A DNA stretch of 64,000 nucleotides from Escherichia coli (GTDB lineage Bacteria > Pseudomonadota > Gammaproteobacteria > Enterobacterales > Enterobacteriaceae), in the NCBI RefSeq assembly GCF_048403405.1, contig NZ_CP183129.1. One strand, 5' to 3'. Shown here one piece after another: positions 1-64,000 of the stretch. Positions within the stretch are counted from its first letter, which is position 1, and each line of letters opens with the position of its first letter. The translations under genes were made by a program, and so were the position numbers. The notes beneath the pieces were generated by a model, which was not told the origin of the DNA, searched no databases, and saw nothing but the letters and a program-made list of their open reading frames with translations.

Positions 1-148
1 CGCCATCCTCGATGCAGAATTTGGTCTGAAAGAGAAAGGCTACACCAGTCTGGTGGTTGTTCCGGTAGGTCATCACAGCGTTGAAGATTTTAACGCTACG
101 CTGCCGAAATCTCGTCTGCCGCAAAACATCACCTTAACCGAAGTGTAA
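1..148 (+). CDS. nfsB: 3' end of oxygen-insensitive NAD(P)H nitroreductase (partial, start outside window)
   Basis: Open frame from position 2 ending TAA 146-148; translated tail ...[29 protein letters not shown] matches recalled NfsB C-terminus; synteny with ybdG/pheP. Confidence 0.85.
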
Positions 149-207
149 TTCTCTCTTGCCGGGCATCTGCCCGGCTATTTCCCCTCAGATTCTCCTGATT
201 TGCATAA

Positions 208-1503
<1,296 letters not shown>

Positions 1504-1512
1504 TTAAAAAAA

Positions 1513-1539
1513 CCGCTCTCATCGAATGGATGAGAGCGG
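1513..1539. terminator. Bidirectional rho-independent terminator hairpin between convergent ybdG and pheP
   Basis: Inverted repeat ccgctctcatcgaatggatgagagcgg flanked by A-run upstream and T-rich tract downstream. Confidence 0.6.
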
Positions 1540-1570
1540 ACATCGTTTTGTCGGATGTAGCGTGAATGCC

Positions 1571-2947
1571 TTATTTCCGACGCAGCGTTTTAAATGCCAC
1601 AAACAGGAATACAATCCACACCGGCAGCAGGATCGCTGACAAGCGCATATCATCCATCGTGCACATCAGCAGCAAAATCATGCCGAGGAAGGCAATACAA
1701 AGATAGTTGCCGAACGGATAAAGCAGCGCCTTAAACTGTGTTTCACGTCCCTGACGTCGCATCGCCGCGCGAAAACGCAGATGCGCCAGGCAGATCATAA
1801 TCCAGTTCAACAGCAGCGTTGCTACCACCAGCGCCATCAGCAGACCAAACGCTTTTTGCGGCAGCAGATAGTTGATTAACACCACCAGCGAAGTGATCGC
1901 TCCGGAAAGCATCAGCGAGTTAATCGGCACGCCGCGACGGCTGACGCGAGTCAAAAACTTCGGCGCATTACCCTGCACAGAAAGGCCAAACAGCATGCGG
2001 CTGTTAGAGTAAACCCCGCTGTTATACACTGACAGCGATGCTACCAGAATGACGAAGTTCAGCGCAGAAGCTACCACGTTGCTGTCGAGATTATGGAAAA
2101 TCATCACAAACGGGCTACTGTTGGATTTCACTTCCACCCACGGATAGAGCGCCAGTAAAACTACCAGTGAACCGATATAAAACAGCAGGATGCGATACAC
2201 TACCTGATTTACCGCTTTCGGAATGCTTTTTTCCGGATCGCGCGCTTCAGCGGCAGTAATCCCAATCAGCTCCAGACCGCCGAAGGAGAACATAATCACC
2301 GCCAGCGACAAAATCAGCCCATTCCAGCCGGTGGCAAAGAAACCACCGTAGCGCCAGAGGTTGTCGATACTGGCTTTCTCGCCGCCGTGCCCAGAAAACA
2401 GCAGCCACAGGCCAAAGCCGATCATACCGATGATCGCCAGCACTTTAATCAGCGCAAACCAGAATTCGGTTTCGCCATATAAGCGCACGTTTACCAGGTT
2501 AACGGCGTTGATGATAATAAAGAAGGCGGCAGCCCAAATCCACGTTGGAACATCCGGGAACCAGTACTGCATATAGATGCCCGCAGCGGTCAGCTCTGCC
2601 ATTCCCACCAGCACGAACATCACCCAGTAGTTCCAGCCGGAGAGGAACCCGGCGAACGGTCCCCAGTATTTATAGGCAAAGTGGGCAAATGAACCGGATA
2701 CCGGCTCTTCGACCACCATCTCGCCGAGCTGGCGCATAATCAGGAAAGCGATGATCCCGGCGACGCCGTAGCCCAGTAATACAGCCGGACCCGCCATCTG
2801 AATCGCCGGGCCAATGCCAAGAAACAGACCAGTACCAATTGCGCCACCCAGCGCAATCAGTTGAATATGACGGTTATGTAATCCGCGATGAAGCGTCGGC
2901 TCTTGATTCGACGCAGTATCTTCCGATACGGTTGACGCGTTTTTCAC
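1571..2947 (-). CDS. pheP: Phenylalanine-specific permease
   Basis: ORF 1571-2983; recalled 458-aa PheP starts MKNASTVSEDTASNQ, which corresponds to the in-frame GTG at 2945-2947. Confidence 0.9.
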   Translation of the reverse strand: MKNASTVSEDTASNQEPTLHRGLHNRHIQLIALGGAIGTGLFLGIGPAIQMAGPAVLLGYGVAGIIAFLIMRQLGEMVVEEPVSGSFAHFAYKYWGPFAGFLSGWNYWVMFVLVGMAELTAAGIYMQYWFPDVPTWIWAAAFFIIINAVNLVNVRLYGETEFWFALIKVLAIIGMIGFGLWLLFSGHGGEKASIDNLWRYGGFFATGWNGLILSLAVIMFSFGGLELIGITAAEARDPEKSIPKAVNQVVYRILLFYIGSLVVLLALYPWVEVKSNSSPFVMIFHNLDSNVVASALNFVILVASLSVYNSGVYSNSRMLFGLSVQGNAPKFLTRVSRRGVPINSLMLSGAITSLVVLINYLLPQKAFGLLMALVVATLLLNWIMICLAHLRFRAAMRRQGRETQFKALLYPFGNYLCIAFLGMILLLMCTMDDMRLSAILLPVWIVFLFVAFKTLRRK

Positions 2948-3048
2948 GCCTTTCCCCTGTGTGTCTTTTTTGTTGAGGGGCACCTTTTAACATTTAGTGC
3001 CCATCGTCGCAAGACACAATCCACACGGTTAAACCGGGTATCCTGCTT

Positions 3049-6000
3049 TTATTTCCGTACCCGATGTCGGTGCAGCCACATCAGCTTATACGCCGCCGGG
3101 ATAATAAACAGCGATAGCAAAGGCGCGGTGATCATGCCGCCAATCATCGGCGCGGCAATCCGGCTCATCACCTCTGAACCTGCTCCCGTTCCCCACAGAA
3201 TCGGCAGCAGACCGGCGATAATCACTGCCACCGTCATCGCTTTCGGGCGCACGCGCAGGACCGCGCCGTGATACAACGCCTCATCCAGCTTCTGCTCGCT
3301 GAATGTTTGCGGATTATTCAACGACGGCTCGACCTCTATGGCGTGACGTAAATACATCAGCATCACCACGCCAAATTCGGCGGCGACTCCGGCGAGGGCA
3401 ATAAAACCGGTGCCCGTCGCCACGGAAAGATGAAAGCCCATCCACCACAGCAACCAGATGCCGCCCACCAGCGCAAACGGTACGCTGCTGATAATCAGCA
3501 ACGCTTCGCCCACCCGACGGAACGCCAGATACAACAGCACGAAGATGATCATCAGCGTCATCGGCACCATGAGTTTCAGCTTATGGTTGGCGCGCTCCAG
3601 TAGCTCGAACTGCCCGGAGAATGTCACGCTGGTGCCCGGTTTTAACTGCACTTTTTCAGCTATCGCTTTTTGCAAATCGTGAACCACCGACACCATGTCA
3701 CGATCGCGGGCATCGATATAAATCCAGCTCGTCGGGCGCGCATTCTCGGTTTTCAGCATCGACGGTCCGGTAGAGACTTTAACGTCGGCCACGTCTGCCA
3801 GGGTGATTTGCTGCTTCATCGGCGTCAGGATCGGCAACTGGCGCAGTGCCTGCGGACTATTGCGCCAGCTTTGCGGATAACGCAGATTAATTGGATAACG
3901 GGCAATCCCTTCCACCGTTTCGCCAACCATCGCCCCGCCCACCGCAGAAGTCACAAACAACTGCACATCCGCCACCGTCATACCGTAACGTGCGGCTTTT
4001 TCACGGTTAATCTCAACGTTGATATAGCGCCCACCTTCCAGACGCTCGGCAAGCGCAGAAGCCACGCCTGGCACCGTTCGTGCCACCTCTTCAATTTGCT
4101 CCGCCATCGCGTCGATATCCGCCAGCACAGTGCCGGAAACTTTAATGCCGATGGGGCTCTTAATGCCGGTTGAGAGCATATCGATACGGTTACGAATTGG
4201 CGGCACCCACAGATTCGCCAGCCCCGGCAGACGCACGGTGTTATCCAGTTCCTCAATGATTTTGTCCATCGTCATGCCTGGCCGCCACTGATCTTGTGGC
4301 TTAAGCTGGATGGTCGTTTCTACCATCTCCAGCGGAGCAGAATCGGTGGCGGTTTCCGCTTTCCCGGTTTTGCCAAATACCCGCGCCACTTCAGGTACGC
4401 TCATAATCAGCTTGTCGGTTTTTTGCAGCATACTCGCCGCCTCTGCTGCGGAAATCCCCGGCAGCGTCGATGGCATATACAACAAGTCGCCTTCATTGAT
4501 CTGCGGTAAAAATTCCCCGCCAACTTTATTGAGCGGCCAGAGAACCGTCAGCACCGAAAGCGCTGCCACCAGCAGCGTGGTTTTTGGCCAGTGCAGTACT
4601 TTCAGCAACAGCGGATGATAAGCACGAATCAAAAAGCGATTGAGCGGGTTACTGCTTTCTGGCGGAATTTTGCCACGGATCCAGTAACCCATCAGGATAG
4701 GGATCACTACGATCGCCAGCAGCGCCGCACCCGCCATCGCATACGTTTTGGTGAACGCCAGCGGGCCAAACAGACGCCCTTCCTGCCCTTCCAGGGTGAA
4801 GATCGGGATAAACGACAACGTGATAATCAGCAGACTGATAAACAGCGCCGGCCCCACTTCAACAGATGCATCGGTGATCACCTGCCAGCGCGTTTTATTA
4901 TCCAGCGTGGCGTCAGGATGCTGGTGCTGCCACTCTTCCAGTCGTTTATGCGCATTCTCGATCATGACGATAGCGGCATCGACCATCGCCCCGACGGCAA
5001 TCGCAATGCCGCCCAGCGACATAATATTGGCATTCAGCCCCTGGAAGTGCATGACAATAAAAGCAATACACAACCCCAGCGGCAACGAAATAATCGCCAC
5101 CAGCGCCGAGCGCACATGCCAGAGAAACAGCGCACAGACTACCGCCACCACAATAAACTCTTCCAGCAACTTGCCGCTGAGGTTGTCGATGGCGCGGTCA
5201 ATGAGCTGGCTGCGATCGTATGTTGTAACTATCTCCACGCCTTCCGGCAGACTGCTTTTCAGCGTTTCCAGTTTGTCTTTCACGGCGGCGATCACTTCTC
5301 GGGCGTTTTTGCCGGAGCGCAGGATCACCACCCCGCCCGCCACTTCGCCTTCGCCGTTCAGTTCGGCAATGCCCCGGCGCATCTCCGGGCCAATCTGGAC
5401 CTTCGCAACATCGCGCAGATAAACGGGCACGCCATTTTCACTGGCTTTTAAAACGATGTGATTAAAGTCGTCGAGCGTTTGCAGATAGCCGCTGGCGCGC
5501 ACCATATATTCCGCTTCCGCCAGTTCGATCGACGAACCGCCCGCTTCCTGGTTTGAAGCATCCAGCGCGCTTTTTACTTCGGCGAGACTGATGCCATATT
5601 GCGCCAGGCGCTGGGGATCGATAACCACCTGATACTCTTTCACCACACCGCCCACCGACGCCACTTCCGCAACGTCAGGGATGGTTTTTAGCTCATATTT
5701 GAGAAACCAGTCCTGCAATGAGCGTAAATCGGCCAGATCGTGCTTACCGCTGCGATCCACCAGTGCATATTCATAGATCCAGCCAACACCCGTGGCATCT
5801 GGCCCCAGCTCAGCGCTGACTCCCGCAGGCAGCTTACCCTGTACCTGGTTGAGGTACTCCAGCACCCGCGAGCGCGCCCAGTATGGATCGGTGCCATCTT
5901 CGAAAATGACATACACATAAGAGTCGCCAAACTGCGAGAAACCGCGCACAGTCTTCGCGCCAGGCACCGACAACATAGTGGTGGTTAGCGGATAAGTCAC

Positions 6001-6192
6001 CTGATTTTCAACGATTTGCGGTGCCTGACCGGGATAGCTGGTTTTAATAATCACCTGCACATCAGAGAGATCCGGCAGTGCATCCACTGGCGTGTTAATG
6101 ATGGTCCAGGTGCCCCAGATACTCAGAAACAACGCGCCCATCAGCACCAGAAAACGGTTCGCCACCGAGCGACGAATAATCCATTCAATCAT
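3049..6192 (-). CDS. cusA: RND copper/silver efflux pump, inner membrane transporter CusA
   Basis: 1047-aa ORF, RND transporter; synteny cusCFBA. Confidence 0.95.
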
Positions 6193-6203
6193 TGGTTATT
6201 CCC

Positions 6204-7427
6204 TCAATGCGCATGGGTAGCACTTTCAGAGCGCATCCGCTCCAGTGCGCCAGAAATATTGGCTTCGGAATCAATCAGGAACAGGCCGCTGGAAACCACC
6301 TTTTCACCTTCCGCCAGACCAGAGCGTAATGCGGTGACGCCTTGCGATGCCTGGAAAACGGCAACGCGTTTCGGTACAAAGCGCCCGTCGGCATCAACGG
6401 TAATCACCCGCTGTTCGCTGCCGGTATCAATCAGCGCTTGTGACGGAATGAGCAGCATCGGTTCGCTGGCGGTGTTGAGTTGCAACCAGGCGTTCATTCC
6501 CGGCTTTAGCGCCTCGTCGGTGTTGTCGACTTCCAGGCGCAGCTGCAGCGTGCGGGTTGCGGCATCCACGCCGGGTAGCAGCGTCCATTTGCGGATGGTG
6601 AGTGTTTTATCAGGTCGTGCCGGAACGGTGAGCGTAAACTGCGAGGCATCTTTCACCAGCCAGGCGATGGACTCCGGGATCGCGGCAGTGATCCACACCG
6701 GATCCATACCCTGAATTTTCGCGACCACGTTATCTTTGGCGATATTCATTCCCGCGCGCAGATCAAACGCGGTGATCACGCCATCAATGGGCGCTTTGAG
6801 CGTAAAGCGAGTCTGGATTTTTTGCGTGGCGATCAGGCGGCGAATATCCGCCTCCGGCATTCCCGCCAGTCTCAGCCGCTCAAGAATGCCTTCAGTCTGG
6901 GTCGCCGTACCGCCAGTTTCGCGCAGCAGTAAATACTCACTCTGCGCTTCCACCCAGTCGGGAATGGTCAGGTCGAGAAGCGGCGCGCCCTTTTGTACTT
7001 TATCGCCCACGGTAAGCGGATACACCTTGTCGATAAACCCGGCGGCGCGGGCCTGCACAATGGCATACTGATACTCGTTGTAACTGACATTCGCCGGGAA
7101 ACTTTGGGCAAAAGTCAGCGGCCCGCGCGTGACGGTCGCCGTTTTCACCCCCAGATTCTGCGTCTGAGTCGGGTCAATGCGCACACCAGACGCAGAACTC
7201 TCTTCATCGGCATATTTCGGCACCAGATCCATATCCATAAACGGCGATTTACCTGGTTTATCGAACCGCGTATTGGGATACATCGGGTCGTACCAGAATA
7301 AGATTTTACGTTCTGCGGTCGACGTTTTTTCTGCGGGCGGTTCCGCCTTTGCAAACCAGGTAAAACCTGCCGCAGAAATAATACCGCCCGCGATCATGCT
7401 GCCGATAATAAGCGCGATTTTTTTCAT
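6204..7427 (-). CDS. cusB: Copper/silver efflux membrane fusion protein CusB
   Basis: 407-aa ORF with signal/TM N-terminus; position between cusF and cusA. Confidence 0.95.
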   Translation of the reverse strand: MKKIALIIGSMIAGGIISAAGFTWFAKAEPPAEKTSTAERKILFWYDPMYPNTRFDKPGKSPFMDMDLVPKYADEESSASGVRIDPTQTQNLGVKTATVTRGPLTFAQSFPANVSYNEYQYAIVQARAAGFIDKVYPLTVGDKVQKGAPLLDLTIPDWVEAQSEYLLLRETGGTATQTEGILERLRLAGMPEADIRRLIATQKIQTRFTLKAPIDGVITAFDLRAGMNIAKDNVVAKIQGMDPVWITAAIPESIAWLVKDASQFTLTVPARPDKTLTIRKWTLLPGVDAATRTLQLRLEVDNTDEALKPGMNAWLQLNTASEPMLLIPSQALIDTGSEQRVITVDADGRFVPKRVAVFQASQGVTALRSGLAEGEKVVSSGLFLIDSEANISGALERMRSESATHAH

Positions 7428-7442
7428 CTCATTAAACCTGGG

Positions 7443-7775
7443 TTACTGGCTGACTTTAATATCCTGTAATAAAGAAAGGTTGCCCTGCTGGACAAAATTA
7501 AACGCCACTTTGTCGCCGGTTTTTATTTCGCCCATCTTCGTCTGCGGGGTGATGGTAAAGCGCATGGTCATCTCCGGCCAGTTCACGGCAGCAATCGGAT
7601 CGTGATGGATAGTGATTTTTTTGCTTTCCAGATCAATACCTTTTACCACCCCTGTGGCACTAATGACCTGCGGTTGTGCTTCGCTCATGGTTTCATGATG
7701 ATGTTCGTTAGCCTGGGCATTAAAGCCAATAACGGTAAACAGACTGAACATTGCGACTTGCAGTGCTTTTTTCAT
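7443..7775 (-). CDS. cusF: Periplasmic copper/silver chaperone CusF
   Basis: 110-aa ORF, signal peptide MKKALQVAMFSLFTVIGFNAQA. Confidence 0.95.
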   Translation of the reverse strand: MKKALQVAMFSLFTVIGFNAQANEHHHETMSEAQPQVISATGVVKGIDLESKKITIHHDPIAAVNWPEMTMRFTITPQTKMGEIKTGDKVAFNFVQQGNLSLLQDIKVSQ

Positions 7776-7798
7776 TTATTCTCTCCTGGAGTTAAAAA

Positions 7799-9175
7799 TT
7801 ATTGCTGCCAACCGCCACCAAGTGCGGTATATAAAGAAATTTCGTTAACCTGACGGGCATAATTCAGGTCAAGTAAAGTTTGTCGGGTTGCAAATAAAGA
7901 ACGTTCGGCATCCAGCACTTCCAGATAACTGACTGCGCCGTGCTGATATAATGCCCGCGCCCGTTGCAAAGTAATTTGCAGCGATGCCAGATAACGCTGC
8001 TGGGCGCTAATTTGATCGTTCAGGCTTTGACGTAATGCCAGCGCATCTGCCACTTCTTTAAAGGCATTCTGGATTTTCTGTTCATAATTCACCACCGACT
8101 GCTGCTGGCGAATTTCGGCGATATCCAGATTGGCCTGGTTGCGTCCGGCATTAAAAATGGGGATCTCAATTTTGGGAATAAAATTCCACATCCCGCTGCT
8201 GGCGTTAAATAAGGACGACAGATCGCTGCTGGCGGTCGATATTCCGCTGGTCAGACTGATAGACGGGAAAAATGCCGCGCGTGCAGCGCCAATATTGGCA
8301 TTAGCCGCCATCAACGCGTGTTCAGCTTCCATAATATCCGGGCGCTGCAATAAGATTTGCGACGACAAGCCCGCCGGTAATTTAACGCTTTGCAGGCTGT
8401 CGCTGTTTACTGTTTGCGCTTGCGGCAGCTTGCCGTAGCTTCCCAGCAACAGTTGCAATGCATTATTCGCCTGCGCCAGTTCCCCCTGACGTTTAGCGAT
8501 GTCGCTGCGGGTACTTTCTATCACCCCGCGAGCCTGTTCCAGCGCCAGAACATTGCTGCTACCGGTCAACAGTTGTTTTTCGACAAACGCATATGACTGC
8601 TGATAATTACGCAGCGTTTCTTCGGCTATTTGCAATTGCGCATACGCCAGTTGCTGATTGAAATAGCTTTGCGCGACATTAGAAACCAGCAGAATATGCA
8701 CCGCGCGCTGGGCTTCCTCAGTGGCTAAATAATTTTGGCGCTCGGCTTCGCTCATGTTCTTTAAGCGACCGAAAAAATCGAGATCAAAGCTGGCGTTAAG
8801 GCCGGTCGAAAACTCCCGTGTCGTGGCGGTATTCCCTTTAAGATTACCGCTCCAGCTGCCGCTGCCCTCGCCATTGAGCTGTGGGTAGCGGTCGGCATCG
8901 GTCAGACGATATTGCGCCCGTGCCTCCTGCACTTTCAGCGTCGCCATGCGCAAATCCCGGTTATTCACCAGCGCCTCGCTAATCAGCGTCTTCACCTGAT
9001 TATCAATAAAAAAGGTGCGCCAGCCCGCGTTCTGGTAGTTATCTGCTGCGTTAACCAGGCCGTTCTGGCTGAGTGAGAACTGCTTCGGTACGGGCATTGC
9101 CGGACGCTGATAATCCGGTGCCAATGAACAACCGGTTAGCGCAAGGGCCACACAAAATGGCAGAAGTTTAGGCAC
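7799..9175 (-). CDS. cusC: Outer membrane factor CusC, 5' end and promoter replaced by IS26
   Basis: 458-aa ORF whose first codon (GTG, complement of 9173-9175) lies inside the IS26 terminal repeat; recalled native N-terminus MSPCKLLPFCV is here (V/M)PKLLPFCV. Confidence 0.85.
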   Translation of the reverse strand: MPKLLPFCVALALTGCSLAPDYQRPAMPVPKQFSLSQNGLVNAADNYQNAGWRTFFIDNQVKTLISEALVNNRDLRMATLKVQEARAQYRLTDADRYPQLNGEGSGSWSGNLKGNTATTREFSTGLNASFDLDFFGRLKNMSEAERQNYLATEEAQRAVHILLVSNVAQSYFNQQLAYAQLQIAEETLRNYQQSYAFVEKQLLTGSSNVLALEQARGVIESTRSDIAKRQGELAQANNALQLLLGSYGKLPQAQTVNSDSLQSVKLPAGLSSQILLQRPDIMEAEHALMAANANIGAARAAFFPSISLTSGISTASSDLSSLFNASSGMWNFIPKIEIPIFNAGRNQANLDIAEIRQQQSVVNYEQKIQNAFKEVADALALRQSLNDQISAQQRYLASLQITLQRARALYQHGAVSYLEVLDAERSLFATRQTLLDLNYARQVNEISLYTALGGGWQQ

Positions 9176-9990
9176 TGTTGCAAATAGTCGGTGGTGATAA
9201 ACTTATCATCCCCTTTTGCTGATGGAGCTGCACATGAACCCATTCAAAGGCCGGCATTTTCAGCGTGACATCATTCTGTGGGCCGTACGCTGGTACTGCA
9301 AATACGGCATCAGTTACCATGAGCTGCAGGAGATGCTGGCTGAACGCGGAGTGAATGTCGATCACTCCACGATTTACCGCTGGGTTCAGCGTTATGCGCC
9401 TGAAATGGAAAAACGGCTGCGCTGGTACTGGCGTAACCCTTCCGATCTTTGCCCGTGGCACATGGATGAAACCTACGTGAAGGTCAATGGCCGCTGGGCG
9501 TATCTGTACCGGGCCGTCGACAGCCGGGGCCGCACTGTCGATTTTTATCTCTCCTCCCGTCGTAACAGCAAAGCTGCATACCGGTTTCTGGGTAAAATCC
9601 TCAACAACGTGAAGAAGTGGCAGATCCCACGATTCATCAACACGGATAAAGCGCCCGCCTATGGTCGCGCGCTTGCTCTGCTCAAACGCGAAGGCCGGTG
9701 CCCGTCTGACGTTGAACACCGACAGATTAAGTACCGGAACAACGTGATTGAATGCGATCATGGCAAACTGAAACGGATAATCAACGCCACGCTGGGATTT
9801 AAATCCATGAAGACGGCTTACGCCACCATCAAAGGTATTGAGGTGATGCGTGCACTACGCAAAGGCCAGGCCTCAGCATTTTATTATGGTGATCCCCTGG
9901 GCGAAATGCGCCTGGTAAGCAGAGTTTTTGAAATGTAAGGCCTTTGAATAAGACAAAAGGCTGCCTCATCGCTAACTTTGCAACAGTGCC
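9171..9990 (+). mobile_element. IS26 (IS6 family), copy 1, 820 bp
   Basis: 14-bp terminal inverted repeats GGCACTGTTGCAAA at 9171-9184 and complement at 9977-9990; internal tnp26 ORF. Confidence 0.95.
9234..9938 (+). CDS. tnpA: IS26 transposase Tnp26 (R29H variant)
   Basis: 234-aa protein MNPFKGRHFQRDIILWAVRWYCKYGISY(H)ELQ... matches recalled Tnp26; codon 29 is CAT here and CGT in copy 2. Confidence 0.95.
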   Translation: MNPFKGRHFQRDIILWAVRWYCKYGISYHELQEMLAERGVNVDHSTIYRWVQRYAPEMEKRLRWYWRNPSDLCPWHMDETYVKVNGRWAYLYRAVDSRGRTVDFYLSSRRNSKAAYRFLGKILNNVKKWQIPRFINTDKAPAYGRALALLKREGRCPSDVEHRQIKYRNNVIECDHGKLKRIINATLGFKSMKTAYATIKGIEVMRALRKGQASAFYYGDPLGEMRLVSRVFEM

Positions 9991-10439
9991 AATTTTACGC
10001 CGTCGGCGGTACGCAGCCAGCGCGGGGATTTGAGTCCTTCCGTGAAATTCCAGACCAGCTCACACAGCAGCCCGGTCAGGGTTTGCTCCATTTTTGGTTC
10101 CGCCGGACGTTCCAGCAGAAGCTGGAGTAGTGCGAGGCAGTATTCGCACAAGGAATCAGGTTCGGAAATAAAGTGCTCTGGTGTGGCGGGAAGGGTATCC
10201 ACGGTCAGGCTTTCGGTAAGATGCGGTGGGATGGGGTCGTGTAGTGTGGGTTGCAGTAGCGCAAGAGCCGCGTGAAGCCGCCCGCAGAGCGCCAGTCGTA
10301 GCGCTGGATCGTCGGTTTCAATCAGGGTTTCGGCAAAGCGGGCGCAGTAGTCAGCAAGGACAGTGAAATCCGTGGTGGCATTGAAGGGGACGGTCAATAG
10401 ATCGAGTAAATCGCTGTCAGTGGTGAGGATTGTAGCCAT
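9972..10439 (-). CDS. Hypothetical protein, 3' end truncated by IS26 (last ~5 codons and stop supplied by IS26)
   Basis: 155-aa ORF with GGAGG 8 nt upstream of ATG; acidic, Leu-rich product; reading frame runs into the IS26 end at 9990. Confidence 0.5.
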   Translation of the reverse strand: MATILTTDSDLLDLLTVPFNATTDFTVLADYCARFAETLIETDDPALRLALCGRLHAALALLQPTLHDPIPPHLTESLTVDTLPATPEHFISEPDSLCEYCLALLQLLLERPAEPKMEQTLTGLLCELVWNFTEGLKSPRWLRTADGVKLALLQS

Positions 10440-10785
10440 AGGGCAACCTCCGATAAGTGGGTGTTCAAGCCACCACCGGAGAGGCTAATCTCGCGGGTGG
10501 TGGAACCGGGCAGGGTTAGCCTTACCAGCCTTATCGGACACTGGCGCGTCTTGCGACGCCCCCGCCCGGCCCACCATTGAGATGTAACCGTGCGAACAAC
10601 ACAAAAAAAGACGCTGGCGCGTCATGTGTCGCCGATAAGATTTCTTCAGGAGGCTAATCCCGACGCCTGATTTTGCAGGCGCGGGAGAAAGATACTGCGA
10701 TTGGTCATGAGTGGCAAGGGCTACATCATGTTTACCGACATCTCACGCAAAAATACCCTGATTATTAATAGCGAAAATCAGTTTC
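10440..10785 (-). other. GC-rich, repeat-rich non-coding region downstream of the RT gene; candidate structured ncRNA
   Basis: No ORF of 60 aa or more; hairpin ccaccacc/ggtggtgg (10481-10503); inverted pair ccgataag/cttatcgg (10451-10458, 10530-10537); direct repeats gaggctaatc (10490-10499 and 10651-10660) and ctggcgcgtc (10541-10550 and 10611-10620). Confidence 0.3.
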
Positions 10786-13700
10786 TTATTTTGGCGGTAG
10801 CTTTTTGCGGTTCTTTGCCAACTGGAATCCTTCAGGTAACGGTTTGAATTTATCGCCGCCTTTAGGCCAGCGTTTTGCCCTGCTCTGAAATGCCCTTAAC
10901 GAGTCGATATCCAGCGTTGCAGCGACCACAAAGTCATTATCACCGCCCTTCACACGAGCAATATCACGCATAAAGGGTTCTTTTGCCGGGGAACGTACGC
11001 GACTATCGCCGTATTTTCGGTTATTCACTAAAATAGTATAGGCATGAATATCCAGCGCTGCTGATTCAATCAACGATGCAAACGTATCTAGATCTTTATT
11101 CCAGCTCAATACCATTAATGCATCGAGTGCGCCCTGAAAACGGATCCTCGCTTTACTATTCTGGAGTTCAGAGCAAATCATAACGCCAAAATTGACGCCG
11201 TGATGAATATATACCGGCTTACGTTGTTTAACATTAAGTGTCGAATCCCAAGACTTACCATAAGTTGAAAATAATGCCTCATCTTCACCTACGGCGGGTT
11301 CCAGCTTGGGTTGCCATATTTTGACACTCGCTGGATAGCCGAGTCTGTTATCTGAAAGGACAAGTACGGCCTCACTCTTCAGTTGATTATCGTCTAAGTG
11401 GCGGTATTCTGTTCCCGCAATTAGACTGATACCCGCCGAACTCAAACGATCAGCAATACTGTTAACCCAGCGTAACGGGATTGAAAGCTCAGGGAATAAA
11501 ACATAATCAGGTTTAGGAGATAGTTTCAATGTTGCATTAACCAGTTCAGAAATCCGCTGGTACCTTGAACGGGACAAGTTAGATTTATTGCAGGCCATTT
11601 TAGCCCAGTCGTCCTCCTCTGTTTTAATGCTGGTTAGCGCAACGACAACTTTATGTTTCCTGTCTGTGCCAATATGAATGAATTTCTTAGGCCGAGCTTT
11701 TTTTGTCGCTTCATCTGAGTCCTGCTCCGATGCTAGCAACGTCGGTTTGATCCATACTCCGCGTAATGCTTGAGTATATTTTGCCCAAATGGTGGACGGT
11801 CTCTCATCTGGTTTTTTGTCGGATGTGGAGGGTAATCCAACACATTCGGGGGCCAGTTCTGATATTTCAGCGGGTGTTAAAGGACGTGTAGGGAAAATGT
11901 AAGGTAGGTAACTTTCGTTTTTACGATTTCCTTTAGCCACTTTTTCCAGTCGGGTATTCTTGGTTGATTTCAAAAATAGCTTAATAACGTCAATATCAAT
12001 AAGCGATGAGTCGCTCATTAATTTCAGTATTTTAACTTCTTTTTTACTATCACGCTGATTAACAAGTTTTTCTGCCGACTGACTCTTTACGATCTGTTTA
12101 TAAGGTTCCTTTGCTAAATCAGCTCGAGCTACCAATGGCGCTTTTAAATAAAAATCTGCTGAATCAAAGCGAAGATCCAGTAAATCCTTTAGATTCGTCA
12201 GACTTTGTGAAATATGATTAAAAAATGTATCCGCAAGGCACTCTTCTTTCTTTGAACGTTTATCAAGAAATAATCTGTCAGGACTGTAATATCGTGTCGC
12301 TGCATCAACAAATAGCCAGCTTAATGTGCCTTTTATACAGCGCCAAAGATCATTTACTGCTCGAGTTTTGCAACCATTTATATTCACTTCCTTACCTGAA
12401 GTAATCACCGATGCCAACAGGTTGATGGATTCGTAAGCTTTAAGTACAATTTTTTCCGCGTGCTGCCATTCATTCATACTGATAGCAAAGCCAAGCAGCC
12501 TTGGCAGATAACTAAAATGTGCAAATAGATTATCAGCCCTAAGAATATGGTTGTAGGCAAACTGATAAAACTCTTCCCGCTGTTCTTTCCATTCACTTGG
12601 AGGCAGATCTCGTGCCAGTGTTTCAACGTAGCGTAATTGCAGTGACCAGCCCAAACGACGAATGGTTAATCCATCCGCACGGCGCAGAGTATCGGCATTT
12701 TCACCTACACTACCGGCAGCGGAAAGGACTTTAGCTGCGGTGGAGTGTTCCAGTTGATCCGGTGAAGGCATCAAGCGGTGTTCACTAGAAAGCTCGTAGA
12801 TCTCCTTTTCGATACTGTCGAGCAGGTCTATTCCAGCCCTCCCTTGAAGCACGAAAAGTTTTTGCTTATCGGATTGTAACTGGATGGTGGTCTTACCCTG
12901 GAAATGCTCGCCCTGCTGTATTTGCCATATTTGTTTTTGCTCGTTTTTCAAATAAACGCAATCATTGCCAAGCCTATCTTGCAGCAATAACATAAATTCG
13001 TGATTATTAGTAATTGTCCCTGTATCGCGTATTACAAGGAACATATCATCGACATAACGACCGTAGTGAATTGGTGATAGTTTTTCAATGACTAATTTAT
13101 CCCAATGGTGTAGCAATATATTTGAAATGATCCGACTGGCTGTTAATCCAATGACCAGACCACCATTAATAACAGGTGTTTTGTACGCTATTTTCTTTCC
13201 AAATGCCGCTGCGCCGTCAGACCAGTGCTTTAAGAATACTGCTAACTGTGCAGTAAACGCTTTTTCATCCTCAGTCAGTTTTATGTTTAGTGTGTTATAG
13301 AGATCATCAGAGGTTATAGCCAGTGGATCAATAAAATGATAGTAACTTTTTAAATCCAGTGAGGCGGCGATAATGTCACGATCTTTTTCCAACTCGTCAC
13401 GTATAGCTTTTAAGCCATCACCACGCCATTTTTGGTAGGGCTGGAAGTAGGGGCTAAAAGAACCCACGGCACTGATATGGAATGGATTATCCTGCTCATT
13501 GCTAAATAATTCATCATTACGAATACGCTTTAGCCGCGCGCCATAGCAACAGTTATCTAAGCTGGCATCAAATTTATGCCCGACCATGTTAATCCATAGT
13601 GCAGAGATAATGTGACTATCAACCGGGAAGTCACCAATAATACGAAACTCTGGTATCAGATCAAAATTATTAAATAAATGGTCGGCTGCTCGTTTAGGAT

Positions 13701-13995
13701 TAGAAAAGTGGACGTGTCCATTTTGGGATTCATGTTTTTTCTTTGTGGTTAATTTTTTCGGTAACAAACGAAATTTGCCAATCAACTTCTTATTGCTACT
13801 GAATCCATCTTCGCTCTGCAAAAGATCTAAGAGTTTTTGCAGGTTTTCAAGTAATTCCTGCTCATACTCGGCAAATTTGATAGCAACAGGAAATGTATTC
13901 TCAAAGAAGCTATCGGCTTTTGCTTTCCGGTAAGCGACCAGAAGGTCTTCAATCGTCAGATCATCCCAGCCAGTGAAAATTGCCTGATATGTCAT
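10786..13995 (-). CDS. Defence-associated reverse transcriptase fused to C-terminal nitrilase (CN-hydrolase) domain, DRT type 1-like (UG1-like)
   Basis: 1069-aa ORF with AAGGA RBS; RT motifs LDLKSYYHFID, GGLVIGLTASRIISNILL, YVDD (complement of 13045-13056); nitrilase triad context FPELS, VKIWQPK, GVMICSEL (Cys codon complement of 11173-11175). Confidence 0.75.
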   Translation of the reverse strand: MTYQAIFTGWDDLTIEDLLVAYRKAKADSFFENTFPVAIKFAEYEQELLENLQKLLDLLQSEDGFSSNKKLIGKFRLLPKKLTTKKKHESQNGHVHFSNPKRAADHLFNNFDLIPEFRIIGDFPVDSHIISALWINMVGHKFDASLDNCCYGARLKRIRNDELFSNEQDNPFHISAVGSFSPYFQPYQKWRGDGLKAIRDELEKDRDIIAASLDLKSYYHFIDPLAITSDDLYNTLNIKLTEDEKAFTAQLAVFLKHWSDGAAAFGKKIAYKTPVINGGLVIGLTASRIISNILLHHWDKLVIEKLSPIHYGRYVDDMFLVIRDTGTITNNHEFMLLLQDRLGNDCVYLKNEQKQIWQIQQGEHFQGKTTIQLQSDKQKLFVLQGRAGIDLLDSIEKEIYELSSEHRLMPSPDQLEHSTAAKVLSAAGSVGENADTLRRADGLTIRRLGWSLQLRYVETLARDLPPSEWKEQREEFYQFAYNHILRADNLFAHFSYLPRLLGFAISMNEWQHAEKIVLKAYESINLLASVITSGKEVNINGCKTRAVNDLWRCIKGTLSWLFVDAATRYYSPDRLFLDKRSKKEECLADTFFNHISQSLTNLKDLLDLRFDSADFYLKAPLVARADLAKEPYKQIVKSQSAEKLVNQRDSKKEVKILKLMSDSSLIDIDVIKLFLKSTKNTRLEKVAKGNRKNESYLPYIFPTRPLTPAEISELAPECVGLPSTSDKKPDERPSTIWAKYTQALRGVWIKPTLLASEQDSDEATKKARPKKFIHIGTDRKHKVVVALTSIKTEEDDWAKMACNKSNLSRSRYQRISELVNATLKLSPKPDYVLFPELSIPLRWVNSIADRLSSAGISLIAGTEYRHLDDNQLKSEAVLVLSDNRLGYPASVKIWQPKLEPAVGEDEALFSTYGKSWDSTLNVKQRKPVYIHHGVNFGVMICSELQNSKARIRFQGALDALMVLSWNKDLDTFASLIESAALDIHAYTILVNNRKYGDSRVRSPAKEPFMRDIARVKGGDNDFVVAATLDIDSLRAFQSRAKRWPKGGDKFKPLPEGFQLAKNRKKLPPK

Positions 13996-14289
13996 GCGTT
14001 ATCGTCCTTAGATTACAGTCTGTACAGAATTAGCCAGCCGTTTCATGCCCGAAGGGGGGCTCTTGACACCAGTAATCCATCAGTGAGGCTGGCAATAATT
14101 TTGATTTGTATCCATGTTACACGCTCCCCGCAACCAGTCCGAGCATATATTTGTCACATTTTTCCCGAAAGTGATTAAGTTTGAATTTTTTGTTTAATGT
14201 CGATTTTTAGTCGACAAAATGAGGAATAAGTAAACTATTTCTTGCTGTGGCGTATCCCTGAATCTACACTGGTTTAAATATTTGTACTA
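13996..14289. promoter_or_regulatory. Divergent promoter region between RT gene and abiEi, with palindrome gtcgatttttagtcgac (14200-14216)
   Basis: AT-rich 294-bp spacer between divergently oriented genes; inverted repeat is a candidate AbiEi operator. Confidence 0.35.
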
Positions 14290-15093
14290 ATGTCTATTCA
14301 GAGGCGACAGTTGCCAAACTATCTAAACTGGCTGATGCAGCACACGCTACCCGGCCAGGTGCTGCTCCAGTCATGGCTTACCCGCAACGGCATAGATCGT
14401 AAGCTCTCTTATCTCTATGTGAAGAATGGCTGGCTCAGGCGGATCGCTCACGGCGTATACTGCCGGACGGGCCGTGAGCCGGATTGGGTAGACGCGGTTT
14501 ACTGCCTTCAAACACAGTGGGAAAAGCCTGTTCGGGTGGCGGGGCTAACCAGCCTTGCGCTTCAGGGCCATGCGCACTATACCGAACCGGGTAAGCCGCA
14601 GGTCTGGCTCGCGCTTCCGGCTTACGTTAAGCTGCCGGGATGGTTTGCTGCCTTCGAACAATCTGCAACATTTATCACGCTGTATACATCGGGGCTTACC
14701 GTAGATGTAACGTCATTGACTACGGAACTGAAAATTGGCGACCGCCAGTTAGCAGGCAGTGCCCCGGAACTGGCCGCGTATGAGATCGCCTGCGGCGTTC
14801 CTTCGTTGATATCGTTCGAACATGCCGATGCTCTGTTTCAGGGGATGAATCTTCTCAGCCCACGCAAATTGCAGGCACTGCTTCGCGCCAGCCATTCGGT
14901 TAAAACCAACCGGGTGATGCTTTACCTTGCCCGGCGTAATGGACACCCTTATTTTCAGTATATTGATCAAAGCGGTATAGAAACAGGTACGGGAAAGCGG
15001 CAAATCATACCCGGCGGCTGGCTGGAGCCGGATTATCAAATTACTGTTCCACGCGCATTTAAACCGGAAGGAGTCGAAGATGGATCTGCGTGA
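14290..15093 (+). CDS. abiEi: AbiEi-family antitoxin/transcriptional regulator (type IV TA / abortive infection)
   Basis: 267-aa ORF, N-terminal motif ...GWLRRIAHGVY typical of AbiEi; overlaps downstream AbiEii gene by 14 nt. Confidence 0.7.
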   Translation: MSIQRRQLPNYLNWLMQHTLPGQVLLQSWLTRNGIDRKLSYLYVKNGWLRRIAHGVYCRTGREPDWVDAVYCLQTQWEKPVRVAGLTSLALQGHAHYTEPGKPQVWLALPAYVKLPGWFAAFEQSATFITLYTSGLTVDVTSLTTELKIGDRQLAGSAPELAAYEIACGVPSLISFEHADALFQGMNLLSPRKLQALLRASHSVKTNRVMLYLARRNGHPYFQYIDQSGIETGTGKRQIIPGGWLEPDYQITVPRAFKPEGVEDGSA

Positions 15094-16000
15094 TAGCTAT
15101 GCCCGGCAGGTCAAACTGTTGATGGCCGCTCTGCCGTATGTGGCGAAGGAGTCCTGTTTCGCGTTGAAAGGCGGCACCGCAATCAATTTGTTTGTGCAGG
15201 ATTTTCCCCGTCTGTCGGTGGATATTGATCTGGCGTACAAGAGCTTTGCGGATCGCGATACTGATTTGGCGGCTATCAACGACGCTTTGAAGAGGATTAC
15301 TGCATCGCTGAACGGCAGACCGGGGATCACCGCGATTCGGCAGGAAAATAAAGCGGATGAAAAGCGCATCATTGTGAATACCGCTGATGCAAAGATTAAG
15401 ATCGAGGTTAGCCCGGTCTGGCGCGGGCTGTTGTTGCCTCCGGCAGAAATGCCTGTGTGCGAACGTGTGGAAATGGAGTATGGCTTCACCACCATGAGTG
15501 TCGTCTCGCTGGCGGATCTTTATGGCGGTAAAATCTGCGCTGCGCTTGATCGTCAGCACCCGCGCGATCTGTTTGATGTGCTGAATATGCTGGAGAAACC
15601 GGGACTGATGCGGGAGATCTTTGACGGTTTTCTTTGTTATCTGGCAGGCCATCCCCGCCCCATCGCCGAGTTGCTGGCTCCAAACTGGGATACAGAGCGG
15701 ATCGCCACGTTGTACGCGCAGGAATTTTCGGGGATGACTCAGCAGGAAACGTCGCTGGAATCGCTGCTGTCAGTAACGACTTTGCTGCCGCAGGCGTTGA
15801 AGTCACATCTTACGGATCTGGATCGCGAGTTCTTGCTCAGTTTTAAGCAAAACAGCCCTGACTGGTCGCGGTATCGCTATCCTGAAATTCAGCATCTTCC
15901 GGCTATTCGCTGGAAGCAACGTAATCTGGCGGTGCTGAAAGATAAAAATCCGGCGAAGTATGTGGCGGCGGTGAATAAGCTAGAGAGGGTGCTGGCGTAA
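15080..16000 (+). CDS. abiEii: AbiEii/AbiGii-family nucleotidyltransferase toxin
   Basis: 306-aa ORF with SD GGAAGGA; motif ALKGGTAINLF...RLSVDIDLAY characteristic of AbiEii (DUF1814). Confidence 0.75.
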   Translation: MDLRDSYARQVKLLMAALPYVAKESCFALKGGTAINLFVQDFPRLSVDIDLAYKSFADRDTDLAAINDALKRITASLNGRPGITAIRQENKADEKRIIVNTADAKIKIEVSPVWRGLLLPPAEMPVCERVEMEYGFTTMSVVSLADLYGGKICAALDRQHPRDLFDVLNMLEKPGLMREIFDGFLCYLAGHPRPIAELLAPNWDTERIATLYAQEFSGMTQQETSLESLLSVTTLLPQALKSHLTDLDREFLLSFKQNSPDWSRYRYPEIQHLPAIRWKQRNLAVLKDKNPAKYVAAVNKLERVLA

Positions 16001-16364
16001 TCAATAGACCAGCATTAATCACGGATGATTACCAATCAGACAGATATGGTTAAATCATCGAATTCATAATTAATACTTTTTCTTACGCCGCTGAACAGCT
16101 TGAAAAGGATACATATTTTAAATATCAGTGAAGTGGACAGTTTATTGCCGTTATTAATAGAGATGGAGGAATAAATACGCGTATTCTACTATTGCAACAA
16201 AAACAACGATGATGATCAGTTTTCATAATGAAGTAACCTGACAGATATAAAAATGTTGATTGAGGCTCAATGCCCGGATGAAGGTTGTCGAGGGAGCCAG
16301 GTGGTTTTTTCTTTTGGGTGATCTCCATTGCTGGATAGTCCCCTCTTTCTCGCTCAAAGCAGAC

Positions 16365-16689
16365 TGTACTGCACCCATTTTGTTGGACGATGAAATGGAA
16401 TAGCCCCTAATATGTCAAAGCCAAAATACCCTTTTGAAAAGCGCCTTGAAGTCGTGAATCACTACTTCACAACTGATGATGGTTACAGGATCATCTCGGC
16501 ACGTTTTGGTGTCCCCCGAACCCAGGTCAGGACATGGGTTGCCCTCTATGAAAAACATGGAGAAAAAGGTTTAATTCCCAAACCTAAAGGCGTTAGTGCT
16601 GATCCAGAGTTGCGTATTAAGGTCGTGAAAGCTGTGATCGAGCAGCACATGTCCCTTAATCAGGCTGCTGCTCACTTTATGCTTGCTGG
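16365..16689 (+). mobile_element. IS150 (IS3 family) left-end fragment, truncated by IS26
   Basis: Begins TGTACTGCACCCATTTTGTTGGACG; encodes the N-terminal ~90 aa of InsJ/OrfA (MSKPKYPFEKRLEVVNHYFTTDDGYRIISARFGVP...) ending at the IS26 boundary. Confidence 0.8.
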
Positions 16690-17509
16690 GGCACTGTTGC
16701 AAATAGTCGGTGGTGATAAACTTATCATCCCCTTTTGCTGATGGAGCTGCACATGAACCCATTCAAAGGCCGGCATTTTCAGCGTGACATCATTCTGTGG
16801 GCCGTACGCTGGTACTGCAAATACGGCATCAGTTACCGTGAGCTGCAGGAGATGCTGGCTGAACGCGGAGTGAATGTCGATCACTCCACGATTTACCGCT
16901 GGGTTCAGCGTTATGCGCCTGAAATGGAAAAACGGCTGCGCTGGTACTGGCGTAACCCTTCCGATCTTTGCCCGTGGCACATGGATGAAACCTACGTGAA
17001 GGTCAATGGCCGCTGGGCGTATCTGTACCGGGCCGTCGACAGCCGGGGCCGCACTGTCGATTTTTATCTCTCCTCCCGTCGTAACAGCAAAGCTGCATAC
17101 CGGTTTCTGGGTAAAATCCTCAACAACGTGAAGAAGTGGCAGATCCCACGATTCATCAACACGGATAAAGCGCCCGCCTATGGTCGCGCGCTTGCTCTGC
17201 TCAAACGCGAAGGCCGGTGCCCGTCTGACGTTGAACACCGACAGATTAAGTACCGGAACAACGTGATTGAATGCGATCATGGCAAACTGAAACGGATAAT
17301 CAACGCCACGCTGGGATTTAAATCCATGAAGACGGCTTACGCCACCATCAAAGGTATTGAGGTGATGCGTGCACTACGCAAAGGCCAGGCCTCAGCATTT
17401 TATTATGGTGATCCCCTGGGCGAAATGCGCCTGGTAAGCAGAGTTTTTGAAATGTAAGGCCTTTGAATAAGACAAAAGGCTGCCTCATCGCTAACTTTGC
17501 AACAGTGCC
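16690..17509 (+). mobile_element. IS26, copy 2, 820 bp, same orientation as copy 1
   Basis: Terminal repeats GGCACTGTTGCAAA at 16690-16703 and complement at 17496-17509. Confidence 0.95.
16753..17457 (+). CDS. tnpA: IS26 transposase Tnp26
   Basis: 234-aa protein matching recalled Tnp26 (R29). Confidence 0.95.
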   Translation: MNPFKGRHFQRDIILWAVRWYCKYGISYRELQEMLAERGVNVDHSTIYRWVQRYAPEMEKRLRWYWRNPSDLCPWHMDETYVKVNGRWAYLYRAVDSRGRTVDFYLSSRRNSKAAYRFLGKILNNVKKWQIPRFINTDKAPAYGRALALLKREGRCPSDVEHRQIKYRNNVIECDHGKLKRIINATLGFKSMKTAYATIKGIEVMRALRKGQASAFYYGDPLGEMRLVSRVFEM

Positions 17510-19543
17510 AAACCGTTAGCGATTATGGTTCCGGCGTGGAATGAAACGGGCGTCATCGGCAATATGGCCGAGCTGGCGGCGACCACGCTCGACTATGAAA
17601 ACTATCATATCTTTGTTGGCACCTACCCCAACGACCCCGATACACAGCGTGATGTTGACGAAGTGTGCGCTCGCTTCCCGAACGTGCATAAGGTAGTCTG
17701 CGCGCGTCCTGGCCCCACCAGCAAAGCCGACTGCCTGAACAACGTGCTGGACGCCATCACCCAGTTTGAGCGTAGCGCCAATTTCGCTTTTGCTGGTTTT
17801 ATTCTGCATGACGCCGAAGACGTAATTTCACCGATGGAATTGCGTCTGTTCAACTATCTGGTCGAGCGTAAAGATCTGATTCAGATCCCGGTGTATCCGT
17901 TCGAACGCGAATGGACGCACTTCACCAGCATGACTTACATTGATGAGTTTTCAGAACTGCATGGCAAAGATGTTCCGGTGCGTGAAGCCCTCGCCGGACA
18001 AGTGCCCAGCGCAGGCGTCGGTACCTGTTTCAGCCGCCGCGCCGTGACCGCACTGTTAGCTGACGGTGACGGTATTGCTTTCGACGTGCAGAGTCTTACT
18101 GAAGATTACGACATTGGTTTCCGCCTGAAAGAAAAAGGTATGACGGAAATTTTTGTCCGTTTTCCGGTGGTGGACGAAGCCAAAGAACGCGAGCAGCGTA
18201 AATTTTTACAGCACGCGCGGACGTCAAACATGATCTGCATGCGCGAATATTTCCCTGATACCTTTTCGACTGCGGTTCGACAAAAATCTCGCTGGATCAT
18301 CGGCATTGTTTTCCAGGGCTTTAAAACCCACAAATGGACCTCCAGCCTGACGCTGAACTACTTTCTCTGGCGCGACCGCAAAGGGGCAATCAGTAACTTT
18401 GTCAGCTTTCTCGCGATGCTGGTGATGATCCAGCTTCTGCTGTTACTGGCGTATGAAAGTTTGTGGCCCGATGCCTGGCATTTCCTTTCTATTTTCAGCG
18501 GCAGCGCATGGTTAATGACCCTGCTGTGGCTAAACTTTGGTTTGATGGTTAACCGCATCGTGCAGCGGGTGATTTTTGTCACTGGCTACTACGGTCTGAC
18601 GCAGGGGCTGCTATCTGTCCTGCGTCTTTTCTGGGGCAACCTGATTAACTTCATGGCCAACTGGCGCGCGTTAAAACAGGTACTTCAACACGGCGATCCA
18701 CGTCGTGTCGCGTGGGATAAAACAACGCATGACTTCCCCAGCGTGACTGGCGATACCCGCTCGTTGCGCCCGTTAGGCCAAATTCTGCTGGAAAATCAGG
18801 TCATCACTGAAGAACAACTCGATACAGCACTGCGTAATCGCGTCGAAGGTCTACGCCTGGGCGGTTCAATGCTGATGCAGGGGCTGATTAGCGCCGAACA
18901 GCTGGCACAGGCGCTGGCAGAGCAAAACGGCGTGGCGTGGGAATCCATCGACGCCTGGCAGATCCCGTCCTCGCTGATTGCCGAAATGCCGGCCTCCGTG
19001 GCGCTGCATTATGCAGTGCTGCCGCTGCGTCTGGAAAATGATGAGTTAATTGTCGGCAGTGAAGATGGTATTGACCCGGTTTCGCTGGCGGCCCTGACGC
19101 GTAAAGTCGGACGCAAAGTGCGTTACGTCATTGTTCTGCGGGGACAAATTGTCACGGGGTTACGTCACTGGTATGCACGCCGACGCGGTCACGATCCGCG
19201 GGCAATGTTGTACAATGCGATTCAGCATCAGTGGCTCACGGAACAGCAGGCCGGTGAAATCTGGCGGCAATATGTGCCGCATCAGTTCCTGTTCGCCGAA
19301 ATACTGACCACGCTCGGTCATATTAATCGTTCAGCAATTAACGTGTTGTTATTGCGCCATGAACGCAGTTCTCTGCCGCTCGGCAAGTTTTTGGTCACCG
19401 AAGGCGTTATCAGCCAGGAAACGTTGGATCGCGTCCTGACAATTCAACGCGAATTACAAGTTTCGATGCAATCACTATTACTCAAAGCAGGTTTAAACAC
19501 AGAACAGGTTGCGCAACTGGAGTCCGAAAATGAAGGAGAATAA
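17510..19543 (+). pseudogene. nfrB: nfrB (c-di-GMP-controlled glycosyltransferase, phage N4 adsorption protein B), 5'-truncated by IS26
   Basis: Native reading frame begins directly at the IS26 right end (KPLAIMVPAWNETGVIGN...); ~70 N-terminal codons of the recalled 745-aa NfrB are missing; longest ORF 17525-19543. Confidence 0.85.
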
Positions 19544-22502
19544 CCTTAATCGCGTCATCGGATGGTCTGGTTTACTGCTGACGTCTTTATTGAGTACCAG
19601 CGCACTCGCAGACAATATCGGCACCAGCGCAGAAGAGCTGGGGCTGAGCGATTATCGCCATTTTGTTATTTATCCCCGTCTCGATAAGGCGCTGAAGGCA
19701 CAGAAAAATAACGACGAAGCAACCGCCATCCGCGAATTTGAATATATACACCAACAGGTGCCGGATAATATTCCGCTAACTTTATACCTTGCGGAAGCCT
19801 ATCGCCATTTTGGTCATGATGACCGGGCGCGGCTGTTGCTTGAGGATCAACTGAAACGTCACCCAGGAGATGCCCGACTTGAGCGCAGTCTGGCGGCTAT
19901 TCCAGTTGAAGTGAAAAGCGTTACGACTGTTGAAGAACTGCTTGCCCAGCAAAAAGCGTGCGACGCTGCGCCGACCCTGCGTTGTCGCAGTGAAGTCGGG
20001 CAGAATGCCCTGCGGCTGGCACAATTACCTGTCGCCAGAGCGCAACTGAACGATGCGACGTTTACTGCATCGCCGGAAGGAAAAACGCTGCGAACCGATC
20101 TGCTGCAACGCGCAATCTACCTGAAACAATGGTCCCAGGCAGATACGCTATACAATGAAACACGCCAGCAGAACACATTAAGCGCGGCAGAACGCCGCCA
20201 GTGGTTTGATGTGCTTCTTGCCGGGCATCTGGACGATCGGATCCTGGCGCTGCAATCACAGGGGATCTTCACCGATCCTCAGTCATATATTACTTACGCG
20301 ACCGCGCTGGCTTATCGTGGCGAAAAAGCACGCCTCCAGCATTATCTCATTGAAAATACGCCGCTATTTACCACGGACGCACAAGAGAAAAGTTGGCTCT
20401 ATCTGTTATCTAAATACAGCGCCAACCCCGTTCAGGCGTTGGCGAATTATACGGTACAGTTTGCCGACAACCACCAGTATGTTGTTGGCGCGACGCTACC
20501 GGTGCTGTTAAAAGAAGGTCAGTACGACGCAGCGCAAAAACTGCTCGCCACCCTCCCCGCCAATGAAATGCTTGAGGAGCGTTATACCGTTAGCGTGGCG
20601 ACCCATAACAAGGCTGAAGCTCTGCGTCTGGCACGATTGCTGTATCAGCAAGAACCGGCAAATCTTACCCGCCTGGATCAACTGACCTGGCAACTGATGC
20701 AGAACGAGCAGTCACGCGAAGCTGCCGATTTATTGCTGCAACGCTATCCTTTCCAGGGCGATGCGCGTGTCAGCCAGACTTTAATGGCGCGACTGGCGTC
20801 TCTGCTGGAAAGTCATCCTTACCTGGCAACTCCGGCGAAGGTGGCGATTTTATCGAAACCCTTACCGCTGGCGGAGCAACGTCAGTGGCAAAGTCAGTTG
20901 CCGGGTATTGCAGATAATTGCCCGGCAATAGTTCGCTTGCTGGGCGATATGTCGCCTTCCTACGATGCCGCCGCCTGGAACCGTCTGGCAAAGTGTTATC
21001 GGGACACGCTACCCGGTGTGGCGTTGTATGCATGGCTTCAGGCCGAACAACGACAACCGAACGCCTGGCAACATCGTGCGGTAGCCTATCAGGCGTATCA
21101 GGTTGAGGACTACGCCACCGCACTGGCGGCCTGGCAGAAAATCAGTCTTCACGACATGAGCAATGAGGATCTGCTTGCTGCTGCCAATACCGCCCAGGCG
21201 GCAGGAAATGGTGCGGCTCGCGATCGCTGGCTTCAGCAGGCAGAACAACGTGGGCTGGGAAACAATGCCCTCTACTGGTGGCTACATGCGCAACGTTACA
21301 TTCCTGGTCAGCCGGAACTCGCACTGAACGATCTCACGCGCTCAATCAATATTGCGCCTTCTGCCAACGCTTACGTTGCGCGGGCGACAATTTATCGCCA
21401 ACGTCATAATGTCCCGGCGGCGGTGAGTGATTTGCGCGCCGCACTGGAACTGGAACCGAATAATAGCAACACCCAAGCAGCGCTCGGTTACGCCTTGTGG
21501 GATAGCGGTGATATCGCACAGTCGCGGGAAATGCTCGAACAGGCGCATAAAGGGCTACCGGACGATCCGGCACTTATCCGACAACTGGCCTACGTGAACC
21601 AGCGTCTGGATGACATGCCTGCGACGCAGCACTACGCCCGGCTGGTGATTGATGACATTGATAATCAGGCGCTGATAACCCCACTGACCCCAGAGCAAAA
21701 TCAGCAACGCTTCAATTTCCGCCGTCTGCATGAGGAGGTCGGTCGCCGCTGGACGTTCAGTTTCGATTCTTCCATCGGCTTGCGTTCCGGCGCGATGAGT
21801 ACCGCTAACAATAATGTCGGCGGCGCAGCGCCAGGGAAAAGCTATCGTAGCTACGGGCAACTGGAAGCCGAGTACCGCATCGGACGCAATATGCTGCTGG
21901 AAGGCGACCTGCTCTCAGTTTATAGCCGCGTCTTTGCCGATACCGGAGAAAACGGGGTGATGATGCCGGTGAAAAATCCGATGTCCGGCACCGGTCTGCG
22001 CTGGAAGCCGCTGCGCGATCAGATCGTTTTCCTCGCCGTCGAACAGCAGTTGCCGCTGAACGGGCAAAATGGCGCATCCGATACCATGCTGCGCGCCAGC
22101 GCCTCATTCTTTAATGGCGGCAAATACAGCGACGAATGGCACCCGAACGGTTCAGGCTGGTTTGCCCAAAACCTGTACCTCGATGCGGCGCAATATGTCC
22201 GCCAGGATATTCAGGCGTGGACGGCAGATTATCGCGTAAGCTGGCATCAGAAGGTGGCGAACGGACAGACTATTGAGCCTTACGCTCACGTTCAGGACAA
22301 CGGTTATCGTGATAAAGGCACTCAGGGCGCGCAGCTTGGCGGTGTCGGGGTCCGCTGGAATATCTGGACCGGCGAGACGCACTACGACGCCTGGCCGCAC
22401 AAAGTCAGTCTCGGCGTCGAATATCAACATACCTTTAAGGCGATTAATCAACGTAACGGAGAGCGCAACAACGCGTTTCTCACCATTGGAGTGCACTGGT
22501 AA
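19530..22502 (+). CDS. nfrA: Outer membrane protein NfrA (phage N4 adsorption protein A)
   Basis: ATG at 19530 gives 990 aa with signal peptide MKENNLNRVIGWSGLLLTSLLSTSALA; TPR-rich. Confidence 0.9.
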   Translation: MKENNLNRVIGWSGLLLTSLLSTSALADNIGTSAEELGLSDYRHFVIYPRLDKALKAQKNNDEATAIREFEYIHQQVPDNIPLTLYLAEAYRHFGHDDRARLLLEDQLKRHPGDARLERSLAAIPVEVKSVTTVEELLAQQKACDAAPTLRCRSEVGQNALRLAQLPVARAQLNDATFTASPEGKTLRTDLLQRAIYLKQWSQADTLYNETRQQNTLSAAERRQWFDVLLAGHLDDRILALQSQGIFTDPQSYITYATALAYRGEKARLQHYLIENTPLFTTDAQEKSWLYLLSKYSANPVQALANYTVQFADNHQYVVGATLPVLLKEGQYDAAQKLLATLPANEMLEERYTVSVATHNKAEALRLARLLYQQEPANLTRLDQLTWQLMQNEQSREAADLLLQRYPFQGDARVSQTLMARLASLLESHPYLATPAKVAILSKPLPLAEQRQWQSQLPGIADNCPAIVRLLGDMSPSYDAAAWNRLAKCYRDTLPGVALYAWLQAEQRQPNAWQHRAVAYQAYQVEDYATALAAWQKISLHDMSNEDLLAAANTAQAAGNGAARDRWLQQAEQRGLGNNALYWWLHAQRYIPGQPELALNDLTRSINIAPSANAYVARATIYRQRHNVPAAVSDLRAALELEPNNSNTQAALGYALWDSGDIAQSREMLEQAHKGLPDDPALIRQLAYVNQRLDDMPATQHYARLVIDDIDNQALITPLTPEQNQQRFNFRRLHEEVGRRWTFSFDSSIGLRSGAMSTANNNVGGAAPGKSYRSYGQLEAEYRIGRNMLLEGDLLSVYSRVFADTGENGVMMPVKNPMSGTGLRWKPLRDQIVFLAVEQQLPLNGQNGASDTMLRASASFFNGGKYSDEWHPNGSGWFAQNLYLDAAQYVRQDIQAWTADYRVSWHQKVANGQTIEPYAHVQDNGYRDKGTQGAQLGGVGVRWNIWTGETHYDAWPHKVSLGVEYQHTFKAINQRNGERNNAFLTIGVHW

Positions 22503-23393
22503 ATGCGTAAGTTCATTTTCGTATTGCTGACACTGCTTTTGGTCAGCCCTTTTTCCTTTGCGATGAAAGGTATTATCTGGCAACCACAAAACCGTGATAG
22601 TCAGGTTACCGATACCCAGTGGCAGGGGCTGATGAGTCAGTTACGTTTGCAAGGCTTCGATACCCTGGTTTTGCAATGGACCCGTTACGGCGATGCATTC
22701 ACCCAGCCAGAACAGCGCGCGTTATTGTTTAAGCGTGCAGCAGCTGCGCAACAGGCTGGCCTGAAGCTGATTGTCGGGCTGAATGCCGATCCGGAATTTT
22801 TTATGCACCAGAAACAGTCATCCGCGGCGCTGGAAAGCTATCTTAACCGCCTACTGGCTGCCGATCTCCAGCAAGCCAGATTATGGAGCGCCGTACCTGG
22901 CGTAACGCCGGATGGCTGGTACATCAGCGCGGAAATTGACGACCTGAACTGGCGCAGCGAAGCCGCCCGTCAGCCTTTGCTGACATGGTTAAACAACGCG
23001 CAGCGGTTGATTAGCGATGTTTCAGCAAAACCGGTTTATATCAGTAGTTTTTTCGCCGGAAACATGTCGCCCGATGGCTATCGCCAACTGCTGGAACAAG
23101 TTAAAACAACCGGCGTTAATGTCTGGGTACAGGATGGCAGCGGCGTGAATAAACTTACCGCTGAACAGCGTGAACGTTATCTACAGGCCAGCGCCGATTG
23201 CCAAAGCTCCGCCCCAGCAAGCGGCATTGTTTATGAACTGTTTGTCGCCGGCAAAGGCAAAACCTTTACAGCGAAACCGAAACCGGATGCAGAGATCGCC
23301 TCGCTGTTAGCGAAACGTTCCTCTTGCGGTAAAGACACGCTCTATTTCTCTCTGCGCTATTTGCCCGTTGCGCACGGCATTCTCGAGTATTAA
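22503..23393 (+). CDS. ybcH: DUF4434 family protein YbcH
   Basis: 296-aa ORF with signal peptide; synteny. Confidence 0.85.
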   Translation: MRKFIFVLLTLLLVSPFSFAMKGIIWQPQNRDSQVTDTQWQGLMSQLRLQGFDTLVLQWTRYGDAFTQPEQRALLFKRAAAAQQAGLKLIVGLNADPEFFMHQKQSSAALESYLNRLLAADLQQARLWSAVPGVTPDGWYISAEIDDLNWRSEAARQPLLTWLNNAQRLISDVSAKPVYISSFFAGNMSPDGYRQLLEQVKTTGVNVWVQDGSGVNKLTAEQRERYLQASADCQSSAPASGIVYELFVAGKGKTFTAKPKPDAEIASLLAKRSSCGKDTLYFSLRYLPVAHGILEY

Positions 23394-23575
23394 ATCTCCT
23401 CCAGGTAAGTCGGGTACGACCTGGCTTACCTCTTTCGCTCTCGTCAGAATTCCATCAAGATTAATTGCTAAAAAGCGTGCTAAAGAAAGAAGATCGTTAT
23501 CGGCGAACGGGCCGATCACTCATGCAGGAAGCATAGATCCTTTGAGCGGAGTTTCTGATATCTGAGGAGTGCGAA

Positions 23576-24337
23576 ATGCAATTGAGCAGCAGTGAACCTT
23601 GCGTGGTGATCCTGACCGAAAAAGAGGTAGAGGTAAGCGTCAATAACCATGCTACGTTTACCCTTCCGAAAAACTACCTGGCCGCCTTCGCGTGCAACAA
23701 TAACGTCATTGAACTCTCAACGTTAAATCACGTATTAATCACCCACATCAACCGTAACATCATCAACGATTATCTGTTGTTTTTAAATAAGAACTTAACC
23801 TGTGTAAAGCCCTGGTCGCGGCTGGCTACCCCGGTTATCGCTTGTCATAGCCGTACACCGGAAGTGTTCCGGCTAGCCGCCAACCACAGCAAGCAGCAAC
23901 CCAGCAAACCCTGCGAAGCGGAGTTGACGCGCGCATTGCTTTTTACCGTATTGTCTAACTTTCTTGAGCAATCGCGGTTTATTGCCCTACTGATGTATAT
24001 CTTACGCAGCAGCGTCCGCGACAGCGTCTGCCGCATTATTCAAAGCGATATTCAGCATTACTGGAATCTGCGAATTGTCGCCAGTTCGCTATGTTTAAGC
24101 CCCAGCCTGCTCAAAAAGAAATTAAAAAACGAAAATACCAGCTATAGCCAGATTGTCACAGAGTGTCGTATGCGTTACGCCGTACAGATGTTATTGATGG
24201 ATAACAAAAATATCACTCAGGTAGCGCAATTATGTGGCTATAGCAGCACGTCGTACTTTATCTCTGTTTTTAAGGCGTTTTACGGCCTGACACCGTTGAA
24301 TTATCTCGCCAAACAGCGACAAAAAGTGATGTGGTGA
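23576..24337 (+). CDS. envY: AraC-family porin thermoregulator EnvY
   Basis: 253-aa ORF with C-terminal AraC HTH; synteny. Confidence 0.85.
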   Translation: MQLSSSEPCVVILTEKEVEVSVNNHATFTLPKNYLAAFACNNNVIELSTLNHVLITHINRNIINDYLLFLNKNLTCVKPWSRLATPVIACHSRTPEVFRLAANHSKQQPSKPCEAELTRALLFTVLSNFLEQSRFIALLMYILRSSVRDSVCRIIQSDIQHYWNLRIVASSLCLSPSLLKKKLKNENTSYSQIVTECRMRYAVQMLLMDNKNITQVAQLCGYSSTSYFISVFKAFYGLTPLNYLAKQRQKVMW

Positions 24338-24382
24338 AGGGCAAAGCGGAAACGGATAGGACGGGGATAAATGAAGAAGAAA

Positions 24383-24459
24383 TGGCGCGCCCTGCAGGAT
24401 TCGAACCTGCGGCCCACGACTTAGAAGGTCGTTGCTCTATCCAACTGAGCTAAGGGCGC
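24383..24459 (-). tRNA. argU: tRNA-Arg (anticodon UCU)
   Basis: Reverse complement reads GCGCCCTTAGCTCAGTTGGATAGAGCAACGACCTTCTAAGTCGTGGGCCGCAGGTTCGAATCCTGCAGGGCGCGCCA, 77 nt with CCA end. Confidence 0.95.
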
Positions 24460-24701
24460 GTTGATACCGCAATGCGGTGTAATCGCGTGAATTATACGGT
24501 CAACCCTTGCTGAGTCAATGGCTTTTGATCTGGTTGCTGAACAAGTGAACGACCGCGTCTGATTTTCTGATTTATTTCGCTATAGCGGCAAACAAACGTA
24601 CACCGCTGCGCGTCTGAATCAAGAAAACCCGTATTTTCATGTATCAAAGTACAATTTCCCGCCCTAACGGAAAATTGTCCGATCCTATGAGACTGGTAAC
24701 T

Positions 24702-25334
24702 ATGAAACCAACGTCGGTGATCATTATGGATACTCATCCTATCATCAGAATGTCTATTGAAGTTCTGTTGCAAAAAAACAGTGAATTGCAAATTGTCCTG
24801 AAAACGGATGATTATCGCATAACCATCGATTATCTCCGAACCCGTCCTGTTGATTTAATCATTATGGATATAGACTTGCCCGGTACAGACGGTTTTACCT
24901 TCCTGAAAAGGATCAAACAAATCCAGAGTACAGTGAAAGTATTATTTTTATCATCGAAATCAGAATGCTTTTATGCTGGCAGAGCGATACAAGCTGGTGC
25001 TAACGGCTTTGTCAGTAAATGCAATGATCAGAATGATATTTTTCATGCCGTTCAGATGATCCTCTCCGGATACACTTTTTTTCCCAGCGAAACGCTCAAC
25101 TATATAAAAAGCAATAAATGTAGCACGAATAGTTCAACGATCACTGTGCTATCTAATCGTGAAGTGACCATATTACGTTATCTGGTTAGCGGATTATCCA
25201 ATAAAGAAATTGCCGATAAGTTATTACTTAGCAATAAAACAGTTAGTGCGCATAAATCTAATATTTATGGCAAGCTAGGTTTGCATTCAATTGTAGAGCT
25301 TATCGACTATGCCAAATTATATGAATTAATATAA
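24702..25334 (+). CDS. fimZ: LuxR-family response regulator FimZ
   Basis: 210-aa protein from MKPTSVIIMDTHPIIRMSIEVLL; receiver plus LuxR HTH. Confidence 0.9.
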   Translation: MKPTSVIIMDTHPIIRMSIEVLLQKNSELQIVLKTDDYRITIDYLRTRPVDLIIMDIDLPGTDGFTFLKRIKQIQSTVKVLFLSSKSECFYAGRAIQAGANGFVSKCNDQNDIFHAVQMILSGYTFFPSETLNYIKSNKCSTNSSTITVLSNREVTILRYLVSGLSNKEIADKLLLSNKTVSAHKSNIYGKLGLHSIVELIDYAKLYELI

Positions 25335-25336
25335 TA

Positions 25337-25852
25337 TTAATTATAATTGATCATAAATATCGCATCCGCTTTCGCCACACCTGGCTGAACACCACTGGCT
25401 AACGCTCGATAATTGGCAAAAAAGTTTAGTGTGACATTGCCATTTGCATCTACTTCCTCAGTCGGGCTCGCCTCCCCCAGTGCGAGCCGGGAGCGATCGC
25501 TATTACGTAATTCGATGGCGACGGTTTGTGCCATTGCGGGATCATCCAGAGCCAGCAGGTTGGCATCAGATGCCGGCGTTCCCGTAAATAAAATTGCAAC
25601 TGAACCCGGAGGACATCCCTCCAGCCGCAGGCTAAAAGGGACGAGTGCCGTGGTATCGCCAGCGCTCAGTAATTGTGTCGTAGGCCATCTGCCTAAATCT
25701 ACTGTCTTATCCTTATCCGCTGTGTTTACGGTACAGGAGAAATCAACAACGTTACCGTGCAAATTGATATTAATCGTTCCTAAAGGGTCAACTGCCCATC
25801 CACTGGAACTCCACAGTAGCCCGCAGAAACAGCTAAAGAGTACTCTTCTCAT
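25337..25852 (-). CDS. sfmF: Fimbrial-like protein SfmF
   Basis: 171-aa protein from MRRVLFSCFCGLLWSSSGWA within the longer ORF 25337-26047. Confidence 0.85.
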   Translation of the reverse strand: MRRVLFSCFCGLLWSSSGWAVDPLGTININLHGNVVDFSCTVNTADKDKTVDLGRWPTTQLLSAGDTTALVPFSLRLEGCPPGSVAILFTGTPASDANLLALDDPAMAQTVAIELRNSDRSRLALGEASPTEEVDANGNVTLNFFANYRALASGVQPGVAKADAIFMINYN

Positions 25853-25862
25853 TCTCCGTACC

Positions 25863-26870
25863 TCATTGATAATCGACGCGTAAATACCCCAGCGCGCTAA
25901 ACGGCCCTTCGGTCGGTTTTTGACCGGTAATACTGATAGGCCAGGCGCGAAGTGTGACATTGGCTGCCGCAGCTGCATCCAGACGGAAAGGAATAACGCT
26001 ATTGAGATCGTTAGGCGTGATCGGCGTATCGTTCTGATCGGCGACAATAAAACCTAAATCCTGATTGTCCGACACCATCGCCTGACCAGAAACGGCACTG
26101 GCTTCCAGACGCATTGTTAAATAAGCCTGCGCAGCAACATTCGTACATTTGATCGCAATATTCCTGGTTTGCGGCATGACACCATTAGGTCGATTCCCCG
26201 GCCCTGCCGCACTAAATAACGATGCACCGATATCACCAAAATCAAATTCAACAATTTGCCCGGCATTTAATTCGCAGTTTTGCGGTACTTCAACCCGGCC
26301 ACCAAAACTAATGGTATAAACAGGTGTAACCAACGGATCGTAAGGCGTTGATGTCACATACACGGTAAACATCACCTGTCTGGGGATCTCCACCATGTTA
26401 ATAAAGGGACGAATAACCTTTAAACGAAATATTAAACGAGAATCCATCACCCCGAATGGAAGGTTTTGCGAAACGTTAGGATCTGTTCCCATCCGAATAT
26501 AATTTTGCGGGGGGAACTGAATATCCATCACACTATCAACCAGACTCATCGCACCTAATAGATAATCATTTAATTGCATATATTTATAATTATCGATAGT
26601 TTCCTGAACAATAAAGTTAGTGACATAACTACGGTATGTATAATTCACCAGCGTGCCGGGTGGACAAATTGCTGATACACCTACCCAGCCGGATTTTTCC
26701 GGTAAAACAACAATCTGCCCTGGCTGGTTATTGGTGCTATTAAAGACATTTGAGAGATCATAGTGTTCATCTTCTGCTACGCCAGTACTATTTGCACAAA
26801 CAGTAGCCCAGGATATGTTTGCCAGACACAAACATGCCATCGCCAATAATAATCTGCAGATTATCTTCAT
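25863..26870 (-). CDS. sfmH: Fimbrial adhesin-like protein SfmH
   Basis: 335-aa ORF with signal peptide; position in sfm operon; exact start not verified. Confidence 0.85.
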   Translation of the reverse strand: MKIICRLLLAMACLCLANISWATVCANSTGVAEDEHYDLSNVFNSTNNQPGQIVVLPEKSGWVGVSAICPPGTLVNYTYRSYVTNFIVQETIDNYKYMQLNDYLLGAMSLVDSVMDIQFPPQNYIRMGTDPNVSQNLPFGVMDSRLIFRLKVIRPFINMVEIPRQVMFTVYVTSTPYDPLVTPVYTISFGGRVEVPQNCELNAGQIVEFDFGDIGASLFSAAGPGNRPNGVMPQTRNIAIKCTNVAAQAYLTMRLEASAVSGQAMVSDNQDLGFIVADQNDTPITPNDLNSVIPFRLDAAAAANVTLRAWPISITGQKPTEGPFSALGYLRVDYQ

Positions 26871-26882
26871 TGATAATTTCCT

Positions 26883-29492
26883 TTATGAGCCAGAATGTGT
26901 GCAAACTGCCGAAATAACAGTGACGGCTTGCTGTAAGCTTTGCTTCGGCAATACATAGTGCGCAATGCAGCGTGAGTTCGCGCCGTCTCCCCACTGAACC
27001 AGTAATTCACCAGACAATGGCGCACCACTTAAATAAACTTGCCCGTCATCACCCACCATACTGGTTATTCCGGTACTGTTTTCCCGTACCAGTGATCCAA
27101 ACGGCACCGGTTTTCCGCCCTGGGTAACGGTAATGAGCGCCCGCACGCCTATGCGGGTGTCAAAATTGGCACGAACCAACGCGCCTTGCGTCGGCACAAC
27201 GCTGCTAATATTTTTTTCAACATCGATGGAATTCCCCATCGTATTGGTATCAAGCGCGATACGGTTATACCGATAAACCGTGGCATACGGCATCACCGCA
27301 TAGCCGCGCCAGTCGGTTAAAATTCCAGTTTGATTTTCAATGCGTACACCGCCTGCGCCTGGCGCTTTAATCAAAACATTGGTATCCCCTAAAGGCTGGC
27401 TCAGCGTTATGCCATTTTCATGTCCGACCACACCGCCAGACAGCTGCCAGTTAACGTCATGTTGATCGCGGTCGTAGTTATACCCGACCCCCAGCGTACC
27501 GTAAGCGGCCTGCCAGTTTGCCGTGGCGCTGCCCGTATACCCATTATTCGAGGTATCGCCCTGGCTTACGTGATAACTCAGGTTGTGGCCTTCCAGTAAG
27601 GTCCCACCAACGCCTGCCAGCCAGCTATTTTGCCCGTTGCTGTTACGGTTGGCGTTAAAGGAGGCATAAGCGCGGTCGAGCGCATTTTCCCGGGTGTAGC
27701 GACGTTTGGTCAAAACATTGAAAGGCACTGAAACATTAAGTCCGACAATACGTTCGTTATCGGGGATCCCTACAGATTCATTCCACGAAAATGAGAGTGA
27801 ATAACTGATGCCAACCCAGCTGCTGGTATACCCCACCTGATACCAGGTATCTGAATCCGAAGTATTCCAGTATTTTTGATGGGTACCAGAAATATAAAGC
27901 GAGCCAAAGTCATTAAGTGATTGTGAAATATTTAACTGTAAACGGTCTTTACGACTAAAGCGTAAATTGTGGTAATTCACGATTATCGGTTCATCGCGAT
28001 GCTCACCGTCATAATCGTAATCATATTCGTACCCCTCCATTCGACGATACGCAACATCATCAAGGGTATAAAAACCTTGTGTCGAATAGCGGTAACCCAT
28101 TAACTGAAAATTGGTGCCGAAAGTGTTCATTGATTTCGCATAGAGGAAGCGAATGGAATCCCCCTCATGACGACTGTCGTCGGCTAACTGACTGCGCGCA
28201 TGCGTTACATCCAGCGACACTGCGCCCCAGTTCCCGAGGTTGCGCCCCAACCCTAACAAAAAGGCGGTGTAATTTGCAGATAATTGCGTCCCGCCGTAGG
28301 CAGTAAATTCCTGTGGTAAACCGCCGAGTGCCGTGCCCTGAAAAAAGAAAGGCGACGATTGCTGACTATTACCGCTACGAAAATCACCCGCCGTCAGGTC
28401 AAATTTGAAACGCCCTTCGCGTTGTAAAATTGGCACTGTCGAATACGGAATAGTGTAATTCTGCTGATTACCATCGCGCTCGTCGATGGTGACGTCCAGA
28501 TCGCCATTTGAAGATGTCGGGTGTAAATCTGTAATTTCAAAAGCGCCGGGGGAAACATAGCTTTGATAGATAATAAAACCATTTTGCCGAATCGTTAGCT
28601 GGGCCGCCGTACGGGCAATCCCACGTACCGTTGGGGCAAACCCTTGCTGGCTATCAGGATACATATTATCGGAAGAATAAAGCCGTACACCTCGAAATCC
28701 GACGCCATCGAAAATATCACTCCCTGTATTACCGTCTCCCATTACCAGTTCACTTTTCAGCGGAATAATGGCGCGCTGTACCCAGGTGCCAATATTATTC
28801 CACTGTTCTGAATGATATCCATTTCCGCGAAAATAGTTCCAGGAACCATTGTTGCGTAAACGCCACGGGCCAATATTAATCCCGCTGAGTTCACTAAAAA
28901 AATAGCTATCGTTACCATTACCTCTGTTACCGGTGAAATTATAATTCAGGAGTAAAGCAGGAATACCTTCATCCCACTCTTCAGGCGGAATGTAACCGTG
29001 AGCGCTACTCAACAACGCTATCTGAGGAATAGTGATGTTCAGGCGCATCGCTGCAAAATCAAAGTTAATTGTGGCATCAGGTACAGCTTTCAGTAAATTA
29101 ATGCATTTATTATTTTGCTGCTGGGCTAACTCGGGGAATGCACTGCTATTAAGGCCAATTCGTTCAAGGAGTGCCTGATTAAAACAAGGCATTAACCCAC
29201 CTGATTTATCACCTGTATTTACTGTCGTCGATTCAAATACGATATCCTGTGAACCAATGAACTCATCATTACGCCAGAGATCCACCCGATACACACCCGC
29301 AGGTTGATGATTACCTCTCTCAAAGCGCGATAAATCAGCAACGGATGTGCCATTCTCTAATAAAAATGCCGGGTTGAAATAACTTTCCGCATAGCTTAAA
29401 AAGGAGGGTAAAATGGCAAGAGATGAATAACAAATTCCGGCCAGACACCAGCTATACCTCTGCGGAATATCCGTAGTAGTGGGTATTTTCAT
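26883..29492 (-). CDS. sfmD: Fimbrial usher protein SfmD
   Basis: 869-aa ORF typical of outer membrane ushers. Confidence 0.9.
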
Positions 29493-29522
29493 AATTAGCT
29501 CTGATATTGTCAGATGATTCGG

Positions 29523-30215
29523 TTAGTTTAAGTTCACTTCTCTGACCGGGGTTACTGAACCATAATCATTAACGGTCTGAAATTTCAGCTTTCCCTGCAC
29601 TCCTGAGGGTAAGGGAATTTGTGAATTAACTCTGGGTGCAGCCATAGCATTCCCCAGTTTTTGGCTGCCCACTTGCAAGTTAACCAGGGTGACATAAAAA
29701 GGTGATGGATTATGAACATTGATATAGTTACCGGATCGCGAAAACTTGAGTGTGTCCGGCGCTTCTGCGGGTAATTCTTGTAATTGAATTGGACGGAGAA
29801 ATAACTTCATGCGCGATAAAATCGCCAGTTGCAAAACATTCCTGCCGTTCAATGCATTTTTATCTACCGAAGGGATCGTCTTAACATTCATCCAGAACAG
29901 AGACTCACGATCTGCCGCCAGCGGTGGACCGGTGTAAATAATACGCAAGGTATTTTCGCTTTTGGGTTCACTAACAAACAGTGGCGGTGTAATGATGAAT
30001 GACTTTTCTTTTACACCGCTGCTGTTTTCAATCCACGAATTGACCAGAAAGCGCTCATTGGTATGGCTATTTCTAATCCATACCGCAGTCTGTTTAGCAT
30101 CAGCGGGATAAATAATACGCGTGGCACCTAATGCGATCCCTCCGGCAGCATGGGCGCTGGCCGAAATGATTAAATAAAATATAATGAGCATCAATAACTT
30201 TATTTTAGTCATCAT
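29523..30215 (-). CDS. sfmC: Periplasmic fimbrial chaperone SfmC
   Basis: 230-aa ORF with signal peptide, PapD-like. Confidence 0.9.
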
Positions 30216-30434
30216 AGTTAATACGCCTTGTGTATTCCTGACGGCAAAAATAAGGAGTATAAAGAAATGATTGCTTTGGTTTCTTACAACACATCATTCC
30301 CTTTTCATTTAATAAAGCGGCATGATACAAAGTGAACATGATTTCGATTTACATTGCCACCATACCGCTTCAGACAACCGGTACATTACTTTGTTATAAG
30401 ACGTGATATATAATTCAAAACAACGTGGTTTTGA

Positions 30435-30977
30435 TTATTCGTATCTCATAATAAAAGTCGCGTCAGCATTTGCTTGCCCTGCTGATGCACTTGTACCGGT
30501 GCCTTTATAACGTGCAGAAAAATGAAGAACGTTGGTCCCGGGGATCAAGTTCTGGTTGGTTGAGAAGCTATTCCCATCAGGTTTGAGAATTGCGGATGTA
30601 TTATCAAGTATTTCAATACCGACACCCGTTGCTGTTGTTGTATTAGTACTGGATGCAATGGCCAATAAATTATCATTGATTGCATCCGCCTGACCAGAAA
30701 ATGCAACGGCAGCATTAGCGGCAACGACAGGATCGCAGTCGTTCAACTGTATAGTGAATGGAATTAATGCAGAGGTATTACCAACAGCATTGAAAATATC
30801 GGTACGATATTGACCGAGTGTGACAACCTGGTCTGCCGAGTCAGTATTCACTGAACAGGCAGCATTCACCAGTTCGCCTTCAAAGTGAATTGTACCGCCA
30901 TCTACAACGGCAGCATAACTACCCGTAGCGGCGAATAGTGCGGCGGCCAGCGCAGACGAAATAAATCTTAATTTCAT
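30435..30977 (-). CDS. sfmA: Type 1-like fimbrial major subunit SfmA
   Basis: 180-aa protein from [22 protein letters not shown] within ORF 30435-31010. Confidence 0.9.
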
Positions 30978-31447
30978 ATATATTCCTTCAATCTCATTTA
31001 TCGACTCCACATCCGTATATAACCGATTACTTTATTTAAGACACTGATAGTAGTAAATTCCTTTTTATCCTCTAAGAATGTCTTAATTGAAAATATGCAC
31101 TCTATTCTAAAAAATAGAGAGCCCCGTTAGATGAATACTTCCGCGCAAAATATATTCAACACAAATATAGACCTGAAGCGGTAAATTACCAGGCTGAAAA
31201 TTCTTTTTATATTGTCAGGTATTTCTTAAATTATCTTAATCCTTTGACAAGGAAATAAGTCAGTTCCAGATTTACAACGCCATCATGGACGAAAAATGAA
31301 GCTTTCAATCTCAGCGACAGTGCGCCTCACCTTCGCACGAGGTCGCTTCACGCGATAAATCTGAAACGAAACCTGACAGCGCGCCCCGCTTCTGACAAAA
31401 TAGGCGCATCCCCTTCGACCTACGTAACAGATGGAATCCTCTCTCTG

Positions 31448-32314
31448 ATGGCAGCAAAGATTATTGACGGTAAAACGATTGCGCAGCAGGTGCGCTCTGA
31501 AGTTGCTCAAAAAGTTCAGGCGCGTATTGCAGCCGGACTGCGGGCACCAGGACTGGCCGTTGTGCTGGTGGGTAGTAACCCTGCATCGCAAATTTATGTC
31601 GCAAGCAAACGCAAGGCTTGTGAAGAAGTCGGGTTCGTCTCCCGCTCTTATGACCTCCCGGAAACCACCAGCGAAGCGGAGCTGCTGGAGCTTATCGATA
31701 CGCTGAATGCCGACAACACCATCGATGGCATTCTGGTTCAACTGCCGTTACCGGCGGGTATTGATAACGTCAAAGTGCTGGAACGAATTCACCCGGACAA
31801 AGACGTAGACGGTTTCCATCCTTATAACGTCGGTCGCCTGTGCCAGCGCGCGCCGCGTCTGCGTCCCTGCACCCCGCGCGGTATTGTCACGCTGCTTGAG
31901 CGTTACAACATTGATACCTTCGGCCTCAACGCCGTGGTGATTGGCGCATCGAATATCGTTGGCCGCCCGATGAGCATGGAACTGCTACTGGCAGGTTGCA
32001 CCACCACCGTGACTCACCGTTTCACTAAAAATCTGCGTCACCACGTAGAAAATGCCGATCTATTGATCGTTGCCGTCGGTAAGCCAGGCTTTATTCCCGG
32101 TGACTGGATCAAAGAAGGCGCAATTGTGATTGATGTCGGCATCAACCGTCTGGAAAATGGCAAAGTTGTGGGCGACGTCGTGTTTGAAGACGCGGCTAAA
32201 CGCGCCTCATACATTACGCCTGTTCCCGGCGGCGTTGGCCCGATGACGGTTGCCACGCTGATTGAAAACACGCTACAGGCGTGCGTTGAATATCATGATC
32301 CACAGGGTGAGTAA
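31448..32314 (+). CDS. folD: Bifunctional methylenetetrahydrofolate dehydrogenase/cyclohydrolase
   Basis: 288-aa [26 protein letters not shown]... Confidence 0.95.
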
Positions 32315-32315
32315 C

Positions 32316-32528
32316 ATGGCGACATTTTCTTTAGGTAAACATCCGCACGTTGAGCTGTGCGACTTGCTGAAACTGGAAGGCTGGAGCGAAAGCGGCGCGC
32401 AGGCGAAAATCGCGATTGCCGAAGGCCAGGTGAAAGTCGACGGTGCGGTTGAAACGCGCAAACGCTGCAAAATCGTTGCCGGGCAGACAGTGAGTTTTGC
32501 CGGTCACAGCGTACAGGTTGTTGCCTGA
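32316..32528 (+). CDS. ybcJ: Ribosome-associated S4-domain protein YbcJ
   Basis: 70-aa protein from MATFSLGKHPHVELCDLLK; ATG immediately after folD stop. Confidence 0.85.
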   Translation: MATFSLGKHPHVELCDLLKLEGWSESGAQAKIAIAEGQVKVDGAVETRKRCKIVAGQTVSFAGHSVQVVA

Positions 32529-32635
32529 TCCCTTTCCCGGCCTGTAACAACAGGCCGGTTCTCTTTTCAGACTTTTGCCCTCTACGCCCCGTTCATCCAT
32601 GCTGATAGCATCGACATTTTGCCGAAGCGACCATC

Positions 32636-33157
32636 ATGCCAACCGTTATTACGCACGCCGCCGTTCCCCTTTGCATTGCTTTAGGGTTGGGTTCGAAAGT
32701 CATCCCTCCGCGCCTGTTATTTGCCGGAATCATCCTGGCGATGCTGCCCGATGCCGACGTCTTGTCGTTTAAATTTGGCGTTGCTTACGGCAATGTTTTT
32801 GGTCATCGCGGGTTTACCCATTCGCTGGTGTTTGCGTTTGTTGTCCCGCTGTTATGTGTGCTGATTGGACGCCGATGGTTCAGGGCTGGGCTGATTCGCT
32901 GCTGGCTGTTTTTAACCGTCTCGTTGCTATCGCACAGCTTGCTGGATTCGGTAACCACTGGCGGTAAGGGCGTTGGCTGGCTGTGGCCGTGGTCAGATGA
33001 ACGCTTTTTCGCTCCCTGGCAGGTGATTAAAGTCGCGCCGTTTGCATTGTCTCGTTACACCACGCCGTACGGACATCAGGTGATTATTTCTGAATTGATG
33101 TGGGTATGGTTGCCGGGGATGCTACTGATAGGAATGTTGTGGTGGCGCAGACGATAA
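32636..33157 (+). CDS. ybcI: Inner membrane protein YbcI (DUF457)
   Basis: 173-aa hydrophobic ORF; synteny. Confidence 0.85.
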   Translation: MPTVITHAAVPLCIALGLGSKVIPPRLLFAGIILAMLPDADVLSFKFGVAYGNVFGHRGFTHSLVFAFVVPLLCVLIGRRWFRAGLIRCWLFLTVSLLSHSLLDSVTTGGKGVGWLWPWSDERFFAPWQVIKVAPFALSRYTTPYGHQVIISELMWVWLPGMLLIGMLWWRRR

Positions 33158-33192
33158 CCGGATGCGAAAACTCGCATCCGGCAATAGCGCAA

Positions 33193-34578
33193 TTACTTAC
33201 GACGCCAGGTGGTCCCTTGCGGGCCATCTTCCAGCACGATCCCCATCTCGTTAAGACGGTCACGCGCCGCATCTGCCGCCGCCCAGTCTTTCGCTTTACG
33301 GGCATCCAGACGCTGTTGAATTAACGCTTCAATCTCAGCCACTTCGCTGTCGTCTGCCTGCGCGCCGCTTTGCAGGAACGCTTCCGGTTCTTGCTCCAGC
33401 AGGCCCAATACGGCGGAAAGTTTACGCAGATGAGACGCCATTGCATTCGCCGCTGCCATATCTTCTGCTTTCAGACGGTTCACTTCACGGGCCATATCAA
33501 ACAGCACGGAATAGGCTTCCGGGGTGTTGAAATCGTCGTCCATCGCTTCAATAAAGCGCGCTTCAAACGCTTCCCCACCCGCAGGCGCAACGGTTTTATC
33601 TGTGCCGCGCAGCGCAGTGTAGAGACGCTCCAGCGCCGCACGCGCCTGCTTCAGGTTCTCTTCGCTGTAGTTCAACTGGCTGCGATAGTGCCCCGACATC
33701 AGGAAGTAACGCACGGTTTCGGCATCGTAGTATTTCAGCACATCGCGCACGGTGAAGAAGTTACCCAGCGATTTGGACATCTTCTCGCGGTCAACCATTA
33801 CCATCCCGGAGTGCATCCAGTAGTTCACATACTGACCATCATGCGCACAGGTGGACTGAGCGATTTCGTTCTCGTGGTGCGGGAACATCAGGTCTGAACC
33901 GCCGCCGTGGATATCAAAGTGGTTACCCAGCTGCTTGCAGTTCATTGCCGAACATTCAATGTGCCAGCCAGGACGGCCCGCGCCCCACGGAGACGGCCAG
34001 CTCGGTTCGCCCTCTTTCGACATCTTCCACAGAACGAAATCCATCGGGTTGCGTTTGTCGTCGACCACGTCAACGCGCGCGCCTGCCTGCAGCTGGTCGA
34101 GATCCTGACGCGACAGCACGCCATATGTCGGATCGGTCGGGACGTCGAACATCACGTCGCCGTTGTCCGCCACATAAGCGTGACCTTTGGCGATCAGTTG
34201 TTCAGTGAGTTCAATAATTTCGGCGATATGGTGCGTCGCACGCGGCTCCATATCCGGGCGCAGAATGTTCAAAGCATCAAAATCTTTGTGCATTTCGGTG
34301 ATCATGCGATCCACCAGCGCCACAAAGCTTTCGCCATTTTCATTGGCGCGTTTGATGATTTTGTCGTCGATATCAGTAATGTTGCGCACATACTTCAGCT
34401 TATAGCCGAGGAAACGCAGATAGCGCGCGACCACGTCAAAGGCAACAAAGGTACGCCCGTGACCGATATGACAGAGATCGTAAACGGTGATTCCACACAC
34501 GTACATGCCGACTTCCCCGGCGTGAATAGGCTTAAATTCCTCTTTTTGGCGTGTCAGAGTATTGAAGATTTTTAGCAT
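33193..34578 (-). CDS. cysS: Cysteine--tRNA ligase
   Basis: 461-aa ORF with HIGH-type motif ([16 protein letters not shown]) and KMSKS. Confidence 0.95.
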
Positions 34579-34751
34579 CGAAGATTCCGTTTAGACATGT
34601 GTGGGTAATTGAGTTGCGTATAATACCCATATTTCCCGCGCGAATCAGCATACATTGCGAGATGATCCGATCGTGCGGTTATGCTATAACACCACCCTAT
34701 ATATGACCCGAACCGGGTTGAAGCACCAATCAAACGGAACAGGATGCAAAA

Positions 34752-35246
34752 ATGGTTACTTTCCACACCAATCACGGCGATATTGTCATCAAAACTTTTG
34801 ACGATAAAGCACCTGAAACAGTTAAAAACTTCCTGGACTACTGCCGCGAAGGTTTTTACAACAACACCATTTTCCACCGTGTTATCAACGGCTTTATGAT
34901 TCAGGGCGGCGGTTTTGAACCGGGCATGAAACAAAAAGCCACCAAAGAACCGATCAAAAACGAAGCCAACAACGGTCTGAAAAATACCCGTGGTACACTG
35001 GCAATGGCCCGTACTCAGGCACCGCACTCTGCAACTGCACAGTTCTTCATCAACGTGGTTGATAACGACTTCCTGAACTTCTCTGGCGAAAGCCTGCAAG
35101 GTTGGGGTTACTGCGTGTTTGCTGAAGTGGTTGAAGGCATGGACGTGGTAGACAAAATCAAAGGTGTTGCAACCGGTCGTAGCGGTATGCACCAGGACGT
35201 GCCAAAAGAAGACGTTATCATTGAAAGCGTGACCGTTAGCGAGTAA
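34752..35246 (+). CDS. ppiB: Peptidyl-prolyl cis-trans isomerase B
   Basis: 164-aa cyclophilin-type ORF. Confidence 0.95.
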
Positions 35247-35248
35247 TC

Positions 35249-35971
35249 GTGGCGACACTCTTTATTGCAGATCTTCATCTCTGCGCGGAAGAACCGGCGA
35301 TCACCGCCGGTTTTCTGCGTTTTTTAGCGGGGGAAGCCCGCAAGGCCGACGCGCTGTATATTCTTGGCGATCTGTTTGAAGCGTGGATTGGCGACGACGA
35401 TCCCAACCCACTCCATCGCCAGATGGCGGCAGCGATCAAAGCGGTGTCCGATTCCGGCGTTCCCTGTTATTTCATTCATGGCAACCGTGATTTTCTGCTC
35501 GGCAAACGCTTTGCCCGTGAAAGCGGCATGACGTTATTGCCGGAAGAAAAGGTGCTCGAACTGTATGGTCGCCGGGTGTTGATTATGCATGGCGACACGC
35601 TGTGCACCGATGACGCCGGTTATCAGGCTTTTCGCGCCAAAGTCCACAAACCCTGGCTGCAAACGCTATTCCTCGCCCTGCCGTTGTTTGTGCGCAAACG
35701 CATTGCCGCGCGAATGCGAGCGAACAGCAAAGAAGCCAACAGCAGTAAATCGCTGGCGATCATGGACGTTAACCAAAACGCGGTGGTCAGTGCGATGGAA
35801 AAACATCAGGTGCAATGGCTGATCCACGGGCATACCCATCGCCCGGCGGTGCATGAACTTATCGCCAATCAGCAACCTGCTTTTCGCGTGGTACTCGGTG
35901 CCTGGCATACGGAAGGTTCAATGGTGAAAGTCACGGCAGATGACGTTGAGCTGATTCATTTTCCGTTTTAA
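35249..35971 (+). CDS. lpxH: UDP-2,3-diacylglucosamine hydrolase
   Basis: 240-aa ORF with metallophosphoesterase motifs; synteny. Confidence 0.9.
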
Positions 35972-36087
35972 ATACCCGCAACTTTGCTGATTTCACAGCC
36001 ACGCAACCGTTTTCCTTGCTCTCTTTCCGTGCTATTCTCTGTGCCCTCTAAAGCCGAGAGTTGTGCACCACAGGAGTTTTAAGACGC

Positions 36088-36597
36088 ATGTCTTCCCGCA
36101 ATAATCCGGCGCGTGTCGCCATCGTGATGGGGTCCAAAAGCGACTGGGCTACCATGCAGTTCGCCGCCGAAATCTTCGAAATCCTGAATGTCCCACACCA
36201 CGTTGAAGTGGTTTCTGCTCACCGCACCCCCGATAAACTGTTCAGCTTCGCCGAAAGTGCCGAAGAAAACGGTTATCAGGTGATTATTGCGGGCGCAGGC
36301 GGCGCAGCGCACCTGCCTGGCATGATTGCCGCCAAAACGCTGGTGCCAGTGCTGGGCGTGCCAGTACAGAGCGCCGCACTGAGCGGTGTCGATAGCCTCT
36401 ACTCCATCGTACAAATGCCGCGTGGCATTCCGGTGGGTACGCTGGCGATTGGTAAAGCTGGCGCGGCAAACGCGGCGTTACTGGCAGCACAAATTCTTGC
36501 AACTCATGATAAAGAGCTACACCAGCGTCTGAATGACTGGCGCAAAGCCCAGACTGACGAAGTGCTGGAAAACCCGGACCCGCGAGGTGCGGCATGA
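36088..36597 (+). CDS. purE: N5-carboxyaminoimidazole ribonucleotide mutase
   Basis: 169-aa protein from [20 protein letters not shown] within ORF 36061-36597. Confidence 0.95.
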
Positions 36598-37661
36598 AAC
36601 AGGTTTGCGTCCTCGGTAACGGGCAGTTAGGCCGTATGCTGCGTCAGGCAGGCGAACCGTTAGGCATTGCTGTCTGGCCGGTCGGGCTGGACGCTGAACC
36701 GGCGGCGGTGCCTTTTCAACAAAGCGTGATTACCGCTGAGATCGAGCGCTGGCCGGAAACCGCATTAACCCGCGAGCTGGCGCGCCATCCGGCCTTTGTG
36801 AACCGCGATGTATTCCCGATTATTGCTGACCGTCTGACTCAGAAGCAGCTTTTCGACAAGCTTCACCTACCGACCGCACCGTGGCAGTTACTTGCCGATC
36901 GCAGCGAGTGGCCTGCGGTGTTTGATCGTTTAGGTGAGCTGGCGATTGTTAAGCGTCGCACTGGTGGCTATGACGGTCGCGGTCAATGGCGTTTACGCGC
37001 CGATGAAACCGAACAGTTACCGGCTGAATGCTACGGCGAATGTATTGTCGAGCAGGGCATTAACTTCTCTGGCGAAGTGTCGCTGGTTGGCGCGCGCGGC
37101 TTTGATGGCAACACCGTGTTTTATCCGCTGACGCATAACCTGCATCAGGACGGTATTTTGCGCACCAGCGTCGCTTTCCCGCAGGCCAACGCACAGCAAC
37201 AAACACAAGCCGAAGAGATGTTGTCGGCGATTATGCAGGAACTGGGCTATGTGGGCGTGATGGCGATGGAGTGTTTTGTCACCCCGCAAGGTCTGTTGAT
37301 CAACGAACTGGCTCCTCGTGTGCATAACAGCGGTCACTGGACACAAAACGGTGCCAGCATCAGCCAGTTTGAGCTGCATCTGCGGGCGATTATCGATCTG
37401 CCGTTACCGCAACCGGTAGTGAATAGTCCGTCGGTGATGATCAACCTGATTGGTAGCGATGTGAATTATGACTGGCTGAAACTGCCGCTGGTGCATCTGC
37501 ACTGGTACGACAAAGAAGTCCGTCCGGGGCGTAAAGTGGGTCATCTGAATTTGACCGACAGCGACACATCGCGTCTGACCGCGACGCTGGAAGCCTTAAT
37601 TCCGCTGCTGCCGCCGGAGTATGCCAGCGGCGTGATGTGGGCGCAGAGTAAGTTCAGTTAA
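36594..37661 (+). CDS. purK: N5-carboxyaminoimidazole ribonucleotide synthase
   Basis: 355-aa ATP-grasp ORF overlapping purE stop by 4 nt. Confidence 0.95.
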
Positions 37662-37675
37662 CCTGGTGCTCATTT

Positions 37676-37762
37676 GATTGCCGGATGCGGCGTGAACGCC
37701 TTATCCGACCTGTGGAAACAGTGATATTTCCAGGTCGGATAATCAGCATCGCATCAGGCACA
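37676..37762. repeat. REP/BIME-type extragenic palindromic repeats
   Basis: gccggatgcggcgtgaacgccttatccgacc and an inverted partner aggtcggataa...gcatcgcatcaggc between convergent purK and ybcF. Confidence 0.6.
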
Positions 37763-37780
37763 AATACCGAATGCCTACGA

Positions 37781-38674
37781 CTACAGCGAAATACAGGTCC
37801 CCGCTTCGCCCGCCAGCGTCTCTTCAATCCGCGATAACGCCCCAATCCACGCAGGTTTACCACGGCTTCTGACATAGCCACTCACCGCAGTCACCTTCGG
37901 CCCCATCGAACCATCGGCTTTGGCAAATGGCGCTAACTCATCCGGTGTGGCATGGCGAATGGCACGTTGCTGCGGCGTTCCCCAGTTTTCATATACCGCA
38001 TCAGCATCGGTGAGGATCACCAGTCCATCGGCATTAATCTGCTCGGCAAGCAACGCAGCGGCGAGATCTTTATCAATCACCGCTTCACTCCCTGCTCCGT
38101 CATCCGTCACCGGCACACCGCCGCCGCCACTGCAAATTACCACATGCCCCTCTTTGAGCAACAACTCAATGGCTTCGCTGTCGAGAATTTTACGCGGTTG
38201 CGGAGACGCCACCACCCGGCGTAAATATTTACCATCACGTTTCATCTGCCAGCCATAAGCCGCTTCCAGTGCCTCTTGTTCTTCTGGCTGATAAACCGGA
38301 CCGATAAACTTCTCTGGCTGCAAAAACGCCGGATCATCAGGCGAAACTTCAATGCGCGTCAGCACCGTCGTGACAGGCGGCATCTGCGGCTGTGCGCCCA
38401 AACTCTGCGCCAGCATATAGCCAATCATCCCCTGGCTTTCCGCAACCAGCACATCCAGCGGATACGGTTCTACCTCTTTCCACGCCAGATTCTGCAATGC
38501 CAGCAGCCCCACCTGCGGCCCGTTGCCGTGAACAATCGCCAGCCGATAAGAACGGGCCTGGCGCGCCAGCGCGGGTACAGCACTGGCGATATTGCGATAT
38601 TGATTTTCTGCCGTCAGCGCCTCACCGCGCTGGAGTAAGGCGTTGCCCCCAAGAGCCACAACCAGTGTTTTCAT
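37781..38674 (-). CDS. ybcF: Carbamate kinase-like protein YbcF
   Basis: 297-aa [21 protein letters not shown]..., amino-acid kinase fold. Confidence 0.85.
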
Positions 38675-39486
38675 GGTTTTCCTTGTAATAATTGTTGGCC
38701 AAGCCAGAACCCCAGCAGCGTATCTGCCCCTGACGTATGCCCCAGCGCCAGCAGCGAATCAATCGCAACAGCGGTACGTTTCGGGCAACTCAGAGCATGA
38801 ACAAAGTGCAGGAGTGGCGAGGCGAAATATCCTTGCGCGGCATAACGTAAATAACTGACGCTCACCGCTGTGGTAACGAGTTGAAGATTGTCGGAACAGG
38901 CAAAAAACGGGCGACCGGAGCGCGCATCTAAAGCGCCATAATACCAGGCCGCCAGCAGCATTCCGCTCAGCGTGTCATCATGACTTGGCGTTAATCCGGG
39001 GCCTTTACCCAACCAGTGCCGCCAGTCGGTCTTAACGCCATTGAGCGCGGCCTGAAAACAGTGACGAAACTGGCGTAATTCAGCAGGCAGCGGATCGCTT
39101 GCCGCCAATGCCAGTGGCCCGAAAAGCCCGGTTTCCTCCGCGCGTTGCATCCATGCAACGGCAAGCGGTTGAGGATGCGCAGGCGGCGTAATACGCAGCA
39201 AACAATAACGCTGTGGCTGTTTAACCGTGAAACGCCCGAGGCGAATCCCTTGTGCCACAACCTGTGGTCGTTCATTGCCGCATAATCCACCGCATAACGC
39301 ATCGAATTGCGCGCGGCGAAGCACCCATCCTCCGGGGCCGAAACCACTACCCTGACGATGCAGTGTTAACAATTCACCGCTTTCCGTCATCAGGTTAATC
39401 GCCCGCCGCCACACGCCCGCTAACCGCCAGGACTGGCGATAATTCGGTGCACTACGGCTGGCAAGCAGAGGATGGATGATCGTCAT
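38671..39486 (-). CDS. ylbF: DUF2877 protein YlbF
   Basis: 271-aa protein from [10 protein letters not shown] within longer ORF 38671-39579. Confidence 0.8.
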
Positions 39487-39496
39487 TGTGCGTTCC

Positions 39497-40756
39497 TCAA
39501 CCAATCCCCATGCTTTCAGCCAGTGCTTCCAGCGCCTGTTCAAAGCACGCCAGCGGTGCCCGCACAGTGCCTGCGCCAATCTGCCCGATCCCCGCCTCTT
39601 TATGGGCGATACCGGTATTGATGAGTGGCGTAATGCCGGTTTCTACCACGCGACGAATATCCAGCCCCAGGCACGCGCCCTGAAAATCCCAGCCGGGGAT
39701 CTGCAACTGCATATTGCGTTCAAGGAAGATTTCCGCCATCTCTTCAGATACCGCTCTGGCCGCTTCCATGCCACCCGCACCGACAAAGCGCGTTACGCCA
39801 GGCGCTGCGATCATCGCCGCACCTCCGATACCAAAGGTTTCGGTAATTGCGCTATCGCCCATATCCGGGTTCGCCTGCTCCTGCGAGAAACCGGTGAAAA
39901 ACAGACCTTGGGGAGTGTTTACAGGCGCAGTAAACCAGCGTTCGCCCAGCCCGCTGACCCGAATCCCGAACATATTGCCGTTGCGGGTCATAGCCGTGAC
40001 GATGCTGCCTGCGCGGATCATCGCACCAGCATCCATCGCCGCCTTGCAGTAAGCCATCGCGAGGTTGAGGAAGAACTGATCGGTCACGCTGAGGAAATCC
40101 ATCACTTCCGCGATGTGCTGTTTATCATGATCGAGGCGAGCAATTTGTGGGGCCAGCGCACGCATTAACAGTGCTGAGGAAGCAATATTGCGTTGATGGA
40201 ACTCATCGCCCATGGTAATGCCCTGCGCCATCATCGCGGTAAGATCGATACCGTGCTCCATGCGCCCCAGCGCCGCGCTTAATACTGGCATTAACACATC
40301 GCGCATCCAGCGATGGCGAGTCAGGACATCTTCGCCGTAAGCGCCAAAACGCATCACTTTGCCGATACCTTCGTTGAGGTTGCAGTACGCCCGGTTGCCG
40401 TCGGTCACGTTCTCGACCACCAGCATCGGCATACTGGCAGAAGTAATGCCACCCATTGGCCCGACGGCATTTACATGGTGACAAGGAATGAAGTTCACTT
40501 CCCCCTGCTCCAGCATTGCCAGCGCCTGCGCTTCATCTTTCGCCCAGCCTTCGAACAGACATGCGCCCACGCACGCCCCTTTCATGGGTCCGGTCATCTC
40601 CTGCCAGCGCATTGGCGGCCCGGCGTGAAGCAGTGTTTTGCCCTCGTTTAGTTCGCTGATAAGTGAAGAAGCCGGTTGCACATCCAGCCAGTGTGGACGA
40701 GCACGACGAATTTGTTCGATAACCGCAGCATTGGCTTGCGCCACTGATGTAAACAT
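39497..40756 (-). CDS. ylbE: DUF1116 protein YlbE (intact)
   Basis: 419-aa uninterrupted ORF. Confidence 0.8.
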
Positions 40757-40765
40757 GGGAACCCC

Positions 40766-42433
40766 TTATTGCAAACGTTCTAATAAACGAGCCAGTTTTT
40801 TATTGCCGCCGGCGACTGGCGACCATTGGTAATGCACAACCGGTTTGCTGGCGCTTTGTAGCGCCAGCGCAAAGCTGCGTAATCCGATGTTAATCACGGC
40901 GACGTTTTCCAGTAATGACGGTGTGTGTTGCTGTGTGGCAGGCGAGAGCGGATGAATTAACGCTGCCGCCAGCAAGGTGGCTTCCGGCAGCGAACTCACG
41001 ACCGCGATCCCCGCATCTTCCAGCGTGGCGATTTGTTGCGAGCGGCATTGCGGGTCACGTTCGGTGCCTGTCACCGTGGCAATGGCATACAGTGGTTGAT
41101 TGTCTGGACGCGCGGCACAGGCTTTTTGCCAGGCGCTCACCAGCGAGGCGGCAGGATCGGCAGTCGCACCGAAGCCAATCACGACATCAAGCAGCAACAC
41201 GCGCACTTGCGGTTTAGCGCCGAGATCGGCAATTAACAGGTTGCGTAAGGTCGGGTCGATCATCGGATGGGGACGCCCGACGGTGTAAAAATCATCGCCC
41301 AGGTCGAGGATCTGATGTCCGTCGGCGTCGAGCATCATGCCATGTTGATGGGTATCGTCGGCTTCCACGCCAAGGTGTCCGGCAAGTAATCCCGCCGCTT
41401 CAGCAGCCAGCGTACCGCCGGTATACAAACCGCAAATAAATCCGCTGCTGACAGGTGCTATTGCGTTACGTCGCGCCGTGACGCGTGAAAGCAGGCAAGC
41501 CAGGCGTGCGGCCTCATCAAGCGAGGAGGCAAACCAGACATTCTCGTCGCGGGCCACCGCCGGGGTATAACCTAAAAACAGCGCCACCGTCGGTTTGCCA
41601 GTTGCTTTCATGGCATTAACAATTTTCAGACGCACAGCTTCGGCAGGTGGTTTTGAAACAAATGCCAGCACTTCGCTTTTCGCGTCGGCGCTTAACATTT
41701 CCAGCGCCGTTAGCGCACTGATGCCGCCCACTTCACGGCTGAGGTCGCGCCCGCCAAGACCAATCGCGTGAGTAATTCCCTCCTCTGCCAGCGCAATCTG
41801 TGAGCACAGCTCCTGAATCCCGGTACCGGAAGCGCCAATGACGCCAATGTTGCCTTCCGGCATCACGTTAGCAAAAGCCAGCGGCGTGGCGGCAATCATC
41901 GACGTACCGCAGTCCGGCCCCATCACCAGCAAGCCTTTATCGCGTGCGCGGGTTTTGAGTTGGATTTCATCTTCCAGCGTGACGTTATCGGAGAACATCA
42001 TCACGTTGAGGTTGCGATCCAGCGCCTGATTAGCCAGCTCCGCCGCATACTCGCCAGCCACTGAAATCAGCGCCAGACTGGCATCGGGTAATTTCTGACA
42101 GGCACTGTCCCAGCGACGCACCTGCGTCAACGCCTGGCTGCTGCCTGAACCCTGCGCCAGTTGTTTTAGCGCCTCTTCAAGCTGTTGCATAATCGCCTGC
42201 GCGATCCCCGCATCCGCCGCTTCGCTACGAATTGCCACGCAAATATCGTTCGGCGTGGCGTTATTAAAATCGTCATGCCAGAAACCTGTCGTCTCTAATA
42301 ACGCTTTATTGGCGGGCGTACCCATCATTACAGAAACATCATCAACATTTTCTGATTCGCTTAGTTTTCGTGAAATAATCATTAAACTGACCGAATCCTG
42401 AAAACACCCTTTTTTAATAAAGGCGTGGATCAT
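40766..42433 (-). CDS. fdrA: FdrA, CoA-binding/succinyl-CoA synthetase-like protein
   Basis: 555-aa ORF; synteny. Confidence 0.85.
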   Translation of the reverse strand: MIHAFIKKGCFQDSVSLMIISRKLSESENVDDVSVMMGTPANKALLETTGFWHDDFNNATPNDICVAIRSEAADAGIAQAIMQQLEEALKQLAQGSGSSQALTQVRRWDSACQKLPDASLALISVAGEYAAELANQALDRNLNVMMFSDNVTLEDEIQLKTRARDKGLLVMGPDCGTSMIAATPLAFANVMPEGNIGVIGASGTGIQELCSQIALAEEGITHAIGLGGRDLSREVGGISALTALEMLSADAKSEVLAFVSKPPAEAVRLKIVNAMKATGKPTVALFLGYTPAVARDENVWFASSLDEAARLACLLSRVTARRNAIAPVSSGFICGLYTGGTLAAEAAGLLAGHLGVEADDTHQHGMMLDADGHQILDLGDDFYTVGRPHPMIDPTLRNLLIADLGAKPQVRVLLLDVVIGFGATADPAASLVSAWQKACAARPDNQPLYAIATVTGTERDPQCRSQQIATLEDAGIAVVSSLPEATLLAAALIHPLSPATQQHTPSLLENVAVINIGLRSFALALQSASKPVVHYQWSPVAGGNKKLARLLERLQ

Positions 42434-42750
42434 AACAACTCCTTAAAAATTGCACCCATGGCAATTGCACGAGCAGTGTTAATGTGGCGATTACGGTATC
42501 GATGACAACGAGTAAATAAGGTGATGAATATCACACAGGGATTATTAACAAAAGAATTCAAATAACCGCCAGGCTATTACGTGTTATTTTTTTAATAAGC
42601 GTGGTTGTTTTAAAAACCAGGTTAAAAGCGAGCGGATTATCAAATAAATTCTAACTATATTTTTTTGCCTGTCTGGATCACATAATCCAGATATTTTCCC
42701 TGTATGTTAATTGCAGTCATGCTTCACACCGTCGTTAAAAAGGAAGACAG

Positions 42751-43800
42751 ATGAAAATCAGTCGGGAAACACTCCACCAGCTAATCGAGAATAAACTCTG
42801 CCAGGCTGGGTTAAAACGTGAGCACGCTGCAACCGTGGCTGAAGTATTGGTTTACGCCGATGCCAGAGGGATCCACTCTCATGGCGCGGTGCGCGTGGAA
42901 TACTACGCGGAACGCATTTCAAAAGGCGGCACCAACCGCGAACCGGAGTTTCGTCTTGAGGAAACCGGGCCGTGTTCGGCAATTTTACATGCCGACAATG
43001 CTGCCGGACAGGTCGCGGCGAAAATGGGTATGGAACATGCCATCAAAACCGCCCAGCAAAAAGGCGTTGCGGTGGTCGGTATCAGCCGGATGGGTCACAG
43101 CGGCGCAATCTCTTATTTTGTACAGCAGGCAGCTCGCGCCGGGTTAATTGGCATTTCGATGTGCCAGTCCGATCCAATGGTGGTGCCGTTTGGCGGCGCG
43201 GAAATTTACTACGGTACTAACCCACTGGCCTTTGCCGCGCCGGGAGAAGGCGACGAGATCCTTACCTTTGATATGGCGACTACCGTACAGGCATGGGGAA
43301 AAGTGCTCGACGCCCGCTCGCGTAATATGTCTATCCCGGATACCTGGGCGGTCGATAAAAACGGAGCACCAACAACCGATCCATTTGCAGTTAACGCCCT
43401 GCTCCCTGCCGCCGGACCGAAAGGGTATGGCCTGATGATGATGATTGACGTCCTCTCAGGCGTCTTACTCGGCTTACCGTTCGGGCGACAGGTTAGTTCG
43501 ATGTATGACGATTTACACGCCGGGCGTAATTTGGGGCAATTACATATCGTTATTAACCCGAACTTTTTCTCCTCCAGCGAACTATTCCGTCAACATCTTA
43601 GCCAGACCATGCGCGAATTAAATGCCATAACCCCCGCGCCCGGTTTTAACCAGGTTTATTATCCCGGACAGGATCAGGATATTAAACAACGCAAAGCCGC
43701 CGTCGAAGGCATCGAAATTGTTGATGATATTTACCAGTATTTAATTTCTGACGCGCTTTATAACACGTCATACGAAACGAAAAATCCCTTTGCGCAATAA
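42751..43800 (+). CDS. allD: Ureidoglycolate dehydrogenase
   Basis: 349-aa ORF MKISRETLHQLIENKL...; Ldh_2 family. Confidence 0.9.
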   Translation: MKISRETLHQLIENKLCQAGLKREHAATVAEVLVYADARGIHSHGAVRVEYYAERISKGGTNREPEFRLEETGPCSAILHADNAAGQVAAKMGMEHAIKTAQQKGVAVVGISRMGHSGAISYFVQQAARAGLIGISMCQSDPMVVPFGGAEIYYGTNPLAFAAPGEGDEILTFDMATTVQAWGKVLDARSRNMSIPDTWAVDKNGAPTTDPFAVNALLPAAGPKGYGLMMMIDVLSGVLLGLPFGRQVSSMYDDLHAGRNLGQLHIVINPNFFSSSELFRQHLSQTMRELNAITPAPGFNQVYYPGQDQDIKQRKAAVEGIEIVDDIYQYLISDALYNTSYETKNPFAQ

Positions 43801-43821
43801 TTATTGAGACAGGACTTTCTT

Positions 43822-45057
43822 ATGATTACACATTTCCGTCAAGCCATAGAAGAAGCGCTGCCCTGGCTTTCCTCTTTTGGCGCTGACCCAACGGGTGGGA
43901 TGACCCGTTTACTTTATTCGCCGGAATGGCTGGAAACCCAGCAGCAATTTAAAAAAAGAATGGCAGCAAGCGGGCTGGAAACACGTTTCGATGAAGTGGG
44001 GAATTTATATGGTCGCCTGAGTGGCACCGAATATCCACAGGAAGTGGTTCTGAGCGGTTCGCATATCGATACCGTGGTTAACGGCGGTAACCTCGACGGG
44101 CAATTCGGCGCGCTGGCGGCGTGGCTGGCAATTGACTGGCTGAAAACGCAATACGGCGCGCCGTTACGTACGGTCGAAGTGGTGGCGATGGCAGAAGAAG
44201 AAGGCAGCCGCTTCCCGTATGTCTTCTGGGGCAGTAAAAATATCTTTGGGCTGGCGAATCCTGACGACGTGCGGAATATCTGTGATGCCAAAGGAAATAG
44301 TTTTGTCGATGCGATGAAGGCTTGCGGATTTACTCTGCCGAACGCCCCACTAACTCCGCGTCAGGATATTAAAGCCTTTGTCGAACTGCATATCGAACAG
44401 GGCTGTGTGCTGGAAAGTAATGGTCAATCAATTGGCGTGGTGAATGCAATTGTCGGGCAACGTCGCTATACGGTGACGCTGAACGGCGAATCAAACCATG
44501 CAGGCACCACGCCGATGGGTTATCGTCGTGATACGGTTTACGCTTTCAGTCGCATTTGCCATCAGTCGATCGAAAAAGCGAAAAAGATGGGCGACCCGCT
44601 GGTGCTGACCTTTGGTAAGGTGGAGCCGCGCCCGAATACGGTGAATGTGGTGCCGGGTAAAACCACGTTCACCATTGATTGTCGTCATACCGATGCTGCC
44701 GTGCTGCGCGATTTCACCCAACAGTTAGAAAACGACATGCGGGCGATTTGCGATGAAATGGACATTGGTATTGATATCGATTTATGGATGGACGAAGAAC
44801 CCGTGCCGATGAACAAGGAACTGGTCGCCACCCTGACAGAATTGTGTGAACGCGAAAAACTGAATTACCGGGTGATGCACAGTGGTGCCGGGCACGACGC
44901 ACAAATTTTCGCGCCGCGCGTGCCGACCTGCATGATTTTTATCCCCAGCATCAACGGGATCAGCCATAACCCGGCAGAACGCACCAATATTACCGACCTT
45001 GCCGAAGGGGTCAAAACGTTGGCACTCATGCTTTATCAACTTGCCTGGCAGAAATAA
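43822..45057 (+). CDS. allC: Allantoate amidohydrolase
   Basis: 411-aa protein from MITHFRQAIEE within ORF 43804-45057; M20 peptidase family. Confidence 0.9.
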   Translation: MITHFRQAIEEALPWLSSFGADPTGGMTRLLYSPEWLETQQQFKKRMAASGLETRFDEVGNLYGRLSGTEYPQEVVLSGSHIDTVVNGGNLDGQFGALAAWLAIDWLKTQYGAPLRTVEVVAMAEEEGSRFPYVFWGSKNIFGLANPDDVRNICDAKGNSFVDAMKACGFTLPNAPLTPRQDIKAFVELHIEQGCVLESNGQSIGVVNAIVGQRRYTVTLNGESNHAGTTPMGYRRDTVYAFSRICHQSIEKAKKMGDPLVLTFGKVEPRPNTVNVVPGKTTFTIDCRHTDAAVLRDFTQQLENDMRAICDEMDIGIDIDLWMDEEPVPMNKELVATLTELCEREKLNYRVMHSGAGHDAQIFAPRVPTCMIFIPSINGISHNPAERTNITDLAEGVKTLALMLYQLAWQK

Positions 45058-45067
45058 GGAGTTATAA

Positions 45068-45853
45068 ATGGGATATTTAAATAACGTCACCGGTTACCGC
45101 GATGATTTACTGGCTAACCGTGCGATTGTGAAACACGGTAATTTCGCGCTGCTAACCCCGGACGGTCTGGTAAAAAATATTATTCCGGGCTTTGAAAATT
45201 GTGACGCGACAATCCTCTCCACGCCAAAGCTGGGTGCCTCTTTTGTTGATTATCTGGTCACACTGCATCAAAACGGTGGCAACCAACAGGGCTTCGGGGG
45301 CGAAGGCATTGAAACGTTCCTGTATGTGATCTCTGGAAATATCACTGCCAAAGCCGAAGGTAAAACATTTGCCTTAAGCGAAGGTGGCTATCTTTATTGC
45401 CCACCAGGCTCCTTAATGACGTTTGTTAACGCCCAGGCCGAAGACAGCCAAATCTTTTTATATAAGCGTCGCTATGTTCCGGTAGAAGGTCATGCGCCGT
45501 GGCTGGTTTCTGGCAATGCCAGCGAACTCGAACGCATTCATTATGAAGGCATGGACGATGTTATTCTGCTGGATTTTCTGCCCAAAGAGTTAGGTTTTGA
45601 TATGAACATGCATATCCTCTCTTTTGCGCCAGGTGCCAGCCACGGTTATATCGAAACTCACGTCCAGGAACACGGTGCCTATATTCTTTCCGGTCAGGGG
45701 GTTTATAACCTCGACAATAACTGGATCCCGGTGAAAAAAGGCGATTACATCTTTATGGGCGCTTATTCCTTACAGGCCGGTTATGGCGTAGGGCGTGGTG
45801 AAGCGTTTAGTTATATTTACTCAAAAGATTGCAACCGCGACGTAGAGATTTAA
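45068..45853 (+). CDS. allE: (S)-ureidoglycine aminohydrolase (cupin)
   Basis: 261-aa ORF; synteny. Confidence 0.85.
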   Translation: MGYLNNVTGYRDDLLANRAIVKHGNFALLTPDGLVKNIIPGFENCDATILSTPKLGASFVDYLVTLHQNGGNQQGFGGEGIETFLYVISGNITAKAEGKTFALSEGGYLYCPPGSLMTFVNAQAEDSQIFLYKRRYVPVEGHAPWLVSGNASELERIHYEGMDDVILLDFLPKELGFDMNMHILSFAPGASHGYIETHVQEHGAYILSGQGVYNLDNNWIPVKKGDYIFMGAYSLQAGYGVGRGEAFSYIYSKDCNRDVEI

Positions 45854-45895
45854 GTCATACCACTCGCCTGATTATTTTTAGCTATGTTGGATTTT

Positions 45896-45922
45896 GCCAC
45901 GGTTTATACCGTGGCTTTTTTT
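45896..45922 (+). terminator. Rho-independent terminator after allE
   Basis: Hairpin gccacggtttataccgtggc followed by TTTTTTT. Confidence 0.6.
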
Positions 45923-45982
45923 GCGGTAAATTCAGGTAAAAAACGGATGCGGGATAAAATGCATCCGCTCTAATGGCAAGAG

Positions 45983-47128
45983 TCAGTTTTTAATTCCCTG
46001 ACCTATTTTAATGGCGCAGGCAATATTTCGTGCGCTGTTGAAGAGATTGGTTTCACCGCTGGCGAGCACTTCGGCTAAAGGTGCCAGACGTGGCAAAATG
46101 CTGAACACCGCGTCAATGCCGTACTGGTGCACCACTTCCACGCCATCACCCAATACGCCAGCAATCCCAATCACCGGGACATTAAACTGCTTCGCCACCG
46201 ACGCCACGCCCAGCGGCGCTTTACCACCTGCCGTTTGCGAGTCGATGCGCCCTTCCCCGGTGATCACCAGCGCTGCGCCCTGCACCGCCTGCTCCAGGTT
46301 GACCGCCCGCAGTACAATCTCAATACCCGGTTTAATATCCGCATTGAGGAATACCGCCGCCGCAATACCCATCCCGCCCGCCGCGCCGCCGCCCGCCATC
46401 TGGCAGACATTAATTTCAGTTTGCTGTTGTAAAACACGGGCGTAATTTTGCAGCCCCTGTTCCAGCTCTTCGACCATTTCCGGTGTTGCCCCTTTTTGCG
46501 GGCCAAACACCGCCGCCGCGCCGCGTGCCCCTACCAGCGGGTTATCAACGTCACATGCTACTTCAATATGGCAGTTCGCCAGACGCGGATCGCATTCCTC
46601 CATCTCAATGCTTGCCACGCGCGCTAAATTGCCGCCGTTAGCCGCCAGCACCTGGCCGTCGGCATCAAGGAAACGCACACCAAGCGCCTGCGCCATGCCC
46701 ATACCGCCGTCGACCGTCGCACTGCCGCCAATGCCGAGAATAATATGGCGAATACCGTTATCCAGCGCATGACGAATTAACTCCCCCGTACCAAAACTGG
46801 AGGCCAGCAACGGATTACGCTTTTCAGGCGCGACCAGCATCAGGCCGCTTGCCGCAGCCATCTCAATCACCGCTGTTTTCCCGTCGCCGGTAAGGCCATA
46901 AAAAGCATTCACTGTTTCGCCCATCGGCCCGCAGACTTCAAGCGTCACGATGTTGCCGCCCGTCGCGGCGACCATCGCATCCACCGTCCCTTCGCCGCCA
47001 TCCGCTATCGGCAAACAGATATAGTGCGCATCGGGAAAGAGGGTCGAAAACCCGGCTTTAATTGCCTGACAACATTTTTCTGCACTTAAGCTCTCTTTAA
47101 ACGAGTCTGGCGCAATGACAATCTTCAT
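45983..47128 (-). CDS. glxK: Glycerate 2-kinase
   Basis: 381-aa protein from [16 protein letters not shown] within ORF 45983-47134. Confidence 0.9.
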
Positions 47129-47149
47129 TATCAATCCTTTTTCAACAAA

Positions 47150-48457
47150 TTATTCGATGCGTTCCCACGGAATAAGATTATCCATAAGAACAGCCAGTAA
47201 AATCCCGACCAGTAAGCCGTTACTGAGCAGAGGACGCAGCGTTAATGGAAGGTCTTGCAGATACACAGGCGGTAATGCCATTAAAAATATGCCGACAAAT
47301 AACGGCAATGCGAGTCGATAAATATTGCGAGCGGTAAAGGTTATTTGCTGGCTAAACACCAGCGCCGAAAAGAGTAAAGGCAGATAAGAAACCAGCATGA
47401 CCGCGCTACTCACTGGTAAGGGGATACTGCAAAACAGACGCGTGAGTGCCGGAACCAGCGCCACCAGCAGGCAAATAACGCTGCCATAAATAAACGAACG
47501 CCGCGTGTAATCGCCAGTCTGGGTTAATAAACCAATGGATGAAACAAACGGTGAAAATGGAATTACCGCCAGCGGTACGGTTATCAGCGTCATAAATCCG
47601 GTCGCCACAAAGCTACGACGATAACGCGTATTCCCCGCGCCCTGCTGCGGATAAAAAACATCCGTGCCCCGAATCGCACCGTAGGTATTGCTGATATTAA
47701 CCAGACCTGTAATCACCGCCGTCAGAATAATCCCCGGCGACAAAGCACCGCCACTGCCGAGCGGGAACCACTGCCAGTGCAACTCACCGGAGAGCGAATG
47801 CGAAGAAGGAAAGCAAAAGTACCACAACAACCAGCCGGTTATCGTACCGACCAGCAGGCCATAACGGGCAAAACGTTGCGGCAGAAAGATAATCATCGCC
47901 AGTACCAGGCACATCACCGCGACCGAAAGCGCGAACGGCGGTAACTGAATTTTAAAATTCGGGTCGGCTATGCCAAACGGCAGCCCGAGCATACCTTTGA
48001 AAAAGATAGTGGTCAGCTGCGCGCCCAGCATCAACATAAACAAGACCATCACCGACGGCGTAAATAACCGCGCCAGACGATGACCTAATCCGCTAAAACC
48101 AATCAACATCGTCAGCACGCCAGAGAGCGCAATTCCCACCGCCAGGCTGGTAGCGATATCGTTGATCGGTGTCCCGCGCGATGCTTCGCCAAGGGTGATA
48201 GTAAGGATGGTTCCCCACCACAGGCCACCCGGCCCTTCCATAATAGCGCGACGATGACCGCAGAACGCCTGAGCGAAGCAGGCCAGTGCAGTAGCAAGAA
48301 AAGCATATTGCGTGAGCGTAAGCAGGCTACTTTGCGGCAACTGAAAAGCAGAAAGTAGCGTAGGAGGAACCACAACCGTGTTGCAAAAAATAAAGAAAAA
48401 CCACTGAAATCCTGATAACAGGCTTTCGCGGCTGACTGCAAAATTGAACATAAACAC
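47150..48457 (-). CDS. ybbY: Putative purine/uracil permease YbbY
   Basis: 435-aa polytopic membrane ORF; synteny. Confidence 0.85.
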   Translation of the reverse strand: MFMFNFAVSRESLLSGFQWFFFIFCNTVVVPPTLLSAFQLPQSSLLTLTQYAFLATALACFAQAFCGHRRAIMEGPGGLWWGTILTITLGEASRGTPINDIATSLAVGIALSGVLTMLIGFSGLGHRLARLFTPSVMVLFMLMLGAQLTTIFFKGMLGLPFGIADPNFKIQLPPFALSVAVMCLVLAMIIFLPQRFARYGLLVGTITGWLLWYFCFPSSHSLSGELHWQWFPLGSGGALSPGIILTAVITGLVNISNTYGAIRGTDVFYPQQGAGNTRYRRSFVATGFMTLITVPLAVIPFSPFVSSIGLLTQTGDYTRRSFIYGSVICLLVALVPALTRLFCSIPLPVSSAVMLVSYLPLLFSALVFSQQITFTARNIYRLALPLFVGIFLMALPPVYLQDLPLTLRPLLSNGLLVGILLAVLMDNLIPWERIE

Positions 48458-48507
48458 ACCTTAACCGGAGAATGCCCGCCGCAAGGACGGGCATTGCAGG
48501 GGCCAGA

Positions 48508-49869
48508 TTACTGCTGATGTTTAAGGATAAATTGACCTTTCGGCGCAACAGGGAAGCCCTGTTCAATGTCGTAAATCACATCACCACGTAAGATGGTTTT
48601 CGTGATACGCGCGCCAATGGTACGGCCAACATACGGGCTGACTTTGTGGCGATATTCCAGATCGTCATTGGTAAGAACATAGCTGCTATTCGGCTGAATG
48701 AAGACGAAGTCGGCATCTTTTCCTGGGGCGATACGGCCTTTTTGCTGCAGACCGAAAATATCTGCTGCGTTAGTCGCCATTAATTTGCCGAACATTGGCA
48801 GAGACATTCCGCGTTTCTGTACCGCTTCATCGAACATCACGTCCATGCAGCTTTGCAGACCGGCGATACCGCCCCATGCTTTCATGATGTTACCGGCTTT
48901 CATTTCCGGCGGGCATGGAGAGTGGTCGGAAACCAGGCAGTCGATTTCACCGTTAAACAGTTTTTCCCACATGCCTTTCTGGTTTTCCAGATCGCGGATC
49001 GGCGGTGAACACTTCGCCAGAGTACCGATTTCTTCGAACTGATCGGTATCCAGTACAAAGTAATGCGGGCAGGATTCACAGGTAACATCCTGGCCTTCCT
49101 GACGTGCACGAGTCACTTCCTCAACACCTTCCGGGCTGCTGATATGGCAAACGTGCAGACGGCAACCAGCAACTTTCGCCAGGTACAGCACGCGGCGAAT
49201 CGCTTCCACTTCGGTAAATACCGGACGCGAAGCCACATAGTCATGTGCGGTTACGCGACCTTCACGCTTCGCTTCTTCGCCCAGTTCGTCACAGATCAGC
49301 GCGTTTTCGCAGTGCACCAGCACCGGCTGACCCAGTTCGCCCAGCTTCTGCGCACCTTTGAAGAACTGCCAGTCGTTTACATCACGGAAGTCGTTGTCGA
49401 TACCGCGATCGCCACAGGTCGCAACGAAGCATTTGAAGCCGACAACGCCCACTTCATCCAGCTCATGCAGACGGTCGATGTTGTAAGACACCAGGCCACC
49501 GAGTTGCGCCGCATCGATAGTCAGCTTGCCTTTAGCGGCATCAAACTTCAGTTCAATCGATGCGCGGTCAACCGTTGCAGGCAGCTGGTTGAGCGGCATT
49601 TCGATCATGGTGGTGATACCGCCTTTTGCCGCTGCGCGAGTACCAGTTTCATAACCTTCCCAGTGGCTACGACCCGGTTCAGAAATATGGGTGTGCGCAT
49701 CAACCATGCCCGGCGAAACCACCAGACCAGACGCATCCATAACTTCTTTTGCATCGCCCAGATCCTGACCGATAGCAGCAATTTTCCCGCCTTTAACGGC
49801 GATATCTACAACGCGAGCTTCGTTTTCTAAAATAACGGTGCCGTTTTTAATGATTAAATCAAAAGACAT
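48508..49869 (-). CDS. allB: Allantoinase
   Basis: 453-aa amidohydrolase ORF with metal-binding His motif ([12 protein letters not shown]). Confidence 0.95.
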
Positions 49870-49928
49870 AACAAACTCCTTGTAAAATACAGATTGTTTT
49901 TTAACTCAATGTTCAATATCGGGATTAA

Positions 49929-51383
49929 TTAACCTATGGTTTTTTGCTCTCCTGTTTTTTCTGCTGTTGTACGTTTCTTTAATAAGGCGTAGGCCGCAAA
50001 GGCGACGATGACGCCGACAAACCATGAAACACGAGATAACGGTTCCATAAAGGGAATAAACTTACCGCCAAGAGATAAAATAACGGCGACCAAAGTTACT
50101 GAGAACGCGGTAAGGTTAAAGCCGTTATCGTAATATTTGAAATCCCCTGCTGCGGTATACAGTTCATCAAGATTAATTTGTCCGCGCATTACCACAAAAT
50201 AATGCGCCATCATGACACCAATTACCGGACCCAGCATTCCGCCAATAATATCGAGGAACAGATAAATACTGTCCTGATTTTCCATTAATTTCCACGGGCA
50301 GATCAGCAGGCTGATAATACTGGCAATCAGTACGCCGTTTTTATAGGTCAGTTTCGTCGGTGCAATAGCGGCAATCTGATAACCGGCCGGAATAATATTA
50401 CCGGTGGCGTTAGTGGAGATAGTTGTCATCAGAATAACCAGTACCGCAAAGAACGAGGCGAACAGGCTGTCCCAACGCTGAACAATATCCAGCACGTTCC
50501 AGGTATCAGCGCCGTAGTGAATACTGGCTCCGGCAATAATACATACCCCGGCGACCGCAAACAGAATATAGGCCACAACTAAACCCAGCGTTTGCCCCAG
50601 CGCTTGCTCACGAAACGAGTGGGCGTTTTGCGTAAAGTCGGATGCGCTCACCGCCGGTGCCGCCCAGACCGCAACTACCGCGTTAATCACCACCAGGAAC
50701 AGGAAGCCACTGTTTTCTGCTTTCTGAATACCGCTCGGAATGTAGTCAAAGATTGGACCGAGCCCGACCAGCGAAATCGCCCAAATCGCCATACCGCCGA
50801 AAACGATATAGATGCACGGGTTAAGAATGGCAGTGAATTTATTTAAAACTTTGCCACCGCCAAAACCTATACCAACGTTGACCAGCCAGAAGAGTAAGAA
50901 AGTAATTAAGCCCGGTAGAGAAAGGCCTAACAGAGTGAAATCATCACCGAGAGTTAAAAATCCCGGCCAGATTTTGCCAATCAGGATCAAGCAGGCCAGC
51001 GATCCAGCGTAACATTGCAGGCCAAACCACATAATGGCAGCAATCCCGCCTCTTAATAATCCGGGAAACAGTGCACCACGTACGCCGTAAGAAGCACGCA
51101 GGATCATGGCAAAAGGCACACCGTATTTACTGCCCGCAGCACCGTTTAATACCATTACCGCGGCAATGAAAAAGGCGCTGAGGATAATTGCCAGCATAAT
51201 ACTAAAGGTAGACAAGCCGAGAATAAAAAAGCCGCCGACCATCACATAATTGGGAACGTTATGAACCGAACCCATCCATAAGGTAAAATAGTTAAATGTT
51301 TTCCAGGTCCGCTGGCTTTGCGTTTTCGGCAATAGATCTTCGCTATAGCCGCGTTGCTGGAATAGTTTTCTCTGATGTTCCAT
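49929..51383 (-). CDS. ybbW: Allantoin permease (NCS1 family)
   Basis: 484-aa membrane ORF; synteny. Confidence 0.9.
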   Translation of the reverse strand: MEHQRKLFQQRGYSEDLLPKTQSQRTWKTFNYFTLWMGSVHNVPNYVMVGGFFILGLSTFSIMLAIILSAFFIAAVMVLNGAAGSKYGVPFAMILRASYGVRGALFPGLLRGGIAAIMWFGLQCYAGSLACLILIGKIWPGFLTLGDDFTLLGLSLPGLITFLLFWLVNVGIGFGGGKVLNKFTAILNPCIYIVFGGMAIWAISLVGLGPIFDYIPSGIQKAENSGFLFLVVINAVVAVWAAPAVSASDFTQNAHSFREQALGQTLGLVVAYILFAVAGVCIIAGASIHYGADTWNVLDIVQRWDSLFASFFAVLVILMTTISTNATGNIIPAGYQIAAIAPTKLTYKNGVLIASIISLLICPWKLMENQDSIYLFLDIIGGMLGPVIGVMMAHYFVVMRGQINLDELYTAAGDFKYYDNGFNLTAFSVTLVAVILSLGGKFIPFMEPLSRVSWFVGVIVAFAAYALLKKRTTAEKTGEQKTIG

Positions 51384-51552
51384 AAATCCCTCTTAATTTC
51401 ACGTATCGAATAACGTCTTTTTAATCTAGCTATGAGGAACAAATAAAATAAAAATATTATTTTTAATACTGAAGCAACATCTTTGGCTGCTTTCTTTTTT
51501 TAATATTGCTGGCCGATTCATTTTCTGATATCGGCCATTTTTATTGCGGGTA

Positions 51553-52431
51553 TCAGGCCAGTTTATGGTTAGCCATTAATTCCAGCGCCTGCACTAACGC
51601 AGAGTGATCCAACTGGCTGCCACCGTTTGCCGCACAGGTATTAAACAATTCCTGGCAGGTCGCGGTGTTTGGCAGGTTCAGCGCCAGTGCTTTCGCACTT
51701 TGCAGTGCCAGGTTGAGATCTTTCTGGTGCAGCGCAATTTTAAAACCTGGATTAAAGGTGCGTTTAATCATGCGCTCACCGTGAACTTCCAGAATACGTG
51801 AGGAAGCAAAGCCGCCCATCAGCGCCTGGCGCACACGTACCGGATCTGCACCGGCTTTTGAAGCAAACAGCAGGGCTTCAGAAACCGCTTCAATATTGAG
51901 CGCCACGATAATCTGATTTGCCACTTTGCAGGTTTGACCGTCGCCGTTACCGCCCACGAGGGTGATATTTTTACCGAGCAGTTCAAACAGCGGTTTAACA
52001 CGTTCAAATACCGCTTCGTCACCGCCAACCATAATCGACAACGTCCCTTCACGCGCGCCGATTTCACCGCCGGAGACGGGCGCATCGAGATAATCGCCGC
52101 CCAGTTCATTCACCTGACGAGCGAAACGCTTAGTTTCAATCGGGGAAATGGAGCTCATATCAACAATGGTTTTGCCCTTCAGCGAGGCTTTGGTACAACC
52201 ATTTTCACCGAACAGAACTTCTTCAACCTGTGGCGTATCCGGCACCATAATAAAAATGATGTCCGATGCTTCCGTTACCTGGCGCGCAGTTTCAACACTG
52301 ACGGCACCCAGTGACAGTAATTCATCAGCAACCGGACCAATGGTTGTGACATGCAGTTGATGACCGGCACGCGACAGATTAATGGCCATCGGTGTACCCA
52401 TAATGCCTAAGCCAATAAATCCCAGTTTCAT
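51553..52431 (-). CDS. glxR: Tartronate semialdehyde reductase
   Basis: 292-aa ORF with N-terminal NAD-binding GLGIMG motif. Confidence 0.95.
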   Translation of the reverse strand: MKLGFIGLGIMGTPMAINLSRAGHQLHVTTIGPVADELLSLGAVSVETARQVTEASDIIFIMVPDTPQVEEVLFGENGCTKASLKGKTIVDMSSISPIETKRFARQVNELGGDYLDAPVSGGEIGAREGTLSIMVGGDEAVFERVKPLFELLGKNITLVGGNGDGQTCKVANQIIVALNIEAVSEALLFASKAGADPVRVRQALMGGFASSRILEVHGERMIKRTFNPGFKIALHQKDLNLALQSAKALALNLPNTATCQELFNTCAANGGSQLDHSALVQALELMANHKLA

Positions 52432-52530
52432 AATTAACCTCTTTTAAATTTCGCTTTTCCTGAATTCAGACAACACGATCCCCTGCCAACTTAGCGGCCT
52501 AAAAAAGCATTGTCTGAATAGCGTTACGTT

Positions 52531-53307
52531 TTAACGGTACGGATCCATCCAGCGTAAACCGGCTTCCGTGGTGGTTTGGGGTTTATATTCACACCCAACC
52601 CAACCGTTGTAGTCAGAATTTTCGATTACCTTAAAGAGATAATCATAATTAATTTCTCCGGTCCCCGGTTCGCCGCGATGCGGATTATCGGCAATTTGCA
52701 GGTGACCAATTTTATCGGCCCATTGCGTCATAGTGTTGGTTAATTCACCTTCCATCCGCTGCATGTGATAAATGTCATACTGAATTTTCAAATTGCAGCA
52801 ACCAACATCATCAATCAATTTCAGCGCCTGCCGAGTTCCGGTGAGATGGAAACCAGGAATATCAAAATGGTTAATAGGTTCAATCAGTAATAAAATATCT
52901 TCTTTCATCAGCATATTCGCGGCATAACGCAGGTTTTCTACAAGCGTTGCGTGAATCTGTTCACTGCTGAAACCAGCCGGCGTTTTACCGACCAGACAGT
53001 TAATTTTTTTATTACCCAGCGCACGAGCATAACGAATCGCTGCTGCTACGCCATCCCGAAACTCTTCTTCACGACCAGGAATACAAGCAATACCCCGCTC
53101 GCCCGCCGCCCAGTCACCTGCCGGTAAATTGTGCAACGTATGTTCGAGTTTATTACTCGCCAGCACCTGTTTTAATTCTTCAATGTCATAGTCATAAGGG
53201 AACATAAATTCAACGCCGCGAAAACCACACTGCGCAGCTTTCTCAAAACGGGCGAGAAAATCATATTCACCAAATAACATCGATAAATTAGCAGAGAAAC
53301 GTAACAT
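52531..53307 (-). CDS. hyi: Hydroxypyruvate isomerase
   Basis: 258-aa TIM-barrel ORF; synteny. Confidence 0.9.
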   Translation of the reverse strand: MLRFSANLSMLFGEYDFLARFEKAAQCGFRGVEFMFPYDYDIEELKQVLASNKLEHTLHNLPAGDWAAGERGIACIPGREEEFRDGVAAAIRYARALGNKKINCLVGKTPAGFSSEQIHATLVENLRYAANMLMKEDILLLIEPINHFDIPGFHLTGTRQALKLIDDVGCCNLKIQYDIYHMQRMEGELTNTMTQWADKIGHLQIADNPHRGEPGTGEINYDYLFKVIENSDYNGWVGCEYKPQTTTEAGLRWMDPYR

Positions 53308-53319
53308 TATTTATCTCCC

Positions 53320-55101
53320 TTATTCATAGTGCATGAAGCAGGTTTCAGTTGGTGCATCCACTGCGTTATCGGCGATATCTTCAAATTCCATGACATTATC
53401 CAGTTCGCTGCCCATCGAAATATTGGTCACACGCTCGAGAATAACTTCCACGACTACCGGTACCCGATATTGCGCCATTAAGGCTTTCGCCTGTTCAAAG
53501 GCTGGTGCTATATCTTCCGGTTTGAAAACGCGAATCGCTTTACAACCCAAACCTTCCGCTACTTTTACGTGGTCGACGCCGTAACCGTTCACTTCGCTGG
53601 AGTTAATATTTTCGAACGCGAGCTGTACGCAGTAATCCATATCAAACGCGCGCTGCGACTGGCGAATCAGACCCAGATAGGCGTTATTGACCAGTACATG
53701 GATGTACGGAATGTTGAACTGTGCGCCAACGGCTAATTCTTCAATCAGGAACTGGAAGTCGAAGTCACCGGAAATCGCCACCACATTGCGCTCTGGATCA
53801 GCGGCACACACGCCCAGCGCCGCCGGAATGGTCCAGCCCAACGGGCCTGCCTGCCCACAGTTGATCCAGTGGCGGTCTTTAAAGACATGTAGCATTTGTG
53901 CCGCAGCGATTTGTGACAGGCCAATGGTGGTGACATAACAAACATCGCGACCAAAGGCTTTGTTCATCTCTTCATACACGCGCTGCGGTTTCACCGGCAC
54001 ATTGTCGAAGTGGGTTTTGCGCAGCAAAGTGCGTTTGCGCTGCTGGCAGTCGGCGACCCATTCTTTACGACACGGCAGACGACCCGCTTTTTGCATCTCC
54101 TGCGCCACTTCAACCAGCAGCGTCAGCGCCGCTTTAGCATCAGAGACAATGCCCAGATCCGGACACAGCACGCGGCCAATTTGCGTCGGCTCAATATCGA
54201 TATGAACGATTTTGCGCCCTTCGGTGTATTTCTCTACCGAACCGGTATGACGGTTCGCAAAACGGTTACCGATACCAAACACCATGTCGGACGCCAGTAA
54301 CGTTGCGTTACCGTAACGATGCGCGGTTTGCAGACCCACCATCCCGGCCATCAGTTCATGATCGTCCGGGATACAGCCCCAGCCCATCAGCGTTGGGATC
54401 ACCGGAACGCTGGTCAGTTCAGCAAACTGTTGTAACAGTGCAGCTGCGTCAGCATTGATTACCCCGCCCCCGGCAACAATCACCGGACGTTCGGCCTGAA
54501 TTAACATTTCTACCGCTTTTTCGATCTGCATACGGCTGGCAGCAGGTTTGTAGACCGGCAGCGGTTCGTACATGTCAGGATCAAACTCGATTTCCGCAAC
54601 CTGAACGTCGAACGGTAAATCCACCAGTACCGGACCCGGACGACCAGAACGCATCAGGTGAAATGCCTGTTGCAGCACGCGAGGCACCAGCGCCGCTTCA
54701 CGAACTGTAACCGCCATTTTGCTGACCGGTTTAGCAATTGCTTCAATATCTACGGCCTGAAAATCTTCTTTATGCAGACGGGCGCGCGGAGCCTGGCCGG
54801 TAATACACAGAATAGGAATGGAATCAGCAGAAGCGGAATAGAGCGCGGTGATCATGTCCGTGCCTGCAGGACCGGAAGTCCCCAGACATACGCCGATATT
54901 CCCTGCCGTTGCGCGGGTATAACCTTCCGCCATGTGCGAAGCACCTTCCACATGACGCGCCAGAATGTGACGAATACCGCCGTGCTTACGCATCGCTGAG
55001 TAGAACGGATTGATTGCAGCTCCCGGAACGCCGAAGGCGGTGGTGATACCTTCTTTCTCCAGCACATACATTGCCGCGTCAACGGCTCTCATTTTTGCCA
55101 T
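53320..55101 (-). CDS. gcl: Glyoxylate carboligase
   Basis: 593-aa protein from [18 protein letters not shown] within ORF 53320-55191; ThDP enzyme. Confidence 0.95.
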
Positions 55102-55190
55102 TTTATTCCTACCTCTATTAATTGGAAAAATTTTCCAACTTTCAAATTTTGTCAAAAAAACCCGCTCCGCAGAGCGGGATGCGACAGACA

Positions 55191-56006
55191 CTATGGATGT
55201 GCTTTCAGTCCCAACGCCGTGCTGATATCGCGGGCGGTGTCTCTGACCAGCTCACCCTGACTGACAAAACGATCTTCTGTCAGTCTTGATGAAGGCCCGG
55301 AGATGGAGATAGCGGCAACAACACTACCTACATCATCGTAAATTGCTGAAGCTATGCAATTCAGGCCTACAACATGCTCTTCTTTATCTACGGTATAGCC
55401 CAGTTCACGCGCTTGTTCCAGGTCCTTCAGCAAGGTGGGCATATCCACAAGCGTCGTTGGCGTAAACTGCTGCAAACCGGTTTGCAGAATGATGCTCATC
55501 AACTCCTCTTCCGCCAGCGGATAAAGCAGCGCCTTGCCCGCACCAGAAGCATGCAGCGGCAGACGACTGCCCAGCGGCGCACACATCCTGACCATCGATT
55601 TACACTCTAACTGACCAATTAATACTGCTTCATTGCCGTTACGAATCGCGACATTGACCGTTTCGCCGGAAAGTAACATCAGGCGGCGCATAAACGGCCC
55701 GGCTACGGAGAGGACATCGCGGTTATGGATGTACGCCGCACCGACGTTAAAGACACCTAATCCTATATGCCACCAGCCTAACTGACTGTCCTGATAGACA
55801 AAATCCGCTGCCTGTAAAACCTTCAGCAAGCGAAAGGTCGTGGAGAGCGGCAAATCCAGATTGAGAGAAATATCGCTAACCGATGAACTTCCCCCACTTT
55901 TTTCCAGATATTGCAGAATCGCAATTCCCCGCTCTAACGCCTGTGCGCCCTTCTGTGCCACAGGCTCCGCCTGTCCTGGCCTGCCGCGCCGTCTAACTTC
56001 CGTCAT
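55191..56006 (-). CDS. allR: IclR-family repressor of allantoin regulon
   Basis: 271-aa ORF; synteny. Confidence 0.9.
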
Positions 56007-56083
56007 ACCTACGTTAACTCCGACCTACAAGTGAGCATAAACAATGAACAATTAGTTTATCTTATGCAAGTCGGTTGCAGGCG

Positions 56084-56566
56084 TCACGCAAAACAGAGTT
56101 CCTGTTCAGGAATACTTTCAACATCACAGTTGTCACTGCCGCCGCGATCGATGGTCAGAAAATCGGTGACGCGCTGCCAGGCGAAAAGTGGGTGATGCCA
56201 GACGTTACGATGGTAATTCACCCCCTGTTCACCGTTGGTGATAAACGCCCGCAGCGTTGACAGGTCTGGTTTGTCGTCACCTAACGCCACGACCACCACA
56301 AACACTTCACCTTTCATCGGGATAAAGGCCTGAGTGCCCAGCGGATGACGTTCGAGTTCGTGAATGGTCAGCGGCAGATTCGCCGGTTGCGCGCGGTTAA
56401 TGCTGATGAGCGTACGGTCTTGCTCAAGAATCTCAACCAGCGCCAAATCGTGGTAACGCTCTACCAGACCATTGTTAATATGGAAAAAATCCCGTTGCTG
56501 CGTTTCGATTACATCGCCATAAGCACTAAAGGCTTCCTGACTTAACGGTAATACCTGAAGTTTCAT
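56084..56566 (-). CDS. allA: Ureidoglycolate lyase
   Basis: 160-aa [24 protein letters not shown]... Confidence 0.9.
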
Positions 56567-56795
56567 CTTTTTGTCCTTGTAACATAATTCCGTTCAACCA
56601 CCGCCGACCGGTCAGCTTGGTTTCAATAACAGGCAATCTAAAACCTTAAGAGAACAACATCAACACAAAAGTTGGAATATTTTTCCAAAACTAGATTTAG
56701 TCCACAAATTGAACAGGGTTATCATGTAAAAATACTGATAAATCAGAGGATAAGAAAATCACGCAACTTGCGGATTTAAAAGGGGATACCTGAAG

Positions 56796-57722
56796 ATGTT
56801 CGATCCAGAAACCTTGCGGACTTTCATTGCGGTTGCTGAAACAGGAAGTTTTTCAAAAGCGGCAGAACGATTATGTAAAACCACGGCGACAATCAGTTAT
56901 CGCATTAAACTTCTGGAAGAGAATACCGGAGTAGCGCTGTTTTTCCGCACGACTCGCAGCGTGACATTGACAGCGGCTGGCGAGCATCTACTTTCCCAGG
57001 CCAGAGACTGGCTGAGCTGGCTGGAAAGTATGCCCAGCGAGCTGCAACAGGTGAATGATGGCGTGGAACGCCAGGTGAATATTGTCATCAACAACCTGCT
57101 CTACAACCCCCAGGCCGTCGCCCAGTTGCTGGCGTGGCTGAATGAACGTTACCCCTTTACCCAGTTTCACATCTCCCGACAAATCTATATGGGCGTCTGG
57201 GATTCGCTATTATACGAAGGTTTTTCACTGGCTATCGGCGTCACGGGAACCGAGGCGCTGGCAAATACCTTTAGTCTTGATCCCTTAGGATCGGTGCAAT
57301 GGCGCTTTGTCATGGCGGCGGATCATCCGCTGGCGAACGTTGAAGAGCCGCTAACAGAAGCGCAGTTGCGGCGCTTTCCGGCGGTCAATATTGAAGACAG
57401 CGCCCGCACACTAACCAAACGCGTCGCCTGGCGATTGCCGGGGCAAAAAGAGATTATTGTTCCCGATATGGAAACGAAAATCGCCGCCCATCTGGCGGGC
57501 GTTGGCATTGGTTTTTTGCCAAAATCACTTTGCCAGTCAATGATCGATAATCAACAACTGGTCAGCCGGGTAATCCCAACGATGCGCCCTCCTTCGCCAT
57601 TGAGTCTGGCATGGCGCAAATTTGGCAGCGGCAAAGCGGTAGAAGATATTGTGACCTTGTTTACCCAGCGCAGGCCAGAAATCAGCGGATTTTTAGAAAT
57701 TTTCGGCAACCCACGCAGTTAA
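56796..57722 (+). CDS. allS: LysR-family activator of allD
   Basis: 308-aa ORF with N-terminal LysR HTH. Confidence 0.9.
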
Positions 57723-57775
57723 AAATCAAGTTTCCTTGCGCGTTGGCGCGTAAAATAGCGCGCAAGCTGATTTGA

Positions 57776-58885
<1,110 letters not shown>

Positions 58886-58964
58886 TGAGGGACGTATTTG
58901 TATTAGTCGCGACTTGATCTGACACATGGCCTTGAAAGGTTGAGAGTTACCGGTTTTGATATGA

Positions 58965-59372
58965 GTGTCGAATCCTTATCCAAAACAAGAGGTAACTCTC
59001 ATGCTTCATACTGCCAATCCCGTCATCAAACACAAAGCCGGTTTGCTCAATCTGGCTGAAGAACTCAGCAACGTATCAAAAGCCTGTAAAATCATGGGCG
59101 TTTCGCGTGAAACGTTTTATCGTTACCGCGAACTGGCCGCTGAAGGCGGTGTGGATGCGCAGATTAATCGTAGTCGCCGCGCTCCTAACCTTAAGAACCG
59201 TACCGATGAGGCAACTGAACAGGCTGTTGTTGATTACACCGTCGCTTTCCCGACACATGGTCAGCACCGGGCCAGCAACGAGCTGCGTAAACAGGGGGTT
59301 TTTATCTCCGACAGTGGTGTCCGTTCTGTCTGGTTACTCCATAACCTTGAGAATCTCAAAAGACGATACTGA
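58965..59372 (+). pseudogene. Transposase N-terminal HTH fragment (ybbD-like remnant)
   Basis: 135-aa ORF containing ...KIMGVSRETFYRYRELAAEGG..., typical transposase HTH; no catalytic domain follows. Confidence 0.5.
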
Positions 59373-59886
59373 ACAAATTTTATCAGGTGACGTTCCGTAA
59401 AAAGTTGTATGGAGTTCTCGATGCAGTCGGCGCGACTATCAGTACCCCCGCTGAACCCTGGACTATCGGGCCGCCGTACTGGGGCATGTCACCCTGGCGT
59501 GCCGCTGGTTTTCCGCTAATGGTTTATTTCCTCTTTCTTTCCCGGCGAGAATTTATTTTAATCCGGAAGGATTATTTATTTTCAGATAGGGACTCACATT
59601 AAACACGAAACATTTTAATTAATGCATGGCTGAATATGTATTACACAATGTCAGATATCGTAAAAGACCAGTGCAATTCTATGTAAACTCTCTGACTGTT
59701 CATTTTATTTGTTGTTTCAGGGTCGGAACTCACCCTCAATAAACAACTGAATACGAGTAGATATTCATCGTCTGAGCTATATGGCTTTACACAATAGCCG
59801 ACATGTCTTTTCTCAGTCAGGGATTTTACTTTTCCTCACTACGAAGTTGACGACTTCGATATGGGATAGACTCTTAATTCAAGCAA

Positions 59887-60378
59887 TTACTCTGCACAAG
59901 CATCAGGCAATCCAGCTCCAATATTTGTTATAAAATAATGCGCAACATTAATTTCACCAACAAAAAAAAGGTTTACGCTATCCCCTTGCCCTGGTATTTT
60001 ACCATATTTACACCACACTTCTTTTGTATCTGGATCATTCTCTGATACGATTTTCGCCACTTGTTCCCTGGCCCTCACCGTCAATGTTTTCTTAAACCTC
60101 CCCCCATCATCGATTGTTAGGGAAAAATAAGAAAAAAAATAATCATCTTCTACATTTGTGGATATTGATATATCCACCGCTACATGCGGAAAAAAATCTG
60201 GGAGCCATGTAAAAACCCCATCACTTTCTGGTATTGCCATATAGTTTATGTAATGCTTACTTACAAGAGATTCATCTTTGTGTAAATAAAGATAAGTAGT
60301 CACGCATAAAAAAACAACGATTATAATAGCAAAAATAAATATTACCATCTTTGAGATGTTACTTGAGATAGCCAGCAT
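59887..60378 (-). CDS. Small membrane protein immediately downstream of Rhs toxin tip; candidate cognate immunity protein
   Basis: 163-aa ORF (alternative start MVIFIF...) with N-terminal TM helix; AT-rich; overlaps rhs stop; does not match my recollection of K-12 YbbC. Confidence 0.5.
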
Positions 60379-63300
60379 CTTGTAAAGCCTTTATCGTTTT
60401 TTTATGCTCTGGATTAATATAATTAATACATCTATTTGAGCAATCTTGTGTTAATGGACATGTCAACCCATGTTCATTTACAGCCAAGTCTTTTTTATTA
60501 TCTTCAATCATCTCAGAATGGGATAACTTTACTTTTCTGCCGTACATACCGAACATATTTAACCCGTAATCTCTAATCTCTTTTTCATAACCCAGCCCTT
60601 TCGCTGATCGGCTAACACCAGCGTCATTTAATTTAGACACTCGACAAAATGCCATACAATGGAAAAATTGATCAGTCCCACCTAAATTTAATCTCTTCAT
60701 ATCATCATAAGTATCAGATAATATATCCCATGCTCTTTGATGGTTTAGTTGTTCTTTTTTTCGCATTAACGCTACATCTGCAGGACTTAACCCTAATGGA
60801 TCAATACCATTCACCGGATTCAGCGGATACGCATACAGACTCCATCCCCCCGCCAGCCCAATCGGGTCCTGAGTAATATATCGTCCCAGCAACGGATTGT
60901 AGTACCGGTTCCGGTTATAATACAGCCCTGACTCCTCATCGTGTTGCTGCCCTGGCAGACGGTACGGCTGGTGCAGGTGATGCGGGTTTTCCTCATTCAG
61001 CAGGTTTCCCCACTCATCATACTCCCCGCTCCACGCCGTATTGCCGTCTTCGCTGATGAGCGCCAGCGGCAGCCCCCGGTGGTCACAGTGATAAAGATGA
61101 ATTTTTCGCTCAGGTAAATAAACCGGCTCTATCTGTGTCGCCAGCCGCTCCACCGTCAGCCCGCACTGTGCCAGCCACTGGCGGCTTTCACTGCTCACGC
61201 GGTCTGCCCGGATTTCCCCCTCCAGCCTGTCCAGCAGCCGCACCAGTTCAGCCGGGAACACCACGCCGTGTCCGTCCTCGCTCCCTTCCTGCTGGAGCTT
61301 CTCCGCCAGGCTCCGCCGCTGCGTTTTCTCCCGCTCGCCGTTGTCTGTTTCGATGCGGATGAGCGGTGTGAAGCTTCCCGGCTCGTATACCGTCTGGATA
61401 CGTGTGCTGTCGGTCTGCACCGTCGTCAGGTGGTCGCCGTCCCAGCCGTACCACGTCACCTCCGGTTTACGCGACAGCGACATCCACCCCGTCAGGTCAC
61501 GCTCCCGCCGCCATACCCGTTTCGCCATTCGCCGTCCCAGCGGGTCGTAGAGGTAGCGGCTCTCGACCAGTGGCTCGCCATGCTGTATCCGCGTGTAGAA
61601 CTCCAGGCGGTGCTGGCTGTCGTAGTGGTAGTGGTGGGTCCGCTCGTCGTCCGTCCGTATCACACCCGCCGGGATGCGGTCCGTCTTCTCCGTCAGCCTG
61701 CCGTATTCATCGTGGCGGTAGACATAGTGCGCATCCTCCGCGATGCGGTTATCCGGCCACGCCGTGAGTGTACTGTCCGGGTGCAGCTCCGGGTCCTGCA
61801 GCCGGTTGCCCGCCGGGTCCGTGGCATACGGGATGCGGATGTCCAGGTCCGGTGCGAGGGTGCGTACACTCGCCAGCCTGCCCGTGGCACTGTAGCCGTA
61901 TTCCCGCGTCTGTCGCGGGCCGCTGATGCGCACAAGGTCGCCGTTGTCATTCCACCCGTAGTCACGGTCATACACCAGGCTGTTCAGGTGCTGGCTCTGT
62001 AACTGGCCTGCAGGGGTGTATGTGCTGGTCAGTTCGTATGCGGCATTACTGCCTGCCATGCTGCCAAAGCTGCGCACCGTTTCTCTGTGCAGGCGGTCGC
62101 GCGCGTACTCCAGCAGCGGCGTGTCGCCCAGCTTCATGCCCGCCAGATAACCGCTACCGTAGGTCAGCCACTCCACCGGCGGCAGGCTGTCCGGCGTGAC
62201 GCGGTTTGCCAGCCCCTGTTCGTTGTATGCCTGTTTCGTCTCATGCTGCCACAGCAGTTCCCCCGTCTCCGGGTTCTCCACCGTCTGGCGCTCCCCGGTC
62301 AGACGGCCCTTATCGTCATAGCCATAGTGGACGGCAACACGGTGGCCTTCGCTCAGGTGGCTGATTTCTCTCAGCCAGCCGTGGCCATCATACCGCCACT
62401 GTTCTGCCGGTTCGCCGTTCACCGTGCGGTGAGTGATACGGTCCGATTCGTCGTAGTGCCAGAGGGTGACAAGCCCCTCATCTTCACTCTGCGTGAGTTT
62501 TCCGGTCAGGTCATAGTGGTAACGTTGCGTCCGCCCGTCAAAGCCGCGCTGCTGTACCAGCCGGTCCAGCGCATCGTAGCTGAAGTCGCTGTGACTGCCG
62601 TTCTCGTTGGTCAGGCTGATGACACGTCCTGCCGCGTCATACTCCATACTGCGCGTCAGCCCGCCCTGTGTGGTGCTGACCGCCTTTCCCCACGCATCGT
62701 ACTGTGTCTCGCTCCGGTTGCCGTCCGGGGTGATAACGGCAGTCAGGTCGCCTGCGGCGTTGTATTCATACCGCGTTTCACGGCCCTGTGCGTCTTTCAC
62801 CGAGGTTAACCGGCCACGGTTGTCATAGCGGCGGTAACGGCTGATACCTTCCTCGCGGTGAACCGCCGTCATCTGGCCGAAGCGGTCGTATTCATAACGG
62901 GTCTGGTAGCCCGAGCAGTCAGTGAACGCCAGCAACTGCCCGTAGCGGCTCCACGTCATCTGCCGGGTGCTGCCCGTCGCATCCGTTGTCGTCGCCGGTA
63001 ACTCACTGTGCGCGTCATCGTAGCGGTAGCGTACTGTCTCCCCGCTGCGCGATGTCTCCGATACCAGCCTGTCCCGCTCATCATACGCCCGGCGGCTCTC
63101 CAGCCCGTCCGGGTACACCACCGCCGTCAGCCGGTTCCCGTCGTTATAGTAAAATTTCGTCTCCCGCCCGTCCGGCGTGGTGATGTCCGTGATGTCGCCT
63201 GACACCACATTCAGACCGTACTCTGTCCGCCGTCCCGCCGCGTCCGTCTGCGCCGTGAGCCTTCCTGCCGCGTCATACCCGCTGTGCGTGACGCTGCCGT

Positions 63301-64000
63301 CCGCCAGTTCTTTTTTCACCACCCGCTTCAGCCCGGCCCCGCCTTCTGTATGCAGCACCTCTCGCCGGTTCAGGCTGTCGGTGACGGTGATGCGGTCCTG
63401 CTCATACTGGTAGCGGTAACTCAGGCCTGCCGGGTTCAGCTGCTCCACCACCCGCCCCGCATCGTCGTAGCGGTAGCGCATCTCCGGCCTTCCCGCATAA
63501 CGGTGCCCCACCATCCGGCCCGGGTGCTGCGGGTCATACGTGAAAGCGCGCACCTGTGTCCCGCTGCGGTCATATACCGCCAGCAGTTCACCGGCTTCCG
63601 TATACGTGTACCGCACCAGTGGCGCACCGGGCAGATTCTCCGGGTATGCCGGGTCGTGCATCAGCCACACCGCCGAAAGGCGGATACCCCTGTCGGGGCC
63701 GTATTCCGTACCGGGCAGTGTGTCGGGGAACGCTGAGGCTGAGAGAGGGCGGGAACGGTCAGAAGAAGATAGCGAAGAGGTGCGGGCCTCTTCCGCACGC
63801 TGCGCCTGTGTGGTCAGCACCAGACGGAACTCCCGCCCGGCACCGTCCGTCACGCCGGTGATTTCCCCGGCCAGGTCACCGGCGGCCTCACGCCGGTACG
63901 TCAGCGTCTGCCCGAAGCGGTCCGCCAGCCCGGTAAGCACCCGGTACGGCGGCAGCGGCGCTGGCAGTACGTCCTCAGTGCCCGGCACCCGCTCTGACCA
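60359..64000 (-). CDS. Rhs family protein (RhsD locus position), partial, with variable C-terminal toxin domain
   Basis: YD-repeat-rich ORF running off the window; core ends ...DPIGLAGG...[11 protein letters not shown], followed by ~140-aa low-GC C-terminal extension. Confidence 0.85.

Follow-up and report, generated by a model that had tools for sequence, protein, structure and literature searches.

Two direct IS26 copies enclose a thrW-side chromosomal segment with predicted anti-phage genes between truncated cusC and nfrB in Escherichia coli

In the window, the whole 64,000-nucleotide stretch of E. coli DNA analysed here, two IS26 copies in direct orientation enclose 6,699 bp that are foreign to the surrounding cus-nfrB locus. 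The enclosed DNA carries genes for a predicted anti-phage reverse transcriptase (RT)-nitrilase of the UG5-large type (DRT) and a predicted anti-phage AbiEi/AbiEii pair. As judged by sequence comparison, the structure appears to be a rearrangement within one genome, and not an acquisition.

Anatomy of the rearranged locus

The features of the locus are as follows, by coordinates and strand.

7799-9170, minus strand: cusC, first 11 nt missing, stops at the IS26 end (MS 69-1 alignment)
9171-9990, plus strand: IS26 copy 1, 820 bp, tnp26 at 9234-9938, carries the variant base
9991-15989: thrW-side islet piece, by identity to TUM14771 and MS 69-1
9972-10439, minus strand: open reading frame (ORF) of a hypothetical gene, 155 aa, last 6 codons replaced
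10485-10658, minus strand: 'ash family' ORF
10493-10581: C4 RNA (Rfam)
10604-10682: isrK RNA (Rfam)
10786-13995, minus strand: UG5-large RT-nitrilase (PADLOC)
14311-15093, plus strand: AbiEi (PADLOC, 264 bits)
15080-16000, plus strand: AbiEii (PADLOC, 385 bits)
15990-16364: backbone of the thrW-LysR-pao locus, 375 bp, not islet DNA (99.7% identical to the islet-free FDAARGOS_1289)
16154-16222: ykgR remnant, within the thrW-LysR-pao backbone
16365-16689, plus strand: IS150 fragment, first 325 nt (left inverted repeat plus 5' end of insJ), truncated by IS26 copy 2
16690-17509, plus strand: IS26 copy 2, 820 bp, tnp26 at 16753-17457, canonical sequence
17510-19543, plus strand: nfrB, first 204 nt missing, starts at the IS26 end (MS 69-1 alignment)

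The coordinates and strand of both IS26 copies in the initial annotation were reproduced exactly. Each copy has the perfect 14-bp terminal inverted repeat GGCACTGTTGCAAA at both ends and encodes Tnp26 as a single 234-aa IS6-family DDE transposase (NCBIfam NF033587, transpos_IS6; 274 bits, cut-off 125 bits; domain limits taken from PMC8477213). An 820-bp repeat with one mismatch cannot arise by chance. The single difference lies at IS26 nt 149, where copy 1 has an A, leading to Tnp26 R29H. This variant was found at none of the 22,057 IS26 places in 5,426 complete E. coli genomes, and it may have arisen by mutation afterwards or reflect an error in the consensus. No further IS26 ends were present elsewhere in the window.

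From left to right, the 8-bp flanks are GAAGTTTA and AATTTTAC on the two sides of copy 1, and CTTGCTGG and AAACCGTT on those of copy 2, as previously annotated. None of the four matches another, in direct or inverted form, and the whole two-IS26 structure lacks an 8-bp duplication around it (GAAGTTTA differs from AAACCGTT). When the flanks were compared with the reference sequence just past each breakpoint, no direct or inverted pair was found within the window. This upholds the earlier view that the structure is not a single simple insertion. It is no argument against the IS26 identity, because a lack of duplications is expected after cointegrate formation, inversion or deletion.

The left flank (1-9170) is 99.989% identical to E. 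coli MS 69-1, with 1 mismatch in 9,170 bp, and the right flank (17510 onward) is ~100% identical, with 1 mismatch in 46,491 bp. By these identities, the flanks can be assigned to the MS 69-1 clone. Both cusC and nfrB end abruptly at IS26 termini, as had been noticed before. Besides the missing 11 nt, cusC is without its regulators and the promoter that depends on CusR. The IS26 terminus provides a GTG in frame (9175-9173), with which the cusC ORF starts MPKLLPFC... in place of MSPCKLLPFC..., and the CusC match to NCBIfam NF007347 runs from position 5 to position 460 of the 461-position profile. The nfrB gene has lost 68 codons, including a predicted transmembrane helix (19-residue Kyte-Doolittle maximum of the lost N-terminus, 2.07), together with its promoter; the NfrB match to NCBIfam NF008411 runs from position 68 to position 722 of the 723-position profile. 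A consensus scan for outward hybrid promoters at the IS26 ends toward cusC or nfrB gave none at threshold. A TTGCAA/GATTAT pair on the nfrB side scored just 8/12 against the consensus.

Alignment to MS 69-1 showed that 19,579 bp of its cusC-nfrB interval are absent from the window. In MS 69-1, this DNA holds 11 nt of cusC, cusR, cusS, vgrG, a DcrB-like gene, several Rhs/immunity genes, ISAs1 and 204 nt of nfrB; the vgrG/Rhs genes are a type VI effector cluster. The initial annotation had proposed, on the K-12 order cusC-cusR-cusS-nfrB, that the cargo replaced cusRS. Both genes were indeed absent from the window, and a search for them between the IS26 copies found neither. However, the K-12 order was a misleading yardstick, with cusRS-vgrG-Rhs-ISAs1 lying between cusC and nfrB in MS 69-1, and the interval missing relative to the nearest relatives extends far beyond cusRS.

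Cargo and origin of the segment

The earlier identification of the cargo as an anti-phage RT plus an Abi pair was supported by PADLOC. The 1,069-aa RT-nitrilase matched RT_UG5-nitrilase (PDLC03780) with 1034 bits over residues 1-1068. It has YVDD, the catalytic YxDD of UG5-type RTs, at residue 314, and a fused C-terminal C-N hydrolase (nitrilase) domain (PADLOC RTasNitrilase, residues 783-1058, E = 1.9e-43) with the nitrilase Cys motif ICSE at residue 941. Pfam gave no significant domain on this protein; the assignment came from PADLOC. The AbiEi and AbiEii genes adjoin with a 14-nt overlap (15080-15093), and the AbiE allele is identical to that in 258 other E. coli genomes.

Positions 9991-16364 are identical (6374/6374, 100%) to thrW-side DNA in TUM14771 and MS 69-1. 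There, the segment lies in an islet beside the tRNA-Thr gene thrW, in the order proA-thrW-int'-segment-ykgR'-LysR-pao, 320 kb from cus-nfrB and in the orientation opposite to the flanks. Six strains had a 100% identical thrW-side copy, and the 891-bp nfrB flank matched at 100% in four of them and at 99.9% in the other two. In other lineages the segment is at most 99.6% identical, i.e. 0.4-0.7% different. The inner segment was looked for at cus-nfrB in related genomes and was found there in none.

The IS150 fragment is 100% identical to IS150 of MS 69-1. FDAARGOS_1289 carries a complete IS150 at the same site and in the same orientation, with a GAC target duplication. Since its right end carries locus backbone and IS150 at the site shared with FDAARGOS_1289, the segment is a chromosomal chunk and not a discrete element. 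An InsJ'-IS26 fusion ORF spans the join of the IS150 fragment and IS26 copy 2. The nearest relatives have no IS150 beside ykgR', so that one further IS150 insertion has to be postulated for the lineage of the window. Overall, the cargo appears from these comparisons to be most of a decayed integrative element, followed by 375 bp of backbone and the start of IS150.

The only plasmid records with the segment were pseudo-plasmids made of chromosomal thrW-region DNA; no genuine plasmid carried it. No IS26 was present on the MS 69-1 plasmid unnamed1.

Possible routes to the rearranged locus

The best explanation, which we consider somewhat probable, is an IS26-made chromosomal rearrangement in a clone nearly identical to MS 69-1, in which a multi-step intragenomic move preceded an adjacent deletion. 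The comparisons directly established the anatomy, which sites form the four breakpoints, where and in which orientation the segment natively lies, and what the cargo is. From these we infer the order of events, a move of the segment and not a copying, and a loss of the 19.6 kb and not a relocation.

On this explanation, the first step would be the arrival of one IS26 at an edge of the segment. The segment could then have been transferred by two intramolecular copy-in inversions, one after the other; alternatively, a translocatable unit (IS26 plus segment) could have been excised and re-inserted into cusC. Either path would give an IS26-segment-IS26 intermediate with a flanking 8-bp duplication. 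A subsequent adjacent deletion by the right-hand IS26 into nfrB would have removed the 19.6 kb and the duplication. The segment would have been cut by IS26 at arbitrary points out of the strain's own thrW islet. In a symbolic run, the succession entry, inversion, inversion and deletion gave the observed order, direct IS26 copies, an inverted segment and no duplications, and the translocatable-unit route gave the same end product. Intramolecular IS26 inversions and adjacent deletions with such signatures are documented (PMC4471558). Points against the route are the at least four events that it needs, the extra IS150 insertion, and the one-base difference between the IS26 copies, as replicative duplication does not predict a difference between copies.

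Neither window junction was present in the 5,426 complete E. coli genomes, where no record extended beyond one side of either, and none of these genomes had IS26 at any of the four breakpoints, as an intermediate would, which also speaks against the route. Exact scans of metagenome contigs gave neither inner junction, and a scan of species-representative genomes did not give the cusC junction. Exact-protein look-ups with truncated NfrB, the InsJ'-IS26 fusion ORF, Tnp26 R29H and CusC with its IS26-derived start gave no match.

It is unlikely, on present evidence, that the segment was copied instead of moved. In that case, the segment would persist at thrW, flanked by IS26 on one side or both, a translocatable unit from one sister chromosome would have entered the cus-nfrB region of the other, and the 19.6 kb would still have been lost by adjacent deletion. 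The RT-nitrilase and AbiE genes would then be present twice in the strain. Copying predicts the same anatomy and identities as the move, and cargo carried by IS26 translocatable units or pseudo-compound transposons is known to become duplicated and amplified (e.g. PMC7530762). However, the window offers nothing for a second copy, and an IS26-flanked segment at thrW was found in 0 of the 5,426 genomes.

A reciprocal swap seems quite improbable. Here, two nested inversions would have exchanged the 6.7-kb segment with the 19.6-kb cusRS-Rhs DNA, and no deletion would have occurred; thrW would now have cusRS-vgrG-Rhs in inverted orientation, with IS26 copies on both sides. In favour of a swap, nested inversions would turn the segment around from its native orientation, which is how it lies in the window, and IS26 inversions are common (PMC4471558). 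The exchange could have started from two independent IS26 copies, or from homologous recombination among four IS26 insertions. However, IS26 would have had to enter the chromosome independently at least twice, or else four insertions and two recombinations would be needed, which is less parsimonious than the modelled one-entry routes.

We regard an assembly artefact, in which IS26 lay at several of the four breakpoints and contigs were mis-joined across the 820-bp repeat, as very improbable. In its favour, mis-joins are classically caused by IS26 repeats, a polishing error could account for the single base by which the copies differ, and the configuration is unique among the 5,426 genomes. A mis-join would still need IS26 insertions at four specific sites, however, and the two joins are mutually consistent in a structure exactly as known IS26 reactions predict.

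The foreign or plasmid-type delivery first envisaged, with an IS26-bounded unit built in another host or plasmid, gained horizontally and inserted at cus-nfrB, agrees with the usual plasmid location of IS26 (18,678 of the 22,057 IS26 places in complete genomes) but is hardly credible for a cargo that matches the thrW copy of exactly the best-flank-matching strains at every position, differs from other lineages, includes locus backbone and an IS150 fragment, occurs on 0 genuine plasmids, and has junctions not found in metagenome or species-representative contigs.

Relation to known systems and biological meaning

IS26 pseudo-compound transposons and translocatable units are known from the work of Harmer and Hall, with Tn4352-type structures and IS26-bounded resistance islands as examples. 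As in pseudo-compound transposons, two direct, essentially identical IS26 copies surround a passenger, and one IS26 plus the passenger has the form of a translocatable unit, of 7,519 bp. Unlike in those transposons, the passenger is a chunk of the host's own chromosome with anti-phage genes and no resistance gene, a flanking 8-bp duplication is absent, and 19.6 kb of the target locus are missing. The absence of abutted duplications, the deletion of DNA beside an IS26 end and the inversion of the moved segment resemble intramolecular replicative transposition of IS26, for which inversions in trans and adjacent deletions in cis have been documented mainly on plasmids (He et al. 2015, PMC4471558). 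In contrast to those cases, the events behind the window structure were chromosomal and bridged 320 kb, and the diagnostic inverted 8-bp partners, if existing, lie outside the window.

In its end-to-end PADLOC match, YVDD and nitrilase Cys motif, and in its place in a decayed integrative element beside another defence system, the RT-nitrilase is like UG5-large RT-nitrilase systems (class 3 UG/Abi RTs), among them DRT11 of Sinorhizobium meliloti and the P4-hotspot system of E. coli E101. Only a minority of UG5-large members have a transmembrane partner downstream. No ORF in 9991-16689 had a 19-residue Kyte-Doolittle mean above 1.4, as looked for in a transmembrane partner gene. Unlike the window gene, the E101 system has a transmembrane partner, which it is reported to need (PMC9226505). 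DRT11 needs no such partner (bioRxiv 10.64898/2025.12.16.694600). The adjacent AbiEi antitoxin and AbiEii nucleotidyltransferase toxin genes are as in AbiE type IV toxin-antitoxin/abortive infection systems, with no notable difference.

Judging by what the genes are known to do, the Cus copper/silver efflux system would be silent, and NfrB-dependent phage N4 adsorption and one T6SS effector set would be lost. The defence pair, in its pseudo-compound transposon structure, could pass to any IS26-bearing plasmid. It is doubtful, at a low probability, that IS26 has recruited the chromosomal RT-nitrilase and AbiE genes into a functional translocatable unit, as a first step to the spread of defence on IS26-rich resistance plasmids. 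Such an event could have been selected by pressure from phages, since nfrB, the N4-receptor gene, is inactivated in the same rearrangement.

IS26 has been studied almost entirely as a plasmid carrier of antibiotic-resistance genes. Here, it packages host chromosomal defence genes between direct copies, a form known to pass cargo to other IS26-bearing replicons; our literature search found no paper on an IS26-bounded unit with DRT or AbiE cargo. The cargo is unusual for IS26, and the behaviour is ordinary IS26. Being a single instance with a textbook IS26 mechanism, it is an illustrative case and not a new principle. With copper/silver sensing, a type VI effector set and a phage-receptor biosynthesis gene lost in one locus, it illustrates the scale of collateral change from one insertion sequence in a pandemic clinical lineage.

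IS26 copies and the segment between them

The two 820-bp IS26 copies were confirmed in direct orientation by repeat finding and direct comparison, with the same coordinates and strand as in the initial annotation. Each copy started with GGCACTGTTGCAAA, ended with its reverse complement and encoded a 234-aa Tnp26 (NCBIfam IS6 transposase match). No further IS26 ends were found within the 64-kb window.

Features of the rearranged locus and of its MS 69-1 reference (L006, the cusC-nfrB region of the MS 69-1 chromosome)
9171-9990, + strand: IS26 copy 1
10493-10682, - strand: C4 antisense RNA and isrK RNA
16365-16689: IS150 nt 1-325, from the terminal repeat inward
16690-17509, + strand: IS26 copy 2
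L006 27340-43492, cusS to nfrB: vgrG/DcrB-like/Rhs cluster, orphan Rhs tips and ISAs1 (16 kb)

The copies differed by a single base at IS26 nt 149, where copy 2 was canonical and copy 1 had an A, giving R29H. This G-to-A site (window 9319) lies in helix 2 of the Tnp26 DNA-binding domain. A 61-nt probe spanning the A variant matched 22,057 IS26 places in 5,426 complete E. coli genomes, all with one mismatch. None of these places carried the variant, which is thus private to the window sequence; it could be a real mutation affecting activity or a consensus error. The 8-bp flanks (GAAGTTTA, AATTTTAC, CTTGCTGG and AAACCGTT) read as first annotated, and pairwise comparison revealed no duplication among them, direct or inverted. 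The outer and inner junctions were spanned by none of the records among the 5,426 genomes. Exact junction sequences were likewise not found in metagenome contigs (both inner junctions) or species-representative genomes (cusC junction). Exact protein look-ups gave no match to the truncated NfrB, the InsJ'-IS26 fusion ORF, Tnp26 R29H or CusC with the IS26-derived start.

Window 9991-16364, which makes up 95% of the 6,699-bp inner segment used as query, matched along its whole length in 258 E. coli genomes. Identity was 100% in six strains: TUM14771, GN02461, 4621, MS 69-1, TUM1226 and OX030728. The 891-bp nfrB flank was 100% identical in four of the six and 99.9% in two, with other lineages also reaching up to 99.9%. 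In all six, the native site adjoined tRNA-Thr thrW, in the order proA-thrW-(prophage in some)-integrase remnants-hypothetical-ash-1069-aa protein-AbiEi-AbiEii-ykgR remnant-LysR-pao. There, the segment lies ~320 kb from nfrB, and its strand is opposite to that of the cus/nfr flanks.

At the left edge, IS26 truncated the 3' end of a gene for a 156-aa hypothetical protein, replacing 6 codons. At the right edge, the last 375 bp before IS150 (15990-16364) also occurred in FDAARGOS_1289, a strain without the islet, and are therefore locus backbone. In FDAARGOS_1289, a complete IS150 flanked by a GAC duplication occupies the identical site in the identical orientation (position 12266 of L007, its record). 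IS150 beside the ykgR remnant is present in this unrelated, islet-free strain and absent from that site in the nearest relatives of the window. The shared site suggests either a hot spot for IS150 insertion or recombination that spread a polymorphism. With locus backbone, an IS150 piece and a cut gene at its edges, the segment is a continuous piece of the thrW region that ends at arbitrary points; it is neither a discrete mobile element nor plasmid-derived.

The initial annotation implied that IS26 had delivered the segment from an outside donor. Comparison with plasmids and chromosomes spoke against this, placing 9991-16364 at 100% identity in the thrW islet of the same clone and on no genuine plasmid. 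The only plasmid records with the segment were two circular ones, of 35 kb and 64 kb, made of chromosomal thrW-region DNA. These were pA16EC0305-2 (CP088862.1, 35,406 bp) and MS 69-1 'plasmid unnamed3' (NZ_CP146678.1, 64,057 bp). Both consisted entirely of such DNA, with a myovirus-like prophage and the islet RT-nitrilase gene; the 64-kb record also had the AbiE, pao and ecp genes, and its content duplicates the chromosome in MS 69-1. Such records could stem from over-replication driven by the prophage, from excision as a circle or from faulty assembly.

Losses at the cus-nfr locus

By nucleotide identity, the flanks of the window belong to the MS 69-1 clone. Window 1-9170 had one mismatch to MS 69-1, and window 17510-64000 was collinear with that strain over 46,491 bp, again with a single mismatch. 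The K-12 gene order here is nfrA-nfrB-cusS-cusR-cusC. Strains MS 69-1 and 4621 have cusR, cusS, vgrG, a DcrB-related gene, a long Rhs gene and ISAs1 between cusC and nfrB, together with several orphan Rhs/PAAR fragments and presumed immunity genes. The cusS-nfrB gap is 150 bp in K-12, whereas the MS 69-1 lineage has the 16-kb cluster, which is wholly absent from the window. The absence of cusR and cusS, as first annotated, was upheld. Its extent, taken from the K-12 order, was not: against the insertion-free MS 69-1, the window lacks the equivalent of L006 24315-43893, a gap of 19,579 bp that is wider than cusRS and includes vgrG/Rhs and ISAs1.

Both cusC and nfrB were indeed cut at IS26 ends. 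Compared with MS 69-1, cusC lost its first 11 nt and nothing more of the ORF, and nfrB lost 204 nt (68 codons), including a predicted transmembrane helix. The IS26 terminus (terminal GGCAC, window 9170-9175, - strand) provides an in-frame GTG for cusC, leaving the CusC lipoprotein signal peptide almost intact (MPKLLPFC... instead of MSPCKLLPFC...). The cusC promoter, ribosome-binding site and CusRS activator were absent. From established gene functions, we infer that cusCFBA is without promoter and activator, that truncation of NfrB probably shuts off the NfrB-dependent receptor pathway of phage N4, and that one VgrG/Rhs effector set is gone.

Formation of the rearrangement

IS26 forms cointegrates only, and its intramolecular outcomes are inversion or adjacent deletion (PMC4471558). 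After an inversion, the two IS copies and the 8-bp duplication are each in inverted orientation, while an adjacent deletion releases a translocatable unit as a circle, with no duplication left behind (PMC4471558). Both outcomes were encoded symbolically. In the proposed series, a single IS26 would enter the left edge of the segment; one inversion would then target cusC and a second the interior of IS150, and an adjacent deletion would finally extend into nfrB. Run symbolically, these four steps gave the order seen in the window, with the segment inverted, both IS26 copies in direct orientation and no duplications. The annotated preference for adjacent deletion or cointegrate formation over one simple insertion agrees with the missing duplication. 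Alternatively, the segment could have been excised as a translocatable unit and copied into cusC, followed by deletion, with an identical product. Either route would leave a lone IS26 at thrW, between ...CACTGATAAATTTTAC and CTTGCTGGTAGTGGTT (the rest of IS150).

A move of the segment combined with adjacent deletion is the explanation we favour, with a somewhat better than even chance of being correct. That a second copy of the segment was kept at thrW is unlikely, a reciprocal swap through nested inversions is doubtful, and an assembly error is slightly more doubtful still. Foreign delivery of the segment is very improbable, because the cargo and the flanks have the same nearest relatives.

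Defence cargo and its possible mobility

The cargo had been annotated as an anti-phage RT plus an Abi pair, and profile searches bore this out. The 1,069-aa protein aligned with the PADLOC RT_UG5-nitrilase model over its full length (1034 bits), with YVDD at residue 314 and the nitrilase Cys motif at residue 941; Pfam gave nothing significant for this protein. AbiEi and AbiEii had clear PADLOC matches. Among the UG/Abi reverse transcriptases, UG5-large is placed in class 3. No ORF of 9991-16689 had a predicted transmembrane helix. In this, the system differs from the UG5-large member of E. coli E101, for which a transmembrane partner is reported to be required (PMC9226505). In DRT11 of Sinorhizobium, RT and nitrilase are sufficient (preprint, bioRxiv 10.64898/2025.12.16.694600). 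The allele found in the 258 genomes may work alone like DRT11, or may be inactive. The Rfam matches to C4 antisense RNA (71 bits) and the Hfq-binding isrK RNA (69 bits) lay back to back and overlapped a small 'ash family' ORF in the IS26-bounded segment, which fits a phage- or satellite-type regulatory remnant in the decayed thrW islet.

The structure is of the chromosomal IS26 pseudo-compound-transposon type, explained by known IS26 reactions. Unlike in typical IS26 pseudo-compound transposons, the cargo consists of host chromosomal anti-phage genes and not of resistance genes; no description of an IS26 unit with such cargo was found in full-text literature searches. The event is single and strain-specific. 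With their own promoters retained, the defence genes should, going by established gene functions, work as before. They are now in a structure that IS26 could pass to other IS26-bearing replicons.

What the first reader, a model, noticed from the sequence alone, without database searches (positions are those of the whole stretch)
9150..9200. cusCFBA is decoupled from its promoter and two-component regulator; IS26 terminus supplies an in-frame GTG
The IS26 left end abuts cusC at about codon 4 of the native gene (recalled native start MSPCKLLPFCV; here the frame is gtg-cct-aaa-ctt-ctg with gtgcc coming from the IS26 inverted repeat). The native cusC promoter, CusR box, cusR and cusS are all gone. 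I see no convincing Shine-Dalgarno upstream of the GTG inside IS26, and tnp26 is transcribed away from cusC. Copper/silver efflux by CusCFBA is therefore predicted to be silent or constitutively low. A -35-like TTGCAA lies in the IS26 terminal repeat reading outward, so a weak hybrid promoter cannot be excluded.
Basis: partly seen in the sequence, partly recalled or inferred. Interest (0 to 1): 0.6.

Follow-up and report, generated by a model that had tools for sequence, protein, structure and literature searches.

The report
IS26 cuts cusCFBA from its promoter
An IS26 insertion sequence sits at codon 4 of the E. coli copper/silver efflux operon cusCFBA and has removed its promoter and copper-sensing regulators from the locus, so the intact pump genes are most likely silent; this is an ordinary, strain-specific IS26 rearrangement.

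Summary
IS26 (9171-9990, +) abuts cusC (minus strand) after removing the first 11 nt of the gene and everything upstream. The IS26 end restores a frame, GTG-CC|T-AAA-CTT. It encodes pre-CusC with a signal peptide two residues shorter and an unchanged mature protein.

An 8.3-kb IS26-cargo-IS26 unit replaces the 19,579 bp that closest relatives carry here: cusR, cusS, a vgrG/Rhs cluster and the first 68 codons of nfrB. There are no target-site duplications. The junction is absent from 5,426 complete E. coli genomes.

Three refinements:
- **Start codon versus hybrid promoter.** The GTG lies inside the spacer downstream of IS26's outward -35 (TTGCAA). Any hybrid promoter would therefore start transcription beyond that GTG and cannot yield exported CusC.
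- **Shine-Dalgarno argument.** The native cusC ATG also lacks a Shine-Dalgarno match, so this argument is weak.
- **Origin of the cargo.** It is same-genome DNA from the thrW island about 340 kb away, carrying a reverse-transcriptase-nitrilase defence gene, AbiE and a C4 antisense RNA. cusRS may therefore be deleted or merely relocated.

The nearest co-oriented promoter is under C4-type repression. Best reading: cusCFBA is non-inducible and essentially silent. This is an ordinary IS26 event of low interest.

The parts
3049..6192 (-). cusA, intact (1047 aa)
   Evidence: TIGR00914 CusA/CzcA family, 1666.7 bits against a cut-off of 701. 100% DNA identity to relatives.
6204..7427 (-). cusB, intact (407 aa), own weak Shine-Dalgarno match
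   Evidence: NF007303 CusB, 860.8 bits. One amino-acid difference from L001.
7443..7775 (-). cusF, intact (110 aa), strong Shine-Dalgarno match (AGGAG)
   Evidence: NF007348 CusF, 205.8 bits. Anti-SD duplex energy -7.4 kcal/mol.
7799..9175 (-). cusC' chimeric ORF. GTG and CC come from the IS26 terminal repeat and the rest is native cusC from the third base of codon 4. The lipobox LTGC is retained.
   Evidence: NF007347, 898.9 bits.
9173..9175 (-). In-frame GTG supplied by IS26. It is the only start that keeps the signal peptide; an in-frame stop lies at 9205-9203.
   Evidence: Reading. No anti-SD complementarity in the 25 nt upstream.
9178..9183 (-). IS26 outward-facing -35 element TTGCAA
   Evidence: Seen directly in the sequence. 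Its function as a -35 is documented with 5'RACE in PMC11156391 and reviewed in PMC7986276.
9154..9162 (-). The only -10 candidate for a hybrid promoter: TGcCATTTT, 18-nt spacer, 3/6 match. It lies inside cusC codons 5-8.
   Evidence: It is below the threshold of the tool scan.
9171..9990 (+). IS26 copy 1 (tnp26 9234-9938). It carries a private G149A change giving Tnp26 R29H.
9972..10439 (-). 155-aa ORF from the thrW island. IS26 cut off its last 22 nt, and it reads into IS26 toward cusC. Strong Shine-Dalgarno match (GGAGG).
10493..10581 (-). C4-type antisense RNA. Its loop UCCGAUAAG is complementary to 10457-10449, which overlaps the Shine-Dalgarno sequence of the 155-aa ORF.
   Evidence: Rfam RF01695, 71.1 bits against a gathering score of 45. 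Complementarity.
10604..10717 (-). Promoter-like site TTGCCA-17-TATCTT (10717-10689), followed by an isrK-like RNA/leader (10682-10604) that ends in a terminator-like hairpin plus T-run (10623-10610). This is the nearest co-oriented promoter upstream of cusC.
   Evidence: Rfam RF01394, 68.8 bits against a gathering score of 50.
10786..13995 (-). Reverse transcriptase-nitrilase (UG5 class) defence gene, 1069 aa (cargo)
   Evidence: PADLOC PDLC03780 RT_UG5-nitrilase, 1034 bits.
14290..16000 (+). AbiEi (14290-15093) and AbiEii (15080-16000) toxin-antitoxin/abortive-infection pair (cargo)
   Evidence: PADLOC AbiEi 264 bits and AbiEii 385 bits.
16365..16689 (+). First 325 nt of IS150, truncated by IS26 copy 2
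16690..17509 (+). IS26 copy 2, in direct orientation relative to copy 1
17510..19543 (+). nfrB lacking its first 68 codons and its promoter (ORF from ATG 17525, 672 aa)
   Evidence: NF008411 matches profile positions 68-722.

Best explanation
**What happened (shown).** An IS26-mediated rearrangement replaced 19,579 bp of chromosome with an 8,339-bp IS26-cargo-IS26 unit. The lost interval runs from cusC codon 4 through cusR, cusS and a vgrG/Rhs cluster to nfrB codon 68. The cusC'FBA coding sequences remain intact, but at this locus the sigma-70 promoter, the CusR box and the CusS/CusR system are gone.

**What the IS26 end does (shown).** It fortuitously restores an ORF, GTG-CC|T..., encoding pre-CusC with signal peptide MPKLLPFCVALALTG|C.

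**Why the operon is probably silent (inferred).**
- Nothing identifiable transcribes that GTG. The outward -35 of IS26 lies just upstream of it, so any hybrid promoter must start inside cusC, beyond the GTG. Its only -10 candidate is poor.
- The nearest co-oriented promoter is 1.5 kb upstream. It belongs to a P1-c4/P4-cI-type immunity module whose antisense RNA covers the ribosome-binding site of the next ORF. In the P1 and P4 paradigms this curtails downstream transcription.

The operon is therefore predicted to be uninducible by Cu(I)/Ag(I) and silent or only trace-expressed, which amounts to a functional loss of Cus efflux.

**Most economical route (inferred).** An IS26 adjacent deletion was combined with integration of a translocatable unit made from the strain's own thrW island.
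For: - **Junction and native comparison:**
- **IS26 copies and absence of target-site duplications:** flanks are GAAGTTTA/AATTTTAC and CTTGCTGG/AAACCGTT.
- **Size and content of the replaced interval:** 19,579 bp in strains 4621, MS 69-1 and TUM1226.
- **Recency:** the flanks match strain 4621 with 0 mismatches in 9,170 nt and 2 in 46,491 nt, so the event is recent.
- **Regulators absent:** no cusR/cusS homologue and no CusR box in the window.
- **Dependence on the regulators:** cusCFBA expression depends on CusS/CusR (PMC9302797; PMC8966772).
- **Hybrid-promoter geometry and quality:** TTGCAA, 18 nt, CATTTT. This scores 7/12 and was not listed by the scan. Documented IS26 hybrid promoters use CATAAT at 17 nt.
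- **No internal promoters:** promoter-like sites inside the operon or IS26 do not exceed chance.
- **Upstream immunity module:** C4 and isrK RNAs, with 9-nt complementarity over the Shine-Dalgarno sequence of the 155-aa ORF.
- **CusC is required:** TolC cannot replace CusC, and mature CusC starts at the lipidated Cys (PMC3017539). A transcript lacking the GTG therefore gives no functional outer-membrane channel.
Against: - No expression data exist; silence is inferred from sequence only.
- No terminator-like site or marked C-rich/G-poor stretch was found on the antisense strand of IS26. Read-through from the 155-aa ORF, which lost its own 3' end, is therefore physically possible.
- The native cusC start also lacks a Shine-Dalgarno match, so the GTG might be usable if it is transcribed.
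- The -10 candidate carries an extended TG motif. Only 0.74% of random insertion sites in this window would offer that, so some transcription of cusFBA is conceivable.
- The consensus scans are crude.
Confidence: 0.72

Rival explanations
1. Constitutive rewiring. Read-through from the truncated 155-aa ORF or the reverse-transcriptase gene crosses IS26 in antisense. Alternatively, a cryptic promoter inside IS26 transcribes the GTG. Either way, cusC'FBA would be expressed at a low to moderate constitutive level, independent of CusRS, and would give a working pump.
For: - The 155-aa ORF lost its 3' end and native terminator to IS26 and points at cusC.
- No terminator-like hairpin lies on the minus strand within IS26, and no strong rut-like region was found.
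- The signal peptide and lipobox are preserved.
- The native start has no Shine-Dalgarno match either.
- cusF, cusB and cusA keep their own ribosome-binding sites.
Against: - The upstream operon is preceded by an isrK-like terminator and by a C4 antisense RNA that pairs with the Shine-Dalgarno sequence of the 155-aa ORF. In P1 and P4 this arrangement causes premature termination (established knowledge, recalled from memory).
- About 800 nt of untranslated antisense IS26 RNA would be exposed to Rho.
- The start would be a GTG with no Shine-Dalgarno match.
- Weak promoter-like matches inside IS26 are at chance level.
Confidence: 0.15
2. An IS26 hybrid promoter (TTGCAA, 18 nt, TGcCATTTT) is active and transcribes from about 9149-9145. 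This would give cusFBA expression but only a signal-peptide-less, non-functional CusC, and so an incomplete pump.
For: - The IS26 -35 is experimentally documented (PMC11156391; PMC7986276).
- The flank offers A2/T6 and an extended TG, which occurs at 0.74% of random sites.
Against: - The -10 matches only 3/6, with C at position 1 and a non-optimal 18-nt spacer.
- It falls below the scan threshold.
- Without the TG, 11.7% of random sites do as well.
Confidence: 0.1
3. cusRS and the cusC promoter are not lost from the genome. Either the 19.6-kb block was exchanged with the 6.4-kb thrW-island segment through two IS26-mediated inversions or recombination, or the assembly was mis-threaded through identical IS26 copies. 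In the latter case IS26 would be a simple insertion in cusC codon 4. Copper-induced transcription from cusCp could then read through IS26 into cusC'.
For: - The cargo is 100% identical to chromosomal DNA 327-347 kb away in strain 4621 and other relatives, in inverted orientation.
- No target-site duplications are present.
- The 820-bp repeats are classic sites of assembly ambiguity.
Against: - Two directly oriented IS26 copies bounding a segment is the canonical product of translocatable-unit integration.
- IS26 adjacent deletions without duplications are well documented (PMC9330008).
- A double inversion needs more steps.
- The two IS26 copies differ by one base, which would help an assembler resolve them.
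- Even in this scenario the given sequence separates cusCp from cusCFBA.
Confidence: 0.25

Closest known systems
IS26 hybrid promoters (aphA1 in PTn4352/PTn6020, the aac(6')-Ib-cr/blaOXA-1 transposon, blaSHV-2a, blaKPC)
   Same: The same outward-facing TTGCAA -35 hexamer, located 7 nt from the IS end and placed next to a captured gene.
   Different: In the known cases IS26 lands upstream of the gene and meets a good -10 (for example CATAAT at 17 nt), so the whole coding sequence is transcribed. Here IS26 landed inside the coding sequence. The only -10 candidate is 3/6 at 18 nt, and the predicted start lies downstream of the only usable start codon.
IS26 pseudo-compound transposons / translocatable units, and IS26 intramolecular replicative deletions
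   Same: Two directly oriented IS26 copies bracket a passenger segment. There are no 8-bp target duplications, and neighbouring DNA has been lost (mechanism).
   Different: The passenger is not plasmid-borne resistance DNA. It is a 6.4-kb piece of the strain's own thrW island carrying phage-defence genes, plus an IS150 fragment. No resistance gene is present.
Laboratory delta-cusRS mutants and natural loss of cus in Salmonella
   Same: Without CusR/CusS there is no copper induction from the cusC promoter (PMC9302797; PMC8966772).
   Different: Here the promoter and the CusR box are physically removed as well. Even a CusR/SilR/PcoR-type regulator supplied in trans could not act at this locus.
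P1 c4 / P4 cI antisense-RNA immunity modules (Rfam C4, isrK)
   Same: A leader with target repeats, a C4 RNA, and a downstream ORF whose Shine-Dalgarno sequence is complementary to a C4 loop.
   Different: This is a degenerate island remnant, and its downstream operon is cut by IS26 after one ORF. Its activity here is untested.

Membership tests
IS26 (IS6/IS26 family) | An 820-bp element with perfect 14-bp terminal inverted repeats GGCACTGTTGCAAA | tested here: met
   Four repeat copies define two 820-bp elements, 9171-9990 and 16690-17509.
IS26 (IS6/IS26 family) | A single 234-aa Tnp26 transposase gene | tested here: met
   9234-9938 translates to a 234-aa protein. Plasmid matches are annotated 'IS6-like element IS26 family transposase'. 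Copy 1 carries R29H.
IS26 (IS6/IS26 family) | An 8-bp target-site duplication flanking a simple insertion | tested here: not met
   The flanks GAAGTTTA/AATTTTAC and CTTGCTGG/AAACCGTT share no match in any pairing. This is expected after a deletion, conservative integration or recombination, so it does not count against the element being IS26.
IS26 hybrid promoter | The -35 TTGCAA in the terminal repeat, reading outward | tested here: met
   9183-9178 on the minus strand.
IS26 hybrid promoter | A resident -10 hexamer with a good consensus match, 16-18 nt downstream in the flank | tested here: not met
   The best candidate is CATTTT (3/6) at 18 nt. It is preceded by TG but scores 7/12 overall and was not listed by the scan.
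IS26 hybrid promoter | The transcript includes the start codon of the activated gene | tested here: not met
   The GTG at 9175-9173 lies in the spacer, so the predicted start is near 9149-9145 (geometry).
IS26 hybrid promoter | A mapped transcription start or measured expression | not testable with these tools
   Requires 5'RACE or a reporter assay.
CusCFBA-CusRS copper/silver efflux system | Four structural genes cusC-cusF-cusB-cusA, in that order and intact | tested here: met
   All four NCBIfam hits exceed the curated cut-offs. The sequences are identical or nearly identical to relatives.
CusCFBA-CusRS copper/silver efflux system | A divergent cusRS adjacent to cusC, with a CusR box in the intergenic region | tested here: not met
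   Absent from the locus and from the window. It is present in 5,334 of 5,426 complete genomes.
CusCFBA-CusRS copper/silver efflux system | CusC precursor with a lipoprotein signal peptide and lipobox | tested here: met
   MPKLLPFCVALALTG|C keeps the Lys, the hydrophobic core and LTGC. The mature protein begins at Cys (PMC3017539).
IS26 pseudo-compound transposon | Two directly oriented IS26 copies bounding a passenger segment | tested here: met
   Both copies are on the + strand and bound the passenger 9991-16689.
IS26 pseudo-compound transposon | The same unit found in other contexts, or shown to move | tested here: not met
   No record covers at least 80% of 9171-17509 in 5,426 genomes or with both junctions in PLSDB. 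Mobility is untested.

The most novel reading that the evidence does not exclude
The most novel reading still open has two parts. First, IS26 carried out a same-chromosome exchange or translocation, mobilising a phage-defence island (UG5 reverse transcriptase-nitrilase, AbiE and a C4 immunity RNA) from thrW into the cus/nfrB region. Second, the IS-supplied GTG together with read-through converts cusCFBA into a CusRS-independent, constitutively expressed pump. On this reading one IS26 event would knock out the phage N4 receptor pathway, add a second copy of the defence island or move it to a new site, and rewire metal efflux.
Probability: 0.1. Interest if true: 0.45.

Novelty: new member of a known kind. 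Interest (0 to 1): 0.2.

Why it matters
If the prediction holds, this isolate is a very close relative of the human bloodstream strain 4621. It would have lost inducible periplasmic Cu(I)/Ag(I) efflux while still scoring as cusCFBA-positive in gene-presence screens. That is a caution for genotype-based calls of metal resistance.

If cusRS is truly deleted, copper induction of hiuH-msrPQ would also be lost (PMC9302797).

The general lesson concerns IS26 geometry. Its terminal GTG lies inside the spacer of its own outward promoter. IS26 therefore cannot supply both the -35 and the start codon to the same gene.

None of this changes current understanding of IS26 or of Cus.

Tried and rejected
- **Resistance cargo.** I first guessed from ORF lengths that the cargo was sul2-strA-strB-like. 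PADLOC, PHROGs and NCBIfam show a reverse transcriptase-nitrilase and AbiE instead.
- **Plasmid origin.** I first took the cargo as plasmid-derived, because it matched MS 69-1 'plasmid unnamed3'. The same 6,374 bp is chromosomal in strain 4621, MS 69-1, TUM1226 and others, so this was revised.
- **Phage origin.** There was no match in 50,697 phage records.
- **Finding the source assembly.** I looked up the chimeric CusC', the chimeric 155-aa ORF and Tnp26 R29H to decide between deletion and relocation. None is on record.
- **Literature.** Searches for IS26 at cusC, or for IS26 supplying start codons, found nothing specific. Lee et al. 1990 on IS26/aphA7 is not held.
- **Rho-utilisation composition scan of antisense IS26.** Uninformative; the highest C/G ratio was 1.75.
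- **Global RNA duplex energies of C4 against its flanks.** Not distinguishable from shuffles. Only the exact 9-nt complementarity over the Shine-Dalgarno sequence is used.
- **Translational coupling.** A 197-aa antisense ORF in IS26 stops at TAA 9170-9168, just after the GTG. I set coupling aside as speculation because that ORF has no Shine-Dalgarno match and no promoter.
Full report
**1. The observation**

cusCFBA lies on the minus strand: cusA 3049-6192, cusB 6204-7427, cusF 7443-7775, and a 458-aa GTG-initiated cusC ORF at 7799-9175. All four exceed the curated NCBIfam cut-offs.

The 14-nt IS26 terminal repeat GGCACTGTTGCAAA occurs four times, against 0.01 expected by chance. It defines two 820-bp IS26 copies in direct orientation, at 9171-9990 and 16690-17509. 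They differ only at IS26 position 149.

tnp26 of copy 1 (9234-9938, + strand) is divergent from cusC. On the minus strand the junction reads ...TATTTGCAACAGTGCC|TAAACTTCTGCCATTTTGTG....

Alignment with a native locus (L001) shows identity from TAAACTT onward. The native ATGTCTCCTTG and everything upstream are replaced, including the CusR box AAAATGACAATTTTGTCATTTT. The chimeric frame GTG-CC|T-AAA-CTT gives (M)PKLLPFCVALALTGCS..., against native MSPCKLLPFCVALALTGCS.... The rest of CusC is identical, CusF is identical, and CusB differs at one residue from L001.

**2. What replaced what**

The right-hand IS26 abuts nfrB. Matches to relatives begin at 17510, which is codon 69 of nfrB. The remaining ORF (17525-19543, 672 aa) covers profile positions 68-722 of the NfrB model.

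In the three closest relatives (strains 4621, MS 69-1 and TUM1226) the two breakpoints are 19,579 bp apart. That interval holds cusR, cusS, a vgrG/DcrB/Rhs cluster, an ISAs1 element and the nfrB 5' end.

The window flanks match strain 4621 with 0 mismatches in 9,170 nt and 2 in 46,491 nt. The event is therefore very recent, and the intactness of the cus genes says nothing about selection.

None of the four IS26 flanks forms an 8-bp duplication. No record among 5,426 complete E. coli genomes contains either outer junction or the whole unit. The chimeric proteins are not on record in the large gene index.

The native cusC-cusR control region is present in 5,334 of 5,426 genomes, and cusA in 5,400. 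Loss of the control region with retention of cusA is therefore uncommon, about 1%, but not unheard of.

**3. The cargo**

The segment 9991-16364 carries the following:
- a 155-aa ORF whose last 22 nt were cut off by IS26;
- an isrK-like RNA and a C4 antisense RNA, both above their Rfam gathering scores;
- a 1069-aa UG5-class reverse transcriptase-nitrilase defence gene;
- an AbiEi/AbiEii pair.

It is followed by the first 325 nt of IS150.

I first took the cargo for plasmid DNA. However, the same 6,374 bp is 100% identical to a chromosomal island next to tRNA-Thr/proA in strain 4621 (4045172-4051545, opposite orientation) and in other relatives. That site is about 340 kb from cus.

IS26 has therefore moved or exchanged the strain's own DNA. 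The canonical route is a translocatable unit formed at thrW, integrated at or next to an IS26 that had deleted the cusC-to-nfrB interval. A reciprocal exchange that relocates cusRS, or assembly mis-threading through IS26, cannot be excluded from one window.

In every scenario the sequence as given separates cusCFBA from its promoter.

**4. Can cusC'FBA be expressed?**

*Regulation.* cusCFBA transcription depends on CusS/CusR (PMC9302797; PMC8966772). With the CusR box deleted, even a regulator supplied in trans cannot act here.

*Hybrid promoter.* The outward TTGCAA of IS26 is an experimentally documented -35 (PMC11156391, with 5'RACE; PMC7986276; PMC12802963). Here it occupies 9183-9178, and the GTG is at 9175-9173, inside the spacer. 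Any promoter using this -35 must therefore start at least 20 nt into the flank, downstream of the GTG.

The only -10 candidate is CATTTT at 9159-9154, with an 18-nt spacer and a 3/6 match. It is preceded by TG. The tool scan does not list it. A hexamer this good would arise at 11.7% of random insertion sites in this window, or 0.74% if the TG is required.

A transcript from it would begin near 9149-9145. The next in-frame starts lack a signal peptide: GTG codon 9, TTG codon 18 and ATG codon 27. Mature CusC begins at a lipidated Cys, and TolC cannot substitute for CusC (PMC3017539). Such a transcript could therefore give CusF, CusB and CusA but no functional channel.

*Read-through.* The nearest co-oriented promoter-like site is at 10717-10689. 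It is followed by an isrK-like leader with a terminator-like hairpin (10623-10610) and by the C4 RNA. The C4 loop UCCGAUAAG is exactly complementary to CUUAUCGGA at 10457-10449, which overlaps the GGAGG of the 155-aa ORF.

This is the P1 c4 / P4 cI arrangement. In those systems it blocks translation and causes premature termination; this is established knowledge recalled from memory, not tested here.

Beyond that ORF lie about 800 nt of untranslated antisense IS26 RNA. On the other hand, I found no terminator-like site or strong rut-like composition there, so leakage is possible.

*Translation.* The GTG has no Shine-Dalgarno match, but neither does the native ATG, so this argument carries little weight. 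The shortened signal peptide keeps the Lys, the hydrophobic core and the LTGC lipobox.

**5. Verdict**

The best-supported reading (about 0.72) is that cusCFBA is uninducible and silent or trace-expressed, a functional knock-out that gene-presence screens would miss.

The rivals are:
- constitutive read-through giving a working pump (about 0.15);
- a weak hybrid promoter expressing only cusFBA (about 0.10);
- independently of these, cusRS persisting elsewhere in the genome or an assembly artefact (about 0.25).

All of the components are known phenomena: IS26 adjacent deletion, pseudo-compound structures, and IS26 hybrid -35 elements. This is a new instance, not a new kind. Interest is low.

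The one generalisable point is geometric: IS26 cannot donate both its -35 and its terminal GTG to the same gene.

Noticed in passing
window 9991-16364: The DNA between the two IS26 copies is not plasmid or resistance DNA. It is a 100% identical copy of the strain lineage's own thrW (tRNA-Thr/proA) island, about 340 kb away in strain 4621. It carries a UG5 reverse transcriptase-nitrilase defence gene and AbiEi/AbiEii. Whether it is duplicated or relocated in this genome is unknown.
   Followed up: partly
window 17510-19543: The same rearrangement removes the promoter and first 68 codons of nfrB, a c-di-GMP-activated glycosyltransferase needed for phage N4 adsorption. This probably inactivates it. 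The IS26 right end offers TTGCAA, 18 nt, GATTAT (4/6) over the first in-frame ATG at 17525.
   Followed up: partly
window 10449-10717 (minus strand): A P1-c4/P4-cI-like immunity module. It has a promoter-like site, an isrK-like leader with a terminator, and a C4 antisense RNA (Rfam 71 bits). A 9-nt loop of the C4 RNA is complementary to the Shine-Dalgarno sequence of the downstream 155-aa ORF. RefSeq annotates an overlapping 'ash family protein' here in relatives.
   Followed up: partly
window 9319 (IS26 copy 1, position 149): A private G-to-A change gives Tnp26 R29H in the N-terminal DNA-binding region. It is absent from copy 2, from the 5,000 best plasmid IS26 matches and from the gene index. 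It could be a recent mutation or a sequencing error, and its effect on transposition is unknown.
   Followed up: partly
window 16365-16689: The first 325 nt of IS150 are inserted next to ykgR' and then truncated by IS26 copy 2. Strain 4621 has no IS150 at that site.
   Followed up: no
L003 / NZ_CP146678.1 (MS 69-1 'plasmid unnamed3', 64 kb, non-mobilizable): This record carries the same thrW-island genes and neighbouring chromosomal genes (LysR, hydrolase, MFS) as the MS 69-1 chromosome itself. That suggests an excised circle, a duplication or an assembly artefact rather than a true plasmid.
   Followed up: no
window 9168-9761 and 16672-17280 (minus strand): IS26 carries a long antisense ORF (197 and 202 aa here) that stays open through the left terminal repeat and stops only in the flanking DNA. 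At cusC its TAA (9170-9168) lies 2 nt after the GTG codon. It has no Shine-Dalgarno match and no promoter, so it is probably not expressed.
   Followed up: partly
L001 4483-4507 (native cusC 5' region): The native cusC ATG has no detectable Shine-Dalgarno complementarity. cusF and cusA have clear ones.
   Followed up: no
window 38559 and 57362: These are the only two differences from strain 4621 in 55.6 kb of flanking chromosome. They fall in ybcF (carbamate kinase) and allS.
   Followed up: no

Follow-up and report, generated by a model that had tools for sequence, protein, structure and literature searches.

A single private base, G149A, separates the two IS26-v1 copies of a stepwise-built pseudo-compound structure in Escherichia coli

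IS26-v1, the IS26 allele whose transposase carries G184N, has been defined in two studies (PMC8477213 and PMC9019673), and enhanced cointegration activity has been reported for the G184N form of Tnp26 (PMC8477213; PMC9019673). Tnp26 binds the terminal repeat of the element through a trihelical domain (Pong et al., PMC8477213). A pair of IS26 elements in direct orientation around a passenger segment corresponds to the pseudo-compound transposon and translocatable unit of Harmer and Hall, and typical outcomes of IS26 reactions, also seen at the locus described here, include missing target duplications and deletion of adjacent DNA (PMC7885326, PMC9601100, PMC9019673). The copies within one array need not be of one allele; mixed arrays, a frameshifted copy included, have been documented (PMC9019673).

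In the window, the whole 64-kb stretch of E. coli DNA that we analysed, two IS26 elements in direct orientation, both on the + strand and 6,699 bp apart, bound a passenger segment as in a pseudo-compound transposon; no further IS26 fragments were found in the 64 kb. Both are 820-bp elements with 14-bp terminal inverted repeats that are intact at both ends of each copy (motif match to GGCACTGTTGCAAA). Each encodes a single DDE transposase of 234 aa with an N-terminal helix-turn-helix, starting at IS position 64 (window positions 9234 and 16753). Their features are as follows.

9171..9990, + strand: IS26-v1 copy 1, 820 bp, carrying G149A; 819/820 identical to copy 2, with A459 and AA613-614 relative to canonical IS26
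9171..9184, + strand: left terminal inverted repeat of copy 1 (GGCACTGTTGCAAA), exact motif match
9977..9990, + strand: right terminal inverted repeat of copy 1, reverse-complement motif match
9234..9938, + strand: tnp26 of copy 1, 234 aa, R29H and N184, from translation; Pfam DDE_Tnp_IS240, E 5e-49
9318..9320, + strand: codon 29 of copy 1 tnp26, CAT (His), variant base 9319, from sequence comparison
16690..17509, + strand: IS26-v1 copy 2, 820 bp, encoding the common R29 transposase, from comparison with copy 1 and canonical IS26
16753..17457, + strand: tnp26 of copy 2 (R29, N184), from translation

Compared directly, base by base, the two copies agree at 819 of 820 positions. The sole mismatch is at IS position 149, which is A in copy 1 (9319) and G in copy 2 (16838); codon 29 of tnp26 is CAT (His) in the former and CGT (Arg) in the latter, the only difference between the translated proteins. 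The first-pass annotation had reported this single-base difference, and its coordinates, offset and residue number were correct; a full pairwise alignment of 9171-9990 against 16690-17509 placed the mismatch at 9319/16838 alone. It had also called the two transposases otherwise identical, which holds outside residue 29 but passes over the fact that both are of the G184N (IS26-v1) form. Relative to canonical IS26, represented here by the elements of loci L003 and L005 whose transposase is annotated as WP_001067855.1, both window copies have A459, silent at P132, and AA613-614, which converts GGC to AAC (G184N). Copy 2 differs from the canonical element at 459, 613 and 614 only, and copy 1 additionally at 149.

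Judged by these markers, together with the 820-bp length, the identical 14-bp terminal repeats and the 234-aa DDE transposase, both elements are the known IS26-v1 allele. Copy 1 is unlike it in one extra change, G149A (R29H), seen in no other searched copy. The v1 allele is common, since a 72-bp probe across 613-614 matched exactly in 2,231 of 5,824 IS26-bearing E. coli records, and its presence in both copies mildly favours their common ancestry. The near-canonical complete IS26 copies found in GTDB species representatives (loci L009-L028) were canonical at the three v1 positions in 15 of 15 cases, none being v1.

The G149A change has so far been seen in this one place. A 71-bp probe centred on 9319 had no exact match among 22,094 IS26 places in complete E. 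coli genomes (3,358 of 5,426 carrying IS26), nor in the best 5,000 plasmid records (19,318 places). A 42-mer with the variant base had no match in GTDB species representatives, where the wild-type 42-mer identified 20 loci, and none in JGI metagenomes. Within a collection of 15 billion proteins, the exact R29H protein (WP_418511574.1 / XPL99551.1) occurs on a single contig, an E. coli replicon of 5.47 Mb, and the R29 form encoded by copy 2 on at least 1000 contigs. Matches at 99.0% (six E. coli and one plasmid) were considered as further carriers and discarded, as they are joins of two pieces, and L005, the single one checked, is wild type at this position. We also rejected a circulating lineage marked by G149A, given its absence from the E. 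coli genomes, plasmids, GTDB and JGI sets and the single contig with the protein; the absence of the base from all other searched IS26 copies, taken with the shared v1 markers, implies that the SNP marks no separate circulating lineage. IS26 copies commonly carry private SNPs. Six of the 15 complete copies from species-representative genomes have private substitutions, one or two each, and the 90%-identity protein cluster that contains Tnp26 has 4,851 distinct member sequences. As a missense SNP private to one copy of an IS allele that is itself well known, G149A is known in kind.

Residue 29 had been placed in the N-terminal region of the transposase. The location is right, but the description undersells a nearly invariant position where helix 2 of the DNA-binding helix-turn-helix begins. 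A search of 1.84 billion proteins yielded 108 cluster representatives of the family that cover this position; 104 of them have Arg, as do 85 of the 88 that are less than 90% identical to Tnp26. R29 is likewise nearly invariant in an alignment of 21 sequences (41-66% identity) in which D78, D138 and E173 are invariant. One representative, a truncated protein (P0055), has His at position 29, so that His is not strictly forbidden there. An AlphaFold2 model of the transposase (mean pLDDT 91.6) has helices at residues 11-24, 28-37 and 44-66; the middle one of this trihelical DNA-binding domain, helix 28-37, has R29 as its second residue. Among solved structures, a fold search without residue-level mapping ranked the ISCth4 transposase as the closest to the model; no solved structure of an IS6-family transposase was found by sequence or profile search.

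Published work bears on this arginine. Through a homology model, the conserved R29 of Tnp26 was equated with R127 of the ISCth4 transposase, which contacts the GT of the TGT motif, and changing the G of that motif (repeat positions 6-8) abolished Tnp26 binding (PMC8477213). The Tnp26 residues mutated in the same study were E30, G39, R49, W50, Y54, F4 and F9; R29 was not among them. Engineered helix-turn-helix substitutions left less than 1% of wild-type cointegration; with R49A or W50A, binding to the terminal repeat was abolished (PMC8477213). The mutants E30P, G39I/W, R49A, W50A/P and Y54A lie in the same trihelical domain as R29H (PMC8477213). Unlike them, R29H is natural and semi-conservative, and it falls outside the tested set. 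From the conservation, the model and these mutants, we think it likely that R29H, if the base is real, would weaken end binding by the copy 1 transposase. Targeted conservative cointegrates have been recovered only when both ISs supplied the same transposase, with DNA identity needed at the reacting end (PMC7885326), so copy 1, if defective, would be ill suited to the targeted route. Copy 2 is an intact IS26-v1 by sequence, and cointegration or mobility through it is expected.

The segment between the two IS26 copies and the chromosomal sequences on either side reveal how much has been moved and lost at this locus. The relevant features are given here.

7799..9170, - strand: cusC minus its first 11 nt, left chromosomal junction, mapped onto strains 4621 and VCSW5
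9991..16364, + strand: thrW (tRNA-Thr) island fragment, 6,374 bp; 6374/6374 identity to TUM14771 L004
10786..13995, - strand: 1069-aa defence reverse transcriptase (DRT, RT_UG5-nitrilase class); PADLOC PDLC03780, 1034 bits, full length
14290..16000, + strand: AbiEi antitoxin (14290-15093) and AbiEii toxin (15080-16000); PADLOC and Pfam matches
16365..16689, + strand: IS150 bases 1-325, cut by IS26 copy 2; 325/325 identical to IS150 of K-12 MG1655
17510..19543, + strand: nfrB minus its first 204 nt, right chromosomal junction, mapped onto strain 4621

The first 6,374 bp of the cargo (9991-16364) are thrW-island DNA, identical at every position to E. coli TUM14771 (positions 4001-10374 of locus L004), and this segment is chromosomal in 258 genomes. 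In relatives, the island and the cus-nfrB flanks are about 0.3 Mb apart. IS26 has relocated or duplicated the strain's own anti-phage defence genes within the chromosome. At the site of the IS150 stub (16365-16689), the relative examined, TUM14771 (L004), has no IS150.

On the left, window positions 1-9170 (ybdG, pheP, cusA, cusB, cusF and cusC) are identical to E. coli strain 4621 at 9170 of 9170 bases. On the right, positions 17510-64000, from nfrB and nfrA on to an RHS element, differ from that strain by two substitutions and no indels, which gives 2 SNPs and 0 indels over 55,661 bp of flanking sequence. The substitutions are at 38559 (T/A) and 57362 (G/A). Five further genomes are equally close over 17510-64000, and the window comes from a strain clonally very close to 4621, MS 69-1, TUM1226, TUM14771, GN02461 and OX030728. 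No IS26 was found at the cus-nfrB or thrW locus in the relatives examined.

Between these flanks strain 4621 has cusR, cusS, a 17-kb vgrG/Rhs island and ISAs1. Mapping shows that 19,579 bp of that strain, from nt 1-11 of cusC through nt 204 of nfrB, are missing from the window; the missing stretch spans the cus promoter region as well as cusR, cusS, the 17-kb vgrG/Rhs (type VI effector) island and ISAs1. IS26, 6,699 bp of cargo and a second IS26 stand in its place. A deletion of 2.6 kb, obtained by mapping onto VCSW5, was superseded once the near-identical strain 4621 gave 19.6 kb. Presumably, copper/silver-responsive induction of cus and the N4-phage receptor function of NfrB have both been lost with the deleted DNA.

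These junctions do not fit a single replicative event. The 8-bp sequences flanking the elements are GAAGTTTA and AATTTTAC for copy 1 and CTTGCTGG and AAACCGTT for copy 2; no matching 8-bp target-site duplication was found among the four, and the signature of copy-in insertion is thus missing. The copies differ at one base, and the interior and the flanks come from separate loci in relatives. The first-pass annotation had reasoned from the premise that copies born of one recent replicative event should be identical; the absent duplications, the thrW-island interior and the 19.6-kb flank deletion do not agree with such an event here. Missing duplications are what is expected after incorporation of a translocatable unit followed by adjacent deletion, and they are no argument against the identity of the elements as IS26.

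The structure is an IS26 pseudo-compound transposon combined with an adjacent deletion, built in several steps, and with stepwise construction the identity of the two copies is never guaranteed by mechanism. We infer the following order of events. IS26 together with adjoining thrW-island DNA as far as a target site within IS150 would have been excised as a translocatable unit; this unit would have been incorporated beside an IS26 already present at cus-nfrB; and an adjacent deletion mediated by IS26 would have removed the 19.6 kb. If this route was taken, the thrW locus of the source genome should contain a third IS26 abutting IS150 at bp 326. Large inversions mediated by IS26 were considered as a different route and seem less probable; within the window both flanks keep the gene order of the relatives, which makes the translocatable-unit route simpler. 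In two respects the structure is unlike those modelled by Harmer and Hall. Its passenger is a piece of the host chromosome (the DRT, AbiE and the IS150 stub) moved by about 0.3 Mb, with no resistance gene, and one of its bounding elements has a probable DNA-binding defect.

That leaves the origin of the A at 9319. The first-pass annotation had set different origins of the copies against a later mutation, possibly a sequencing error. The framing is fair, and of these a later mutation is favoured by the absence of G149A elsewhere and by the shared v1 markers. On balance, we lean toward a late mutation, probably in situ, in copy 1 of the multi-step IS26-v1 structure. A G:C-to-A:T transition at IS position 149 would have taken place after the copies last shared a template. 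Copy 1 would from then on make a transposase with weakened or lost end binding, and the whole structure could react through copy 2, which still encodes G184N Tnp26. Yet the two SNPs in ~62 kb relative to strain 4621 lead one to expect only ~0.05 SNPs in 1,640 bp of IS26. Under a uniform clock a real in-situ mutation is then roughly a 1-in-20 event, and this low expectation keeps an assembly or consensus error in play, in which case both copies would be identical IS26-v1 elements and the A a residual base-calling or polishing error in the repeat. Residual consensus errors concentrate in multi-copy repeats such as IS26. Position 9319 is within such a repeat, where short reads lack unique placement, and the variant is a singleton across every collection searched, as an error would be; the expected number of real SNPs in the two copies at background divergence points the same way. 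However, the surrounding assembly is extremely accurate when set beside independent assemblies, with 0 indels and 2 substitutions in the 55,661 bp of flanks and 0 differences across the 6,374-bp cargo. In addition, position 149 is near enough to the unique cusC flank for ordinary read pairs to anchor it, and private SNPs in IS26 are common in public genomes (the 6 of 15 above). We consider an error unlikely.

Alternatively, the two copies may have had different histories, copy 1 arriving with G149A already in place, for example carried by a translocatable unit or supplied by a separate donor plasmid, and then being brought together with an unrelated R29 copy, whether through targeted conservative cointegration or through homologous recombination. 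The stepwise build without target duplications is compatible with this, as is the finding that targeted conservative reactions of IS26 link copies that already exist and create no further one (PMC7885326), and the mixed alleles documented within one array (PMC9019673) offer a precedent. It is difficult to reconcile with the absence of the base from every other IS26 among ~41,000 places searched, and with the restriction of the R29H protein to one contig, so that no plasmid of that assembly carries it. All three IS26-v1 markers are common to both copies, and a targeted reaction would be poorly served by a transposase crippled at R29 (PMC7885326; helix-turn-helix mutants at <1% in PMC8477213). 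An inherited difference of this kind seems to us quite unlikely. Counting both the late in-situ change and inheritance from a separate donor copy, we judge a real mutation to be quite likely.

One can also envision that R29H is a real, natural attenuating allele, retained because silencing one of two hyperactive copies stabilises the structure. We regard this as highly improbable; if true, it would provide a natural test of the proposed contact between R29 and TGT and of Tnp26 cis-preference. What gives the substitution its interest is that it strikes a conserved arginine for which published modelling has proposed a base-specific contact with the terminal repeat (PMC8477213). Taken alone, it carries little weight: IS26 and its v1 allele are well known, private differences between copies are common, and the exact protein is already in NCBI. 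G149A could nevertheless be used as a copy-specific marker to track which IS26 takes part in later rearrangements of the strain. The structure as a whole exemplifies IS26 remodelling a chromosome, not a resistance plasmid, with the strain's own defence genes moved and cusRS, the Rhs island and the 5′ end of nfrB lost.

A plasmid origin of the cargo was considered and rejected. The best "plasmid" matches, NZ_CP146678.1 and CP088862.1, hold thrW DNA of chromosomal type without IS26, and the same segment lies on the chromosome in the 258 genomes noted above. These two PLSDB plasmid records contain chromosomal-type DNA (thrW-island genes, pinE and paoD), and NZ_CP146678.1 repeats a stretch that is also on the MS 69-1 chromosome; both may be mis-assigned or duplicated contigs. 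At the far end of the window, the gene for the RHS element core protein has a G+C content of 62-66% (60000-64000), and such raised G+C is typical of Rhs core regions.

Follow-up and report, generated by a model that had tools for sequence, protein, structure and literature searches.

Two copies of IS26 bracket a segment of cargo (positions 9991-16689) in the window, a 64-kb stretch of Escherichia coli DNA (64,000 nt of contig NZ_CP183129.1). By eye, this cargo had looked compositionally mixed, and the question that it raises is whether it descends from a single ancestral operon or was, as the original prediction proposed, assembled from modules of different origin. Our answer, which we hold with high confidence, is that 9991-16364 comes from a P4-like satellite islet, now decayed, beside a tRNA-Thr gene, that this piece is a row of independent modules with the GC steps as their joins, and that its reverse transcriptase (RT) block most likely came from an hsdRMS-kwaAB-RT arrangement by deletion. 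The features that we identified are listed in Table 1.

Table 1. Features of the IS26-bracketed cargo and of the two IS26 copies (positions are those of the window)
Feature	Position	Strand	Details
IS26, left copy	9171..9990	+	820 nt; 14-nt terminal inverted repeats GGCACTGTTGCAAA; annotated IS26 in matching plasmids
3'-truncated 156-aa gene of putative P4-like satellite backbone	9991..10439	-	matches WP_000201184 in E. coli source locus (L001)
C4-type antisense RNA (predicted)	10493..10581	-	Rfam RF01695, 71.1 bits (gathering 45), E = 1e-12, full model length
isrK-like sRNA and terminator (predicted)	10604..10682 within 10604..10695	-	RF01394, 68.8 bits (gathering 50)
c4-a1b1 target element, overlapping isrK (candidate)	10643-10695	-	RF03163, 43.8 bits, slightly below gathering 46.7
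Promoter-like site upstream of isrK/C4	10689..10717	-	TTGCCA-17-TATCTT
UG5-large reverse transcriptase-nitrilase fusion	10786..13995	-	1069 aa; PADLOC RT_UG5-nitrilase PDLC03780, 1034 bits
Frameshifted 3'-end remnant of kwaB (Kiwa), upstream of RT	14009..14056	-	aligns with Salmonella, Yersinia and Citrobacter kwaB 3' ends
AT-rich region upstream of abiE, common to all alleles	14087..14289		JJ1886 homology resumes at 14087
abiEi antitoxin/regulator gene	14290..15093	+	Pfam AbiEi_3_N and AbiEi_3 (PF17194, PF11459) above cut-off; PADLOC AbiEi 264 bits
abiEii nucleotidyltransferase toxin gene	15080..16000	+	Pfam AbiEii PF08843, 122.6 bits, above cut-off; PADLOC AbiEii 385 bits
AT-rich non-coding tail of islet	16001..16364		fragment annotated as ykgR remnant in L001; JJ1886 homology ends at 16001
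IS150 (IS3-family) 5' stub, cut by right IS26	16365..16689	+	matching plasmid regions annotated "IS3-like element IS150 family transposase"
IS26, right copy	16690..17509	+	direct orientation; 1 nt different from left copy

To describe the composition, we combined sliding-window GC with likelihood segmentation. GC in sliding windows was 0.57-0.58 over 10001-10750, 0.38-0.46 over 10751-14250, 0.53-0.54 over 14251-16000, and 0.39-0.42 over 15751-16500. Segmentation returned four blocks (9991-10685, GC 0.58; 10686-14327, 0.42; 14328-15997, 0.54; 15998-16689, 0.41), with maximum-likelihood change points at 10686, 14328, and 15998 (LLR 40, 45, and 32), all three of which lie above the top LLR of 17.6 obtained from 300 shuffles. 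By feature, GC was 0.568 in the truncated 156-aa gene, 0.538 in the spacer, 0.418 in the RT ORF (GC3 0.383), 0.398 between RT and abiEi, 0.542 in abiEi (GC3 0.563), 0.533 in abiEii (GC3 0.625), and 0.376 in the tail (16001-16364). These measures confirm that the RT gene is AT-rich and that its neighbors are higher in GC. The difference is located at synonymous sites (GC3, RT versus abiE, chi-square p = 1.7e-16); uniform GC and codon usage, the outcome that would speak against a mosaic, was not what we computed (GC3 of 0.383 in RT versus 0.56-0.63 in abiE), nor did GC3 become uniform with codon position and amino-acid content controlled. Relative to 26 core genes, RT has z-scores of -3.0 for GC and -3.05 for GC3, whereas abiE and the left module are host-like in GC (z between 0 and +0.8). 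Hence, the description of the truncated gene, the spacer, and abiE as GC-rich holds relative to RT only and fails against the host. The GC signal of the cargo is real but not unusual for the window, in which the shifts at 31309 and 60924 exceed those of the cargo, and composition by itself is no proof of separate origins.

The leftmost module is a satellite backbone, host-like in GC and with relatives in Enterobacterales, that consists of the 156-aa gene and immunity-type C4/isrK RNAs. The 156-aa protein, earlier called unknown, has 564 homologs (all species-named ones among the matches listed are from Enterobacterales), some of them fused to an Ash domain (PF10554), and no match in Pfam, PHROG, or NCBIfam. 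Compared with the L001 copy, the final 22 nt of its gene are replaced by IS26. What had been noted as a structured spacer can be identified from its Rfam matches as the putative C4 and isrK RNAs of a P4-like immunity region. As in such regions (C4/CI-type RNA, a1b1 targets, isrK), both RNAs pass the Rfam gathering thresholds and follow a promoter-like site in the order that is expected; a terminator-like hairpin for isrK lies at 10610-10623 on the minus strand. The alignment with strain JJ1886 and with a locus from another genus (L010) is conserved starting exactly at this promoter-like site, and BLAST homology to JJ1886 ends at 10718, the left breakpoint of the RT module. Unlike a P4-like satellite, the element is a stump. 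In the source locus, the integrase is a pseudogene, and the only features annotated between the tRNA-Thr gene and RT are this integrase pseudogene, an HTH pseudogene, the 156-aa gene, and an "ash" ORF; none of the P4 core genes psu, delta, sid, and alpha primase is annotated there, nor is an intact integrase or cos. By its annotated gene content, the element is a satellite remnant rather than a satellite.

The second module is a stand-alone UG5-large RT-nitrilase, AT-rich in every host that we looked at and found across Gammaproteobacteria. Residues 1-1068 of the RT match profile positions 9-901 (of 907) of PDLC03780, and once the UG5 and RT-associated nitrilase models are set aside, Drt1a is the next best UG/DRT group in PADLOC (89 bits). 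The RTasNitrilase model covers residues 783-1058 (147 bits). The active-site YxDD is present as YVDD (residues 314-317), and the nitrilase residues E836, K897, C941, and E943 can be located, their catalytic roles being predicted by motif only. There was no Pfam match at E ≤ 0.01. From these matches, we classify the RT as a predicted stand-alone member of the known UG5-large RT-nitrilase type (Class 3 UG/Abi). No membrane-protein gene was seen by eye beside it, the longest flanking ORFs being 48 aa downstream and 31 aa upstream. An adjacent membrane-protein gene is optional in UG5-large RT-nitrilases (31 of 299 members). The P4-borne UG5 system of E. coli E101, assayed by Rousset et al., reportedly requires its membrane partner. 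The UG5 RT-nitrilase of P4-like satellites has been described as the "RT-nitrilase + TM" system in the psu-int hotspot (Rousset 2022, PMC9122126); the RT here likewise sits in a satellite-derived islet beside other defense genes, but without a membrane partner and outside that hotspot. We considered the psu-int defense hotspot of P4, where cassettes sit between psu and int next to cos, as the slot of the RT and rejected it: the RT has the isrK/C4 promoter on one side and abiE on the other, and the tRNA-Thr islet shows no annotated psu in any of the four loci L001, L003, L004, and L005.

The third module is an AbiE type IV toxin-antitoxin pair, divergent from RT, host-like in GC, and with close enterobacterial relatives. 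Published work on this family describes AbiEii as a nucleotidyltransferase toxin and AbiEi as both antitoxin and autorepressor. The pair resembles known AbiE abortive infection systems in domain make-up (an AbiEi with a winged-helix N-terminal and a C-terminal domain, then a DUF1814/AbiEii nucleotidyltransferase in the same operon), in the overlap of its genes (14 nt), and in the GG...DIDL nucleotidyltransferase motif visible in the AbiEii translation. We noted no notable difference from AbiE; the pair, known here from sequence, belongs to an enterobacterial chromosomal clade, and all close relatives of AbiEii (84-95% aa identity) are from Enterobacterales. The AT-rich region upstream of abiE can be aligned with Serratia (L015) and a metagenome-assembled genome (MAG; L016), and its identity to JJ1886 is just 76% over the first 150 nt. 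It contains a conserved palindrome, TGTCGA-N7-TCGACA (14198-14216), which we infer is a possible AbiEi operator. The fourth module is the AT-rich tail with its IS150 stub, in which an orfA-like ORF (16412-16741) has HTH_28 and HTH_Tnp_1 matches and a weak IS3 transposase match.

The distribution of each module within E. coli was determined by separate BLAST searches. RT is present in 260 of 5,426 complete genomes, and all but one of these copies are at least 99% identical (blastn), i.e., a near-clonal allele; no diverged RT allele was found among the same 5,426 genomes, even in blastn "distant" mode. abiE is polymorphic (mostly 95-99% identical) and occurs in 832 genomes. The left flank matches 257 records at 99% identity or above and about 590 at 80-90%. 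About 577 genomes of the JJ1886 type carry hsdRMS (type I restriction) in the place of RT, between equivalent flanks. Among RT-bearing strains, RT differs by 2 mismatches in 3210 nt and abiEi by 28-39 in 804 nt. Distribution and divergence are distinct for every module, in support of the proposal that the modules differ in origin. The single-operon alternative falls on gene orientation, since the transcription of RT and abiE diverges and the two were thus never parts of a single operon.

We next turn to the relatives of the RT protein, which are spread across Gammaproteobacteria. In other genera, RT usually closes a block of the form hsdRMS-(Kiwa or ATPase)-RT. Of 36 informative loci, 18 have hsdRMS directly upstream of RT and in the same orientation, and five have abiE nearby. 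Where we went through loci one gene at a time, the gaps are 0-13 nt, with the exceptions of L010 (92 nt) and two loci (L017 and L043) with ~1.4-1.5 kb. The middle module is KwaAB (identity assigned by PADLOC) in some loci and a ~590-aa SMC-like ATPase in others, or is missing altogether. The restriction genes that precede RT belong to two unrelated families (HsdM is ~27% identical between them), which suggests more than one independent association with RT. L010 holds abiEi'-hsdRMS-RT-backbone in one row. In Serratia, the abiE|RT|backbone order is as in the window (74% nt identity for RT and backbone, 85% for abiE), and the abiE|RT neighborhood is also found in the MAG. Just upstream of RT, the kwaB remnant reads PFGHE, then, after a 2-nt gap, RLANSVQ, and corresponds to the ~17 last codons; it is more degenerate in Serratia and in the MAG. 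We interpret it as the likely scar of an old deletion. RT most likely descends, as judged from this ~50-nt remnant and synteny, from an hsdR-hsdM-hsdS-kwaA-kwaB-RT operon beside abiE. The old deletion would have taken out hsdRMS together with Kiwa and spared just the ~17 codons at the kwaB 3' end, whereas the sister E. coli allele would have kept hsdRMS and lost RT.

Three other readings were weighed against this one. That the GC pattern is ordinary within-genome noise without historical meaning is hardly credible, even though 43% of same-size windows across the 64-kb stretch have a first split as strong or stronger: the change points fall 32, 241, and 3 nt from the independently determined homology breakpoints (10718, ~14087, and 16001), the GC difference sits at synonymous sites, the RT ORF ranks by GC among the lowest 0.8% of 3.2-kb stretches in the window, none of the 300 shuffles gives shifts this strong, and the module-wise distributions contradict it. 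It is also very unlikely that the cargo is one long-linked unit in which RT is AT-rich intrinsically, e.g., through selection for H-NS silencing of a toxic gene or for low expression, rather than by origin. This reading draws on the abiE|RT|backbone order kept in E. coli, Serratia, and the MAG, on a UG5-large RT adjoining an AbiEii-like pair in Sinorhizobium, and on the GC of RT, which is 0.31-0.48 regardless of host (flanks 0.38-0.66) and low even in hosts of 58-66% GC, as selection rather than recent import could produce. Most relatives of RT, however, have no nearby abiE and lie in hsdRMS operons, abiE occurs in 832 E. coli genomes versus 260 for RT, neighbors have diverged unequally within E. 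coli and against Serratia, and in marine hosts the GC of RT is about equal to that of the flanks, as expected for native composition. RT and AbiE may nonetheless be linked to some extent by function or selection.

The third reading concerns the origin of the two E. coli alleles, which it attributes to cassettes replacing one another in a satellite hotspot, like psu-int of P4, rather than to alternative deletions from an hsdRMS-Kiwa-RT island. The same pair of alleles could result if cassettes had inserted independently into a single slot. P4-like satellites do have a hotspot of mutually replacing unrelated systems, UG5 RT-nitrilase included (PMC9122126), the breakpoints here are fixed (at the isrK promoter to the left and in the region upstream of abiE to the right), and the flanks of the RT and hsdRMS alleles differ by 5-11%. 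We consider this reading unlikely, if worth keeping in mind, since L010 has a tandem of hsdRMS and RT with flanks of the same kinds, the kwaB tail lies upstream of RT in the window, Serratia, and the MAG, the hsdRMS of JJ1886 is of family A, which precedes RT at 14 other loci, and the slot differs from psu-int. Hence, we favor descent of both alleles by deletion.

How did the fragment reach its present site? The segment 9991-16364 matches E. coli chromosomes at 100% identity; there, it lies downstream of a tRNA-Thr gene (thrW by position) and beside an integrase remnant. This match stops at 16364. The tRNA-Thr islet is present in part of the E. coli population, and a fragment of it now lies, bracketed by IS26, between cusC and nfrB. 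The left IS26 interrupts cusC after codon 4, the right one interrupts nfrB ~70 codons in (nfrA was also identified), and cusRS is gone from the site. Simple transposition of an IS26 unit leaves an 8-bp target-site duplication on its flanks, which targeted and deletion events do not. Here the duplication is absent at every junction, no two of the flanking 8-mers (GAAGTTTA, AATTTTAC, CTTGCTGG, and AAACCGTT) matching, which is consistent with adjacent deletion of cusRS. As in a pseudo-compound transposon or translocatable unit, the passenger is bracketed by two direct IS26 copies; in contrast to it, the passenger is chromosomal defense DNA rather than resistance genes, and insertion is coupled with loss of cusRS and of one end each of cusC and nfrB. 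The IS26-bracketed arrangement was found in none of 5,426 complete RefSeq E. coli genomes and PLSDB plasmids. The mosaic is older than the IS26 capture and was not built during it, because the abiE|RT|backbone order is old and common to Serratia.

If expressed, the RT would make untemplated, self-attached DNA that controls a nitrilase effector, and this effector would abort infection. Such a defense activity is probable by analogy with DRT1, DRT5L, and DRT11 (PMC13275509, bioRxiv 10.64898/2025.12.16.694600, PMC9122126). DRT1 (UG1 RT-nitrilase; PMC13275509) shares class and domain order with the RT, and its structure (9yfd) matches residues 940-1057 of the nitrilase C terminus (E = 1e-6), but the RT, known from sequence, is distant from it (Drt1a, 89 bits versus 1034 for UG5), and the priming serine of DRT1 is reported not to be conserved in other class 3 RTs (PMC13275509). 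DRT5L, of the UG5-large type, carries out template-free, protein-primed synthesis (PMC13275509). DRT11 of Sinorhizobium meliloti has the same minimal layout as the RT here, without a membrane partner and beside an AbiEii-type pair. In the papers that we consulted, we found no description of the hsdRMS-terminal position for UG5. Judging by synteny only, this UG5 RT-nitrilase clade might be functionally coupled to the type I restriction operons in which it is the terminal gene, as a second-line abortive effector that is transcribed together with HsdRMS and perhaps kept in check or set off through it, of which the E. coli allele in the window would be an uncoupled survivor; we regard this as quite unlikely. 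A model for such coupling is the PrrC anticodon nuclease, which is tied to EcoprrI.

The mixed composition first noticed by eye is explained by known biology, i.e., islets stitched from independently moving modules, with GC steps as the seams. Modules of separate history are the ordinary make-up of defense islets, and all components here are of known kinds: the RT is now assigned to the UG5-large RT-nitrilases, the spacer to C4/isrK RNAs, and the once nameless gene to a P4-like backbone. IS26 is best known as a mover of resistance genes. Here, it moved a two-system defense fragment within the chromosome, at the cost of cusRS, the beginning of cusC, and the 5' part of nfrB, whose product is a phage adsorption protein. 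The recurrent hsdRMS-(Kiwa or ATPase)-RT block is a possible guide to the triggers of UG5 RT-nitrilases.

We measured the composition of the cargo by sliding-window GC together with per-feature values and found that composition across 9991-16000 is not uniform. The RT gene, described by the original prediction as strongly AT-rich, is indeed so: by GC its ORF ranks in the bottom 0.8% of 3.2-kb stretches of the window, and its z-scores against 26 core genes, drawn from the window and the source locus, are -3.0 for GC and -3.05 for GC3. The truncated gene, the spacer, and abiE, which had been called GC-rich, do lie above RT, but the truncated gene and abiE are merely within the host range. GC3 differs between RT and abiE (chi-square p = 1.7e-16), and this locates the difference at synonymous sites.

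Likelihood segmentation placed change points at 10686, 14328, and 15998 (LLR 40, 45, and 32), against a maximum LLR of 17.6 in 300 shuffles. A first split that is equally strong or stronger occurs in 43% of same-size windows of the 64-kb stretch, and bigger compositional shifts lie elsewhere in the window, at 31309 (~2 kb from a fimbrial-usher gene) and 60924 (within an Rhs ORF). The GC pattern of the cargo is non-random, yet unexceptional for E. coli. As for these other shifts, no compositional step in the window is stronger than the change point at 60924: GC is ~0.39 from ~60000 to this point, and the GC-rich body of the Rhs ORF, which has RHS repeats and an RHS core, reaches ~0.64. The sharp step at 31309 ends a long low-GC stretch (24500-31300, GC 0.37-0.43), a separate compositional island that holds a LuxR-type response regulator gene and the fimbrial usher cluster.

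Features of the cargo and of its surroundings in the window
Feature	Coordinates	Strand	GC	GC3	Remarks
cusC	7799-9175
IS26, left copy	9171-9990
Truncated gene	9991-10439		0.568
Spacer	10440-10785		0.538
C4-type antisense RNA	10493-10581	-			Rfam 71 bits (gathering 45)
isrK	10604-10682	-			Rfam 69 bits (gathering 50)
isrK terminator	10610-10623
c4-a1b1 target element	10643-10695	-			Rfam
Promoter-like site	10689-10717
RT ORF	10786-13995	-	0.418	0.383
RT-abiEi intergenic region	13996-14289		0.398
kwaB remnant	14009-14056
Palindrome	14198-14216				TGTCGA-N7-TCGACA
abiEi	14290-15093		0.542	0.563
abiEii	15080-16000		0.533	0.625
Tail	16001-16364		0.376
IS150 stub	16365-16689		0.458		5' end of the element
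IS26, right copy	16690-17509
nfrB	17510-19543
Rhs ORF	60359-63988	-

Several E. coli chromosomes carry the segment 9991-16364 at 100% identity, just downstream of a tRNA-Thr gene adjoining proA (thrW, by its position). The order at this source locus is tRNA-Thr, integrase pseudogene, 156-aa hypothetical, 'ash' ORF, 1069-aa ORF, abiEi, abiEii, ykgR fragment, and LysR-family gene. What had been noted as a structured spacer is a P4-like satellite's immunity region, and C4 and isrK would be leftovers of satellite immunity control. Both RNAs lie downstream of RT; we rejected them as RT-associated ncRNAs or RT templates because the left flank that bears them (9991-10718) persists in RT-less alleles, at 89% identity in JJ1886-type E. 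coli genomes. The truncated unknown gene is the 156-aa gene downstream of C4/isrK, with 22 nt lost to IS26. It has 564 homologues, some annotated as a single longer protein with an Ash domain; among the matches listed, all species-named ones are Enterobacterales. It had no match in PHROGs or NCBIfam.

We counted each module over 5,426 complete E. coli genomes. RT is present in 260, at an identity of at least 99% in all except one, and more distant alleles, e.g., E101-type, were absent from these genomes even in the blastn 'distant' mode. abiE is present in 832 genomes, mostly at 95-99% identity. The left flank is found in 807 genomes at a coverage of at least 80% (257 records at 99% identity or above, ~590 at 80-90%), and a JJ1886-type hsdRMS slot in ~577 genomes, mostly at 99% or above. 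At the same tRNA-Thr locus, JJ1886 carries the 156-aa gene, ash, hsdS-hsdM-hsdR, abiEi, and abiEii, and it is homologous to the window only over 9991-10718 (88.7%) and 14087-16001 (94.2%). Since 260 and ~577 add up to roughly 832, there are two main alleles in the population, which differ between the isrK promoter and abiE. The change points lie 32, 241, and 3 nt from the homology breakpoints (10718, ~14087, and 16001, respectively); the middle offset arises because the AT-rich region upstream of abiE is part of the abiE module. Divergence also differs by module: among RT-bearing strains, RT has 2 mismatches in 3210 nt versus 28-39 in 804 nt for abiEi.

Beyond E. coli, RT relatives share 76-82% identity in other Enterobacterales and ~70% across many marine Gammaproteobacteria. 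RT GC stays at 0.31-0.48 across all hosts examined, with flanks ranging from 0.38 to 0.66, and comes near that of its own flanks in the marine ones. We surveyed the RT neighborhood at 36 informative loci. At half of these (L007, L010, L011, L013, L014, L017-L019, L024, L026, L031, L033, L037, L039, L043, and L047-L049; 18/36, with RT at ~8001 or 10001 of the locus), RT is terminal in a same-strand block, (HTH_26)-hsdR-hsdM-hsdS-[KwaA-KwaB, a ~590-aa SMC-like ATPase, or nothing]-RT. Gaps within the block are 0-13 nt at the loci checked gene by gene, 92 nt in L010, and ~1.4-1.5 kb in L017 and L043; the identity of KwaA and KwaB was confirmed by PADLOC. Two unrelated type I restriction families occupy the blocks: family A (HsdR ~1040 aa; HsdM 81-96% identical among loci), to which hsdRMS of JJ1886 belongs, and family B (HsdR ~800 aa; HsdM just ~27% identical to that of A). 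In the Vibrio anguillarum locus L012 (1-11204), RT overlaps by 4 nt an SMC-like ATPase gene that precedes it. The same island also holds an integrase, an AbiEi/AbiEii pair, AlpA, and a DUF927 protein, so AbiE and RT co-occur in a distant genus, ~6 kb apart.

How did two alleles come to share one locus? A simple exchange of RT for hsdRMS in a hotspot was downgraded on two observations. L010, whose RT is 82% identical to that of the window, has abiEi', hsdRMS, RT, and the isrK/C4/156-aa backbone in a single row and thus holds both E. coli cassettes in tandem. In addition, the window carries, upstream of RT, a frameshifted remnant of the last ~17 kwaB codons (PFGHE, a 2-nt gap, RLANSVQ) that can be aligned to the kwaB ends of Salmonella, Yersinia, and Citrobacter. 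Serratia marcescens (L015) and an Enterobacteriaceae MAG (L016) have the same abiE|RT order and palindrome as the window, along with a kwaB tail that is degraded further; window and Serratia are 74% identical in RT and backbone versus 85% in abiE. The most economical reading is that an hsdRMS-Kiwa-RT operon came to lie beside abiE in an enterobacterial P4-like element and that subsequent old deletions would have left RT-only, hsdRMS-RT, and hsdRMS-only derivatives, the E. coli alleles at the tRNA-Thr locus being the RT-only and hsdRMS-only forms. We infer this order of events, operon beside abiE and then deletions. That the cargo was assembled from modules of different origin is supported with these refinements, as distributions and divergence differ module by module.

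Both abiE products passed Pfam cut-offs and gave strong PADLOC matches, and the genes overlap by 14 nt. By published work on the family, AbiE would be a nucleotidyltransferase toxin restrained by an antitoxin/autorepressor. Close relatives of AbiEii (84-95%) are all Enterobacterales, and the next identity level is ~55%. Compared with two other RT-bearing E. coli loci (L004 and L005), abiEi differs by 3.5-5%, mostly at 14387-14986, and the adjacent RT by 0.06%, a pattern suggestive of either recombination or diversifying selection acting on the antitoxin gene. The palindrome upstream of abiEi is a candidate AbiEi operator; it is conserved in E. coli and in Serratia, and the MAG has a slightly degenerate copy.

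Identification of RT depended on PADLOC, whose RT_UG5-nitrilase model it matches over its full length (1034 bits); there was no Pfam match at E <= 0.01, and NCBIfam gave retron and Drt matches that were all sub-threshold. It has YVDD at 314-317 and the nitrilase residues E836, K897, C941, and E943, and its C-terminus is similar to the solved DRT1 structure 9yfd. In DRT1, DNA adducts act on the nitrilase in two ways, enabling it and also restraining it, and the outcome is abortive infection (PMC13275509). The window RT probably shares the chemistry of its DRT1/UG5-large relatives. We found no membrane partner or small ORF flanking RT. Such a partner was required by a P4-borne UG5 system (Rousset et al., PMC9122126); a UG5-large protein without one was sufficient in Sinorhizobium (DRT11 preprint, bioRxiv 10.64898/2025.12.16.694600). 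Each module of the cargo is probably autonomous.

The two IS26 copies that bracket the cargo are in direct orientation with 14-nt terminal repeats. They differ at a single base (9319 A versus 16838 G) and are therefore not fresh duplicates of each other. With ybdG, pheP, and cusA-cusB-cusF-cusC to the left of the cargo and nfrB', nfrA, ybcH, and envY to the right, the window is E. coli chromosome. IS26 replaced the first four codons of cusC, which now starts VPKLLPF... (MSPCKLLPF in K-12 CusC), and removed ~70 N-terminal codons of nfrB. Also missing between these two genes is cusRS, which lies there on the K-12 map. Probable consequences for this strain are effects on both copper/silver efflux control and phage N4 adsorption. 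No 8-bp target-site duplication was present at any IS26 junction, the IS26-cargo-IS26 arrangement was absent from complete E. coli genomes and PLSDB plasmids, and the 155-aa chimera at the IS26 junction had no exact match on record. IS26 accounts for the present location of the cargo, probably through recombination or insertion of a translocatable unit, together with a deletion next to it. Two 'plasmid' matches to the cargo, NZ_CP146678.1 and CP088862.1, were rejected as the source of the window, as both lack the IS26 structure. These records, deposited as E. coli plasmids of 64 kb and 35 kb, have prophage genes beside the tRNA-Thr islet, and in NZ_CP146678.1 the chromosomal genes that flank the islet (pao, ecp) are present as well; both records seem to be pieces of chromosome that were excised or misassembled, not true plasmids.

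Defence islets of mosaic make-up are well documented (PMC9122126, PMC10121019). The mosaic seen here is confirmed, and every component comes from a described family (UG5-large, AbiE, a P4-like immunity region, and an IS26 pseudo-compound structure). A literature search found nothing specific that links Kiwa or type I restriction to UG5, and the recurrent hsdRMS-(Kiwa or ATPase)-RT block, a matter of synteny among non-independent loci (18/36), is the sole feature that might be new. Particular to the window are an RT located outside the psu-int hotspot, with no membrane partner, and a defence fragment relocated within a chromosome by IS26, unseen in both collections searched.

Follow-up and report, generated by a model that had tools for sequence, protein, structure and literature searches.

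The noncoding gap downstream of a UG5-large reverse transcriptase (RT)-nitrilase gene of Escherichia coli very probably consists of an antisense immunity cassette of the P4/P1 type, which belongs to the backbone of an island and would act by the mechanism proposed below (positions 10440-10718, 279 nt, minus strand), and of the unstructured tail of the 3.4-kb cargo cassette that carries the RT gene (positions 10719-10785). All positions refer to the window, i.e., the whole 64,000-nt stretch of E. coli DNA that was analyzed (assembly GCF_048403405.1, contig NZ_CP183129.1). The cassette is a member of a well-known family with a box specificity of its own, and the result leaves the known working of this RNA family unchanged.

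Elements of the immunity cassette

The gap is delimited by the stop codon of the RT gene and the start codon of a 155-amino-acid (aa) open reading frame (ORF). An Rfam scan covering window positions 9000-15500 produced three minus-strand matches inside it. The features of the gap and its two neighbors are as follows.

10719..14086, minus strand: swappable cargo cassette holding the UG5-large RT-nitrilase gene
10786..13995, minus strand: RT-nitrilase gene, 1069 aa (PADLOC RT_UG5-nitrilase, 1034 bits, full length)
10440-10785: gap between the RT-gene stop codon and the 155-aa ORF start codon, both ORFs on the minus strand
10719..10785, minus strand: 3' tail of the RT cassette, 67 nt, AT-rich (fold z = -0.88)
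10717..10689, minus strand: sigma-70-like promoter from the promoter scan (-35 TTGCCA at 10717..10712, 17-nt spacer, -10 TATCTT at 10694..10689)
10604..10682, minus strand: leader RNA, 79 nt (Rfam RF01394 isrK, 68.8 bits, threshold 50), homologue of P4 SeqA and Salmonella IsrK
10660..10650, minus strand: target box b1, GGAUUAGCCUC, in the leader
10639..10632, minus strand: target box a1, CUUAUCGG, in the leader
Stem 10623..10610 and U-run 10609..10603, minus strand: intrinsic terminator from the terminator scan (GACGC/GCGUC stem, then U7)
10493..10581, minus strand: CI/C4 antisense immunity RNA (Rfam RF01695 C4, 71.1 bits, threshold 45)
10538..10530, minus strand: CI box a2, UCCGAUAAG, in the second hairpin loop
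10522..10516, minus strand: CI box b2, AGGCUAA, in the single-stranded joiner
10470..10503, minus strand: hairpin downstream of CI, presenting the second b target box AGAUUAGCCUC (10491..10481), the b part of a seqC-like target
10457..10449 (part 10446..10457), minus strand: second a target box, CUUAUCGGA, overlapping the Shine-Dalgarno sequence GGAGG (10451..10447) by 3 nt
9972..10439 (homologous part 9991..10439), minus strand: 155-aa ORF, a backbone gene and the first one under the cassette

The minus-strand RNA 10700..10430 (271 nt) folds with a z-score of -5.1, and none of 200 shuffled sequences folded as well. Two of the Rfam matches exceed their curated thresholds. The C4 match spans the full model (positions 1 to 87) without noncanonical pairs, and the CI segment (fold z = -5.05) adopts a fold in which a 17-bp closing stem encloses two hairpins; the leader has a fold z-score of -2.63. 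The third match, to the c4-a1b1 model of the C4 target motif (RF03163, 10695..10643), reached 43.8 bits, just under its threshold of 46.7, and this counts against the preferred reading. In the RT-adjacent stretch 10719..10785, by comparison, folding against shuffled sequences and the terminator scan revealed neither a significant fold nor a consensus terminator. The isrK match begins at 10682, near which transcription from the predicted promoter would start. The promoter hexamers CTTGCC and TAT..T align across five sequences including P4, and the aligned P4 hexamers upstream of the leader are what we take to be PLE; neither PLE nor the CI RNA is annotated in the P4 record.

The two boxes of the CI RNA are complementary to two sets of targets, one in the leader and one further downstream. 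Specifically, a2 pairs with CUUAUCGG in the leader and with CUUAUCGGA in front of the 155-aa ORF, the latter over 9 nt with 100% complementarity, while b2 (AGGCUAA) pairs with UUAGCCU both in the leader hairpin loop and in the 10470-10503 hairpin; the perfect complementary runs between the CI boxes and the two target sets of the window are 8, 9, 7, and 7 nt long. The downstream a box lies at the Shine-Dalgarno sequence that serves the 155-aa ORF (AUG at 10439..10437). A model score above threshold, a covarying closing stem with two hairpins, and two boxes with upstream and downstream targets are the testable hallmarks of the C4 family, all of which were found here; for the isrK/SeqA leader, these are a model score above threshold and a Rho-independent terminator, both likewise present.

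The first-pass annotation, made from the sequence alone, had described the gap as GC-rich, free of ORFs of at least 60 aa, and packed with short repeats that might form a structured noncoding RNA. All the repeats it listed are present, with offsets of up to ~10 nt from the positions given there: the hairpin CCACCACCGGAGAG/CTCGCGGGTGGTGG occupies 10470-10483/10490-10503 (previously 10481-10503); CCGATAAG occurs at 10450-10457 and 10632-10639, both copies being complementary to CTTATCGG at 10530-10537; the direct repeat GAGGCTAATC lies at 10481 and 10650 (previously 10490 and 10651); and the direct repeat GAC(A/G)CTGGCGCGTC lies at 10537 and 10610. These repeats are the specificity boxes of the cassette, in which the CI boxes a2 and b2 are complementary to both target sets. 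The longest ORFs in the gap measure 48 and 46 aa, in agreement with the earlier statement, and the Rfam matches and fold z-scores confirm that a structured noncoding RNA is encoded. The description as GC-rich holds for 10440-10718 (57.7% GC, with 68.5% in the CI RNA) and fails for the RT-adjacent 67 nt (37.3%, compared to 41.8% in the RT gene); the gap as a whole has 53.8% versus 51.2% in the window. The fallback offered in the same place, a terminator plus promoter region, was partly right, as the gap holds both a promoter and an intrinsic terminator.

Co-variation of boxes and targets in homologous cassettes

Homologues were collected first with a pattern scan of IMG/VR and then with an nhmmer profile search. 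The IMG/VR sample was chosen by the leader motif and comprised at least 120 loci; among the matches listed there were 65 unique full cassettes, including those of the window, P4, and E. coli and Serratia loci. In these 65 cassettes, the cognate runs had medians of 8, 9, 7, and 7 nt (a upstream, a downstream, b upstream, and b downstream, respectively), and noncognate box/target pairs had medians of 3 to 4 nt (longest Watson-Crick run). The downstream b box co-varied with b2 in 63 of the 65 cassettes and the downstream a box with a2 in 57 of them. The helices of the CI RNA are also supported by compensatory change: among 57 distinct homologues including the window, 97.6% of the cells pair, compared to 34 to 48% in slid controls, and 18 of the 27 pairs have changed on both sides. 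Fold z-scores, two Rfam matches over their thresholds, and boxes that co-vary in 65 cassettes exceed what chance would produce.

Across the 65 cassettes the a and b specificity boxes assort combinatorially. The matches listed contain 42 kinds of a boxes and 18 kinds of b boxes in 54 combinations, and the combination of the window was found only once, i.e., it is unique in this sample. In one IMG/VR cassette (L082) the upstream and downstream targets are mismatched, as if it were recombinant.

Comparison with P4, P1/P7, and Gifsy-1

The immunity region of P4 (NC_001609; PLE - seqA leader - CI RNA/seqB - seqC) gave the same three Rfam matches in the same order and on the same strand, with 74.9 bits for C4. 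In an alignment of the window, P4, the Serratia locus, and two other E. coli loci, the promoter hexamers, the two leader hairpins, the terminator, the CI RNA, the downstream hairpin/target, and the start of the next ORF all correspond between the window and P4, and in both the CI boxes have complementary targets on either side, one upstream and one downstream. The boxes themselves read CCGAUAAG/AGGCUAA in the window but CCUGUGAA/UUCUCAC in P4, and the specificity is therefore different. P4 also has ~85 extra nt between the terminator and CI. Downstream, the window carries the 155-aa bundle protein, followed in intact relatives by HTH_35 and integrase genes, in place of the epsilon, orf151, cnr, and alpha genes of P4, and upstream a defence cargo slot takes the place of vis/PLL/sid.

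Although the cassette is of the P4 type, the element is not a P4-like satellite with the core psu, delta, sid, alpA, int, and alpha, as none of the genes alpha, sid, delta, and psu was seen in its vicinity. The neighbors of the cassette are the 155-aa ORF, the RT, AbiEi/AbiEii, and IS26, and in E. coli 042 nothing but remnants of the integrase and HTH genes is present. The 155-aa protein was also compared with P4 ORF151 and is unrelated to it; this and the departure of the island from a canonical P4 satellite are points against the preferred reading.

With the C4 system of P1/P7 (immI: a1/b1 - c4 - a2/b2 - icd - ant), the cassette shares Rfam family RF01695 and its clan, the c4-a1b1 motif, and a downstream target that overlaps the ribosome-binding site of the next ORF. 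It differs in that the regulated genes are not icd/ant and in that it resides on a small tRNA-associated island fragment rather than on a plasmid prophage. The Gifsy-1 arrangement IsrK - STnc1160/orf45 - anrP is similar in having a leader above the isrK threshold followed by a C4-like RNA and an ORF of ~45 aa; there, however, the downstream gene encodes an antirepressor and the leader activates in trans (PMC4825925), whereas the window has the unrelated 155-aa protein. Lambdoid phage relatives show 73 to 75% DNA identity.

The downstream gene and its IS26 context

The 155-aa family is widespread in Enterobacterales. In the window, homology to E. coli genomes stops at position 9991, and IS26 replaces the last few codons of the ORF, near the end of which an IS26 inverted repeat is located (9977-9990). 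The protein is predicted to be soluble and helical, and its AlphaFold2 model (pLDDT 84.9) suggests a generic helical bundle with a short C-terminal β-hairpin. A Foldseek search of this model against the PDB returned nothing at an E value of ≤1e-3, and the ORF had no match in NCBIfam, PADLOC, PHROGs, or Pfam.

Two directly oriented copies of IS26 (9171-9990 and 16690-17509) with exact 14-bp inverted repeats bracket positions 9991-16689, where the cut 155-aa ORF, the immunity cassette, the UG5 RT gene, and AbiEi/AbiEii are found together with an IS150-like piece. The whole resembles a translocatable segment, bounded by IS26, that was moved out of its thrW island context. The junction of this segment with IS26 occurs in no complete E. 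coli genome of the collection, and a search of the plasmid collection revealed only two records that carry most of the segment. On the other side of the first IS26 lies a cusCFBA-like copper/silver efflux operon (3049-9175, minus strand), the cusC-like gene of which (7799..9175, 899 bits to PRK09837) has its start codon inside the IS26 inverted repeat; the region upstream of the operon, and probably the true N terminus of CusC, has therefore been cut off.

Proposed mechanism and alternative readings

In P4, the CI RNA is processed by RNase P and PNPase, and P1 C4 reportedly pairs at the ribosome-binding site, as a result of which icd translation is blocked. The P4 CI RNA arises by processing of the leader transcript, and its pairing with seqA and seqC causes premature transcription termination; IsrK and SeqA RNA are structural homologues, and in Gifsy-1 an RNA of ~80 nt is processed from the read-through transcript (PMC4825925). 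By homology to these systems, transcription, processing, and regulatory outcome of the cassette in the window may be envisaged as follows. The promoter, at the position of P4 PLE, would start transcription, and most transcripts would end at the terminator (10623..10603), giving a leader of ~79 nt that displays b1 and a1. Transcripts reading through would hold the CI/C4 RNA (10581..10493), which is presumably excised as a stable RNA of ~85 to 90 nt; the layout, with a single promoter upstream of the leader, CI, and the second target, all on the same strand, appears consistent with processing from a shared transcript. The a2 and b2 boxes would then pair with the leader boxes as well as with the downstream set, and as in P4 and P1 this pairing would lead to a translation block and premature termination. 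The downstream operon would thus be kept silent and sequence-specific immunity conferred. From the overlap of the downstream a box with the Shine-Dalgarno sequence we infer repression of the 155-aa ORF and, in intact relatives, of the genes for the HTH_35 regulator and the integrase.

This cassette may have little left to regulate, which tells against the repression model: the downstream operon has decayed, being cut by IS26 in the window and reduced to HTH and integrase pseudogenes in E. coli 042. The same decay would fit an intact-looking relic of a degraded island that serves at most as a terminator for the RT mRNA and a promoter for a gene fragment, a reading that we regard as unlikely. 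In its favor, no good terminator follows the RT before that of the leader is reached, and the copies with the RT share ≥99% identity in ~257 genomes, so that their conservation is uninformative with respect to selection. On the other hand, all elements are intact, including Rfam scores well over threshold, four perfect runs of 7 to 9 nt, the promoter, and the terminator; the 155-aa ORF has been kept open across Enterobacterales; and a trans-acting immunity RNA could also target incoming relatives without a local operon.

The homologous cassette of Gifsy-1 provides a different objection, as leader activation, not repression, has experimental support there (PMC4825925). Under such a scheme, the short terminated leader would act in trans on the read-through transcript, open its structure, and switch on translation of a 46-aa ORF and the downstream gene. 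The leader does fit the isrK model with 68.8 bits, a 46-aa ORF with an ATG start (10625..10485) covers the CI region at the position of Gifsy-1 orf45, and the experimental model stems from the homologous Salmonella isrK-orf45-anrP cassette (PMC4825925). In the window, however, the 46-aa ORF stops 46 nt before the start codon of the 155-aa ORF, and since the two do not overlap, there is no direct passage of ribosomes between them; furthermore, the CI boxes co-vary with both target sets, and such three-way co-variation is predicted by an antisense repressor and superfluous for activation. Activation of this kind appears quite improbable for the window, with the qualification that the repression and activation models can coexist and are not mutually exclusive.

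The cassette belongs to the island backbone and not to the RT

Relatives of the RNA region were found in 2811 of 5426 complete E. coli genomes. The backbone, comprising the 155-aa gene and the cassette, is present in 807 of the 5426 genomes, ~259 of which carry the RT, this count being the class at ≥95% identity, all inspected members of which have the RT. In ~590 E. coli genomes a type I restriction-modification (R-M) system takes the place of the RT on the same backbone. At the thrW tRNA-Thr locus of Ecol_656 and ZH063 the order is AbiEii-AbiEi, hsdR-hsdM-hsdS, cassette, 156-aa ORF, and integrase remnant; E. coli 042 and the window have the RT where these strains have hsdRMS, the hsdRMS cassette being 6.1 kb long with the same flanks. 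Pairwise BLAST placed the breakpoints of the swap at 14086/14087 and 10718/10719, the latter directly upstream of the -35 hexamer and in agreement with a jump in GC content at this boundary. Homology to the R-M allele ends at 10718, and within the gap, positions 10719..10785 alone move together with the RT; this tail is shared at 85% with the RT contig of E. albertii (L020). The cassette belongs to the island backbone, not to the RT.

An AbiEi/AbiEii toxin-antitoxin pair (14290-16000, plus strand), divergent from the RT, lies beside the slot in the RT and R-M alleles and in Serratia. At the cargo borders (window positions 14087 and 10718), the AbiE side ends in TTGCCAGCC and the immunity side begins with CTTGCC(A/G), in the RT and R-M alleles alike (R-M allele: L162, positions 1910 and 8001). 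As for a remnant recombination site, which the first-pass annotation had also considered, no att-like structure was found in support, and the TTGCC repeat at both cargo borders is its sole trace; this short repeat could represent microhomology for cassette exchange or a coincidence.

Because the RT cassette has no terminator of its own, the RT mRNA may end at the leader terminator. RT transcripts would then cross the promoter at 10717..10689 and acquire the a1/b1 boxes at their 3' end, with occasional read-through enlarging the pool of CI RNA, and a defence gene would be coupled to an immunity switch. We give this idea little credence. If it were true, the RT mRNA could be a decoy for the CI RNA, or the CI RNA could affect the RT mRNA at its 3' end and in its stability, and the same would apply to any cargo in the slot, e.g., hsdS in the R-M allele.

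That the UG5 RT-nitrilase uses the RNA of the gap as its template, primer, or scaffold, in the manner of retrons, DRT2, or DRT9, was the central suggestion of the first-pass annotation and is now very improbable. The suggestion drew on the location of the RNA directly 3' of the RT, on the same strand and without a consensus terminator in between, and RT and cassette also adjoin in Serratia marcescens and probably in E. albertii, where the RT contig ends 71 nt past the RT stop codon. The scan of RT homologues, with one genome per species, comprised 35 loci at 48 to 95% identity. C4 and isrK were found beside the RT homologue in only 1 of the 26 loci scanned with Rfam, that of S. marcescens, and BLASTN over all 35 loci as well as an nhmmer profile search gave the same answer; absence of the region beside homologous RT genes was the outcome that the first-pass annotation had itself named as speaking against a partner RNA. 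The next closest RT (80% identical) adjoins a type VI secretion gene and is among the 25 without a cassette. The adjacency in Serratia was inherited rather than acquired independently, because the locus is of the same island type, with an AbiE flank that is 85% identical and a 153-aa ORF and an HTH_35 gene downstream. Conversely, the cassette follows a type I R-M system in the ~590 genomes mentioned above and also occurs without the RT in >2800 E. coli genomes, as well as in P4 and lambdoid phages, and the cargo boundary leaves the RNAs outside the RT cassette. Neither conservation beside the RT nor residence on the same mobile unit, the features by which an RT-associated noncoding RNA may be recognized, was found. 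The only likeness to retron msr-msd and to the DRT2 and DRT9 noncoding RNAs is that a structured RNA adjoins an RT gene; in contrast to these, the RNAs of the gap, a P4-type leader and CI/C4, are not conserved with the RT, lie outside the RT cargo on the backbone, and belong to an unrelated RNA family. No noncoding block is conserved on either side of the RT homologues beyond close relatives, and the gap contains no small transmembrane partner ORF comparable to that of the published "RT-nitrilase + 1TM" system. UG5, a member of the class 3 UG/Abi RTs, has no known noncoding RNA (PMC9226505; bioRxiv 10.64898/2025.12.16.694600). For UG5-large of S. meliloti, RNA-seq showed no flanking transcript, and deletion of the upstream region left defence unaffected, i.e., this RT defends without a detectable noncoding RNA (bioRxiv 10.64898/2025.12.16.694600).

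The "ash family protein" annotation

RefSeq places an "ash family protein" over positions 10485-10658 (minus strand), a PGAP annotation with a weak match to Pfam Phage_ASH (PF10554; E = 1.2e-4), but a protein-coding gap is hardly credible, as Phage_ASH fits residues 22 to 85 of the old P4 "cI ORF," itself the translation of the CI RNA and seqC region, the nucleotides vary in the pattern of an RNA, with compensatory changes in pairs and co-variation of the boxes, and the window and its closest relatives differ by a 1-nt indel inside the ORF. The Phage_ASH domain also turns up in members of the 155-aa family whose gene calls are over-extended. P4 epsilon, the helper derepression protein to which some papers give the name "Ash," is assigned to another Pfam family (PF25738).

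Implications

The RefSeq name "ash family protein" and the family PF10554 denote a conceptual translation of the CI RNA/seqC region (in P4, L002:8168-8584). For the RT, a false lead is eliminated: the neighboring structured RNA is neither the template nor the scaffold of this UG5 RT-nitrilase, which fits the view of the class 3 UG/Abi RTs as free of noncoding RNAs. For the island, the analysis describes a cargo slot immediately upstream of the immunity promoter, in which a UG5 RT alternates with a type I R-M system between identical flanks.
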